NCBI GenBank assembly: GCA_964372345.1
Contig: CAYJQR010000013.1
Location: 1-29,816 of the forward strand
From: an uncultured Planctomycetia bacterium
GTDB lineage: Bacteria > Omnitrophota > Gorgyraeia > JACOVV01
Direction of reading: 5' to 3'
DNA: 29,816 nucleotides
Shown here: in pieces, positions 1 through 29,816 of the stretch
How positions within the stretch are numbered: the first letter of the stretch is position 1
Layout: each line of letters starts with the position of its first letter
Position numbers and translations under genes: made by a program
The notes under the pieces: generated by a model
The model's database searches: none
The model's input: only the letters and a program-made list of their open reading frames with translations
What the model was told of the DNA's origin: nothing

Positions 1-1
1 G

Positions 2-406
2 TTATTCTTCACCGCGCTGATTTTTGGGGCGATGCTCATCATTACTTTAGTGGAAAGCGCGAGAATCCCCGTGGATAACCCGGAAACACATCTAGAGTTG
101 ACGATGGTCCACGAAGCGATGATTCTGGAATATTCGGGGAGGTATCTGGCCCTGATCGAATGGAGTCATCAGATCAAACAGCTTTTGTTCTTCAGTTTAT
201 TGGCGAACCTTTTCTTCCCTTGGGGGATGGCTTTTTATGTTTTAAAAATTTTCTGTTTGGCTCTGGTGGCCGGCTGGATTGAAATCCACTCCGCCAAACT
301 GCGGTTGTTCCGGGCTCCGGATCTGATCGCGGTCGCCTTTGTTCTGGCGCTCCTTTCTCTGATGGGGCAGTTGATGATAGGGAGGCCGTCGTGGATGCCC
401 AACTGA
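2..406 (+). CDS. HycD/HyfC/NuoH-like membrane subunit of a group-4 hydrogenase-like complex (5'-truncated at window edge)
   Basis: Reading frame is open to the window start. C-terminal segment (ARIPVDNPETHLELTMVHEAMILEYSG...) matches the NuoH/HycD family. It overlaps the next gene by 16 nt, as expected for an operon. Confidence 0.65.
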   Translation, partial: LFFTALIFGAMLIITLVESARIPVDNPETHLELTMVHEAMILEYSGRYLALIEWSHQIKQLLFFSLLANLFFPWGMAFYVLKIFCLALVAGWIEIHSAKLRLFRAPDLIAVAFVLALLSLMGQLMIGRPSWMPN

Positions 407-1050
407 TTTCTTCCCTGATTCATCTGACAGGAATGCTTCTGCTCGCGGCAGCGCTGGCGATGATCGCGTCTCCTCAATTGTTCTCCTGCATCCGGTTGTA
501 CGCGGTTCATTCTCTCCTGCTGGCTTTAACAACGGGACTGATGGCCTGCCATCCCCATCTAGAGCACCTGTGGATCCCGGCGCTTTTAACTCTTCTGTTG
601 AAGACGGTGGTGATTCCCCGGGTTTTCTTCGGCATGATCCGCCGCATCGGTATCCGCCGGGAAGTAGAGAGTTACATCAATATCCCTTTTTCGTTAATCC
701 TGGCGGTGTTACTGCTCTTTCTCTCTTTTTACGGGACGGCCCATTTGTGGGAACTAAGTTCTATCGAGCAGAAAGAATTCATTCCGATGGCGATCGCGAC
801 CGTCTTCTGGGGGATGCTCATGATGGTGACCCGGAAAAAAGCGTTAACGCAAATCGTGGGGCTTCTGTTGATGGAAAACGGCCTTTTCCTGATGGCGGTC
901 ACCCTGACCTCCGGAATGCCTCTCTTGGTAGAGCTAGGCATTTTCTTCGACGTGCTGGTCGGCGTTATCATTATGGGGGTTTTTGTCTTTAAGATCCGGG
1001 ACGCGTTTGAAGGAATTGACGTGGATGACATGACGGTGTTGAAAGGATAA
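391..1050 (+). CDS. HyfE-like small membrane subunit (hydrogenase-4 component E family)
   Basis: 219 aa and hydrophobic. The C-terminus (...DVDDMTVLKG) and overall length mirror E. coli HyfE (...LTALKG). It sits between the HycD-like and antiporter-like genes as in hyf operons. Confidence 0.7.
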   Translation: MDAQLISSLIHLTGMLLLAAALAMIASPQLFSCIRLYAVHSLLLALTTGLMACHPHLEHLWIPALLTLLLKTVVIPRVFFGMIRRIGIRREVESYINIPFSLILAVLLLFLSFYGTAHLWELSSIEQKEFIPMAIATVFWGMLMMVTRKKALTQIVGLLLMENGLFLMAVTLTSGMPLLVELGIFFDVLVGVIIMGVFVFKIRDAFEGIDVDDMTVLKG

Positions 1051-1053
1051 AAA

Positions 1054-2520
1054 ATGTTTCTGCATTTGCTGATGATTCCATTGATAGCGGCGTTATTTTG
1101 CGAACTCTCCCCGGCGCCTTGGGTGAATTGCCTTTCTTTCATTGGAGGGGCGCTGGCGTTAGCGGTCAGCGGGTGGCATTCTGTTTTTTTTGCAAGCCTG
1201 CTTCAGGATAGAATTTTTGCTCTGGATGGAAAACTGCTGATGGACCCGCTGTCGGCGGTCTTCGTTCTCCTCATTGTCTCGCTGGGGATCTTATCGGCTG
1301 TTTACGCGGCGGGGTATCTTTTTGAAAAAAATTCTGGGGTTTCTTCTTTAAAACTCCGCCGTTATACCTGTTTCTTCCATCTTTTTCTTTTTACGATGCT
1401 GCTGACGGTCCTCTCTAATAATCTGGGGGTGATGTGGATTGCTATTGAGGGGACTACCCTGGCTTCCGCGTTTTTGGTGAATGTGGATGATAAAAAAAGT
1501 TCCATCGAAGCGGCGTGGAAATATTTAATCCTCTGCACGGTCGGGATCGCGCTGGCTCTCTTCGGCATTATTCTGGTGTATTATTCGGCCGTATCGGGAG
1601 CGGCGGGAGAGGGGAAAGATTCCCTAAATTGGACCTTTCTGTTAGAGCACGCGCGGCAGTTAAACCCAGAGGTGATGAAACTCGCTTTTATCTTTATTCT
1701 CGTCGGGTACGGGACCAAAGCGGGGTTGGCCCCTTTTCACTCATGGCTCCCGGACGCCCACAGTCAGGCCCCCAGTCCGGTGAGCGCGCTTCTATCCGGG
1801 GTATTGCTCAGCTGTGCCATGCTGGGGATCCTTCGGTTCCATCTCTTGACCCAGGCGGCGACCGGATCGCTTTTTTCATCGCATCTTCTTGTTTTCTTCG
1901 GTATTCTTTCTGTTGCTGTCGCAACCCCCTTCATTCTGGAGCAGGCCGATTACAAGCGGCTCTTCGCCTATTCCAGCGTCGAGCATATGGGGCTGGTCGC
2001 GGCCGGGATCGGATTCGGCAGTCCGTTGGCCGTTTACGGAGCAATCTTTCATGTCATCGTCCACGCTTTTAACAAATCGCTCCTCTTTTTTAGCTGCGGG
2101 CATCTCTTGCATCACTTTGAAACAAAAGAGATCAAAAAAGTAAAAGGGATTTTAAGAACACGGCCGTTTTTAGGAGTGGTCTTCTTTTTGGGGACAATGG
2201 CGATTACCGGGCTGCCTCCCTTCGGCACTTTTGTCAGTGAGTTCATGATCTTAAGCGGCGGGTTCACTGCCCACCGTTGGGTTGCCTGCGGGATTCTGCT
2301 TTTTCTGCTGGTATTTATTTTCGCCGGATTTTTGCGCCACTCAAGCCGCATGACATTCGGAAAGAGTTCATCGCCCGGCCGTTCGGCAAGGAATCTCTGG
2401 ATGGACGGAGTTTTGCTGATAGGAATTTTGTTGCTTCTAGTGATGGGGTTTTATCTGCCGAGCCCTTTGCATCAACTGATACAAAGAGCGAGTCTCATTG
2501 CTGGAGTGCCTTTCTCATGA
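1054..2520 (+). CDS. NuoL/M/N-family antiporter-like membrane subunit (HyfF/HyfB-like)
   Basis: 488 aa. Carries the Mrp/NuoL-M-N signature stretches WIAIEGTTLASAFLV and GTKAGLAPFHSWLPDAHSQAPSPVSALLSG. An AAAGGA Shine-Dalgarno sits 6 nt before the ATG. Confidence 0.8.
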   Translation: MFLHLLMIPLIAALFCELSPAPWVNCLSFIGGALALAVSGWHSVFFASLLQDRIFALDGKLLMDPLSAVFVLLIVSLGILSAVYAAGYLFEKNSGVSSLKLRRYTCFFHLFLFTMLLTVLSNNLGVMWIAIEGTTLASAFLVNVDDKKSSIEAAWKYLILCTVGIALALFGIILVYYSAVSGAAGEGKDSLNWTFLLEHARQLNPEVMKLAFIFILVGYGTKAGLAPFHSWLPDAHSQAPSPVSALLSGVLLSCAMLGILRFHLLTQAATGSLFSSHLLVFFGILSVAVATPFILEQADYKRLFAYSSVEHMGLVAAGIGFGSPLAVYGAIFHVIVHAFNKSLLFFSCGHLLHHFETKEIKKVKGILRTRPFLGVVFFLGTMAITGLPPFGTFVSEFMILSGGFTAHRWVACGILLFLLVFIFAGFLRHSSRMTFGKSSSPGRSARNLWMDGVLLIGILLLLVMGFYLPSPLHQLIQRASLIAGVPFS

Positions 2521-4031
2521 ATCCTTTACTGCATGGTTTATTAGAGAAATTAGGGGCCAACGTCAAAAAAAGCTGGGATCAGAACGATAAGGAATCGTGC
2601 CTGCTGGTTGACAAGAATCACACCGTCAGCGTTGTACAAGCGTTGACTCAAGGATTAGGGATGCGGTTTTTGTTTCTCTTTGCCAGCGATGAAAGAAGAG
2701 AGAAGGGATGCTTTTGCGTTCGATACCTGTTTTCCCATTCTCATCAAGACTGGTTTCTCAGGGTCGAAGTCGAAATCCCAGAGAGTGAACCTCGCTTCCC
2801 TTCTCTGACGCCGATATTGCCGCAGGCGGATTGGATGGAGCGAGAAATTCAGGATCTCTACGGACTTACCCCGGAGGGGCATCCTGATCCGCGCCGGCTC
2901 GTCTTCCATGGAAAAGAGGGAGAATATCACTTTGACCGGGTTGAAGGGGAAGGGGTTTTTGAGATCCCGGTAGGGCCTGTCCACGCGGGAATCATTGAAC
3001 CGGGGCATTTCCGCTTTTCCTCCGCGGGTGAAAGTATTATCAAACTTGAAATCCGGCATTTTTATACTCATAAAGGAACTGAGAAGCTCGGGGAAGGCAA
3101 GAGCGCTGACCCTCTGTTGTGTCTAGCGGAGCGAATCTCAGGAGACAACTCTCTGGCCCACGCGACGGCATGCGCTCAAGGATTAGAAACTCTCTGCGGC
3201 CTTCAGGCGCCGCCGCGCGCTCATCTTCTGCGCGTGATTTTCCTTGAAATGGAACGGGTGTATAACCATTTGGGAGACATTTCTGGTATTGCCTTGGATG
3301 TGGCCTTTGGTTTCGGCGCCGCGCAGTTGGCAAGAATTAAAGAGCGAGTGATGCGCCTCAATGAACGCCTCACCGGCAGCCGTTTGCTTCGTTCCGTGGT
3401 TGTCGTTGGCGGCGTCCGGAGAGACCTTTCTAAGAGTGAGCAGGCGTTTCTTCTCGATGAACTGAAACGAATCAAACAAGATTTTGACAGCGTCATTCAA
3501 TTTCTATGGAGCGTCAGTTCCTTGATGGATCGAATCCATGGAACCGGCGTCATAGAAAAAGAGATCGCCGAAGTTTTAGGGGCTGTCGGCCCCGTCGGCA
3601 GGGCCTCAGGAATTGACCGTGACCTCCGGCGGGAACATTCTTACGCCGCCTACCAGAACCTCTTCTTTATGGTCCCTGTTTTCCCTGAAGGAGACGTGGA
3701 GAGCCGCGTACGGGTGAGAGTGCAGGAGATTTATGAGTCCTTTAAACTAATTCAGGAAGCGGTGGAAGCGCTTCCCCAGACTCCTTGTCGTGTTCCTGCT
3801 GGAGAGTTACCGCCAAACCAAAGCGCTCTTGGGTATGTTGAGTCGCCGCGCGGCGCCTGTTTCCATTGGATCCAGACCGATTCTAGAGGAAAGATTGCCC
3901 GATGGAAAATTCATTCTCCCTCTTTTGCCAATTGGCGGCTGATTGAGTACGCGGTCCTTGGGAACATTATTCCGGATTTTCCGTTGATTAATAAAAGCAT
4001 GAACCTTTCTTACTCCGGAAACGATAGATGA
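2517..4031 (+). CDS. Fused NuoC-NuoD / HycE-type 'large subunit' lacking the Ni-Fe cysteine ligands (Ehr-like)
   Basis: The ATG overlaps the upstream stop (ATGA). The N-terminal third is NuoC-like and the remainder is NuoD/HycE-like (YHFDRVEGEGVFEIPVGPVHAGIIEPGHFRF). Positions equivalent to the RxCGxCxxxH and C-terminal DPCxxCxxH/R motifs read ERISGDNSLAH and ...KSMNLSYSGNDR, with no cysteine. Confidence 0.8.
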   Translation: MNPLLHGLLEKLGANVKKSWDQNDKESCLLVDKNHTVSVVQALTQGLGMRFLFLFASDERREKGCFCVRYLFSHSHQDWFLRVEVEIPESEPRFPSLTPILPQADWMEREIQDLYGLTPEGHPDPRRLVFHGKEGEYHFDRVEGEGVFEIPVGPVHAGIIEPGHFRFSSAGESIIKLEIRHFYTHKGTEKLGEGKSADPLLCLAERISGDNSLAHATACAQGLETLCGLQAPPRAHLLRVIFLEMERVYNHLGDISGIALDVAFGFGAAQLARIKERVMRLNERLTGSRLLRSVVVVGGVRRDLSKSEQAFLLDELKRIKQDFDSVIQFLWSVSSLMDRIHGTGVIEKEIAEVLGAVGPVGRASGIDRDLRREHSYAAYQNLFFMVPVFPEGDVESRVRVRVQEIYESFKLIQEAVEALPQTPCRVPAGELPPNQSALGYVESPRGACFHWIQTDSRGKIARWKIHSPSFANWRLIEYAVLGNIIPDFPLINKSMNLSYSGNDR

Positions 4032-4077
4032 GTAGATTACTTTGTCATTCCGACCGAAGTGACAGCAGGAGGAAACA

Positions 4078-4947
4078 GTGTTTCGGTTAATTCAAAAAAA
4101 CGCGCAGGTCGGGAAAGTGACACTTCCGTATGTCCCGGAAAAGACGCCGCCGCCGGAGGGGTTCATGGGAGCGCCGGAGATTGATCCGGCAAAATGCACC
4201 GGCTGCGGCAAGTGCGTGCCGGTTTGCCCTACCGACGCCCTGGCCATCGAAGATAAACCAGCCGAGAATCAAAGAATTTTCTTTCTCTCTTACGGAGATT
4301 GCATTTTCTGTGGCTTATGCGAACCGGCCTGCCCTTATCAGGCGGTCTCGTTTAAAGGAAAGTTTGAATTGGCCACGCAGGATAAGAAGGCCTTGAGCTT
4401 AGAATTCCCTTTTCAGCTGTCGCAATGCGCTAAAGATTCTGCTTTTATGCCGCGAGAAGCCCTTCCCATCAAAGAAAAACCGAGTACCACGCGGGAATTG
4501 GATAAAATGGGTGGACTTCTCAACGCCAAAATCAAAAAACTCTTTGGCCGTTCTCTGCATATCCGCGAAGTGGACGCCGGTTCCTGCAATGGGTGTGAGG
4601 TTGAAATCACAAATTTGTCCAATCCCATCTACGACGTCGAACGCTTCGGCATTCATTTTGTCGCCTCCCCCCGGCATGCCGACATGTTGCTGGTTACAGG
4701 GCCTGTTACCCGGCAGATGGAACTGGCGTTAGTAAAAACTTTCGAGGCAGCACCCGCGCCAAAATTAGTGGTCGCCTGCGGAGGGTGTGCTATCGGTGGA
4801 GGGATATTTAAGGGAAGCTACGCGGTTGTTGGAGGGGTTGACCGCGTTATTCCTGTGGATTGTTATATCCCCGGCTGTCCACCGCGGCCGGAAGCGATCC
4901 TGCATGGAATCTTTGTCGCCTTGGGTAAGTTGGCAAAAAAGGGTTGA
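4078..4947 (+). CDS. Fusion of 2x[4Fe-4S] ferredoxin (HycF/NuoI-like) and hydrogenase small subunit (HycG/NuoB-like)
   Basis: GTG start with an AGGAGG Shine-Dalgarno 6 nt upstream. Two ferredoxin CxxCxxCxxxCP motifs are present (CTGCGKCVPVCP, CIFCGLCEPACP). They are followed by the small-subunit cluster motifs GSCNGCE, ACGGCAIGGG and CYIPGCPP. Confidence 0.8.
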   Translation: MFRLIQKNAQVGKVTLPYVPEKTPPPEGFMGAPEIDPAKCTGCGKCVPVCPTDALAIEDKPAENQRIFFLSYGDCIFCGLCEPACPYQAVSFKGKFELATQDKKALSLEFPFQLSQCAKDSAFMPREALPIKEKPSTTRELDKMGGLLNAKIKKLFGRSLHIREVDAGSCNGCEVEITNLSNPIYDVERFGIHFVASPRHADMLLVTGPVTRQMELALVKTFEAAPAPKLVVACGGCAIGGGIFKGSYAVVGGVDRVIPVDCYIPGCPPRPEAILHGIFVALGKLAKKG

Positions 4948-5002
4948 CGAGTCAGGGGAAAATAGTTTAAGCTACTAGGACTCAAAGTTCAAGGAGGAAC
5001 GC

Positions 5003-5236
5003 ATGGCTTACGACAGCACGCTTGACGCGCAATTGTTCTCAAAGTCCTGGGAGGCCGAAGAAACCCGGCTGATTGTCAGTGTCTATTCCTATAATAAAGG
5101 GGCTAAGAAACTGCAGATCTCCAGGGAAACAAAAGATAACGAAGGGAATTTCCGGTTCGCCAAACTCGGACGGTTGACCAAAGAAGAGGCGGAGGCGATC
5201 CTTCCTTCCATCCAGGAAGCAGTCACGCATTTATGA
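5003..5236 (+). CDS. PC4/YdbC-like small ssDNA-binding protein (77 aa)
   Basis: Strong AAGGAGG Shine-Dalgarno. From memory, the sequence SKSWEAEETRLIVSVYSYNKGAKKLQISRETKDNEGNFRFAKLGRLTKEEAEA fits the bacterial PC4-like (YdbC) pattern. Confidence 0.5.
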   Translation: MAYDSTLDAQLFSKSWEAEETRLIVSVYSYNKGAKKLQISRETKDNEGNFRFAKLGRLTKEEAEAILPSIQEAVTHL

Positions 5237-5249
5237 CTCCCGCGAAAAC

Positions 5250-6518
5250 ATGACGATTGAATTGACTTTTGATTCGCTCAAACTTCACCCAAATCTGCTC
5301 AAGGGAATTCACAATATGGGCTACCTGCGCCCGACCCCGATTCAAGCGCAGGCGATTCCGGCTATTATTGATGGACGGGACGTCATCGGCTGTGCCCAGA
5401 CCGGGACAGGGAAAACCGCGGCTTTCGTTTTACCGATTCTGAACCGGCTCCTTCAGGGGCAAAGCCGCAAAAACGTCCGCACCCTCATTGTGACGCCGAC
5501 CCGTGAGCTGGCTCTGCAGGTGATGGAACATTTGCGAGACCTCTCTAAGTTCGTCCACTTAAAAGGGGCGGCCATTTTTGGAGGAGTCCCGATGTCGCCG
5601 CAGATCAGCGCTCTTGCCAGAGGAGTAGACATTATCTCCGCGACTCCCGGCCGGCTTCTCGACCACATTTATTCAGGACGGATTGACTTTGCCGACCTGG
5701 AGGTTTTTGTGCTGGATGAGGTAGACCGGATGCTGGACATGGGATTTCTCCCAGACATCCAAAAAATCATTCGTCTATTGCCTCCCAAACGCCAGACTCT
5801 TGTCTTCTCCGCGACGCTCCCGCCGGAAATTCGGACTCTTGTTGATAGGATACTCACCAATCCTGTCACGATTCAGATCGGCCAGCGTTCCAGTACCCCA
5901 GTCGGCATCCGGCACGCCATCTATCCGGTCCCGCGACATCTGAAAACAGATCTACTGGCACAGCTCTTAAGAGGACAGGGGATGACGTCGGTTCTCGTCT
6001 TCACCCGGACAAAGCACTACGCGGATCGTCTGGCCCAAACGCTGCTAAAGAGGGGATTAAGAGTTTCAGTCATGCACGGAGACCGCAGTCAGAGCCAGCG
6101 ATTGCATGCCATGGAGGAATTTCGCCGAGGCCGCAACCAGATTATGGTCGCCACCGACGTCGCCGCTCGCGGGATTGACATTGACGACATCAGCCATGTC
6201 GTTAACTTCGACATTCCCGACACACCCGAAAACTACATCCATCGAATCGGCCGAACCGCCCGCGCCGAAGCGACCGGGGACGCTTTTACCCTTGTCGCAC
6301 CCGATGAAGAAGAGATGGTGAAAGAAATCGAAAAAATGTTGAAACAATCGCTCCCGCGCGTGACGCTTCCGGATTTTGATTACAAGAAATCAGCTCCCCC
6401 CAGACAACACGGCCTCTCCGCGCCCCGCGGCAGAGGATCTTTCTCTCATTCGCAACGCCACCACTCAGGGCCGCCCCGCCGGCAGGGACAAGGCCACCGC
6501 CGCCCCCGTTTCGGCTGA
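5250..6518 (+). CDS. DEAD-box ATP-dependent RNA helicase (RhlE-like, with Arg/Gly-rich basic C-terminal tail)
   Basis: Helicase motifs are present: Q-motif region, AQTGTGKT (I), PTRELA (Ia), DEVD (II), SAT (III) and HRIGRTAR (VI). The C-terminus is R/G/H/P-rich. Confidence 0.9.
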   Translation: MTIELTFDSLKLHPNLLKGIHNMGYLRPTPIQAQAIPAIIDGRDVIGCAQTGTGKTAAFVLPILNRLLQGQSRKNVRTLIVTPTRELALQVMEHLRDLSKFVHLKGAAIFGGVPMSPQISALARGVDIISATPGRLLDHIYSGRIDFADLEVFVLDEVDRMLDMGFLPDIQKIIRLLPPKRQTLVFSATLPPEIRTLVDRILTNPVTIQIGQRSSTPVGIRHAIYPVPRHLKTDLLAQLLRGQGMTSVLVFTRTKHYADRLAQTLLKRGLRVSVMHGDRSQSQRLHAMEEFRRGRNQIMVATDVAARGIDIDDISHVVNFDIPDTPENYIHRIGRTARAEATGDAFTLVAPDEEEMVKEIEKMLKQSLPRVTLPDFDYKKSAPPRQHGLSAPRGRGSFSHSQRHHSGPPRRQGQGHRRPRFG

Positions 6519-6668
6519 CGGGAAGCCCCGTTTGTTTCGTTGTCATCAATCCCCATTTTGGTATAAAATGATAGAAATACCTTTTGTTTTTACGAGATAC
6601 GAACAACGCCTGCCCGCCTCTGGCGGGAACAACGAAAAAACCAGTGTGAGTAATGAGTCATTAGGGAT

Positions 6669-6692
6669 AAAATTTTGCTGACGCAAAATTTT
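6669..6692. promoter_or_regulatory. 10-bp inverted repeat AAAATTTTGC-tgac-GCAAAATTTT abutting the 5' end of tRNA-Ser(GCT)
   Basis: Perfect arms read directly. A TATAAAAT-like box lies about 110 nt upstream. Possible operator or processing hairpin. Confidence 0.25.
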
Positions 6693-6694
6693 AT

Positions 6695-6787
6695 GGAGAG
6701 GTGGGTGAGCGGCTGAAACCAATCGCCTGCTAAGCGATTGATCTCCCAAAAGGGGGTCCCCGGGTTCGAATCCCGGCCTCTCCGCCA
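6695..6787 (+). tRNA. tRNA-Ser (anticodon GCT), long variable arm, CCA encoded
   Basis: Acceptor stem GGAGAGG/CCTCTCC. Anticodon stem ATCGC/GCGAT with loop CTGCTAA. T-arm CCGGG-TTCGAAT-CCCGG. Discriminator G. Confidence 0.85.
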
Positions 6788-6812
6788 TACCGTCGCCCAA
6801 AGGGCGACGGTA
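6788..6812 (+). terminator. Perfect 11-bp stem-loop (TACCGTCGCCC-AAA-GGGCGACGGTA) immediately 3' of the tRNA
   Basis: Read directly. No U-tract follows, so it is more likely a processing or structural element than a classic intrinsic terminator. Confidence 0.3.
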
Positions 6813-6894
6813 TGGCGAGATCCGTTATAAGGTGGTGCAACACGAAACTTGGCGAGACGAACTCTCCGTCAAGCCCGCATAAATCAGAATAGGC

Positions 6895-7137
6895 ATGCAT
6901 TATGTTTACATTCTTCTCAATGAATCAAAAACAAGAACATATACCGGCGTCGCCAGAGATGTTGAGAAAAGACTACAAGATCATAATGACGGTAAAGTCA
7001 ACTCGTCCCGTCCATATCGTCCTTATCAGATCATTCACACCGAATCATTTGAAACATTGAGTGAAGCTCGACAAAAAGAGAAATTCTATAAATCAACAAC
7101 TGGCCGCAGAAGGTTGAAAGAAATCCTTTTTCGGTGA
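6895..7137 (+). CDS. GIY-YIG domain nuclease family protein (80 aa, YhbQ-like)
   Basis: N-terminal HYVYILLNESKTRTYTGVARDVEKRLQDHN fits the GIY-YIG signature (YxYIL...Y.G.T.dl.rR...H). It lies next to a tRNA at the island edge. Confidence 0.7.
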   Translation: MHYVYILLNESKTRTYTGVARDVEKRLQDHNDGKVNSSRPYRPYQIIHTESFETLSEARQKEKFYKSTTGRRRLKEILFR

Positions 7138-7205
7138 ATCCTTTTCAGTCTCGATCTCTGAACCCCCTTCCTTTTATTCCTCAAAAGGTATATATTAAAT
7201 GTTAA

Positions 7206-7451
7206 ATGCCGAAGATTCGATCCATGAAAACAGCCATAGACCCCAAAAAACTAGGCAAAAAGATCAAGCTGGCCCGGGTGGAGCAGGACCTGACCCAAAC
7301 CCAACTGGCCGACCTCATCCAGGCCAAGCAAAAGAGCATTTCCCGGTATGAAGGTGGCTTGTCCATGCCATCCGTAGAGACCCTGGTCAAAATCGCTAAG
7401 ACTCTTAGAAAACCTACGGCTTACTTCTTGGAAGATGAGGGAAAGGTATGA
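7206..7451 (+). CDS. XRE-family helix-turn-helix transcriptional regulator (possible controller of the adjacent Mrr cassette)
   Basis: LTQTQLADLIQAKQKSISRYEGG is a Cro/C1-type HTH. A TATATT box lies upstream. The true start may be the second ATG at 7224. Confidence 0.7.
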   Translation: MPKIRSMKTAIDPKKLGKKIKLARVEQDLTQTQLADLIQAKQKSISRYEGGLSMPSVETLVKIAKTLRKPTAYFLEDEGKV

Positions 7452-7454
7452 AAG
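7372..7454 (+). repeat. Direct repeat copy A (3' end of the XRE gene)
   Basis: About 80 bp, roughly 88% identical to 9312..9392 (ccgtagagaccctggtcaaaatcgctaagactcttagaaaacctacggcttacttcttggaagatgag...). Confidence 0.7.
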
Positions 7455-7506
7455 CTAATCAGTATTATTTCGGTTGTCGTTAGTCGTTAACGAAGAAAGG
7501 ATATAC

Positions 7507-8424
7507 ATGGCAATACCAGATTTCCAATCAACCATGCTTCCACTGCTTCATTTTACAGCCGATGGGAGCGAACGGTCATCTCGAGAAGCAATCGAAGGGT
7601 TAGCTGAAAAATTCGGGCTTACGGATGCCGAAAGAAAAGAACTGTTGCCAAGTGGACAGCAATTTACTTTTGATAATCGGCTTAATTGGGCTCGAACCTA
7701 TATGAGCAAAGCCGGCCTGTTGGAACCGACACAACGCGGGTATTTCCGGATAACTCAACGTGGCAAGGAAGTACTTGCGAAAAATCCCTCTACGATTAAT
7801 GTAAAGTTTCTAGAACAATTCCCTGAGTTCATAGAATTCAGAACTAAACACCGAGAACAAAAAGAAACTAAAGCAGCGATCGAAACGGAAACCCTCCAAA
7901 CACCTGCCGAATTGCTTGAAACTGCGTATCAGAAACTTCACGAAGATCTGTCTGCCGAGCTTCTGAAGAACGTGAAGGAAGAATGTTCTCCTACTTTTTT
8001 TGAACGTCTTGTTATCGACCTTTTGGTAAAAATGGGCTATGGCGGCAACCGAAAGGAAGCAGGGAAAGCCATTGGACGGAGCGGCGATGAAGGAATTGAC
8101 GGAATCATCAACGAAGATCGTCTTGGGCTTGATGTCATCTACATTCAGGCGAAGCGATGGCAGGCGCCGGTCGGGCGTCCAGAAATTCAAAAATTCGCCG
8201 GCGCCCTACAAGGACATCGCGCAAAGAAAGGTATCTTTATCACAACTTCTGCCTTTACCAAAGAAGCCGAGGATTATGTCGCGAAAATCGATTCGAAGAT
8301 TGTCCTAATAGACGGCGAACAACTCGCTCAGTTCATGATTGATCACAACATTGGAGTAACTTCGGTTGCCTCATATGAAACCAAGAGGATCGACTCCGAT
8401 TACTTTGCCGAAGGGGCGGCGTAA
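7507..8424 (+). CDS. mrr: Mrr-family type IV (modification-dependent) restriction endonuclease
   Basis: N-terminal winged helix (MAIPDFQSTMLPLL...). Mrr catalytic core LVIDLLVKMGYGG...GRSGDEGIDGI...DVIYIQAKRW. A GAAAGGA Shine-Dalgarno sits 6 nt before ATG 7507. The in-frame upstream TTG at 7474 was rejected. Confidence 0.85.
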   Translation: MAIPDFQSTMLPLLHFTADGSERSSREAIEGLAEKFGLTDAERKELLPSGQQFTFDNRLNWARTYMSKAGLLEPTQRGYFRITQRGKEVLAKNPSTINVKFLEQFPEFIEFRTKHREQKETKAAIETETLQTPAELLETAYQKLHEDLSAELLKNVKEECSPTFFERLVIDLLVKMGYGGNRKEAGKAIGRSGDEGIDGIINEDRLGLDVIYIQAKRWQAPVGRPEIQKFAGALQGHRAKKGIFITTSAFTKEAEDYVAKIDSKIVLIDGEQLAQFMIDHNIGVTSVASYETKRIDSDYFAEGAA

Positions 8425-8457
8425 CATCCGCGTACTGAAAAGAGAAAGCCATAGAAA

Positions 8458-9222
8458 ATGTCTCAATACTACAACGCCAAACGGTCTAGAAATCTTTTTG
8501 ATCCAGAATCACGTGAACCATTCAGATTAAGCCGGACGAAAATTGAATTATTCATCGGTTGTCCGCGTTGTTTTTACCTTGATCGGCGACTAGGAATAGA
8601 TCGTCCTCCCGGCTTCCCATTTAATTTAAACTCGGCAGTAGACACCCTTCTCAAAAAAGAATTTGATCTCTATCGCGCCAAAGGGACTGCCCATCCCTTC
8701 ATGAAAACCTATGGAGTGGATGCTGTCCCTTTTCAGCACGAGAAAATCGAAGAATGGCGGGATGCTCGCAAACGAGGGATTACTTATTTACACCAACCTA
8801 CAAATCTTCTCATCACAGGCGGAGTGGATGACGTATGGATTAACCCTGACAGGGAATTAATCATTGTTGATTACAAAAGCACCTCAAAGAATGGAGAAGT
8901 AGACATAGGCGCCGATTGGCAGATGTCTTACAAGAGGCAAATGGAAGTCTACCAATGGCTGTTTAGGCGAAACAATTTCAAAGTCTCATCAACCGGATAT
9001 TTTGTGTATTGCAACGGGATTACAGATAAAGAATCCTTTAACAATAAACTGGAATTTAATATCAAGCTGATTCCTTACGAGGCAAATGACGCTTGGGTTG
9101 AGGAAACGATCCACGACATCCACAAATGTCTGTTGAGCCACAATATCCCTGATCTGGAAGAGGAATGCGATTATTGCCAGTATTATGATGCGCTGAGATC
9201 AGCAGATGTTTTGGTAAAATGA
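8458..9222 (+). CDS. Cas4/RecB-like PD-(D/E)XK nuclease with four-cysteine cluster
   Basis: The IIVDYKS stretch looks like a (D/E)xK core. Flanking CPRC (N-terminal) and CDYC (C-terminal) pairs resemble the Fe-S ligation pattern of Cas4/AddB-type nucleases. It lies 33 nt downstream of mrr. Confidence 0.65.
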   Translation: MSQYYNAKRSRNLFDPESREPFRLSRTKIELFIGCPRCFYLDRRLGIDRPPGFPFNLNSAVDTLLKKEFDLYRAKGTAHPFMKTYGVDAVPFQHEKIEEWRDARKRGITYLHQPTNLLITGGVDDVWINPDRELIIVDYKSTSKNGEVDIGADWQMSYKRQMEVYQWLFRRNNFKVSSTGYFVYCNGITDKESFNNKLEFNIKLIPYEANDAWVEETIHDIHKCLLSHNIPDLEEECDYCQYYDALRSADVLVK

Positions 9223-9269
9223 TTGATCTATGTGAAAAGGCTGGCTTTGGCCGAGAGACACCAAAATAG

Positions 9270-9392
9270 GAAGCGCTATCAAATATTTCTGAGTGCGGAT
9301 TATTCATAACACCCATAGAGTCCCTAGTCAAAATCGCTAAGACTCTTAAAAAACCCACGGCTTACTTCTTGGAGGATGAAAGAAATGAAAGG
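9270..9392 (+). pseudogene. Start-less 3' fragment of an XRE regulator gene (repeat copy B, displaced gene end)
   Basis: In frame it reads ...ITPIESLVKIAKTLKKPTAYFLEDERNERT*, compared with the intact XRE C-terminus SVETLVKIAKTLRKPTAYFLEDEGKV*. There is no start codon. DNA identity to 7372..7454 is about 88%. Confidence 0.55.
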
Positions 9393-9497
9393 ACATAAAG
9401 TTTAATCAGCTCGAATCGGTAAAAACGTTCTATTATACGTTTATTTGAAGACTTCCAAAGGGGCCGATTTGGGGGTGGAATTGATTTTCTCCAAGAG

Positions 9498-10748
9498 ATG
9501 GTGAAAGTTGGGAAGGCAATCCCGTCGGAGGACGAAGTGAGGAATCTTGAGTTACCAGGAGAAGGTCAATATAAACTGCCAAACGACACCGAGGTTTCCA
9601 ATGAGCTATTGCCGGATCTCCAAGAGAGTGAAGAACGCCAACGGTATTTAAAATTGGCATTAGCACTTCCAATCTCTGAAATATTATTTTCGGTGAGATC
9701 AAAAAATTGTTTAAAAAATCTAAGGATACAACATTTGAAAGATTTAGTTTTGTTGAGCAGAGATCAAATTTTATCCCAGAAGAATGCCGGGAAAAGAAGC
9801 CTAAAGGAGATGAGCGATTTCTTAAATCAGTTGGAACTCGATTTAGGAATGAATTTAACGTCCTCATTATTGAAAGCTATAGAATGGCAGATAAAGAGCG
9901 TTCGGGATCCCGAAAAGCTGATGGAGGATTTTCGTAATTCCTACCCTGAAAAAACCATTGTACTAAAAGAAGTCCGAATCCAAACCATTAAGCCTGAACG
10001 GATGGAATTTTATAAGCCTTGTTTTGAATTATACACGCATGGCGGGACGCTTCAATCTGTTGCTATGGCCATGAAATTGACGCGTGAAAGAATCCGACAG
10101 ATTTTGATAAAGGGGACTGCGTATAAGTTATTCGAGTATAATGGCCGTGAATATCCATATATTTTAAAAGCAAAACTACTTTCAGATTTGAGCAAATACC
10201 CAAGCATGAGTACGGTTTCCAAAATTAATAAAATATCAACGGTATATTTAAAAAGATTACTTCTTGCTTATCACATTACGTCTGAGCAAATGGAGGAATT
10301 TAAGGAAAGGTCCCGGAAGCAACAAGCTATAGAAGATTTCAACGCTGTGAGAGATCAACTTGGCCATAACCCAACGACAACGGAGTTGCAAGCAAATGGG
10401 GAATGGAGGTCTCTTGGAAATAGAATTAGACGGAATTGGGGTAATTTTCAAGAATTTCGGCAAGCGTTAAATATTCCGCCACCACCACCATTTGCTGAAG
10501 TAACCAAACGGTGGATCGAACACAGATCTCGTTTGGCTCTGATTCGGAGAATGCAAGATTTGGATTCAGTTAGAGATTGTCTCGAGAAGTTGGGACCCCT
10601 AAATACATCCGAAATTGCTAGGCGATGCCAATTGAAATCGATGAGAGCGTTTAAATTAACACAACTGCTCTTGGCAACGGGAGAAGTGTCACGTGACGGC
10701 GTGGGAAGCCAGACCAAATACAGAATAAGTAAGATCGGAGGGAGATAA
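9498..10748 (+). CDS. Multi-HTH DNA-binding protein: RNAP alpha-CTD-like domain + sigma-70 region-4-like HTH + HNH-associated-repeat-like motif
   Basis: LFSVRSKNCLKNLRIQHLKDLVLLSRDQILSQKNAGKRSLKEMSDFLNQLELDLGMNL parallels RpoA alpha-CTD ([57 protein letters not shown]). GGTLQSVAMAMKLTRERIRQI resembles sigma-70 region 4. LGHNPTTTELQANGEWRSLGNRIRRNWGNFQEF resembles the GRxPT...FGSW repeat. Its stop abuts the next gene's start. Confidence 0.6.
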   Translation: MVKVGKAIPSEDEVRNLELPGEGQYKLPNDTEVSNELLPDLQESEERQRYLKLALALPISEILFSVRSKNCLKNLRIQHLKDLVLLSRDQILSQKNAGKRSLKEMSDFLNQLELDLGMNLTSSLLKAIEWQIKSVRDPEKLMEDFRNSYPEKTIVLKEVRIQTIKPERMEFYKPCFELYTHGGTLQSVAMAMKLTRERIRQILIKGTAYKLFEYNGREYPYILKAKLLSDLSKYPSMSTVSKINKISTVYLKRLLLAYHITSEQMEEFKERSRKQQAIEDFNAVRDQLGHNPTTTELQANGEWRSLGNRIRRNWGNFQEFRQALNIPPPPPFAEVTKRWIEHRSRLALIRRMQDLDSVRDCLEKLGPLNTSEIARRCQLKSMRAFKLTQLLLATGEVSRDGVGSQTKYRISKIGGR

Positions 10749-12434
10749 ATGAAGATAATTACAAAAACGAAACTGCAAATCAAAGATCAGGGCGAGTTGC
10801 TAAACCAAATTGCAGGCACCTATAAAGACTTTTTTAGAGCGGCTATGGAGTACATCGATAATTCGGTTGATGCGGCTACCGGATTACAGCAAGATGGGAA
10901 GAAATTTTCTGCCAAAATTCATATAGAAGTCGACCCTGACAAGAAGACAGTCTCTTTTGCTGATAACTGTGGGGGAATGTCGCCTCAGGAATTGTGCGAG
11001 TTATTATCAAATGTGGGCCGGTCTAGAAAAAAGGCAGTTTCTTGGGCTAATGGACAATTTGGATTTGGCGTTCACGCCTTTAGAGCTTTTGCTAGGGAAG
11101 CTATTTTTATAAGTCGGAAGAAGAATTGTAAAGAAGCAATGATAAAGATAGATCGCACAGTCCATGAAAACCAAGATGTCCCATGTGTAGAAACGGATGT
11201 GAAACAGCTTAAGGAGCCGGGAACGCGGGTTATTATTTCTCGATTTGATTCACATGTTTTTCAAAAGGCCACTTTCGTCAAAACTTTAGCCGCTGAAGTC
11301 GAACATCATTTCGACGATGTCTTGAGGGCTAAATTAGCACGTATCTCTATTTCTGAGAAAGATAAAAGATCGCACGAATGTTCCCATTTCGATTTCGACT
11401 CGCTACCAGGTCCTGTTTTGAAAAAAACTTTTTCTTTGATGTCTGATGGAAAACAAAGCGAAATTGAAGTTGATTTAAAGGTTTTAGATCGTGTTCAAGA
11501 TAACAGATTCCCTGTTCTCACAAATAAATGTCGACGAGTTCAAAATATTTCTGATTTGAAAAGCTATAAAAACTTTTTGAGAACAAAGGGAGAGATAAGT
11601 TACATATGGAACAACCCTTTTGTGGTTGGCTCCATTGAAATTAACGGTTTTTGCTCTCCAAATTTAACCAGAGACGACTTAAAGGATTTAAAAGAACGCG
11701 AGCAACTGTACGAAAAGATATGCGAAGTACAGAATGATCTGAAGCACTTGATTGATGAAACGATGGATAAAAAAACTAGGGAATCATTTCGAAGAATTGG
11801 AAGTATAATGTCGGATTGCCTGGCTCAAATACTTAAAAATTTTAAGCTTGAATTCGAACAATTAGCTCCTTCAGGCATTACCGGGAATCTTGCGGAACAT
11901 ATTGAAGAAGGAAACGGGAAAATACCATTCGGCGGTGACGATGAGCCGGGTGGCGGTGGACCAGGTCCAAATGAAGAAGGTTCGGGGGGTAGACGATCTG
12001 ACGAAGGCAGATCAGGTGTTGGTAAAGATGAAAAAGGTGGCGGAGCTAATGATAAAAGAAAAACTTCTGGCCAAGGAGGAGCATCGACGGAAAAAATTAT
12101 TCAATCGCCTGGACCCAGGATCGAATTTCAAAATCATGCCGGAGAAGACAGAGTTATCGATTTAGGAAACTCCCTTATCGTCAACACACAGCATTCGGAT
12201 TTCATATTAAGGAATCCACGATCAACAGGTAAGATCAAATTCGACGTTAGGTTATTGAATTACGTCTCTCAAGTTGTGTCTCCATATTGTGTCCACAGAC
12301 TATTCGAGCGTAAAGGAAAAGTACCGTCCGTATCAGAAGTTGGGGCAAATGTAATTAATCTAAGTTTGAATCTCGAAAAAGAGTTGCTTAAAACCGTTTT
12401 GGGGACAGAAATAGATACAATGGTATATGCCTGA
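10749..12434 (+). CDS. GHKL (Bergerat-fold, MORC/MutL-like) ATPase with Gly-rich low-complexity segment
   Basis: N-box EYIDNSVDA, G1 box DNCGGM and G2 box GQFGFGVHA are present. A GGAGGGA Shine-Dalgarno precedes the ATG. Residues about 395-450 form a G/D/E/K-rich disordered stretch. Confidence 0.8.
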   Translation: MKIITKTKLQIKDQGELLNQIAGTYKDFFRAAMEYIDNSVDAATGLQQDGKKFSAKIHIEVDPDKKTVSFADNCGGMSPQELCELLSNVGRSRKKAVSWANGQFGFGVHAFRAFAREAIFISRKKNCKEAMIKIDRTVHENQDVPCVETDVKQLKEPGTRVIISRFDSHVFQKATFVKTLAAEVEHHFDDVLRAKLARISISEKDKRSHECSHFDFDSLPGPVLKKTFSLMSDGKQSEIEVDLKVLDRVQDNRFPVLTNKCRRVQNISDLKSYKNFLRTKGEISYIWNNPFVVGSIEINGFCSPNLTRDDLKDLKEREQLYEKICEVQNDLKHLIDETMDKKTRESFRRIGSIMSDCLAQILKNFKLEFEQLAPSGITGNLAEHIEEGNGKIPFGGDDEPGGGGPGPNEEGSGGRRSDEGRSGVGKDEKGGGANDKRKTSGQGGASTEKIIQSPGPRIEFQNHAGEDRVIDLGNSLIVNTQHSDFILRNPRSTGKIKFDVRLLNYVSQVVSPYCVHRLFERKGKVPSVSEVGANVINLSLNLEKELLKTVLGTEIDTMVYA

Positions 12435-13321
12435 TGAAAGCTAATGTTCAGACTATAATTAAAGCGATATCGGATTCAAATAATAGATATCGGGATTCCT
12501 CCTCAGATACAAGAACCAAGCTTGAAGCTCTGTGGAATATTGGAGATTGTCTTGTGCGGCTTGGCGTAAATAAGCCGCATTCGATGGGATGGATCGTACA
12601 AAAAGAGACAAAAGGTCTCATTAAGAGGCCAACAATATTTCGAAGTTTCAAAATTCGTCAAATATGGAACTCAAAGGACGATCTTCTGCGTGATATCGGG
12701 AATATTAAAGGGGTCAACTTCTTGATAGACATGTTGCCGTTAATCGATCCTCGGCAAGAAGTTCGAAAGAAGCTTAAGGAAGATGAAATTAAACAAATCT
12801 ATAAGAAGGCATGTGCTAGTTCTGTGGGTCAATTCAAAAGTTATATTGTAGAATTGAAAACTAAATATTCTCACGATAGGCTTGGCAAACGGCTAGATAA
12901 GTCGAAACACTTGGTAGAAATAGAATTTGTAACTAAGAATTTCGGCTCATTGCAACGTTTTCTTCTAGGTCTCATCCAGCAAAAGGAAAGTACTGGGCGT
13001 GATAGATTCAGACAAGAAATCAAGCGTGAGGAATTTCGCGCTTTTTCCAATATGTGTATTTCCCTAACGACCAAAAACAATATCCGTTTATATAAGAAGG
13101 CAGGGGTTTCTCTTTCGAATACAGAGAATCAGCAGTTTAAAGTTTTGTACGATTATTTTTACTCAATTCTCAATAAAGCAGCTGACACGGAACGCGCAAG
13201 AGTTCGTCGCTTGATTTCTCCAGAAGCTTTTGCGCAAATGTCTGATATTATCTCTTCGATTCAAAATGAAGAAAGTTTAGACGACTTTAGACTTAGACAA
13301 CAATTATCAATAGGGCTGTGA
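12434..13321 (+). CDS. Hypothetical protein (295 aa), candidate effector/nuclease partner of the GHKL-Dam operon
   Basis: The start overlaps the upstream stop by 1 nt (TGATG) and the stop lies 1 nt before the methyltransferase start. No family motif was recognised. Confidence 0.6.
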   Translation: MKANVQTIIKAISDSNNRYRDSSSDTRTKLEALWNIGDCLVRLGVNKPHSMGWIVQKETKGLIKRPTIFRSFKIRQIWNSKDDLLRDIGNIKGVNFLIDMLPLIDPRQEVRKKLKEDEIKQIYKKACASSVGQFKSYIVELKTKYSHDRLGKRLDKSKHLVEIEFVTKNFGSLQRFLLGLIQQKESTGRDRFRQEIKREEFRAFSNMCISLTTKNNIRLYKKAGVSLSNTENQQFKVLYDYFYSILNKAADTERARVRRLISPEAFAQMSDIISSIQNEESLDDFRLRQQLSIGL

Positions 13322-13322
13322 C

Positions 13323-14222
13323 ATGCAACCATTTCTAAAATGGGCTGGTGGAAAACGTTGGCTGATCCCCAAGATTAAAGACAGCATCCCTCCGTTCAGA
13401 ACTTATTTTGAACCATTCTTAGGAAGTGCCGCCCTGTTCTTTGCATTGGAACCTAAGTCGGCAATTTTATCGGACACCAATCCGGAACTCATAGGTTGTT
13501 ACAGAGTTATCAAGAACCATTGTGAGTCTATGATCAAAGTATTAGAGAGATTAAAGATTACAAAATCGGATTATTACGCAATTCGAGAAAAATTTAATAG
13601 TGGGAACGAACCAATTAAGAAAGCAGCATACTTCATTTATCTGAACAAAACTTGCTGGAATGGTCTTTACCGCGTGAATAACCACGGCAAATTTAACGTG
13701 CCAGTCGGTACGCACCTTCAGCGTGGGTATAAGGTCTTCGACGCGGATCATTTGAAGAATGCTAGTCGTCTTTTAAATCGGGCCATAATTAAACGGTGCG
13801 ACTTTGAAGAAGCAACAAAGGATGCTAGAAACAAAGATCTCGTATACTTTGATCCTCCTTATATAACAACGCATTTAAAGAATGGTTTTATCAAATATAA
13901 CTCCGTCTTATTTCACCAGTCTGATGAATTGCGATTGGCAAAAGTGGCGGAAAAACTGGCTAAGCGTAGAATTCAAGTAATTCTAAGTAATGCCGCTCAC
14001 CCACTAATAAAACAACAATATAACGGATGTTTTTACAAAACGGAAATATTACGGCCTAGCCTAATTGCTGGGGATCCCTCGAAAAGGACAAGGTTTCTTG
14101 AGCTTCTTGTTACTAGTTTTCCACTGACTATAGAGACCAGAGAATATTCGGAGCGCCAAGATGAAGCTATTCCTAAAGATGTACGGTATAAGCCTTTTTA
14201 TAATCCAAAGTGTAAATTTTGA
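13323..14222 (+). CDS. Dam-family (D12 class, alpha-group) N6-adenine DNA methyltransferase
   Basis: N-terminal LKWAGGKRWLIPKI...FEPFLGSAALFF matches the AdoMet motif. The catalytic motif IV is VYFDPPYITT, compared with E. coli Dam VYCDPPYAPL. Confidence 0.85.
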   Translation: MQPFLKWAGGKRWLIPKIKDSIPPFRTYFEPFLGSAALFFALEPKSAILSDTNPELIGCYRVIKNHCESMIKVLERLKITKSDYYAIREKFNSGNEPIKKAAYFIYLNKTCWNGLYRVNNHGKFNVPVGTHLQRGYKVFDADHLKNASRLLNRAIIKRCDFEEATKDARNKDLVYFDPPYITTHLKNGFIKYNSVLFHQSDELRLAKVAEKLAKRRIQVILSNAAHPLIKQQYNGCFYKTEILRPSLIAGDPSKRTRFLELLVTSFPLTIETREYSERQDEAIPKDVRYKPFYNPKCKF

Positions 14223-14309
14223 AGACTGCGCGTAAATATGGGATCGAGTTTGGGCATTGGACAGAGTAGGAAATAGAGACGGTTCTTGTTTTTGACCGCG
14301 AAGTGATAA

Positions 14310-14537
14310 AATAAAAACCGCCCCTATTTATTATCGAAGAATTCGCCATCCGCCAAAGGGCAGGATGAAATCGTTGGATTCGTTAAAAAGCGGCTGGAAC
14401 TCGGAAGAGCGGCTGAAGGAAAAACTCCCGAAATTGAGGAGATTGAGCGGGCCATCAACGTTGCTGTTTATCGCCTTTACAGCCTCACAAAAGAAGAAAT
14501 TACCATCGTAGAACAGTGTGGGGTGAAAGATAAATAG
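14310..14537 (+). pseudogene. C-terminal remnant of a type IIG/Eco57I-like (gamma-class N6-MTase-containing) restriction-modification enzyme
   Basis: A start-less ~75-codon frame ends ...KTPEIEEIERAINVAVYRLYSLTKEEITIVEQCGVKDK*. That is the characteristic ...ID.lVy.LYgLTeEEI.iVE C-terminal helix of Eco57I/PglX/TaqI-type enzymes. An in-frame stop lies immediately upstream. Confidence 0.4.
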
Positions 14538-14539
14538 TT

Positions 14540-15127
14540 ATGGATATTAATGATATCCAAGAGCTGCATTTTATTACGGATATAAAGAATGTTGATTCGA
14601 TTATGCGAGAAGGTATTCTGTCGCATAACAAGGCGGGTAGAATTCCTCATCGCTCGATTGCGGAGCAGGGTGTTCAAGAGCGCAGGCAAAATAAAAAAAT
14701 TCCCGGCACAAACAAACGTTTGCATGATTATACAAATCTGTATTTCAATGCCCATAATCCCATGCTTAGTGCGAGAAGGCAGCTGAATGATTCGATTTGC
14801 GTCTTGCGCATCAATAAACATGTTTTGTCTATAGAAGGGGTTATCATCACAGATCAAAATGCAAGCAGGGATTGTTGGTTCAAGCCGGTATCCGAGGGAT
14901 TACCATTACTGAAGCATGAAGAGATTTTTGCTGAATTTTGGATCAATAGAGAAGATCCAATGGAAGAATATCGATTGAAGGGCATAAAATGCGCTGAAGT
15001 CTTAGTGCCAAAGTGCGTTCATCCATCACACATTTTATCGGCATACGTAGCCAATAATACTGCGCTGAGCGATTTTAAAAAGGCGTCGACTTTATCTGTG
15101 CAAATTAATGGGAATTTGTTTTTCTAA
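14540..15127 (+). CDS. darT: DarT, ssDNA thymidine ADP-ribosyltransferase toxin (DUF4433)
   Basis: LHFITDIKNVDSIMREGILSHN...RSIAEQGVQERRQNKKIP...LHDYTNLYFNAHNPMLSA...CAEVLVPKCVHPSHI follows the DarT pattern (hFTHi.NL.sIL, HDYVPFYF, catalytic-Glu EvLV). A macrodomain gene lies directly downstream. Confidence 0.7.
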   Translation: MDINDIQELHFITDIKNVDSIMREGILSHNKAGRIPHRSIAEQGVQERRQNKKIPGTNKRLHDYTNLYFNAHNPMLSARRQLNDSICVLRINKHVLSIEGVIITDQNASRDCWFKPVSEGLPLLKHEEIFAEFWINREDPMEEYRLKGIKCAEVLVPKCVHPSHILSAYVANNTALSDFKKASTLSVQINGNLFF

Positions 15128-15138
15128 AGGGGGGTATC

Positions 15139-16251
15139 ATGGAAATCTTAATCGGGGATATATTCAACTCTAAAGCGCAGACATTAATTAACACTGTGAA
15201 TTGTGTCGGCGTTATGGGCAAGGGAATTGCGGCCGAATTTAAAAAACGCTATCCGGAGATGTTTGATGATTACATTTCACGATGTCAAAAAAGAGAAGTC
15301 AAGCCCGGCATTCCTTATTTGTTTAAAACCTCGTCATTGTTTGTTCCACAAGTCGTCAATTTCCCTACAAAGACCGATTGGCGCGCGGCATCTCATGTTG
15401 AGGACATAGAGAAGGGTTTGAAGATTCTTGTGTCAAAATACAAAGAATGGGGGGTTAAGTCAATAGCCGTTCCCCCATTGGGTTGTGGCAACGGGCAGTT
15501 ATTATGGGAAACCGTAGGACCTTTGATTTATAAATATCTGTCCAAATTGGATATCCCGGTTCAAATGTATGCTCCATATGGCGCCCCGTCAGTTCAATTG
15601 ACGGAAAAATATCTTTCCCGGGCGTTTGACTTGAAGGAATCCAAGTCAGAAGATGCTATTCTGCAAAAGATGAACCCTGCTTGGGCTTCACTGGTCGAGA
15701 TAGTGTATCGTCTCGAAAAACAGACTTACCATTTGCCTGTAGGCAGAACTATTTTTCAGAAGATAGCATATGTCGCTACAGCGCTTGGCATCCCTACTGG
15801 GCTGGGCCATGTTCGTGGACCCTATGGCCCATATTGTAAGGCACTGGATGATGTTAAGAAAAGATTGTCAAACGCGGGATTGTTGCAGGAAGAAAGACTC
15901 GGGCCTATGTTTCAACTTGTTCCGGGACATGCTTATGAAAAGGATCGTTCAAAATATCAGGACAGCTTTCGAAAATGGGGCAGCCTGATCGATAAAACAG
16001 TTGACCTTTTTCTTAGGCTAGATACCCATAAGGCAGAGATTGTAGCTACCGTTTTGTATACAGAGAGGACAATAAATAAAGGGCGCACGACCGAGAAAGA
16101 TGTCCTTAATGAGGTTGTGAAATGGAAACAAAAACGCCGTCCTCCGCTCAATGAAATAGAAGTGGCCGAAACAATTCGTAATTTAGGAATACTAAAATGG
16201 TTTGATTTGAAACCATCAACCGATATGCCAATTCAGGACGATTGGGTCTAA
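15139..16251 (+). CDS. darG: DarG, macrodomain DNA ADP-ribosylglycohydrolase antitoxin
   Basis: N-terminal macro domain LINTVNCVGVMGKGIAAEFKKRYPEMFDDY...VVNFPTKTDWRAASHVEDIEKGL...IAVPPLGCGNGQLLWETVGP closely parallels DarG (VNTVNTVGVMGKGIALQFK...PLGCGNGGL). A strong AAGGGGGG Shine-Dalgarno is present. It lies 11 nt after darT. Confidence 0.75.
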   Translation: MEILIGDIFNSKAQTLINTVNCVGVMGKGIAAEFKKRYPEMFDDYISRCQKREVKPGIPYLFKTSSLFVPQVVNFPTKTDWRAASHVEDIEKGLKILVSKYKEWGVKSIAVPPLGCGNGQLLWETVGPLIYKYLSKLDIPVQMYAPYGAPSVQLTEKYLSRAFDLKESKSEDAILQKMNPAWASLVEIVYRLEKQTYHLPVGRTIFQKIAYVATALGIPTGLGHVRGPYGPYCKALDDVKKRLSNAGLLQEERLGPMFQLVPGHAYEKDRSKYQDSFRKWGSLIDKTVDLFLRLDTHKAEIVATVLYTERTINKGRTTEKDVLNEVVKWKQKRRPPLNEIEVAETIRNLGILKWFDLKPSTDMPIQDDWV

Positions 16252-16606
16252 TTACACGAAAGTTTAATAAACAGCAAAGTTCCTGCCTCTTTCGAGCGAA
16301 AAAGTACCAGGCGGTTATCCACAGGGACAACGATGGTTATGAGATTTTACGGTAATCGGCTTCTTTGAGAATAAAGACGTGATGTTGAAGCACCAGTTTA
16401 AAGAGAATCGGTTCCGATTTTAATGCATTAAAGATCCTTCAATCATTAAAGTGTTAAGGAATCTTCCGAAGATCAAAAACCCAACCGTCTTTTTCCCCTA
16501 AAACGTCCCATCAGGGCTAAAACCATCAAAAAATTCAAATGGGAAATAGTGGACGGTACCGTTGCCTTTTGCTAAACTATTTTTTTTGGAAGGGTCCAAA
16601 ATCAGG

Positions 16607-17776
16607 ATGCCAAATGAGTCAAAGGATTGCGAAAAATCAACCCCGAAACAAATGCATTTTAAGATACCCAAACTAGATAAGTTGGTTGGGATTATCGATG
16701 ACGTTATCCCCGCAGGCGAGACTGGCAGAATCATGGTCAAAGGGTTCCTGACATCGGATGACCCAAAGTTCCATATTGCAGCCGACCACATCTCCGCGAT
16801 TCTTCTAAACAAGCACGTCCAGACAGACTCGGTAAATACATTCTTGGCCCTCCTGCATCAGGATCAGTCTGCTGATGTATACGTAAACGACATCGCTATT
16901 GGCATTCAGGTACATGCCAAACGATCACTGGTCAAGGGGGAAGCCGTGAGAGTGAACGACATCGTCGACATTAAAGCTCTGCGTTTTCTGGAAATCAAAG
17001 TTGAGCAAACGGACAATATCATATTTCTGTTCAAAAAAGGGTGGAAGTTCGGGTTCTTCCTCAACTTGCAACAGTGGGAGGGAAAGAATAAATTGGATGT
17101 TGCGAGTCTTGAGAGGGAACTTGGGGATTACTACAAATACCTGGCTTTTGAGAAAGAATTGAAGGTTATAGAGGACAAGCAGTCGTTTGAGGAGTTATTT
17201 GATGATGGGTGGTTCCCGTTTATCCAGTTGCTCGGAGGAGAGTATCCAGAGCTTGGTCACATCTACCAGACAGGTGAGAAATCAGGTGAACCAATGGAGC
17301 AATTCCTGAATAAGTTCGGTCAGGAACGGATAGCCCGTATGAAGCAGAACTGGTGGGATTGTCCCGTGTTCGCTGCCAAGAAAGTAATCATCGAAGCGGC
17401 TCTTTCCTCGTATCTTTTGATGACCGGCACAGGATTTATCAACTGCATCAAGAATCTCTATTCCGAGATTGAAGGAGTTATCCGAGTGAGCTGTCACCGG
17501 AAGACTGGTCAAAAACCCACTTTTTCAAAATTGGTGACCTTCCTGGAACACAAGGCAGCAAATAAGTTCACATCTATCAACTCCCTTGCTTTTCCACCGA
17601 TATTTGCAAAGTATCTCAGAGAGGTGATTTTCAAGGATTTCGACCTTTCAACAGGGCAAGTAGACATATCACGGCACTCAGTGGTTCATGGTGTTGCCGA
17701 GGCTGTTGCATATTCGCGAGCTAAAGCTCTTCAGTCGATTCTCACACTCGATCAAATTTACTTTTACCTCATATGA
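16607..17776 (+). CDS. Hypothetical protein (~390 aa), possible C-terminal HEPN-like Rx4H motif
   Basis: Long ORF in the AT-rich island. The first ATG in the frame was chosen. No clear family match. ISRHSVVHG near the C-terminus fits the HEPN Rx4-6H pattern; this is weak evidence. Confidence 0.55.
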   Translation: MPNESKDCEKSTPKQMHFKIPKLDKLVGIIDDVIPAGETGRIMVKGFLTSDDPKFHIAADHISAILLNKHVQTDSVNTFLALLHQDQSADVYVNDIAIGIQVHAKRSLVKGEAVRVNDIVDIKALRFLEIKVEQTDNIIFLFKKGWKFGFFLNLQQWEGKNKLDVASLERELGDYYKYLAFEKELKVIEDKQSFEELFDDGWFPFIQLLGGEYPELGHIYQTGEKSGEPMEQFLNKFGQERIARMKQNWWDCPVFAAKKVIIEAALSSYLLMTGTGFINCIKNLYSEIEGVIRVSCHRKTGQKPTFSKLVTFLEHKAANKFTSINSLAFPPIFAKYLREVIFKDFDLSTGQVDISRHSVVHGVAEAVAYSRAKALQSILTLDQIYFYLI

Positions 17777-17814
17777 TGGGAGGAGTAACATAATAGTTAG
17801 GGGGAAAATTGCTA

Positions 17815-18336
17815 ATGAGTTACGTGATGGTAGATGTTGAGGCGGATGGGCCAATCCCGGGAGATTATTCAATGATCTCTTTTGGAGCGGTTATTGTTGA
17901 ATCAGCGCTATCGAAAACCTTTTATGGGAAATTAAAACCGATCTCAGGAAAGTGGGAACCGGAGGCATTAAAGGTGAGTAGATTGACTCGTGAAGAAACG
18001 TTAAGTTTTGAAGATCCGAAATCCGTTATGGAAAGGTTTGCTGTTTGGATCAGGGAAAGCTCAAAAGACAGGCCGATCTTCATATCGGACAACAATGGTT
18101 TCGATTGGCAATTCATTAACTGGTATTTTCACCATTTCTTGGGGCAGAATCCATTTGGTTTTTCATCAATGAATCTGGGGTCGCTCTATAAGGGGCTTGT
18201 TCGGGACACGTTCAAAAACTTTAAGCATCTGCGTAAAACAAAACACACGCATCATCCTGTTGATGACGCGAAAGGTAACGCGGAAGCGTTATTAGAACTG
18301 AATCGAGAGTTTGGTCTGAAAATGCAGTTTGAATGA
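17815..18336 (+). CDS. Stand-alone DEDDh (DnaQ-like) 3'-5' exonuclease, 173 aa
   Basis: Exo I motif VMVDVEADGP, Exo II ISDNNGFDWQFINW and Exo III HTHHPVDDAKGNAEALLEL (H-x4-D) are present. An AGGGGGA Shine-Dalgarno lies 8 nt upstream. It sits 38 nt after the preceding gene. Confidence 0.75.
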   Translation: MSYVMVDVEADGPIPGDYSMISFGAVIVESALSKTFYGKLKPISGKWEPEALKVSRLTREETLSFEDPKSVMERFAVWIRESSKDRPIFISDNNGFDWQFINWYFHHFLGQNPFGFSSMNLGSLYKGLVRDTFKNFKHLRKTKHTHHPVDDAKGNAEALLELNREFGLKMQFE

Positions 18337-18338
18337 AA

Positions 18339-18542
18339 CTAGGAAACAGTACTTTCTTTGATATAAACCTCAAAAGAGTTATTTCGTAACCGTATCCCGC
18401 GTATTCGCGATTTTGGAATCCAGGTTTTTATTCCTGCATCAACTAATACTGCCTTTTCGGTCTCGTGTAAGAAGCGAACCCGGATCCAAATGTGTGTCTC
18501 TTGAGGACATAGAAGCCAATAGAAACCAAATGGCCGGATCAT
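18339..18542 (-). CDS. Small hypothetical protein (67 aa)
   Basis: An internal ATG is preceded on the minus strand by AAGGAGA at ideal spacing. The longer 122-aa form would add an Ala/Arg/Ser low-complexity N-terminus encoded by a GC-rich tandem repeat, which is judged unlikely. Convergent with the exonuclease gene, 2 nt apart. Confidence 0.4.
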   Translation of the reverse strand: MIRPFGFYWLLCPQETHIWIRVRFLHETEKAVLVDAGIKTWIPKSRIRGIRLRNNSFEVYIKESTVS

Positions 18543-18610
18543 GGGTTTGTCTCCTTGAACTGGCAGGCACTGACCACGGTCTTCTTGCTTACGTTTAGGC
18601 TTTTGGCGAT

Positions 18611-18705
18611 CTTCGGGCCAGTGGCTTCCCTCGGCTTCCCTCGGCTTCGCCAGTCTCGCCGAGGCTAGGCGGGCCGAGAGGCGAGCGCCACTAGGCGAGC
18701 GAGAC
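18611..18705. repeat. GC-rich tandem/palindromic low-complexity element (GGCTTCCCTC x2, GGCTTCGCC, CTCGCCGAGG..., GGCGAGCG x2)
   Basis: Read directly. It is a local GC-rich patch within the AT-rich island, lying in the 5' region of the minus-strand small gene. Confidence 0.4.
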
Positions 18706-18766
18706 ATGCCTAAAAGTCGCAGTTGGTTTACCTTTTGGGCGAGTTTTTGATATAGTAGTGAGGCCT

Positions 18767-19294
18767 ATGAACATCCAAGACGCCTGGGAAAAGGCGCTTA
18801 AACATACGGAAATTGTGCGGCCGAGGGTGCAGGAACTTTCCACTTTCTCGGTAACGAAACTCTCCTATATCTCTTTGGCGGAGTCGGCCGTGAATCAGGG
18901 AGATACTGTTGTCCGCCGGGGTGAAGTCATGGTGGAAAAGCCCGCGTTGATTCTTCCCGGCTATAGCCCGCAGTTTGAAGGATTCGATTTTGGCGAGGGA
19001 TTGAATCGGGATTTCCTGACCAGTTTCTTTTTGGTGAGGGGGATCAGTTTCCCTTCCCTGAGGTACAGCAACCGGACGGCTTCTTTGGATCTTTGCGAGG
19101 GAGACCTCAAGAAGTGGATCGGACACCATCTTGAAGAATTACAGAGGCAGGAAGATGTTCACACTGGGCTCATCACAGGCCCCGAAGACTGTTGGCAGTT
19201 TTCCGTGATGGTCTTCATCGCCAGTCAGGTAACCAAACAAGCCGAAGGGGATATTCGAAAACTCTTAGACCGGCATCGGAAAAACAGTAACTAG
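18767..19294 (+). CDS. Hypothetical protein (175 aa)
   Basis: ORF with the ATG after an AGTGAGG Shine-Dalgarno-like stretch. Followed by a hairpin+T-tract terminator. No family recognised. Confidence 0.55.
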   Translation: MNIQDAWEKALKHTEIVRPRVQELSTFSVTKLSYISLAESAVNQGDTVVRRGEVMVEKPALILPGYSPQFEGFDFGEGLNRDFLTSFFLVRGISFPSLRYSNRTASLDLCEGDLKKWIGHHLEELQRQEDVHTGLITGPEDCWQFSVMVFIASQVTKQAEGDIRKLLDRHRKNSN

Positions 19295-19323
19295 TGTTTC
19301 GTGGTTTTCGCTTTTACGAAAGA

Positions 19324-19381
19324 CGAGGGACGTGGGACGAAAAATCGTCCATCGTCCTACATCCTTCGTCCCTCGGTTTTT
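19324..19381 (+). terminator. Rho-independent terminator: CGAGGGACG...CGTCCCTCG stem (with nested GGACGA-AAAA-TCGTCC hairpin) followed by GTTTTT
   Basis: A 9-bp GC-rich outer stem and a T-run lie immediately upstream of tRNA-Ser(CGA). Confidence 0.5.
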
Positions 19382-19383
19382 AA

Positions 19384-19471
19384 GGAGAGGTGTCCGAGCG
19401 GCCGAAGGAGCCGGTCTCGAAAACCGGTAGAGGCTTTAAGCTTCTCGTGAGTTCGAATCTCACCCTCTCCG
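19384..19471 (+). tRNA. tRNA-Ser (anticodon CGA), long variable arm, no encoded CCA
   Basis: Acceptor GGAGAGG/CCTCTCC. Anticodon stem CCGGT/ACCGG with loop CTCGAAA. T-arm GTGAG-TTCGAAT-CTCAC. Discriminator G. Confidence 0.85.
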
Positions 19472-19525
19472 TTCTTCTTCGCCCTTCACCAACTGAGATG
19501 ATGGTAGGGCTTCGAAGCAACGATC
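19472..19525 (+). repeat. tRNA 3'-trailer element, copy 1 (TTCTTCTTCGCCC...GATGATGGTAGGGCTTCGAAG)
   Basis: Shares its core with 19613..19665 and 22884..22935, and partly with 21778..21806. Confidence 0.5.
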
Positions 19526-19537
19526 GACGGCCTTTAC

Positions 19538-19612
19538 GCGCCAATAGCTCAGCCCGGATAGAGCACCTGCCTACGAAGCAGGTTGCCGCAGGTTCAAATC
19601 CTGCTTGGCGCA
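19538..19612 (+). tRNA. tRNA-Arg (anticodon ACG)
   Basis: Acceptor GCGCCAA/TTGGCGC. D-arm GCTC...GAGC. Anticodon stem CCTGC/GCAGG with loop CTACGAA. T-arm GCAGG-TTCAAAT-CCTGC. Discriminator A. Confidence 0.85.
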
Positions 19613-19665
19613 TTCTTCTTCGCCGTTCGACAAGAAAGATGATGGTACGGCTTCGAAGGAATATG
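19613..19665 (+). repeat. tRNA 3'-trailer element, copy 2 (TTCTTCTTCGCCG...GATGATGGTACGGCTTCGAAG)
   Basis: See copy 1. Confidence 0.5.
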
Positions 19666-19784
19666 TTCCTGCGAAGCCCCACCGAGATTTTTCTCTTGTG
19701 TGGGGCGTAGAAGAATTCGATTCCCCTTGTGGATGGAATCTCTCCCGTGATAAAACTATAGATACCAAGAAAGGGGAGAACACT

Positions 19785-20609
19785 ATGAAAACTTACCAAT
19801 CGTTGCTAACGTTACCTTTTATCTTATTAGGAGCTGTTTCCTTAACTGGCTGCGCGGTGATCGAAGACGGCCAGACCGGCATCCGTAAAACCATGGGGAA
19901 GATTGAAGATCAGCCGCTTTCAAGCGGTATCCAGGCCAATATTCCGTTCTTCGCGGAAGTAGAGACTTGGAACACCAAGGTTCAAGAGGTCAAAGAGAGC
20001 GCCGACGTCCCAAGTTCCGAAGGACTGATTGTTCAGTTGGATATCAGCTTGCTCTTTCGTATCGAACCGCAAAATGCTCCTTTAGTCCGTAAGACTATCG
20101 GCCCTTATTACCGGCAGACGGTCATCGAGCCCTACATTCGCGACGCCGTCCGCTTAGTAGTCAGCGCGTATCCGGTGAAAGCGACGTATAGTGAAGAAGG
20201 AAGAGCGAAGATTTCTAAAGAGGTCCTTGCTCATTTAAAGGAAAAATTGGAGCCCAGGGGAATTACCGTTGGAGACGTCCTGTTGCGGGATATTCGCTTG
20301 CCACAGCGGTTCAAGGAAAGTATCGAGGCCAAATTGCAGGCGGAACAACAAGCGCTCCAAAAGGAGTTTGAGCTGCTGAAAGCCAAGAAAGACGCCGAGA
20401 TTGAGATCGCCAGAGCCGAGGGAACCGCCAAGGCGCAGGAGATTATTCAGGCGACTCTTTCTCCCCAGTATCTTCAATATCTCTGGGTGAAAAACTTGCA
20501 GGATAATCAGAATGTGACTTATGTGGCGACTGAGGCCAACATGCCGCTCTTTAAATCAGTGGAGGGGGCTTACAAGATCGGGGCGCGGCCTTCTAAATCC
20601 GGAGAATAG
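19785..20609 (+). CDS. SPFH/Band-7 (HflK/C-like) domain lipoprotein
   Basis: A GGGGAG Shine-Dalgarno precedes the ATG. Lipobox-type signal MKTYQSLLTLPFILLGAVSLTGC. SPFH core ...DGQTGIRKTMGKI...GLIVQLDISLLFRIEPQNAPLV.... The C-terminus is coiled-coil-like and E/K/A-rich. The longer upstream start (19605) would read through two tRNA genes and was rejected. Confidence 0.8.
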   Translation: MKTYQSLLTLPFILLGAVSLTGCAVIEDGQTGIRKTMGKIEDQPLSSGIQANIPFFAEVETWNTKVQEVKESADVPSSEGLIVQLDISLLFRIEPQNAPLVRKTIGPYYRQTVIEPYIRDAVRLVVSAYPVKATYSEEGRAKISKEVLAHLKEKLEPRGITVGDVLLRDIRLPQRFKESIEAKLQAEQQALQKEFELLKAKKDAEIEIARAEGTAKAQEIIQATLSPQYLQYLWVKNLQDNQNVTYVATEANMPLFKSVEGAYKIGARPSKSGE

Positions 20610-20613
20610 GGGC

Positions 20614-21093
20614 TTGGCTTTTTTAGATCTTTCTCAGATCGATCAACATTACATGCGCGAGGCGCTCAAGCAGGCCAAGCGAGCGGGAGAGTCAGGAGAG
20701 GTTCCGATCGGCGCTGTGATCGTGCGTAAGAACCAAATCATTGCTCGTGCCTACAATCAAGTTGAATTGTTGCGTGACCCAACCGCCCACGCGGAGATGA
20801 TCGCCATTACTCAGGCGGCCGATCATTTCAAAAATGAACGGCTCTTGGACACGTGGATTTACAGCACCATCGAACCGTGCGCCATGTGCGCCGGGGCGAT
20901 GGTGCTGGCACGGATCAGCCGGCTCGTTTACGGCGCTGCTGACCCTAAGGCCGGCGCGTGCGGCTCGGTGATTAATGTGGTCCGGACCGGAAAACTGAAT
21001 CACCAGCTTGAAATCACGCGCGGCGTCTTAGAGGAAGAGTGCCGGCTGATGATTCAGGCGTTTTTCCAAGAGCGGAGACGGAAAACCAAGTGA
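20614..21093 (+). CDS. tadA: tRNA-specific adenosine deaminase TadA
   Basis: CDA zinc motifs HAEMIAI and PCAMCAGAM are present. N-terminal ...DQHYMREALKQAKRAGESGEVPIGAVIV follows the TadA pattern. Starting at TTG 20614 (a GGAG lies upstream) or ATG 20653 is equally plausible. The 20521 start overlaps the upstream gene and was rejected. Confidence 0.75.
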   Translation: MAFLDLSQIDQHYMREALKQAKRAGESGEVPIGAVIVRKNQIIARAYNQVELLRDPTAHAEMIAITQAADHFKNERLLDTWIYSTIEPCAMCAGAMVLARISRLVYGAADPKAGACGSVINVVRTGKLNHQLEITRGVLEEECRLMIQAFFQERRRKTK

Positions 21094-21692
21094 GAATTAA
21101 AAATCTCCGCAAAAAAATGCTCTACCCCCTGGTGATCGCGCTGCTGGTAGTCGCTTCTTCTCGCGAGAACAATAAAATGGGCATAGGGATCATCGCCATA
21201 GGAAGCATTATCCGCGTTTGGGCGGCGGGGTACCTCATTAAGAAAAACCAATTAATTACGGCGGGGCCGTACCGGTTTATCCGCAATCCCCTCTATTTTG
21301 GCAGTTTTTTAATCGGCCTGGGATTTTGTCTGATGGTGAATCATCCAACGCTGGCGATTTGCTTCACGTTCCTTTTCTTACTAGTCTATTTTGAACAGGT
21401 CAGTCAGGAACAGATTGATCTGATTCGCATCTACGGGAAAGAATATGAATCTTACTGCCAGAAGGTTCCTGGGTTTTATCCACGGCTTTTCCCTCCCGGC
21501 ATCGAAGCCAATGGGAGTTTTTCCTGGCGTCAGGTCTGGAAAAACAGGGAGTATAACGCGGTCGCGGGAGTTTTGTTTTTACTGTTATTAATGGATATTG
21601 TCGAGGATGTTATTCGTCCGGTGATCTATCAGCGTATCCCATTACAGGCGGCCTGGGAGCATTATCTTCGGCACATTTTTAAAGTAACTTAA
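21090..21692 (+). CDS. Isoprenylcysteine carboxyl methyltransferase (ICMT)/PEMT-family membrane methyltransferase
   Basis: GPYRFIRNPLYFG is the family signature. Multi-TM. The GTG start overlaps the tadA stop (GTGA). An alternative ATG lies at 21117. Confidence 0.65.
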   Translation: MRIKNLRKKMLYPLVIALLVVASSRENNKMGIGIIAIGSIIRVWAAGYLIKKNQLITAGPYRFIRNPLYFGSFLIGLGFCLMVNHPTLAICFTFLFLLVYFEQVSQEQIDLIRIYGKEYESYCQKVPGFYPRLFPPGIEANGSFSWRQVWKNREYNAVAGVLFLLLLMDIVEDVIRPVIYQRIPLQAAWEHYLRHIFKVT

Positions 21693-21777
21693 GGAGAGGT
21701 GTCCGAGCGGCCGAAGGAGCGCGCTTGGAAAGCGCGTGTACGGCAACGTACCGTGGGTTCGAATCCCACCCTCTCCG
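21693..21777 (+). tRNA. tRNA-Ser (anticodon GGA), long variable arm, no encoded CCA
   Basis: Acceptor GGAGAGG/CCTCTCC. Anticodon stem CGCGC/GCGCG with loop TTGGAAA. T-arm GTGGG-TTCGAAT-CCCAC. Discriminator G. Abuts the upstream stop codon. Confidence 0.85.
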
Positions 21778-21808
21778 TTCTTCTTCGCCCCCACGGTGGG
21801 GCTTCGCT

Positions 21809-21979
21809 ATGTCCATAAAAATAACTTTTGATAATAATTTTTGGGAATCTTATGAACAATTGGATGCAGAGCAAAACGATATCTTCATCCACGCCTTCAC
21901 ATCACATCGGTTTTCGTTCTATCCAACGAACGAATTCTTAGAGAAGACGCTTGCGCTCTATAATGGCGAAACTCAATAA
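21809..21979 (+). CDS. Small hypothetical protein (56 aa)
   Basis: An ATG-initiated ORF just after tRNA-Ser(GGA), with no recognisable features. The longer ORF from 21725 would run through the tRNA. Confidence 0.25.
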   Translation: MSIKITFDNNFWESYEQLDAEQNDIFIHAFTSHRFSFYPTNEFLEKTLALYNGETQ

Positions 21980-22049
21980 TTTGAGAACAATTCAGACGAT
22001 TTCACCCATCACCATCAATCAGTAAGAAAAGCCGGAATCGTTTCCACAA

Positions 22050-22433
22050 TTATGCCACAGTGACTAAACCATTGCCGAAATCTACCGTCAGTTTTCGCTT
22101 CCGGAAGAAATCCAGCCCAAGAACACCGTCCACGGTGGCGCTAGGAGGGAGCGTGTGGCAGAGAACAGAAAAATCGTTATGGGTCAATTCGAACGCCTGG
22201 ATTTTATGCAGTTTTATTTGTGGAACGAATTCTACCCCACTGCCGGTGGTCATTTGGATCCTGTTTGAGATAGAAGCAGGATCATAGCCCAGTAGAACAA
22301 TCAAATCCCAGTTAACCATCGTTTGGGTTGCGCCGGTATCTAGGGCAAGGCGGACGATGGTGTCACCGCTAGGGCCGTGTAGCCGTGTGGGGACGATGAT
22401 GAGACCTTTTTGGGGATCAAAAGGAAGGTTCAC
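22050..22433 (-). CDS. Retropepsin-like (clan AA) aspartic protease
   Basis: LALDTGATQTMVNWDL carries the D-T-G-A active-site motif. About 127 aa. GTG start overlapping the upstream gene stop (GTGA). Confidence 0.65.
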   Translation of the reverse strand: MNLPFDPQKGLIIVPTRLHGPSGDTIVRLALDTGATQTMVNWDLIVLLGYDPASISNRIQMTTGSGVEFVPQIKLHKIQAFELTHNDFSVLCHTLPPSATVDGVLGLDFFRKRKLTVDFGNGLVTVA

Positions 22434-22657
22434 AGGACAACTACTGTCTCGTCGGGAAGAAAACCGGTGTACAGGATAGCCGAGTGTCTGGGGCGCAATT
22501 GTCTGGCTTTTCGGTAGACCTCATCACGGTCTTTGCTATGGCACAGAACGGTCCCTTTTTTGATTTGTAAATCTTCGCCGGTCTCTGGACTGTCCACTAG
22601 TACCCACTCTGAATCGAACCTGGATTGGATTTCAGAAAAAGTCAAAGTCTCACTCAT
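22430..22657 (-). CDS. Small protein (75 aa) translationally coupled to the retropepsin-like protease
   Basis: A strong GGAGGTGA Shine-Dalgarno lies 6 nt upstream on the minus strand. Its stop overlaps the protease start. Confidence 0.55.
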   Translation of the reverse strand: MSETLTFSEIQSRFDSEWVLVDSPETGEDLQIKKGTVLCHSKDRDEVYRKARQLRPRHSAILYTGFLPDETVVVL

Positions 22658-22867
22658 TGTTCTTCACCTCCACCTATAAACAATTTTACCATAAGTGGTG
22701 AGATTGTCGAACCAAATTTGTGCCCAAATTGTGTCCAAACTACTTCAAACCCCATCGCAATAGATAGAACCAATGTAAACAGTAGAAAGTGATAACTGCT
22801 TGAAATTTCAGCAGGATTCGTTTATCCTGTTGTACAGTCGGAGGTTGGGAAAAATGGCGTTTGAAGG

Positions 22868-22935
22868 ATTCCCACCCTCTCCGTTCTGCTTCGCCCTGCG
22901 CAAAGTAAGATGATGGTAGGGCCTCGAAGGAACAA
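22868..22935 (+). repeat. Orphan tRNA-Ser(GGA) 3'-end fragment plus trailer element copy 3
   Basis: GATTCCCACCCTCTCCG (T-loop end, T-stem 3' half, acceptor 3' half, discriminator) is followed by TTCTGCTTCGCCC...GATGATGGTAGGGCCTCGAAGG. It is a direct repeat of 21763..21790, and no tRNA 5' half lies upstream. Confidence 0.55.
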
Positions 22936-22958
22936 GTTCTGTAACGTTTCTACGTAAA

Positions 22959-23678
22959 ATGAAGGCTCTGATTGTCAAGAATGTTTCGGAAGAATGCCCT
23001 GGGTTATTAGAGGAAGTGCTGGCGGAACGCCGTTCCTCCTTTGACACGATTGACCTTGATCAAGGGGATGTTTTTCCGAACCCTCTAAAGTACTCGGCCC
23101 TTTTTGTTTTTGGCGGCCCCGACAGCGCCAATGATTTTACCCCAAAGATTCAAGGCGAACTCCAGAGAATTCGAGAAGCGTTAGATGCCGGCATCCCTTA
23201 TCTGGGGGTCTGCCTGGGGATGCAATTATTAGTGAAGGCCTCGGGAGGAGAAGTCTATCGCAACCCCGTCAAAGAGGTCGGATGGAAGGGGCCGGAGGGA
23301 GATTATTTTTCTATTGAACTCACTGAGGAAGGACATTCGGATCTCCTTTTTAAAGGGATATCTTCTCCTTTAAAGATATTCCAAATTCACGGAGAAACTG
23401 TCCGGCTGACAAAAAAGATGACGTTACTGGCCCGGGGGAGGTATTGTAAAAATCAAGCGGTGAAAGTCGGCGATACCGCCTACGGCATTCAAGGGCATTT
23501 AGAGCTGACTCCTGCCATGTTTGAAGAGTGGCTGACCCAGGATGACGACCTAAAAAAAGTCAACCCTATCTCTTTAAAAAAAGATTACCGGGTTGTCCGA
23601 GTGGAGTACGAAAGGAACGGGAGAGCTATTTTGAATAATTTTCTAGAACTGGCCAGGATAAAGGCGCCGCAATGTTAA
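22959..23678 (+). CDS. Class I glutamine amidotransferase-like protein (GATase1)
   Basis: Nucleophile elbow GVCLGMQLL (G-x-C-x-G) and ...IQGHLE (His) are present. 239 aa. Confidence 0.75.
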   Translation: MKALIVKNVSEECPGLLEEVLAERRSSFDTIDLDQGDVFPNPLKYSALFVFGGPDSANDFTPKIQGELQRIREALDAGIPYLGVCLGMQLLVKASGGEVYRNPVKEVGWKGPEGDYFSIELTEEGHSDLLFKGISSPLKIFQIHGETVRLTKKMTLLARGRYCKNQAVKVGDTAYGIQGHLELTPAMFEEWLTQDDDLKKVNPISLKKDYRVVRVEYERNGRAILNNFLELARIKAPQC

Positions 23679-25213
23679 AACGCTGGTTCGTCAAAGAAGA
23701 CCTCGACGGGTTTTTCGGGCTGGCGCTGGATAATTTTATCCAATTTATCCTGATTGTTACGACGGGAAAAGCGGTCTGCGGGTTTCCCAATGAATTATTG
23801 TTTGGCCGCATCCTTCCGGGAGCGGCCGTTTCGCTTTTATGGGGAAACGCCTTTTACGCCTGGCAGGCGCGCCGTATCGCGCGAAAGACCGGCCGAAGCG
23901 ACGTCACAGCCCTTCCGTATGGAATCAACACCGTCACTCTTTTTGCCTACATCTTTTTTATCATTGGGCCGATCTATCAGCAGACCCACAACGCCGAACT
24001 GGCGTGGCAGGTGGGGCTGTTGGCTTGTTTTATCAGCGGCGTTGTTGAGTTCTTGGGGGCATTCATCGCCGAAGGAGTGCGCCGCGTGACTCCAAGAGCG
24101 GCGCTGTTATCTTGTCTCGCCGGAATTGCTGTTTCATTCATCTCGATGGATTTTGTTTACCGGACTTTTGATAAACCACTGTTAGCGTTATTGCCATTGG
24201 CCATTTTGCTGACCAGCTATTTTTCTCACATTCGACTGCCATTTGGCGTTTCAGGAGGGCTGGCTGCCGTGTTGGTCGGGATGGCTCTCGCGGCCGTCTT
24301 CGGAGTTTTAACTCCATTGACCGCGCAAGATTTTCAGCAGATTCATTTTCGTTTCCCACAATGGTTTGGCCCCGATCTCTGGCAGGTGATGAACAGTCAA
24401 TATATCGCCGGGTATCTTTCGATCACCTTGCCGATGGGGATTTTTAACGTGGTTGGTTCCCTGCAGAATATCGAAAGCGCCCGGGCGGCCGGAGACACTT
24501 TCCCGACACGGTCGTCGCTGGTGGTCAACGGCGCCGGTTCGATGCTGGCGGCCCTTTTGGGGAGTTGTTTCCCGACGACGATCTACATCGGCCATCCCGG
24601 ATGGAAAAAGATGGGAGCACGATGGGGATACTCTTTGCTCAATGGTTTAGTAATGACGATTCTGTGTCTGAGCGGAGTAATCACGTTGCTGGTGAAGTGG
24701 GTCCCCCTAGAGGCGGGGATGGGGATTTTATTGTGGATCGGAATTATCATTACGGCGCAAGCGTTTCAAGAAACCCCTAAAGAACACGCGCCGGCAGTGG
24801 CCCTCGGCCTCTTCCCATGTCTGGCGGCGTGGGGACTGTTCCAGTTAGAGACGGGGCTCCGCGCCGGCGGCATGACATTGTTTAATCTAGGAGCTTCGGC
24901 CTTTGAGCGAATTCCCGCTCTGAGTGGCATTCTGGCGCTGGAAAAGGGATTCATTTTTACTTCGATGATCCTTGCGGCGATGGCAGTTCATTTGATCGAA
25001 CGTTCCTTTGGGAAAGCCGCTCTATGGGCAGGGATCGCAGCCGTTCTCTCATTCTTGGGAATTATCCACTCATATGAAATTACTCCCGGAGGCGCCGTCA
25101 GCCATCTTGGATTGGGCATGGCGCCTGTTTTTATGTGGAGTTATCTGGCGATGGGAGGGTTATTGGTCTTCCTGCATTCTTGGAGAAAACAGAACTCAAA
25201 GAGCCCGCAATAA
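23672..25213 (+). CDS. NCS2/AzgA-like permease family integral membrane protein
   Basis: More than 10 predicted TM segments. VVNGAGSMLAALLGSCFPTTIYIGHPGWKKMGARWG resembles the AzgA/PbuG conserved ...GS.LG...GTSP.T.YIES..G...GGRTG segment. The start overlaps the upstream gene by 7 nt. Confidence 0.55.
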   Translation: MLKRWFVKEDLDGFFGLALDNFIQFILIVTTGKAVCGFPNELLFGRILPGAAVSLLWGNAFYAWQARRIARKTGRSDVTALPYGINTVTLFAYIFFIIGPIYQQTHNAELAWQVGLLACFISGVVEFLGAFIAEGVRRVTPRAALLSCLAGIAVSFISMDFVYRTFDKPLLALLPLAILLTSYFSHIRLPFGVSGGLAAVLVGMALAAVFGVLTPLTAQDFQQIHFRFPQWFGPDLWQVMNSQYIAGYLSITLPMGIFNVVGSLQNIESARAAGDTFPTRSSLVVNGAGSMLAALLGSCFPTTIYIGHPGWKKMGARWGYSLLNGLVMTILCLSGVITLLVKWVPLEAGMGILLWIGIIITAQAFQETPKEHAPAVALGLFPCLAAWGLFQLETGLRAGGMTLFNLGASAFERIPALSGILALEKGFIFTSMILAAMAVHLIERSFGKAALWAGIAAVLSFLGIIHSYEITPGGAVSHLGLGMAPVFMWSYLAMGGLLVFLHSWRKQNSKSPQ

Positions 25214-25420
25214 CACTGAATGAGAGGAGGCTTCAGGTTCCACCCCAGTCACCGACCCAGAGGGTCCCTGAATTTTTGGTACTCAACAAAGCCAGGATTT
25301 GAGGTAGATAGAGTTGCCGTGCTGGGTTTTGAAAATCAGTGAGATAAAAGGGCGAAGAGGAAGGGTCAGAAAAAATGCGGCCTACCCCTTGACAACGGGA
25401 AATCATAGGGTAGACTTGTG

Positions 25421-27223
25421 ATGGCTTGTATGAAGCTGCCAACGGGGTTCACTGAATATTTACTGCCTCTTTACCTTGAAACACAAGCCTATTCCCATGG
25501 TAAACTTTCTCTAATTGCCAATACCGACATACCTAAGGAAAGCGTCTTAAAGAAGATTTCTACGGTGATCAAAATGAGAAATCTCATCCAGTGGAATCAT
25601 TGGTTCAATCAACTCATTACGGGGATGCTTATTGTTTCCTGTTGCGAACAAACAGGTAATCTTTACTTACCTATAGAGCAATTATCCCCACCACAAATGA
25701 CGAAGAGGGAAGTTTTTCAAAATCAAGATCCAAGGAATTCATTAGAGATAACGACGTTATTAAGCGATCTTGCGCAAAAATTTTCAACATCGTCTTATCC
25801 TATCCAAAAATATGAAACATTGATTAAACTATTAGCCAGCCCCAATTCACTTGGAATTGATGTCTTAAAGAATGCATTTGACCGAGACCCCAACGGTTTC
25901 ATTCACGCTATCCATTATATTCACGGTAATGTCTACTCTTTTAAAACGTTACTCAATACCTTTGGAATTGAAACTGTCAGAGAGGCTTTCAGCAATGATC
26001 CAAGTGGATTCGCTAATTCCATAAAAACCCTTTCCAATATGGGTAAGAGCCGATTACAATTCATGAAAGTATTTCACAAATTAGCAAATAGTCTTGTCGG
26101 CATCTCATTTTTAAGAAATTCTTTTGCGCAATATCCTTATCCTCTTACACTCGCTCTTGCGTTATTGAGAAGTTCTATAGATTCACTTGTGGAATATATC
26201 AATGAAAACGGCACGGATATCAATCCCTTACTCAGTAAGAAAAATATTAAACTAGCGATTAATAATGATGAGGTTTCTTCTCTTAATACAACCATGGGGT
26301 TAATCAAGTTACTACATATCAGTGCGCAAAATGTCATTATCGGTTATTCTACAGAGGTAACGCAATCTCTTGCAGAGGAGAGATTTCCCCCTATTCAGTA
26401 CCAAGTGAAACCTTATTTTCCACTTAAAAATTCTAGCTCACAAGGACATTTGATCTTTGTGGAGTATACAGAACATGTTTTTACAAAACCTCGAACATTG
26501 GGTCTTTCACCGGATCCCTTTAAGTATTCTTTACCCTCTTTTGCTTCCGAAGAAAGCCGTTCTTCACTTCGAAATTCGATGGCGATAGAAAATCGAAAAA
26601 TAATTGTAGTAACAAGTCCTCAACCGAGTGAAGCTCAGATTTTCCAAGAAGCTTATAGAAAAATATTTGGAGATCTACCCACTGCCGAACGCCCCCTTGT
26701 GATCCTGGCCCCTCGTTACCCGAACCCTACACTAGTCTCATTACTGGAGTCAAATGGATTTAAGGCGCAAAATCGTGATACAGAAGAAGAACCTCTCTCA
26801 TTACTTGGAGAGCAGGACTTTGTTGTTTTAAATACATACGGTGAATTACTAAAGTTCTTTACGGTGGCAGACCTTGCTATTGTAGGACATGATCGCAATC
26901 TTTTTGAACCCGCCAGCCAAAGAGTACCGATTCTCTATTTCGGCGGTCATTGGTCTAATAACCAAACAGCTAAAAGAGTGCTCGATGAATCTGGTGGAGC
27001 GATGGAAATTAACCCTCGGTACCTTGACAAACAGATTTTGACTATTCTGGAAGAACCAGAAGATATTAAAGCAGGTCTTCAATCCGCTGTGAAGCGTTTC
27101 GAACAACAAATCTTTCCATCGGCTCAACTATACACTCTATTAATGCTGACATCTGTCATCTTCGAATATACGGAACAATCCTCTGTAGCTAGTCAAGAAA
27201 ATGCTTCCCTTAGAGCGTTGTGA
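25421..27223 (+). CDS. AT-rich 600-aa protein: N-terminal novel ~40-aa tandem repeats fused to a Kdo-transferase (GT30)-like C-terminal domain
   Basis: The C-terminal ...NTYGELLKFFTVADLAIVGH...NLFEPASQRVPILYFGGHW... matches the KdtA/WaaA C-domain (DTMGEL..LY..ADLAFVGGSL...NPLEPAA.G.PVL.GP). Three repeats are LGIDVLKNAFDRDPNGF / FGIETVREAFSNDPSGF / VGISFLRNSFAQYPYPL. Confidence 0.55.
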   Translation: MACMKLPTGFTEYLLPLYLETQAYSHGKLSLIANTDIPKESVLKKISTVIKMRNLIQWNHWFNQLITGMLIVSCCEQTGNLYLPIEQLSPPQMTKREVFQNQDPRNSLEITTLLSDLAQKFSTSSYPIQKYETLIKLLASPNSLGIDVLKNAFDRDPNGFIHAIHYIHGNVYSFKTLLNTFGIETVREAFSNDPSGFANSIKTLSNMGKSRLQFMKVFHKLANSLVGISFLRNSFAQYPYPLTLALALLRSSIDSLVEYINENGTDINPLLSKKNIKLAINNDEVSSLNTTMGLIKLLHISAQNVIIGYSTEVTQSLAEERFPPIQYQVKPYFPLKNSSSQGHLIFVEYTEHVFTKPRTLGLSPDPFKYSLPSFASEESRSSLRNSMAIENRKIIVVTSPQPSEAQIFQEAYRKIFGDLPTAERPLVILAPRYPNPTLVSLLESNGFKAQNRDTEEEPLSLLGEQDFVVLNTYGELLKFFTVADLAIVGHDRNLFEPASQRVPILYFGGHWSNNQTAKRVLDESGGAMEINPRYLDKQILTILEEPEDIKAGLQSAVKRFEQQIFPSAQLYTLLMLTSVIFEYTEQSSVASQENASLRAL

Positions 27224-27287
27224 TTTGTCTCCATTTTTTAAACTTGCTCCCTAAACTAAAGTGTCTTAAGATACCCATAGACAATCT

Positions 27288-27363
27288 GTCCCCGTAGCTA
27301 GAGCCCGGACAGAGCACTAGCCTCCGGAGCTAGGTGCCGGGAGTTCAAATCTCCCCGAAAGAA
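27288..27363 (+). pseudogene. Degenerate tRNA-Arg(CCG)-like duplicate (pseudo-tRNA)
   Basis: About 90% identical to the intact tRNA 100 nt downstream across the D, anticodon and T arms. The 5' acceptor strand (GTCCCCG) has no complementary 3' strand (CGAAAGA) and the D-stem has a mismatch/insertion. Confidence 0.45.
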
Positions 27364-27387
27364 AAGGGACTAAAGTTAAAAGAGATT

Positions 27388-27462
27388 GTCTCTGTAGCTC
27401 AGCCCGGACAGAGCACTAGCCTCCGGAGCTAGGTGTCGGGAGTTCAAATCTCCCCAGAGACG
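27388..27462 (+). tRNA. tRNA-Arg (anticodon CCG); CCA encoded at 27463..27465
   Basis: Acceptor GTCTCTG/CAGAGAC. D-arm GCTC/GAGC. Anticodon stem CTAGC/GCTAG with loop CTCCGGA. T-arm GGGAG-TTCAAAT-CTCCC. Discriminator G. Confidence 0.85.
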
Positions 27463-27473
27463 CCATTAATATC

Positions 27474-29093
27474 ATGTCCTACTTAGTCATCGCCCGTAAA
27501 TACCGCCCGCAGTCGTTTGATCAGATCGTTGGGCAGGAGCATGTCACCCAGACGCTCAAAAGCGCCATCGCGCAGGGGAAAGTGGCCCACGCCTACCTTT
27601 TCAGCGGGCCGCGGGGGGTGGGGAAGACTTCAGCCGCGAGAATTCTCGCCAAATCGCTCAACTGCGAAAATGGGATTTCCGCGGACCCCTGCCAGAAATG
27701 CGCTAACTGCGTTGAGATTACTCAAGGCTCCTCTTTAGATGTGCTGGAGATTGACGGCGCTTCCAACCGAGGGATTGACGAAGTCCGCGCGCTCAGGGAA
27801 AACGTCAAGTTTTCTCCGGTCAGCGGACGGTTCAAGATCTACATTATTGACGAAGTCCACTCCCTCACGCACGACGCTTTCAACGCCCTGTTGAAAACGC
27901 TGGAGGAGCCGCCAGCGCATGTGAAATTTATTTTCGCCACCACCGAAGCCCACCGGGTTTTGCCGACGATTCTTTCCCGGTGCCAGCGGTTCGATTTTAA
28001 AAGAATCCCCACTTATCTCTTAGTCCAAAAACTATCCGAGATTGCCAAGCAGGAGAAAATCGAAATTGACACCGAGTCCCTGAATGAAATCGCCCTCTCT
28101 TCCGGGGGAGGATTGCGGGACGCCCAGACGATTCTGGACCAGCTGAGCGCTTATAGCGGGAAAAAGATCGAGAAAGGAATTGTCCGGGAGATCCTCGGGT
28201 TGATCGAGCGGGAAGTGTTGGAACAGTTCATCGCTTTTGTCGCGGAACGGGATACCGTCAAACTGCTCGATCTGGTAAGACAATTAGAGGAGCGCGGCAC
28301 TGATCTGGGACAACTGGTGAACAACCTGATCCAGCATTGCCGCAACCTGATGATTTGTCAGGTAGGGGTTAAAGATCTGGCCAACGTGCTGGATCTTCCG
28401 AAAGAGGTGATTGAAAAAGTACGCCAGCAGGCCGCGAAACTGAACAAAGATGAGACCCTGTTTATTCTGCACACGCTTGTCGGGCTCCAGCTGGAGATGA
28501 AACGGGCAACGTTCCCTAAAATCCTGCTGGAGTTGGCTCTAATCCGGATGACAGAAATGCGGCAGTGGATTCAAATCCCTGAGCTGGTGGAGAAATTAAA
28601 GGAATTGGAAGCAAAGGTTGGAGACGAACCGGCCGCGGGTTCCCTGAAAAAATCAGAACCGCCCCTGAATTCCGTCCCAAATTCCCCGGTTTCTCTAGAG
28701 CAGATCACCCAATCATGGCCATCGCTGGCGCAAAAAATCAGGTCCCAAAAAGTCCCGCTGGGGGCGGCGCTCCAGGTAGGAAAACCGTCCGCGCTGGAGG
28801 GGAAACGCCTGACCCTCTCATTCCCGAGCGCCGAAAGTTTCCATAAAGAGATCGCGGAAAGAGGAAATAATAAGAAGCTCATCGAGCAAGAGCTTCAGGT
28901 GATTTTTGGCGTTCCGCTGACAGTGGAATTGGTCATTGAGAAAAACAGTCCACCGCCGGCAAGTCAGAACAAAACCGCTTCTTCTCCTAATAATAGCGTG
29001 GATGACCCGCTGGTCAAATCGGCCCTGGAAATTTTTAGCGGCCGCGTCATCCGCGTCCATGAGAATGAAACAGCCAATGGTGAAGAGCCGTGA
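27474..29093 (+). CDS. dnaX: DNA polymerase III subunit gamma/tau
   Basis: N-terminus YRPQSFDQIVGQEHVTQTLKSAIAQGKVAHAYLFSGPRGVGKTS (Walker A). Zn-module CENGISADPCQKCANC. DEVH box IIDEVHSLT. SRC motif TILSRCQRFDF. Confidence 0.9.
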   Translation: MSYLVIARKYRPQSFDQIVGQEHVTQTLKSAIAQGKVAHAYLFSGPRGVGKTSAARILAKSLNCENGISADPCQKCANCVEITQGSSLDVLEIDGASNRGIDEVRALRENVKFSPVSGRFKIYIIDEVHSLTHDAFNALLKTLEEPPAHVKFIFATTEAHRVLPTILSRCQRFDFKRIPTYLLVQKLSEIAKQEKIEIDTESLNEIALSSGGGLRDAQTILDQLSAYSGKKIEKGIVREILGLIEREVLEQFIAFVAERDTVKLLDLVRQLEERGTDLGQLVNNLIQHCRNLMICQVGVKDLANVLDLPKEVIEKVRQQAAKLNKDETLFILHTLVGLQLEMKRATFPKILLELALIRMTEMRQWIQIPELVEKLKELEAKVGDEPAAGSLKKSEPPLNSVPNSPVSLEQITQSWPSLAQKIRSQKVPLGAALQVGKPSALEGKRLTLSFPSAESFHKEIAERGNNKKLIEQELQVIFGVPLTVELVIEKNSPPPASQNKTASSPNNSVDDPLVKSALEIFSGRVIRVHENETANGEEP

Positions 29094-29698
29094 GTAAATA
29101 CCCTAAAACGATGGACGATTTGATCCGTCTTTTCGCCCGCTTTCCCGGCGTCGGCCCGAGAAGCGCCGAGAGAATGGCTTTCTACCTTCTGCAGTGCGCC
29201 AAAGAAGAAACGCAGAGGGTGGCGGAGTTAATCGCGAAACTGCGCGAAACGACCCGCTCCTGCGAGATTTGCTTTAACCTAAGCGACCAGGCCCGGTGCG
29301 AGGTCTGCGCCGATCCGATGCGCGATCATAAAGTAGTTTGCGTGGTCGCGTCTCCCAAAGACATTATCGCGATCGAAAGGGGAGGATGTTATCGCGGCGC
29401 TTATCATGTCCTGCTCGGCAACATTTCTCCCCTGGAAGGAATCGGGCCGAAAGATTTGAAAATTCCCGAGTTAATCCACCGGATCAAGCAGGGGGAAATC
29501 TGCGAAGTCATTTTGGCAACGGGATCGAACGCCGAAGGAGAAACCACCTCTCTTTACCTGGTAAAACTGTTAACGCCTCTGGGTCTGCAAGTAACCCGCA
29601 TTGCCTACGGCGTCCCGGTAGGATCCAACCTCGAATTTGCCGATCAAGCCTCCCTGAATCGCGCTTTCGAAACCCGCCAGGCGGTTGGGCAAGGGTGA
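29090..29698 (+). CDS. recR: Recombination protein RecR
   Basis: HhH FPGVGPRSAERMAF, C4 zinc finger CEICFNLSDQARCEVC and a Toprim domain are present. The GTG start overlaps the dnaX stop (GTGA). Confidence 0.9.
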   Translation: MSKYPKTMDDLIRLFARFPGVGPRSAERMAFYLLQCAKEETQRVAELIAKLRETTRSCEICFNLSDQARCEVCADPMRDHKVVCVVASPKDIIAIERGGCYRGAYHVLLGNISPLEGIGPKDLKIPELIHRIKQGEICEVILATGSNAEGETTSLYLVKLLTPLGLQVTRIAYGVPVGSNLEFADQASLNRAFETRQAVGQG

Positions 29699-29783
29699 TT
29701 GTCGTTTTTCTCCGTTGTTTGACAGTATCGCGATTCAGGTGATAAAGTAAACGCGAGTTTACACTCCCCTGTAGCTTCCGCCT

Positions 29784-29811
29784 CAGCCGTAGGCTGATCA
29801 GCCTACGGCTG
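29784..29811. repeat. Perfect 28-nt palindrome CAGCCGTAGGCTGA|TCAGCCTACGGCTG (GATC at centre)
   Basis: Read directly downstream of recR. No T-run follows on the + strand. Confidence 0.4.
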
Positions 29812-29816
29812 AAAAG

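Follow-up and report, generated by a model that had tools for sequence, protein, structure and literature searches.

The window, which is the whole stretch of 29,816 nucleotides analysed here, carries at its start five-sixths, the 3′ portion, of what is read as an ehrABCDLS operon from Candidatus Omnitrophota, with ehrA placed upstream by comparison with relatives. The encoded complex is very probably a six-subunit membrane-bound energy-converting-hydrogenase-related (Ehr) complex, and the locus is an ordinary member of a large, previously described Ehr family. The Ni-Fe cysteines of its large subunit have all been replaced, and therefore the complex cannot be a [NiFe] hydrogenase; most likely it would be a ferredoxin-oxidising, ion-translocating complex whose acceptor is not H+. 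Five genes, packed tightly in one direction and with all reading frames intact, are located on the plus strand at window positions 2-4947:

2..406, + strand: 3′ part of ehrB, NuoH/HycD-like membrane subunit, C-terminal 134 aa (PF00146, E 1.6e-12)
391..1050, + strand: ehrC, HyfE-like membrane subunit, 219 aa (NF008556 'hydrogenase 4 membrane subunit', E 4.5e-27, full-length; PF00420 weak)
1054..2520, + strand: ehrD, HyfF/NuoM-type antiporter-like subunit, 488 aa (NF005044, hydrogenase 4 subunit F, E 3.7e-142, below cutoff; PF00361, E 1e-58)
2517..4031, + strand: ehrL, large subunit, NuoC-like plus NuoD/HycE-like, 504 aa, without Ni-Fe ligands (PF00329, PF00346)
4078..4947, + strand: ehrS, HycF/NuoI-type 2x[4Fe-4S] ferredoxin domain fused to a NuoB/HycG-type small subunit, 289 aa (NF009053, NF005012, PF01058)

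A group-4-like gene order (HycD-like, HyfE-like, antiporter-like, large, small) had been proposed in an earlier sequence-only reading, and the family matches at these positions confirm it. The window starts inside ehrB, the NuoH/HycD-like gene, with the 5′ part of the gene lying upstream; full-length ehrB relatives are 314-316 aa, and another assembly with the locus (L003) lengthens the window's ehrB to 235 aa. The ehrB and ehrC genes overlap by 16 nt, and ehrL starts at an ATG at 2517 that overlaps the ehrD stop (ATGA), the listed open reading frame having begun at a TTG at 2277.

The large subunit EhrL, whose NuoD/HycE-like domain spans aa 149-504 (PF00346), aligns end to end with E. coli HycE (7z0s_E) in a HMMER comparison (E 6.5e-86), and this chain is its nearest solved relative both by sequence and by fold (TM 0.81). 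Within the alignment ERISGDNSLAH sits opposite HycE DRVCGICGFAH and NLSYSGNDR sits opposite DPCYSCTDR, which locates the following elements:

2604..2909, + strand: NuoC/HycE-N-terminal-like domain of ehrL, aa 30-131 (PF00329, E 2.4e-23; aligns with HycE residues 24-149)
3129..3161, + strand: former L1 motif ERISGDNSLAH, aa 205-215 (S208, G209, D210, N211, H215), in place of RxCGxCxxxH
4002..4028, + strand: former L2 motif NLSYSGNDR, aa 496-504 (S498, G501, D503), in place of DPCxxCxxR

The ligands C1 to C4 are represented by S208, N211, S498 and G501, so that 4/4 cysteines are gone, as the sequence-only reading had claimed. That reading had also raised the prospect of a frame or annotation error; the cysteines are absent at L1 and L2 on alignment, and the same 504-aa EhrL is encoded, identically, on two independent assemblies (L003 and L004), from which it follows that their loss is not a sequencing or frame error. 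EhrL ends at the L2 motif with no C-terminal extension, and the hydrogenase-type EPGH loop (Glu161) is still present. Judged from sequence, the former Ni-Fe site appears as a conserved polar pocket composed of Ser208, Gly209, Asp210, Ser498, Gly501 and Asp503. The AlphaFold model has pLDDT <50 at residues 125-184 and 482-504, that is at the pocket, and is therefore uninformative on pocket geometry.

A working group-4 [NiFe] hydrogenase of the Hyf/FHL kind, making H2 from ferredoxin or formate, was rejected at the sequence level because the four cysteine ligands are replaced, and is left with practically no probability. The gene order and top family matches are those of hydrogenase 4/FHL, HycE is the nearest solved protein, and the EPGH proton-relay loop and terminal Asp-Arg are retained; however, the replacements (S, N, S, G) are fixed across the clade, the NiFeSe_Hases Pfam match is marginal and covers aa 187-252 only, and no hyp genes occur in the window or close to the operon in relatives. 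Searches for hyp, hycI and fdh genes found none in the window and none within 10 kb of the operon in relatives. Linkage of hyp or hycI had been regarded as a sign of a functional hydrogenase. The expected lack of linkage was indeed found, but it does not discriminate, since relatives that retain all four cysteines are likewise unlinked to these genes and end at Arg without a HycI-cleavable extension.

The small subunit EhrS retains 12/12 iron-sulfur cysteines. Its ferredoxin domain (aa 1-119) matches HycF/HyfH/NuoI (NF009053, E 3.5e-27), and its NuoB/HycG-type part occupies approximately aa 150-289, with NF005012 (E 2.4e-42) matching over aa 171-280 and PF01058 (NuoB/HycG) over residues 170-282. 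Among solved proteins it aligns with MbhJ (6cfw_J, 1.9e-45), HycG (7z0s_G, 6.2e-44) and HycF (7z0s_F, residues 1-118), and the cluster ligands are positioned as follows:

4195..4230, + strand: first CxxCxxCxxxCP motif, CTGCGKCVPVCP, aa 40-51 (Fer4 families)
4300..4335, + strand: second CxxCxxCxxxCP motif, CIFCGLCEPACP, aa 75-86 (Fer4 families)
4579..4599, + strand: GSCNGCE, proximal [4Fe-4S] cluster ligands 1 and 2 (C170, C173), aligned to MbhJ GSCNGCD and HycG GGCNGCE
4774..4791, + strand: ACGGCA, proximal-cluster ligand 3 (C237), opposite the GAC cysteine of MbhJ and HycG
4870..4884, + strand: PGCPP, proximal-cluster ligand 4 (C267), opposite PGCPP in MbhJ, in HycG and in the complex I subunit PSST

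The 12 cysteines and the MbhJ, HycG and HycF alignments bear out the view that the small subunit keeps its cluster ligands and is fused to a HycF/NuoI-type ferredoxin. The peripheral module has the same construction as in formate hydrogenlyase/Hyf: EhrL is the HycE-like large subunit, and EhrS combines a HycG-like small-subunit part with one [4Fe-4S] site and a HycF-like domain with two. In the membrane, EhrD carries equivalents of NuoM E144, K234 and E407. Among 74 relatives the first two are near-invariant (74/74 and 73/74), the position of E407 holds Glu in 65 cases and Lys in the other 9, and a TM11 His is invariant or nearly so; the K265 equivalent is Ser in the window and mostly Asn across the family.

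Omnitrophota relatives (60-65% identity) have complete operons consisting of NuoL/HyfB-like, NuoH-like, HyfE-like, HyfF-like, large and small subunit genes, and in L001/L002, L085 and L086 this six-gene operon stands without partner genes. The core of an archaeal relative (L087) equals that of the Omnitrophota operons, and the core gene order is common to nearly all of 80 species-level loci. Recurrent neighbours among 112 flanking ORFs were ArsR-type regulators (7/112) and universal stress proteins (4/112), with nothing else recurrent.

Loss of all four cysteines extends to 69 of 81 species-level relatives, from many bacterial and archaeal phyla, and the other 12 retain all four. Across the 69 cysteine-less relatives the pocket residues are found at S208 in 63, G209 in 69, D210 in 65, S498 in 69, G501 in 67 and D503 in 69, and the loop residues E161 and H164 in 64/69 and 69/69, respectively, with position 211 being variable. 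An Asp gained along with the cysteine replacements is near-invariant in this set, SGDNS and LSYSGND are invariant in the 18 closest EhrL homologues, and the replaced site thus appears to be under purifying selection. That the operon is a decaying, non-functional hydrogenase remnant is accordingly very improbable. Loss of catalytic ligands is expected of a dead enzyme, and in the query's sub-clade the NuoC-NuoD linker is shortened by a 21-aa deletion relative to 525-aa relatives, yet the five genes are tightly coupled and none has a broken frame, the replacement residues are near-invariant over many phyla, the 12 Fe-S cysteines and charged membrane residues are retained, and independent assemblies encode identical proteins. 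In addition, Ehr subunits of Geobacter have been found as proteins (PMC7894505).

The relatives with four cysteines, for example from Thermincola, Desulfotomaculum, Chloroflexota and Myxococcales (38-44% identity), probably correspond to HydDB group 4f and probably also to the 'EhrL with four Cys' of D. ruminis (PMC3569383). They share with the window the six-gene order, the NuoC-NuoD fusion, often the ferredoxin-NuoB fusion, and the same C-terminal end point, but they retain CGxC...H and ELCY[AS]CxDR, can in principle bind Ni-Fe, and have Val/Ala for Asp210 and Glu for Asn496. Among the best 150 representatives of 50%-identity clusters, 98 carry none of the four cysteines, and the query falls in a clade of 103 representatives in which 0/103 have all four. 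A rough neighbour-joining tree, drawn like the others without support values, suggests that the cysteine-less clade is derived from four-cysteine ancestors; an intermediate placement toward complex I, as the sequence-only reading had described Ehr, was not recovered. The fusions that it had presented as features of the locus proved to be general: NuoC-NuoD fusion is universal in the family and also found in E. coli HycE, and the ferredoxin-small-subunit fusion is common in both cysteine classes. Many family members have a NuoB-like small subunit alone, without the ferredoxin domain and at times encoded upstream of ehrA.

Cysteine loss, six-gene order, Ehr-lineage motifs and the lack of hyp, hycI and fdh genes support the earlier assignment to the Ehr type. 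Ehr was first named in Geobacter sulfurreducens (ehrABCDLS, GSU0739-45), for which the ehrA-B-C-D-L-S composition has been described (PMC7894505). By published layout the operon, as completed from relatives, shares with it NuoL-like, NuoH-like, HyfE-like and antiporter-like subunits followed by large and small subunits, a large subunit without Ni-Fe cysteines, a small subunit with an Fe-S site, and no adjoining maturation genes. The same cysteine replacements recur in relatives from comammox Nitrospira (including MAG QZM_B4_2_Bin429), ammonia-oxidising archaea, CPR and Saganbacteria, whose complexes have been called Ehr (PMC10284858, PMC10432482, PMC7304191, PMC6349859). Ehr is portrayed in like terms in several reports (PMC6349859, PMC7304191, PMC10284858, PMC10432482, PMC3569383, PMC7894505), and HydDB expressly leaves it out of the hydrogenases (PMC5037454). 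The window differs from earlier-described Ehr in its host phylum, for which no description of Ehr was found in the literature searched, and in the shorter linker of its sub-clade.

Counterparts in E. coli FHL/hydrogenase 4 are HycE/HyfG, HycG/HyfI, HycF/HyfH, HycD/HyfC, HyfE, HyfF and HyfB, and the operon order is that of hyfB-C-E-F-G-H-I minus hyfA, D and J. The NuoC-like N-terminal domain of the large subunit and the EPGHFR loop are shared, whereas the window's complex lacks Ni-Fe ligands and a C-terminal extension for HycI cleavage, has its HycF-like and HycG-like parts fused, and has no HycB/HyfA or formate dehydrogenase partner.

A ferredoxin-driven ion pump is tentatively proposed as the mechanism, at somewhat less than even confidence. 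A soluble donor of low potential, in the simplest case reduced ferredoxin, would dock at the HycF-like domain, a route that cannot be universal since many members lack this domain. Three [4Fe-4S] clusters would carry electrons to an acceptor at the EhrL/EhrS/EhrB interface, which we infer is not H+, and the NuoH-like and HyfE-like subunits would pass the redox energy to the antiporter-like EhrA and EhrD, which may move H+ or Na+ as thought for MBH, FHL and complex I.

An alternative, unlikely but with a fair remaining probability, is a minimal ferredoxin:quinone oxidoreductase of the complex I type, in which quinone reduction at the large/small/NuoH-like interface drives ion pumping. The five window proteins are all homologous to complex I core subunits, the subunits together matching NuoB, C, D, H, I, the NuoK-like part of HyfE and NuoL/M/N; both complexes lack Ni-Fe cysteines, and NuoD families score well, though below cutoff (214 vs 360 bits for the complex I NuoD model). 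Quinone-based respiration is found in many family hosts, for example in Acidobacteriota, Nitrospirota and ammonia-oxidising archaea. However, EhrL is closer to HycE than to any NuoD, and Tyr87 and His38 of T. thermophilus Nqo4, which we take to be the two quinone head-group ligands, are replaced on alignment by Gly209 and Ile160, both invariant in the family. The conserved pocket also recurs in relatives from CPR, a group not known to make quinones, and from Saganbacteria, whose reported lack of quinone synthesis is stated for Margulisbacteria (PMC6349859). In favour of quinone, some Omnitrophota possess quinone pathways (PMC10066038). The Omnitrophota operons examined contain no NuoA or NuoJ homologues, and unlike complex I the operon is also without NuoE, F and G. 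The acceptor is probably bound otherwise than quinone in complex I.

The MBS/Mbx and MBH complexes of Thermococcales are likewise hydrogenase-derived and have the ferredoxin-dependent, ion-translocating architecture proposed for the window complex, and MbhJ is the top solved match for the small-subunit half of EhrS. They differ in having 13-14 subunits with an Mrp-type module, and MBH has Ni-Fe. That the window's complex reduces a sulfur compound, or some other small acceptor in solution, at the proximal cluster or close to it, as proposed for Pyrococcus MBS (Mbx), is distinctly improbable: MBS is another complex that lost Ni-Fe chemistry, with MbsL and MbsJ as detectable homologues (6u8y_L, 9.3e-34; 6u8y_J, 2.8e-26), but the subunits of FHL and MBH are closer, the Mrp-type small subunits are missing from the operon, the proximal cluster has 4/4 ligands and hence no evident open iron site, and no sulfur-metabolism genes are linked.

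It is also improbable that the complex has no external acceptor and acts as an Mrp-kind cation/proton antiporter, with an Fe-S module that serves solely as a redox sensor or gate. The presence of two antiporter-like subunits whose charged residues are conserved, the lack of a linked partner oxidoreductase and the absence of the ferredoxin domain from some sub-families would fit such a role, and the ArsR-type and universal stress protein neighbours hint at stress or homeostasis, though this signal is weak; a three-cluster wire beside a conserved polar pocket, with the proton-relay Glu retained, is more than a sensor needs.

The gene products of the window were named by Pfam and NCBIfam matches, and its first five genes encode subunits of an energy-converting-hydrogenase-related (Ehr) complex, arranged as follows:

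2-406, + strand: ehrB, NuoH/HycD-like C-terminal fragment (PF00146), truncated by the window edge
391-1050, + strand: ehrC, HyfE-like protein (NF008556, E 4.5e-27, full length)
1054-2520, + strand: ehrD, HyfF/NuoM-type antiporter-like protein (NF005044, E 3.7e-142)
2517-4031, + strand: ehrL, large subunit, 504 aa; NuoC-like domain at aa 30-131, NuoD/HycE-like domain at aa 149-504
4078-4947, + strand: ehrS, 289 aa, with a HycF/HyfH/NuoI match (aa 1-119) and a NuoB/HycG match (aa 170-282)

Neighbouring genes are tightly spaced: ehrB and ehrC overlap by 16 nt, 3 nt separate ehrC from ehrD, ehrD and ehrL overlap in an ATGA, and 46 nt lie between ehrL and ehrS. The five genes therefore form one operon. 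The listed ORF of ehrL begins at TTG 2277, but ATG 2517 is the true start: it overlaps the upstream stop codon and all homologues begin there. We infer that ehrA lies upstream of the window in the source genome, where it is found in all complete relatives. A scan for terminators and promoters 3′ of ehrS gave nothing above chance. A 77-aa ORF (5003-5236) lies between ehrS and a gene for an RhlE-type DEAD-box RNA helicase (5250-6518); it has no Pfam match, and gene calling also marks it in the relative locus L003. It was rejected as a conserved Ehr subunit, as it shows no relationship to the 79-aa ORF located 3′ of ehrS in locus L085.

The complete unit is present in three Omnitrophota relatives with long contigs (loci L001/L002, L085 and L086). 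Here, genes for a 673-676-aa NuoL/HyfB-like, a 314-316-aa NuoH-like, a 219-aa HyfE-like and a 489-519-aa HyfF-like protein are followed by those for the large subunit and the fused small subunit, and no further conserved gene was found around the unit in these loci. The core gene order recurs in nearly all of 80 loci, and the small subunit alone varies: it is encoded as a downstream ferredoxin-NuoB fusion (as in the window), as separate ferredoxin and NuoB genes, or as NuoB alone, placed either downstream or upstream of ehrA. The two fusions that had been stressed by a sequence-only reading of the locus are present, but they are family traits and not specific to it, since the ferredoxin-NuoB fusion occurs in 8 of the 12 relatives that keep all Ni-Fe ligands (the four-cysteine relatives) and every family member, like E. 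coli HycE, has the NuoC-like N-terminal domain. Two tandem ehr operons are encountered in the Nitrospirota locus L042 (4820-12160 and 12235-19889), and likewise in the Fibrobacteria locus L061.

The closest solved structure to EhrL, by sequence and by fold (TM 0.81), is E. coli HycE (7z0s_E), and the two proteins align end to end by HMMER with an E value of 6.5e-86. In the L1 motif ERISGDNSLAH of EhrL faces DRVCGICGFAH of HycE, without the cysteines of RxCGxCxxxH, and in the L2 motif NLSYSGNDR faces DPCYSCTDR, without those of [DE][PL]CxxCx[DE][RL]. Thus all four Ni-Fe ligands (positions C1 to C4) are substituted, by S208, N211, S498 and G501, which bears out the earlier claim that the large subunit lacks them; the profile alignment that had been suggested as a check located no cysteine at the four positions and no frame error. 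A frame or annotation error as the source of the missing cysteines was likewise rejected, given the end-to-end alignment and the identical 504-aa EhrL encoded in two other independent assemblies. The hydrogenase framework is otherwise kept, including the EPGHFR loop with Glu161 (which we take to be a retained proton-relay residue), His215 of L1 and Asp503 of L2. EhrL ends at R504, aligned with the last residue of the HycE match, and has no C-terminal extension; the HycE-type representatives P0222, P0233 and P0242 continue for about 25 or more residues beyond this position. An AlphaFold model of EhrL has a HycE-like fold (pTM 0.80), with pocket segments that are unreliable (pLDDT <50). EhrS, as had also been claimed, retains its cluster ligands: C170, C173, C237 and C267 of the proximal [4Fe-4S] cluster are kept in alignments to MbhJ and HycG, and both CxxCxxCxxxCP motifs are intact. 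The earlier observation holds in all its details and does not stem from an assembly artefact.

Close relatives of EhrL are 525 aa long and the window protein is 504 aa long, which could suggest decay of a former hydrogenase. Recent decay within the Omnitrophota was rejected, as the 525-aa relatives also lack the cysteines and the missing 21 aa represent a linker deletion and not the loss of a C-terminal extension; this deletion is the only difference that sets the sub-clade of the window (with the homologues P0002-P0004) apart among 18 aligned homologues. The missing linker maps to window position ~2910-2960 (EhrL aa 131-136), between the NuoC-like and NuoD-like domains, and the deleted stretch (consensus EDWPxGxxPLRKDFxxxxKxPR) is kept by every other relative from the Omnitrophota and the archaea. 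The closest homologues (84-87% identical) belong to Candidatus Omnitrophota, as does a large set of 525-aa proteins at 58-66% identity, and proteins of Candidatus Methanoperedens and ANME-2 archaea appear at about 50% identity. SGDNS...H and LSYSGND are invariant in 18 of 18 aligned homologues.

A family scan with one genome per GTDB species yielded at least 600 loci, of which the best 80 were examined. The hosts of these 80 are bacterial (Acidobacteriota, Verrucomicrobiota, Methylomirabilota/Rokubacteria, Nitrospirota, Bacillota, Chloroflexota and others, with CPR phyla and Saganbacteria also included) and archaeal (ammonia-oxidising Thaumarchaeota, Methanosarcinales and Methanomassiliicoccales). 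The motifs CGxC...H and ELCY[AS]CxDR are kept in 12 of 81 non-redundant loci and not in the other 69. In these 69 relatives C1 is mostly replaced by Ser (63/69), C3 always by Ser (69/69) and C4 nearly always by Gly (67/69), C2 is variable (S, T, E, N), and the EPGH-loop residues Glu161 and His164 are retained together with Asp503. Of the 69, 65 have Asp between C1 and C2, where the four-cysteine group has Val or Ala. A similar division was obtained from 50%-identity clusters drawn from 1.84 billion proteins: among the best 150 representatives, 98 have none of the four cysteines, 27 have all four and 13 have some, the remaining 12 being fragments. A rough neighbour-joining tree was computed for the catalytic domain, without support values and with HycE-type proteins as the root. 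It places EhrL in a clade of 103 representatives, not one of which has all four cysteines, and the inferred root state is four cysteines. The replaced site is that of a conserved family and is not the product of decay.

Several departures from this pattern were noted. Only the first cysteine is kept (CGD... with [SA]Y[AC]G...) in the proteins P0206, P0257, P0264-P0266, P0269, P0286, P0292 and P0294 and in locus L044, and these may represent intermediates, or variants of the site with a different function. A Nitrospirota clade (L042, L051, L055, L059) has Thr or Val at the otherwise conserved Asp210. Among the matches listed, the nearest relatives outside the Omnitrophota are archaeal, not bacterial (loci L005, L006 and L010, proteins P0061-P0120), and belong to the Methanosarcinales, Methanoperedens and Methanomassiliicoccales; this suggests that the ehr operon has been transferred between domains.

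The gene composition, the absence of the Ni-Fe cysteines and the kept proximal [4Fe-4S] ligands support the Ehr-type assignment made from the sequence alone. The locus is an unexceptional addition to a family that is already known, is widespread and is functionally unsolved. The founding papers on Ehr are reportedly those of Coppi (2004/2005) and Marreiros et al. (2013). In the literature Ehr complexes are described as relatives of group 4 hydrogenases that lack the Ni-Fe ligands and whose function is unsolved, and HydDB leaves them out of the hydrogenases (PMC5037454). Compared by composition, the six-gene unit of the Omnitrophota relatives equals the ehrA-B-C-D-L-S set of Geobacter sulfurreducens GSU0739-45 (PMC7894505). 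Ehr has been reported from Margulisbacteria, Saganbacteria and Melainabacteria (PMC6349859), CPR (PMC7304191), Elusimicrobia (10.1101/765248), ammonia-oxidising archaea (PMC10432482) and comammox Nitrospira, in 7 of 11 MAGs (PMC10284858), and a Desulfotomaculum EhrL retains the four cysteines (PMC3569383). Locus L032 comes from a Nitrospira MAG of the comammox study, QZM_B4_2_Bin429, and has the same motifs as the window. EhrL shares its clade and motifs with the L032 protein and with those of CPR, Saganbacteria and ammonia-oxidising archaea (neighbour-joining, no support values), all lineages with published Ehr (PMC10284858, PMC10432482, PMC7304191, PMC6349859). A literature search found no description of Ehr in the Omnitrophota.

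The complex can be distinguished from the better known systems to which its subunits are related. Unlike group 4 [NiFe] hydrogenases, EhrL has neither of the two cysteine motifs (L1, L2), and unlike those of group 4a (FHL/Hyf) it has no HycI-cleavable C-terminal extension. In contrast to respiratory complex I, the six-gene operons of the relatives include no NuoA- or NuoJ-type gene; EhrL scores 214 bits against the NuoD model NF004739, below its cutoff of 360, and EhrS falls below the cutoffs of all NuoB equivalog models, passing only the NuoB subfamily model NF005012 (144 vs 116). The MBS/Mbx sulfane-sulfur reductase is a 13-subunit Mrp-type complex, whereas the Ehr operon has six genes, and the match of EhrL to MbsL (9.3e-34) is well behind that to HycE.

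No hyp, hycI or fdh gene was found in the rest of the window or in the 10-kb flanks of the three Omnitrophota relatives, and Pfam scans of the ORFs flanking the 12 four-cysteine loci revealed no recurrent hyp, hycI, fdh or nuoEF. The linkage of hyp or hycI had been offered as a sign of a functional hydrogenase; none is linked, but this is a weaker and in effect uninformative test, since the four-cysteine relatives are unlinked as well and their large subunits end at Arg, without an extension for the HycI protease. Around the 68 loci without the full four-cysteine set there is only weak recurrence of ArsR-type regulators (7/112 ORFs) and universal stress proteins (Usp, 4/112), and no formate dehydrogenase or NuoEF. 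The proposed association of formate dehydrogenase with Ehr (PMC6349859) is not supported for the clade of the window, the scanned flanks being without FDH. Usp genes directly flank the operon in a bacterial (L085, 4034-4837) and an archaeal locus (L087, 12416-12847), and a gene with a PTS_EIIA_2 domain lies 3′ of the operon in two Omnitrophota relatives (L085, 12716-13213; L086, 12588-13052).

At the former Ni-Fe site Ser208, Gly209, the gained Asp210, Ser498, Gly501 and Asp503 make up a conserved polar pocket beside the intact proximal [4Fe-4S] cluster. This cluster belongs to a three-cluster wire with all ligands intact, in which a HycF-like two-cluster domain is fused to a NuoB-like one-cluster domain. 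In the mechanism that we propose, reduced ferredoxin, or a similar low-potential donor, would feed the wire, an acceptor would take up electrons and protons where the large, small and NuoH-like subunits meet, and the redox energy would drive ion translocation via EhrA and EhrD. It is conceivable, though we consider it improbable, that the pocket represents a hitherto undescribed type of catalytic site, which would use ferredoxin to reduce something other than H+ or a quinone bound as in complex I; Ehr would then be a main "respiratory" ion pump in many uncultured lineages poor in quinones (Omnitrophota, CPR, Saganbacteria) and the real ferredoxin oxidiser behind the "Ech hydrogenase" in metabolic models of Methanoperedens.

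In an ungapped alignment with Thermus thermophilus Nqo4 (2fug_4), Y87 faces G209 and H38 faces I160 of EhrL, and both of the latter are invariant in the family. Tyr87 and His38 of Nqo4 are ligands of the quinone head group. CPR and Saganbacteria are reported, or generally held, to be without quinone synthesis (PMC6349859). A complex-I-type quinone site finds no support in EhrL, since the two ligands stand opposite the invariant Gly209 and Ile160 and since the same pocket occurs in CPR and Saganbacteria. The strongest rival reading is the reduction of quinone by a binding mode other than that of complex I.

With regard to ion translocation, the equivalents in EhrD of NuoM E144 (TM5), K234 (TM7) and the TM11 His vary little or not at all among 74 relatives, and the equivalent of E407 (TM12) is Glu in 65/74 and Lys in 9/74. 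The position of the central TM8 lysine of NuoM, K265, corresponds to aa 253 of EhrD, which is Ser in the window and Asn in 50/74 relatives, in cysteine-less and four-cysteine members alike.

Taken alone, the locus extends the host range by one phylum, for a family that was named about twenty years ago and has been noted in many metagenome papers. The family is very large, with at least 600 species-level loci. Useful by-products are two likely mis-annotations in the literature and a family-wide residue signature of the replaced site, which provides concrete candidates for mutation: the Asp gained in the middle of L1, the invariant Ser and Gly that took the places of C3 and C4, and the retained Glu161 and Asp503.

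Genome surveys can easily mis-score Ehr operons, and this alters the hydrogen and respiratory metabolism that is deduced. EhrL matches PF00346 at E 1.1e-47 and its homologues are named "NADH-quinone oxidoreductase subunit C" by NCBI; a survey of the Omnitrophota counts "respiratory complex I" by PF00346 (PMC10066038), and surveys of this type may count Ehr operons as complex I. In Methanoperedens/ANME-2d, cysteine-less homologues about 50% identical to EhrL are present (P0061, P0069, P0079, P0082, P0101, P0120), and in the archaeal locus L087 (4912-12419) the genes run A, B, C, D, L, ferredoxin, S. In a metabolic model of Methanoperedens the "Ech hydrogenase" comprises ANME2D_02724, 02723, two unlisted genes, 02720, 02719 and 02718 (PMC4683180, supplementary file 2), a spacing equal to this Ehr order. 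The only hydrogenases that HydDB records for M. nitroreducens belong to group 3b (PMC5037454). On account of the gene spacing, the cysteine-less homologues and the HydDB entry, the Methanoperedens "Ech" is probably an Ehr complex unable to make H2.

Further along the window, positions 6895-18336 have a GC content of 39-44%, against 50-53% on both sides, and are densely occupied by defence or mobile-element genes:

6895-7137: GIY-YIG
7206-7451: HTH_3
7474-8424: Mrr restriction endonuclease
8458-9222: PD-(D/E)XK nuclease
9498-10748: protein with an RNA polymerase alpha C-terminal domain
10749-12434: HATPase_c_3 protein
12434-13321: ORF without family
13323-14222: D12 adenine methyltransferase
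14540-15127: DarT, ssDNA thymidine ADP-ribosyltransferase
15139-16251: macro-domain protein, adjoining DarT
16562-17776: ORF without family
17809-18336: RNase T-like exonuclease

This region looks like a horizontally acquired defence island, and the neighbouring DarT and macro-domain genes (14540-16251) have the layout of a DarTG toxin-antitoxin pair.

Follow-up and report, generated by a model that had tools for sequence, protein, structure and literature searches.

The 3' end of an XRE-family regulator gene occurs twice on the forward strand of the 29,816-nt stretch of DNA analysed here (the window), once within the intact gene and again about 1.9 kb downstream as a truncated relic. We consider it probable, if far from certain, that this relic is the defunct, 5'-truncated vestige of a second XRE 'head' that was co-resident with the first and that it was later partly homogenised with the intact copy. 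The window carries a 12-kb patchwork island of defence cargos, of the kind that XRE heads precede, behind a tRNA-Ser(GCT) gene. The relic is a fairly ordinary evolutionary scar within it, and the repeat documents, with base-level boundaries, the assembly of this island from gene-sized blocks and its later erosion.

Results

A truncated second copy of the XRE gene end

Pairwise alignment places the first repeat copy at 7349–7444 (+), the 3' end of the intact XRE gene, and the second at 9290–9385. The two align without gaps at an offset of 1,941 nt, with 79 of 96 positions identical (82%); an earlier note, made from the letters alone, had put the recurrence at about 88%, close to the 68 of 80 (85%) that we count between 7372–7451 and 9313–9392. 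This identity is unevenly spread, at 25/37 (68%) over 7349–7385 and 50/53 (94%) over 7386–7438 (Fisher p = 0.001–0.004), and the longest exact run, 22 nt, lies inside the better-conserved stretch. The 68% part matches the XRE family average, whereas the 94% part ranks at about the 99.8th percentile, or higher, when members of the family are compared in pairs. Similarity of both copies stops near the stop codon, and the 3' flanks that follow are unlike each other. The second copy is not a chance resemblance, because an nhmmer profile of 68 XRE family genes matches the window only at the two repeat-bearing sites, 7233–7442 (E = 1.9e-53) and 9288–9384 (E = 5.2e-14; model positions 118–220 of 225). 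A low-stringency tblastn search with 120 family proteins detected no third XRE remnant in the window, for example before DarT.

The relic, a 5'-truncated XRE pseudogene at 9290–9398 (+) recognised by alignment, by nhmmer and by departures at conserved residues, reads in frame as EALSNISECGLFITPIESLVKIAKTLKKPTAYFLEDERNERT. It has no start codon, its frame is bounded by TAG upstream at 9267–9269 and by the stop TAA at 9396–9398, and this frame contains no listed open reading frame of at least 30 aa. Only family residues ~39–67 are retained, HTH helices 1 and 2 are missing, and in the family alignment the relic alters the nearly invariant residues S47F, P49T and S50P and the invariant T53 (T53S). 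Read as a protein, it would not qualify as an HTH_3 regulator. The start-less fragment of an XRE gene end that had been described earlier is borne out by the sequence as written. It does not belong to any larger, intact gene, and its end lies at 9398 rather than at 9392. Most likely, the relic itself serves no function.

The XRE gene as the head of variable cargos

The intact gene (7224–7451, +; alternative start at 7206) encodes an XRE-family HTH regulator, the head of its module. It matches Pfam HTH_3 at 6e-14, and the ORF at 7206–7451 scores 52.2 bits against PF01381 where the cut-off is 23. Its stop at 7451 is followed in the same orientation by the mrr start at 7507. Upstream, at 7167–7197 (+), lies a promoter/operator-like 30-nt motif that occurs only once in the window and is found at 84–97% identity in L001, L002, L010, L025, L027, L043 and L060.

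The protein belongs to a highly conserved 67-aa family that is found mainly in Omnitrophota MAGs, ahead of very variable defence genes and often directly behind tRNA-Ser genes. In 66 family copies, an ORF of 100 aa or more begins on the same strand within ~0.8 kb downstream. These cargos were diverse defence genes, often belonging to restriction–modification systems: RadC (8), ResIII (6), N6_Mtase (5), N6_N4_Mtase (4) and Abi_2 (3), with Eco57I, MmeI, Type ISP and STAND among the others. The closest homologues begin MKTAIDPK. Look-ups returned no exact-protein record for the window XRE with either start, for the alphaCTD protein or for the nuclease, and a limited literature search turned up no account of this XRE family in the role of a leader of defence genes.

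Several of these features recall the controller (C) proteins of restriction–modification systems, such as C.PvuII and C.AhdI, which are likewise HTH_3 proteins of ~70 aa encoded directly upstream of, and co-oriented with, restriction or defence genes: in the window the gene is followed by mrr, and elsewhere in the family by HsdM, Res, methyltransferase, Eco57I-like and MmeI-like genes. Unlike C proteins, however, the same near-identical protein heads cargos outside restriction–modification (RadC, Abi_2, STAND and DarTG), and its PADLOC match to Control_protein is weak (E = 1.4e-5, 23 bits), with RmrA HTH (4e-14) and capH (8e-11) both matching better. The family is also unusually uniform, many of its 977 homologues being 75–87% identical to the window protein, and the 30-nt motif is a candidate for its operator. 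The XRE gene is most likely a C-protein-like autoregulated controller that is placed, together with its promoter, as a head.

Copies that share a genome tend to resemble each other. Within-MAG XRE pairs are 0.67–0.87 identical, against a between-MAG mean of 0.66 (Mann–Whitney p = 3e-6), and the tandem full-length heads at L070 are alike as far as the stop codon. A relic that resembles its neighbouring XRE is therefore to be expected, because co-resident heads are more alike in general. Further 5'-truncated heads occur at L041, L084 (two copies), L085 and L082. Such heads start at model positions 101 in both L084 copies, 116 in L041 and 118 in the window, and at 64 and 72 in other relics. L041, an independent locus, repeats the layout of the window, with an intact XRE gene, cargo, a 3' relic of that XRE and more cargo; its relic begins at the same point of the gene to within ~10 nt and shares 88–95% identity with its own neighbouring XRE. 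To the left of the L041 relic lies a DarG fragment that looks like a deletion end point.

Blocks on either side of the relic

The only genes between the repeats are mrr (7507–8424) and a 4-Cys PD-(D/E)XK nuclease gene (8458–9222), as the first reading of the sequence had reported and as the ORF list and Pfam confirm. They form a block (7505–9230, +) that is shared with L003, L004, L005, L006 and L093 at another locus, at 92.4% identity over 1,726 nt (mrr ~97%, nuclease ~88%). Homology reaches from 2 nt ahead of the mrr ATG to 8 nt past the nuclease stop. At its different chromosomal site in L003, the block has neither XRE nor repeat, and what is shared leaves out the XRE gene, the 53-nt spacer and the 59-nt right flank. 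A mobile XRE–mrr–nuclease unit, for which the earlier note had proposed a BLAST check, must thus be abandoned in favour of a block of mrr and nuclease alone, with gene-precise ends. The nuclease also travels separately: by itself it was seen in four contexts, including directly behind an XRE without mrr in L001 and as a solitary gene in L092.

The Mrr protein carries the two domains of the type IV restriction enzyme Mrr, Mrr_N (PF14338, 5.7e-33) and Mrr_cat (PF04471, 4.3e-38), and matches PADLOC mREase_IV at 1.6e-94. The nuclease matches Pfam PDDEXK_1 (5e-14, 53 bits) and belongs to a family with more than 8000 matches at 65–70% identity, named mostly from Patescibacteria. A 'Cas4-like' label, which had been attached to it, does not stand; PF01930 scores 20.1 bits, below its cut-off of 22.7, and no other Cas family, or cas gene, appeared among the island ORFs scanned.

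The wider region is a low-GC defence island of ~12 kb (6785–18766; GC ~0.40, compared with ~0.52 in the flanks). Its left anchor is a tRNA-Ser(GCT) gene (6695–6787, +; ARAGORN and Rfam), where the window is 99% identical to L003 until 6784 and homology then ends. L003, at ~92% nucleotide identity to the window, has 106 nt in place of the island, with blastn junctions at 6784 and 18767. The whole of 6785–18766 is missing from L003, L004 and L093, the few relatives compared, in which mrr and the nuclease are located elsewhere; the empty site in these relatives is that of the whole island, not of the 1.9-kb segment between the repeats, for which the earlier note had suggested looking. By Pfam and PADLOC, the island contains GIY-YIG, XRE, Mrr, the PD-(D/E)XK nuclease, an alphaCTD protein, a GHKL ATPase, a Dam methyltransferase, DarT, DarG and an exonuclease. 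The comparison with L003 revealed no duplication of the tRNA end, and Rfam identified only tRNAs across the window.

To the right of the mrr–nuclease block, the relic lies in a 336-nt scar zone (9231–9566) with block ends on either side. The parts of this zone that flank the relic (9231–9289 and 9399–9566), like the spacer at 7452–7504, have no blastn or tblastx relatives among 92 loci. The next module (9567–14220, +) encodes an alphaCTD/sigma-r4 protein, a GHKL ATPase, a 295-aa protein and a Dam methyltransferase, and it is 84% identical at the nucleotide level to L087 and L088 and 76% to L089. In these three loci, a conserved 70-aa ORF comes before the first gene, whose product of 450–452 aa contains two alphaCTD repeats, and no XRE lies upstream; the module in the window is 5'-truncated, and its annotated ORF starts at 9498. 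A scan of genome contigs with the alphaCTD protein found no relative. Because the downstream module is itself truncated, the relic sits in a multi-breakpoint scar, between independently shuffled blocks, and not at a clean insertion boundary.

Discussion

On the reading that we favour, a deletion or illegitimate joining at the junction of the mrr–nuclease block and the next module would have taken away the promoter of a second head together with the initial ~55% of its gene. The same event or events would also have cut the 5' end of the next module and left the 336-nt scar. Later, the last ~53 nt of the relic would have been made more like the intact copy, most likely through gene conversion with that repeat 1.9 kb away. 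Which events took place, and in which order, is what we infer. The step in identity from 68% to 94% fits a conversion tract, on a comparison of 90 nt only, and it could have another cause. The recurrence at L041 of both the relic start and the likeness to the neighbouring gene could reflect a more regular, duplicative mechanism. No ancestral full-length second XRE was found before the alphaCTD module or before any cargo at this site. The one likely consequence of the relic is that the mrr–nuclease segment could be lost by RecA-dependent recombination between the near-identical stretches of 53 nt.

The earlier note had explained the repeat as an insertion that brought its own gene end, or as a recombination between XRE paralogues, and had seen in the segment a swappable defence mini-cassette. 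The start-less relic, its position at a junction in a demonstrably shuffled defence region and the matching layout at L041 all speak for parts of that account; its unit, its 1.9-kb empty site and a recombinase were not found. In its fullest form, it would have an incoming XRE gene, or its 3' end, arrive with mrr and the nuclease and recombine with a resident XRE gene, so that the old 3' end was pushed downstream. This would combine a homology anchor on the left, in the conserved gene, with an illegitimate join on the right, either by homology-facilitated illegitimate recombination or by a Campbell-type circle carrying a ~100-nt XRE fragment. We regard displacement as a serious, if less likely, rival to deletion within an array of XRE-led modules. 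It would account for repeats that bracket exactly two cargo genes with the left copy intact, for similarity that ends near the stop codon in both, and for an independent locus with its boundary at model position 116 against 118; conservation within the XRE family is high enough for the gene to act as a transferable patch of homology, and mrr and the nuclease clearly move from one context to another. Yet the incoming unit is seen nowhere as a unit, the block shared with L003 lacking the XRE gene, spacer and right flank, and the sole empty site found is that of the whole island. The truncation of the right-hand module would need a further event, the DarG fragment at L041 looks like the end point of a deletion, and the similarity of relic and neighbour is already covered by the general likeness of co-resident heads. 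Nor is the intact gene clearly chimeric; its 3'-ward fall in identity to L001 and L002 is also seen between L001 and L002 themselves.

Rhs and CdiA polymorphic toxin loci show C-terminal displacement and orphan modules, and displacement at the XRE gene would be comparable. The likeness is one of layout only: downstream of an intact gene comes a start-less 3' fragment of it, oriented alike, and then other cargo, and the repeat could support swapping by homologous recombination. In contrast to those loci, the conserved gene here is the regulator and not the effector, there is a single relic, the displaced cargo is itself truncated, and neither a donor allele nor a sign of reactivation was seen.

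A broader and more speculative proposal, which we think unlikely, is that the XRE head, besides being a regulator, supplies the shared homology for a cassette system based on recombination, in which cargos are captured, stacked and swapped behind tRNA-Ser by exchange within the head. The truncated 3' heads of the window and L041 would then be orphan footprints of displaced cargos that could be re-armed when the front cargo loops out. If true, this would amount to integron-like or Rhs-like diversification of whole defence systems in Omnitrophota and neighbouring phyla.

It is very improbable that the XRE 3' end acts as an att-like site, comparable to integron attI/attC or to the att sites in tRNA genes, for a dedicated recombinase that would insert and excise defence cassettes. 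Relic starts do cluster where the gene is most conserved (model positions 101, 101, 116 and 118), but others fall at 64 and 72; large serine recombinases lie directly upstream of 4/73 family copies and a resolvase near L002, but the island ORFs examined include no recognisable recombinase, and none lies between the repeats. The copies are only 82% identical with at most 22 nt of exact match, and conservative recombination between full sites would give two complete genes and not one truncated. The region around the relic (9223–9500) folds no better than shuffled sequence (z = 0.26) and has no Rfam match, and in IMG/VR viral contigs the XRE family is represented by two distant relatives only, so it is not phage-borne.

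Least probable of all is a functional second copy (a small protein, regulatory RNA, promoter or terminator) in which selection keeps the last 53 nt: these are far better kept than the 5' 37 nt, and 5'-truncated heads persist ahead of cargo at several loci, but the relic lacks a start codon and HTH helices 1–2 and follows an in-frame stop, its fold does not exceed that of shuffles, its downstream flank differs from that of the intact copy, and a consensus scan for promoters and terminators found none inside it, with a total over 6780–9700 no higher than in shuffled sequence.

Set against other mobile arrangements, the window is like tRNA-linked islands bounded by attL and attR in that direct repeats of a gene 3' end bracket inserted genes and the whole island lies behind tRNA-Ser, and it is unlike them in having no integrase, non-identical repeats and an empty site that corresponds to the 12-kb island. 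It differs from integron cassettes in lacking both an integrase and a folded attC-like site. With mosaic defence islands and hotspots, where turnover is gene by gene, it shares the low-GC block beside a tRNA gene, the one- or two-gene blocks with precise ends and the fragments left behind. Beyond what is typical of these, many blocks are headed by one very conserved regulator that leaves truncated copies.

In phyla that have been little studied, one nearly invariant 67-aa regulator thus stands at the head of dozens of defence cargos that are unrelated to each other. This pattern offers a place to test whether shared regulators drive cassette exchange, with truncated copies marking old junctions. 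The XRE head could also be used as an inexpensive sequence marker when Omnitrophota-type MAGs are searched for defence cargos, among them unannotated ones such as the module of alphaCTD protein, GHKL ATPase, 295-aa protein and Dam methyltransferase that follows the relic.

A truncated second XRE copy marks a module junction

The conserved XRE-family HTH regulator gene that stands, with its upstream region, before the defence cargo (the head; 7224–7451) is followed downstream by a second copy of its 3′ end (the relic; 9290–9398). This repeat, on which an earlier note had built its case, is real: 7349–7444 and 9290–9385 align without gaps at 79 of 96 positions (82%) with a constant offset of 1,941 nt, and 68 of 80 positions (85%) agree over the stretch which that note had singled out. 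The second copy is also, as proposed there, a start-less fragment, with no usable start codon, an in-frame TAG upstream (9267–9269) and a TAA stop (9396–9398), reading EALSNISECGLFITPIESLVKIAKTLKKPTAYFLEDERNERT between the two stops. A DNA profile of the XRE family built from 68 genes matched the window just twice, at the intact gene (7233–7442, E = 1.9e-53) and at the relic (9288–9384, E = 5.2e-14; positions 118–220 of the 225-position model), and a low-stringency protein search found no third XRE remnant in the window. Between the copies lie, again as described, only mrr (7507–8424; Mrr_N and Mrr_cat, PADLOC mREase_IV 1.6e-94) and a 4-Cys PD-(D/E)XK nuclease gene (8458–9222), for which the label Cas4-like had to be dropped: the Cas4 model scores under its cut-off and PDDEXK_1 matches instead.

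The two halves of the repeat differ significantly in identity (Fisher p = 0.001–0.004). Because the window copies share 92.5–94% over 7386–7438, where family pairs average 67% (sd 8.7, 99.9th percentile 94.7%), and only 68%, the family average, over 7349–7385, and because the 5′ half of the relic deviates from the family at invariant or nearly invariant positions, we read the relic as a paralogue that is apparently older and decaying, in which the final ~53 nt would recently have been homogenised with the intact gene. Identity comparison did not demonstrate a chimeric origin of the intact gene.

The relic lies between independently distributed blocks

The surrounding island (GC ~0.40 versus 0.52) carries, in this order, genes for a GIY-YIG protein, XRE, mrr, the nuclease, the relic, an alphaCTD/sigma-region-4 protein, a GHKL ATPase, a 295-aa protein and a Dam methyltransferase, then DarT, DarG, a 404-aa protein and a DEDD exonuclease; its low-GC segment starts directly after tRNA-Ser(GCT) (6695–6787). 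Four contigs (L003, L004, L005 and L093) belong to one relative with ~92% nucleotide identity to the window in core genes. Because these L003-type contigs are collinear with the window through a DEAD-box helicase gene and the tRNA (99% identical) and resume at 18767, 6785–18766 is, on this alignment, a single island missing from the relative, with 106 nt in its place. Both junctions are exact: the left one follows ...GGCCTCTCCG at 6784, and the right one falls on the ATG at 18767. None of the island ORFs examined was recognised as an integrase, and in the junction alignment the tRNA 3′ end has no second copy at the distal end of the island. The earlier note had looked to an empty site in which an XRE gene runs directly into the sequence downstream of 9392; the sole empty site found is that of the whole island. 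At the exact left edge, beginning in the final bases of tRNA-Ser, sits a perfect 16-nt palindrome with a 3-nt loop (6783–6817; CGCCATACCGTCGCCC AAA GGGCGACGGTATGGCG), possibly a terminator or a hairpin for recombination.

The window and the L003-type genomes have in common a block at 7505–9230 (L003 8226–9950; 92.4% over 1,726 nt) that runs from 2 nt 5′ of the mrr ATG to 8 nt 3′ of the nuclease stop. Because mrr is ~97% identical in nucleotides (98.7% in amino acids) and the nuclease ~88% (88%), against ~92.5% for core genes, the sequence suggests different histories for the two halves. In the L003-type genomes the block precedes the helicase by ~6 kb and follows another tRNA-Ser-like gene and an uncharacterised ORF of 203 aa, with neither XRE nor repeat on either side. 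A further locus (L001) has a close XRE homologue (80% nucleotide identity), the nuclease gene (87%) only a few bases behind it and no mrr, and another (L092) has the nuclease (87%) among other neighbours, with homology confined to the gene borders (8439–9227). The Mrr family occurs across many phyla at 75–86% identity, and the nuclease family is very large and uniform, with >8,000 matches at ~65–70%; its names are mostly Patescibacteria/CPR and those of the adjoining XRE family mostly Omnitrophota, which hints at exchange between phyla. Because these contexts and family spreads differ, the three genes do not travel as the one unit that the earlier note envisaged.

Downstream of the relic, four genes form a conserved module (window 9498–14222; L087 5366–10406; L089 4179–9214), with L087/L088 84% identical in nucleotides to window 9567–14220 and L089 76%. 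Its components are an ORF of 70 aa, a protein in which tandem alphaCTD repeats of RNA polymerase are combined with a sigma-70 region 4-like part, a GHKL (HATPase_c_3) ATPase, the 295-aa protein and the Dam-type methyltransferase. In L087–L089 the first large gene encodes 450–452 aa with two alphaCTD repeats behind the conserved 70-aa ORF, and no XRE lies upstream of the module; the window module is 5′-truncated, without the 70-aa ORF and ~85 codons, its homology beginning only at 9567, inside an ORF annotated from 9498. PADLOC has no match for the first three large genes and Pfam none for the 295-aa protein, and the module, which in L087 has an NrS-1-like primase-polymerase close by, may represent a defence or epigenetic system not yet described.

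Because the shared block stops at 9230 and module homology begins at 9567, a 336-nt scar (9231–9566) lies between two sharp-ended blocks with the relic inside; the remainder of the scar (59 + 168 nt) has no relatives among the loci compared. Of the earlier interpretation, the relic, its use as a junction marker and the swappable genes stand, the single unit does not, and the insertion mechanism is unproven.

Origin of the scar

On balance we lean towards a history in which a second XRE head would have been present at the module junction, would have lost its 5′ part to a deletion or an illegitimate join, and would afterwards have been converted in part by its intact neighbour. Truncated heads occur elsewhere. 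Locus L084 has two, each truncated at model position 101 by a ~320-nt deletion that is the same in both when compared with L070; either the deletion is old and was duplicated afterwards, or a precise event happened repeatedly. Single heads are truncated at position 72, abutting tRNA-Ser (L085), and at position 64 (L082). The two L084 unit copies (1421–1720 and 5802–6101; L070 counterpart 3031–3794) are ~78% identical over 300 nt, and the deletion has joined a divergent HTH ORF to the XRE gene at position ~101.

The earlier note instead had the original gene end displaced by an insertion that brought its own replacement. Spelled out, DNA carrying an XRE end with mrr and the nuclease would have entered by recombination for which the conserved gene served as anchor, a process whose analogue is the C-terminal displacement of Rhs/CdiA. 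Displacement predicts the same end structure, and in its favour the layout recurs in L041, from an Omnitrophota MAG with an XRE just ~71% identical to that of the window, in the order GIY-YIG, XRE, DarT fragment, AAA_15/21 ATPase, DarG fragment, 3′ XRE relic and SNF2/PLD protein. The L041 relic covers model positions 116–218 with an 11-nt deletion and is 95% and 88% identical to the XRE of its own locus in two segments; of 54 full-length copies that have 2 kb or more of sequence behind them, the one in L041 alone is followed by a relic. However, the incoming unit is found nowhere, the sole empty site is that of the entire island, and additional breakpoints lie on both sides; we regard displacement as the main rival, though the less likely history. 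A dedicated site-specific system is very improbable: no recombinase was recognised among the island ORFs examined, the longest exact run shared by the repeats is 22 nt, within the 53-nt stretch at 94%, and there is no sign of structure. That the relic functions in its own right is scarcely credible, with no signal of any sort: the scar matches no RNA family and folds no better than shuffled sequence, and a scan for consensus sites gave nothing resembling a promoter or terminator inside the relic.

The XRE head family

The feature itself is a further instance of something familiar, the scar of a pseudogene in a defence island that is mosaic and tRNA-linked; of greater interest, as a by-product, is the XRE head family. 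The window protein has 977 homologues, many of them 75–87% identical, ~67 aa long and with the invariant core AKQKSIS.YE, and the source names are mostly Candidatus Omnitrophota; the family is nearly missing from viral contigs. Nucleotide identity is 0.67–0.87 for copies in one MAG and averages 0.66 for copies from different MAGs (p = 3e-6). L070 has two complete heads at a distance of 3 kb; their upstream regions are nearly identical, their XRE coding sequences ~85–90% identical, and divergence begins right after the stop codon.

We surveyed cargo at 80 loci from species-representative genomes, counting same-strand downstream ORFs of at least 100 aa that start within ~0.8 kb. The 66 copies with such an ORF have extremely diverse cargo: RadC (8), ResIII helicases (6), HsdM-type methylases (5), N6_N4 methylases (4) and Abi_2 (3), as well as Eco57I-like, MmeI-like and Type ISP enzymes, AAA_11/12 helicases and STAND NTPases. 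Among the genes upstream are DUF3800 (9), large serine recombinases (4) and small divergent ORFs, and several heads stand directly behind tRNA-Ser genes. The C proteins of R-M systems are controllers of their systems; from this precedent and the head-before-cargo layout, we infer that the XRE protein would be a controller-type repressor or activator of its cargo. That the family itself mediates cassette exchange we consider unlikely.

A 30-nt motif (CTTCCTTTTATTCCTCAAAAGGTATATATTA; 7167–7197) upstream of XRE heads is conserved at 84–97%, with copies in L001 (270–300), L002 (1922–1951), L010, L025, L027, L043 and L060. It lies ~30 nt to ~1.2 kb from XRE, and where it is far off an intervening gene, such as DUF3800, appears to be present.

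Other features

An intact DarT–DarG (macrodomain) pair lies in the island at 14540–16251. In L041, fragments of such a pair (6320–6415 and 8201–8417) directly follow the XRE head, split by the inserted AAA_15/21 ATPase gene, and in L083 a pair (2729–3432) lies downstream of a degraded XRE.

A second segment, 21791–27286, also appears to be missing in L003, where the matches to tRNA-Ser(GGA) and tRNA-Arg stand ~0.5 kb apart. Part of the segment is a stretch of GC 0.36–0.42 with a 601-aa ORF of no Pfam family, and the segment ends at a degenerate tRNA-like sequence (27293–27357, Rfam 31.9 bits) just before tRNA-Arg(CCG) (27388–27465). A 55–70-nt repeat (86–91% identity) occurs in the window at 19468–19521, 19613–19684 and 22880–22941, two copies directly flanking tRNA-Arg (19538–19612), and in L003 at 7461–7535, just after a tRNA-Ser-like gene.

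Follow-up and report, generated by a model that had tools for sequence, protein, structure and literature searches.

The window, by which we mean the whole 29,816-nucleotide stretch of DNA that was analysed, contains a low-GC island at about positions 7000 to 18500, with a GC content of 39-45% against about 51% in the flanks. The low-GC stretch starts after a tRNA-Ser(GCT) gene (6695-6787) and ends before genes for tRNA-Ser(CGA) and tRNA-Arg (19384-19612), and the flanks carry housekeeping genes for complex-I-like subunits, a DEAD-box helicase, DnaX and RecR. Within the island lie genes for an Mrr-type type IV restriction enzyme (7474-8424), a Dam-like methylase (13323-14222), DarT (14540-15127) and DarG (15139-16251), the last two recognised by both Pfam and PADLOC, together with a Cas4-like PD-(D/E)XK nuclease, a GHKL ATPase and a protein with RpoA-CTD and sigma region 4 motifs. 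The island is closed by the two forward-strand genes studied here, gene A and gene B, and in the ORF list these are followed by a convergent 122-aa ORF on the minus strand (18339-18707). The first-pass annotation of this DNA had described A and B as two co-directional genes, 38 nt apart, between DarTG and a convergent gene, and we confirmed these coordinates.

In the ORF list, gene A extends from a TTG at 16562 to 17776 (404 aa), and the first-pass annotation had used the ATG at 16607 (16607..17776, 389 aa). We favour the ATG at 16652 (16652..17776, 374 aa), because this is the start given by the database copy of the protein (P0001, 374 aa) and by the N-termini of its relatives; residues are numbered from it below. 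Gene B, a DEDDh exonuclease of 173 aa, occupies 17815..18336 from an ATG, or starts from a TTG at 17809. The gene B ATG lies 38 nt beyond the gene A stop on the same strand, no terminator was predicted between the two genes, and scans for promoters and terminators gave background levels. Given the short gap and the lack of a predicted terminator, A and B are probably co-transcribed in the window. A link between gene A and DarTG was considered and rejected: DarT and DarG are complete by themselves, a spacer of about 400 nt precedes gene A, and DarT and Macro families are absent among the families that adjoin relatives of gene A in other loci.

No model in Pfam, NCBIfam, PADLOC or PHROGs matched gene A, for which the first-pass annotation had likewise recognised no family. 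The protein belongs to a family of its own, here called family A, with 296 relatives at E <= 0.001 in a collection clustered at 90% identity, all of them annotated as hypothetical, and 1283 representative clusters from bacteria and archaea at 50% identity and the same threshold. Nearly all members are about 375 aa long and are covered over their full length by the family profile; N-terminal extensions are present in a few (HTH_3 in two, HTH_17 in one and UDG in one). In 45 aligned members, whose identity to the window protein is 39-71%, 25 columns are invariant, among them S340, R341, H346 and G347. Matches of gene A to Rttp106 (E 0.016) and to UvrB in the PDB (E 0.006-0.2) were rejected, being below threshold and gaining no support from the fold, and weak SAF matches in four of the 45 members are unconfirmed. 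The family profile found nothing among PDB sequences. A phage origin of gene A was also rejected, with no relative found in the viral contigs of IMG/VR, nor in PHROGs.

An AlphaFold2 model of gene A, built from the family alignment (pLDDT 93.8, pTM 0.88), has three parts: a beta-rich N-terminal domain, a helical middle and a C-terminal helical bundle. The N-terminal alpha+beta domain (residues 1 to about 145-148; 16652..17095, + strand), a candidate sensor or regulatory domain, has the invariant residues G13, S35, F40, L65, H69, D106, F112, W131 and F133, and no fold match to it was found among solved structures in the PDB. The helical middle, delimited by the secondary structure of the model (residues ~149-243; 17096..17380, +), contains an invariant DGWFPF motif (185-190) as well as W234 and K243. 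The C-terminal HEPN-like domain covers residues ~244-374 (17381..17773, +).

In the HEPN superfamily, helix 3 is described as ending in an Rx4-6H motif whose R is followed by a polar residue (N, D or H), and helix 2 as carrying a conserved acidic residue, typically within Ex3[KR] (PMC3710099). Gene A has both signatures. The first-pass annotation had noted ISRHSVVHG near the C-terminus as compatible with a HEPN active site, and the family bears this out: the predicted catalytic Rx4H is RHSVVH (R341-x4-H346; 17672..17689, +), just before the last helix and with H346 28 residues from the C-terminus, and R-x4-HG occurs in the last 70 residues of 222 of 230 full-length members. The residue after the R is polar in all 222 (H in 195, N in 25, D in one and Q in one). 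By a rough estimate, about 0.5 Rx4H matches would be expected by chance in a protein of this size, so it is the retention of the motif in 222 of 230 full-length relatives that shows it to be no coincidence. The Ex3[KR] signature is EIEGVIR (E274-x3-R278; 17465..17485, +) within a long helix, residues 259-285, that corresponds to helix 2. In the 45-sequence alignment G275 is invariant and E272, I273 and R278 are nearly so, and 198 of the 230 full-length members have [ED]Gxx[RKQ]. Helices 291-305 and 315-326 then match the usual insert and helix 3, and the last helix spans 356-373, so that the order of Ex3R in a long helix, helical insert, Rx4H and last helix is that of the published HEPN topology.

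The structural check that had been proposed for gene A gave a divided answer. Foldseek with the full model returned nothing significant from the PDB (best E 0.93), whereas motifs and topology fit a HEPN domain. None of the curated HEPN profiles (Pfam HEPN_*, PADLOC ApeA/Abi, NCBIfam) scored above threshold; the best values in the 45 members were 0.0073 for HEPN_AbiU2 and 0.64 for HEPN_Apea, in one member each. On balance, we consider it very probable that the C-terminal domain of gene A is a HEPN domain. Gene A would then be a HEPN domain and a putative regulatory domain combined in a single defence-type protein that lies outside every curated family.

The downstream gene had been described as a minimal, solitary DnaQ-like exonuclease, and this description holds: the DEDDh residues are complete (D7-x-E9, D97, H146-x4-D151), and Pfam matches were obtained to RNase_T (1e-7) and Rv2179c-like (2e-6). 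What had been overlooked is the close kinship of gene B with Cap18 of CBASS. Gene B matches the PADLOC model PDLC00753, a CBASS 'Effector/Exonuclease', at 6.8e-41, and PDB entry 7T2S, Cap18 of E. coli upec-117, at 3.4e-28 with 43% identity over 131 aligned residues. It resembles Cap18 and CBASS Exo in size, in its DEDDh motif and in this level of identity, and differs from them in its setting: Pfam and PADLOC scans of window ORFs revealed no CD-NTase, cyclase or other CBASS gene, and the much larger family to which gene B belongs consists of solitary genes. That family contains at least 8000 clusters at 90% identity, the best 120 of which are 71-100% identical to gene B, and the named sources of the relatives include Omnitrophota, Elusimicrobiota, Chitinophaga, Arenicella and the archaeon Methanoperedens. 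No CBASS genes were found in those loci of relatives whose genes were listed, where the neighbours are varied and unrelated, and the exonuclease also occurs alone on plasmids. Judged by its sequence and surroundings, gene B is a close relative of Cap18/Exo that appears to stand alone, outside CBASS, which is an uncommon setting for such an enzyme. The Cap18-like neighbour also raised the idea that gene A might be a divergent CD-NTase; this was rejected, the fold being HEPN plus an unknown domain, and PADLOC cyclase models did not match gene A.

The CBASS relatives offer some guidance as to what gene B might act on. According to a preprint, CBASS Exo and Cap18 do not degrade DNA or RNA; they are reported to cleave selectively a 2'-5'-linked linear intermediate of cGAS-like enzymes and thereby to set an activation threshold (bioRxiv 10.1101/2025.03.04.641389). 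Protection by the Cap18 system is unchanged when Cap18 is catalytically dead. All of the VcExo contacts named in the preprint have a counterpart in gene B, as judged by spacing only: D7, E9, P13, E48, E50 and V54 of gene B would correspond by spacing to D9, E11, P15, D49, E51 and V55 of VcExo, and N93, D97, F116, H146 and D151 to N97, D101, F120, H157 and D162. By analogy, short nucleotides are the most likely substrates of gene B, and these could possibly be 2'-5'-linked, like those of its CBASS relatives.

The first-pass annotation had interpreted the two genes as a candidate two-gene module for defence or abortive infection and had set co-occurrence of the pair across genomes as a check. 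We sampled 68 loci of family A and 88 loci of the exonuclease and searched them with tblastn in both directions. No exonuclease was found within 6 kb of family A in any of the 68 loci, and no family A gene was found in any of the 88 exonuclease loci, 50 of which include at least 1.2 kb of upstream sequence. The closest relative of gene A (P0002, 71% identity) has an unrelated gene (MNTGIVKNTG...) 21 nt downstream. An SDH-type protease precedes an exonuclease with 91% identity to gene B, and two exonucleases with 86% identity follow an unknown 222-aa protein in one case and AbiEii in the other. The gene directly 5' of the exonuclease has the same direction in 56 of 72 loci and belongs to many unrelated families, AbiEii being the sole recurrent partner (6 of 41 close co-directional partners, redundant contigs included). 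Outside the window, the pair was seen only on three further contigs, all from the same organism in other samples. Two of these extend upstream of the exonuclease; on one, the gene A protein is identical over the 279 residues covered, and on the other a 404-aa gene A protein falls in the same 90%-identity cluster. Lack of synteny elsewhere is the outcome that the first-pass annotation had named as refuting its proposal. The two-gene module is therefore not supported, and A and B are most probably separate single genes, horizontally mobile and independent of each other, that happen to adjoin at the far end of a defence island.

Family A is sparse and widely scattered: a collection with a single genome per species, 185,579 species in all, yielded only 65 loci, in Omnitrophota, Planctomycetota, Firmicutes, Chloroflexota, Bacteroidota, Cyanobacteria, Poribacteria, Patescibacteria, ANME-1, Bathyarchaeia and others. 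No partner gene is conserved across the sampled loci. The 123 immediately flanking genes include 10 type III Mod methylases, 5 ResIII, 2 HsdM and 1 DpnI, along with 3 integrases and 2 resolvases; the remainder are varied, and many are housekeeping genes. In eight Poribacteria loci, from eight species, the family A gene lies between mod and res, with a gap of 51-150 nt to mod upstream and of 96 nt to res downstream. In locus L002 it sits between an integrase and HTH gene on one side and a type I restriction-modification (R-M) operon directly downstream, and type I genes also flank it in locus L004. About 10-12 of the 68 loci, mostly from Poribacteria, have the gene embedded in an R-M operon, which is not the case in the window. 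Distant homologues (23-31% identity) occur on rhizobial and Rubrobacter plasmids: on Agrobacterium pAtLMG305 a Swt1-family HEPN gene directly follows the homologue, with Shedu nearby, and AbiEii lies near the Bradyrhizobium homologue. Such a distribution fits an accessory, horizontally moving gene, and its neighbours are suggestive of an association with defence.

Several characterised HEPN systems are useful for comparison. The abortive-infection HEPN RNases ApeA, AbiU2 and AbiJ share with gene A a C-terminal HEPN domain with Rx4H, its polar residue and Ex3R, and family A is like them solitary, sporadic across phyla and often found in or beside R-M operons and defence islands. Gene A differs from them in that none of their profiles reaches threshold and in an N-terminal domain without a solved fold. 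The anticodon nucleases PrrC and RloC are likewise larger proteins that end in a HEPN nuclease. PrrC lies inside a type Ic R-M operon that silences it, and the position of family A between type III mod and res in Poribacteria recalls this arrangement; but most family A genes, the window copy included, are outside R-M operons. Moreover, PrrC and RloC have an N-terminal ABC ATPase, a domain that Pfam does not find in gene A, whereas family A has an unrelated alpha+beta domain of about 145 aa. In the MNT-HEPN toxins (PDB 7AE2, 5YEP and 8XDJ), a minimal HEPN protein of about 130 aa is paired with a nucleotidyltransferase antitoxin, in contrast to the 375 aa of family A and its lack of a conserved partner gene.

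The explanation that we infer, covering RNase activity, a trigger mechanism, a defence role and the substrate of the exonuclease, is that gene A probably encodes an autonomous HEPN RNase that stays off until triggered, and that gene B acts independently of it, probably on short nucleotides. If it works like the HEPN enzymes that have been characterised, its active site would arise through pairing of two HEPN domains and would be built from R341, H342, H346 and E274, and RNA cleavage would be metal-independent, leaving 2',3'-cyclic phosphate ends. The N-terminal and middle regions would hold the nuclease inactive in the absence of a trigger, which in some lineages could be a breakdown of the adjacent type III R-M system, in the way known for PrrC and EcoprrI. 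The result would be growth arrest of the infected cell. The gene stands by itself in variable regions and is found time and again within or beside R-M operons, and on this basis we suggest a role for gene A as a second-line RNase of the abortive-infection type, like ApeA, AbiU2 and PrrC. More tentatively, family A could be a single-gene anti-phage system in its own right, with the N-terminal domain sensing an infection cue or R-M failure and in turn switching on the HEPN RNase; we regard this fuller version as possible but somewhat short of an even chance.

Three other readings were weighed against this one, and the most serious of them ties gene A more strictly to restriction-modification. 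It would make gene A an obligate R-M accessory, a PrrC-like guard silenced by R-M proteins, with the window copy being either an orphan or a partner of the island's Dam-like methylase or Mrr. The mod-A-res loci of Poribacteria, the Mod and ResIII genes among the immediate neighbours and the type I cases in L002 and L004 all point this way, as does the fact that at least 16 HEPN clades have been linked to R-M operons (PMC3710099). Yet about 80% of the sampled family A loci have no adjoining R-M gene, the R-M-linked cases come mostly from one phylum, and the nearest R-M-type genes in the window are 2.4 kb (methylase) and 8 kb (Mrr) away, with DarTG in between. We therefore consider an obligate dependence on R-M unlikely.

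Lower still we rank the idea that A and B are a lineage-specific pair, in which the exonuclease would serve the HEPN protein as antidote, regulator or co-effector, perhaps trimming the RNA products of gene A or degrading a nucleotide signal. The shared strand, the short gap without a predicted terminator and the regulatory, threshold-setting function of the CBASS relatives of the exonuclease would all suit such a pair, and the two genes do occur together on three other contigs. Those contigs are from the same organism, though, and set against them are the empty results from both sets of loci, the different neighbours of a 71%-identical gene A and of 86-91%-identical exonucleases, and the absence of any conserved partner throughout family A, all of which make a lineage-specific pair improbable. 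Marginally less credible again is a reading modelled on the HEPN domains attached to nucleotidyltransferases, in which the C-terminal HEPN-like bundle would bind rather than catalyse and any enzymatic activity would reside in the N-terminal domain. Non-catalytic HEPN domains typically lose Rx4-6H (PMC3710099), whereas family A has kept the R and the H in 222 of its 230 full-length members, along with the polar residue after the R and Ex3R. A triggered, autonomous HEPN RNase beside an independent exonuclease thus remains our preferred explanation for the locus.

Setting aside a two-gene system spares an experimental detour and allows each gene to be considered for itself. HEPN proteins with novel N-terminal domains near R-M genes are a theme that is already well described; family A is a case of it that Pfam, NCBIfam, PADLOC and PHROGs do not list. 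Should family A prove to act as an anti-phage RNase, the HEPN defence proteins would gain a further sensor domain, and a second nuclease sitting within an R-M operon would be known, independent of the first. Under the tentative single-gene reading, it would be a guard of type III R-M systems analogous to PrrC and built from different parts. As for gene B, Cap18-like enzymes are evidently far commoner outside CBASS than inside it, and, more speculatively, the highly conserved solitary Cap18-like exonucleases, which occur on chromosomes as well as plasmids, might be free-standing degraders of 2'-5'-linked nucleotide signals.

The family of solitary Cap18-like exonucleases to which gene B (17815-18336, plus strand) belongs is huge, with 8000 or more clusters at the 90% identity level, and has matches in bacterial phyla and an archaeon. 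It is also unusually conserved, the best 120 matches being 71-100% identical to gene B. The neighbours of the exonuclease vary in nearly all the loci fetched (L069-L156), and only one upstream partner recurred where the preceding gene was close and co-directional (41 loci). This was an AbiEii nucleotidyltransferase toxin, found upstream of the exonuclease in six of the 41 (L076, L079, L080, L082, L084 and L097), a count that is not fully independent because some of the contigs are near-identical. Exonucleases approximately 39% identical to gene B are also common on Klebsiella conjugative plasmids, which account for 40 of the 98 matching plasmid records. In the one Klebsiella locus that we inspected (L163, K. 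pneumoniae pMTY12137, 5980-6528), the exonuclease is solitary, adjoins umuD and a group II intron, and does not lie within a CBASS operon.

Next to gene B in the window is a convergent ORF of 122 aa (18339-18707, minus strand), whose N-terminal half is rich in arginine and lysine and whose C-terminal part weakly matches phrog_8389, a PHROG of unknown function (E 2e-4). GC content rises to about 52% at this ORF, marking the island's end. At 7474-14222, an Mrr-type type IV enzyme (7474-8424) and a Cas4-like PD-(D/E)XK nuclease (8458-9222) precede a run of four genes with little or no space between them: a 416-aa RpoA-CTD/sigma-r4-like protein (9498-10748), a 561-aa GHKL ATPase (10749-12434), an unknown 295-aa protein (12434-13321) and a Dam-like methylase (13323-14222). 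None of the PADLOC system models matched the middle genes of this stretch, and 7474-14222 could represent a multi-gene defence system outside the existing classes. A further patch of low GC (36-43%), the second in the window, lies at 25418-27223 and holds the gene for a 601-aa protein with no match in Pfam or PADLOC, flanked by tRNA-Arg(CCG) at 27388-27465 and a 513-aa ORF (23672-25213) that likewise lacks annotation.

A few members of family A, the relatives of the predicted HEPN protein encoded by gene A, carry N-terminal extensions (P0366, P0380, P0011 and P0324), namely an XRE-type HTH in two, HTH_17 in one and a UDG-superfamily domain in one; at locus L002, the family-A gene is closely preceded by a stand-alone HTH gene of 68 aa. 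These features may hint at autoregulation or may instead stem from gene-calling fusions. On Agrobacterium tumefaciens pAtLMG305 (L161, 5920-8269), 17 nt separate a distant family-A homologue (29% identity) from the gene after it, whose annotated product is a Swt1-family HEPN protein. A Shedu SduA gene lies close by, and the locus has two HEPN proteins in tandem within a plasmid defence island. Finally, in eight Poribacteria species (L028, L035, L039, L042, L043, L045, L049 and L067) a type III Mod methylase gene lies upstream of the family-A gene, and in several of these (L035, L039, L043 and L049) a ResIII helicase gene lies downstream, giving a mod-A-res order that recalls the placement of prrC inside EcoprrI.
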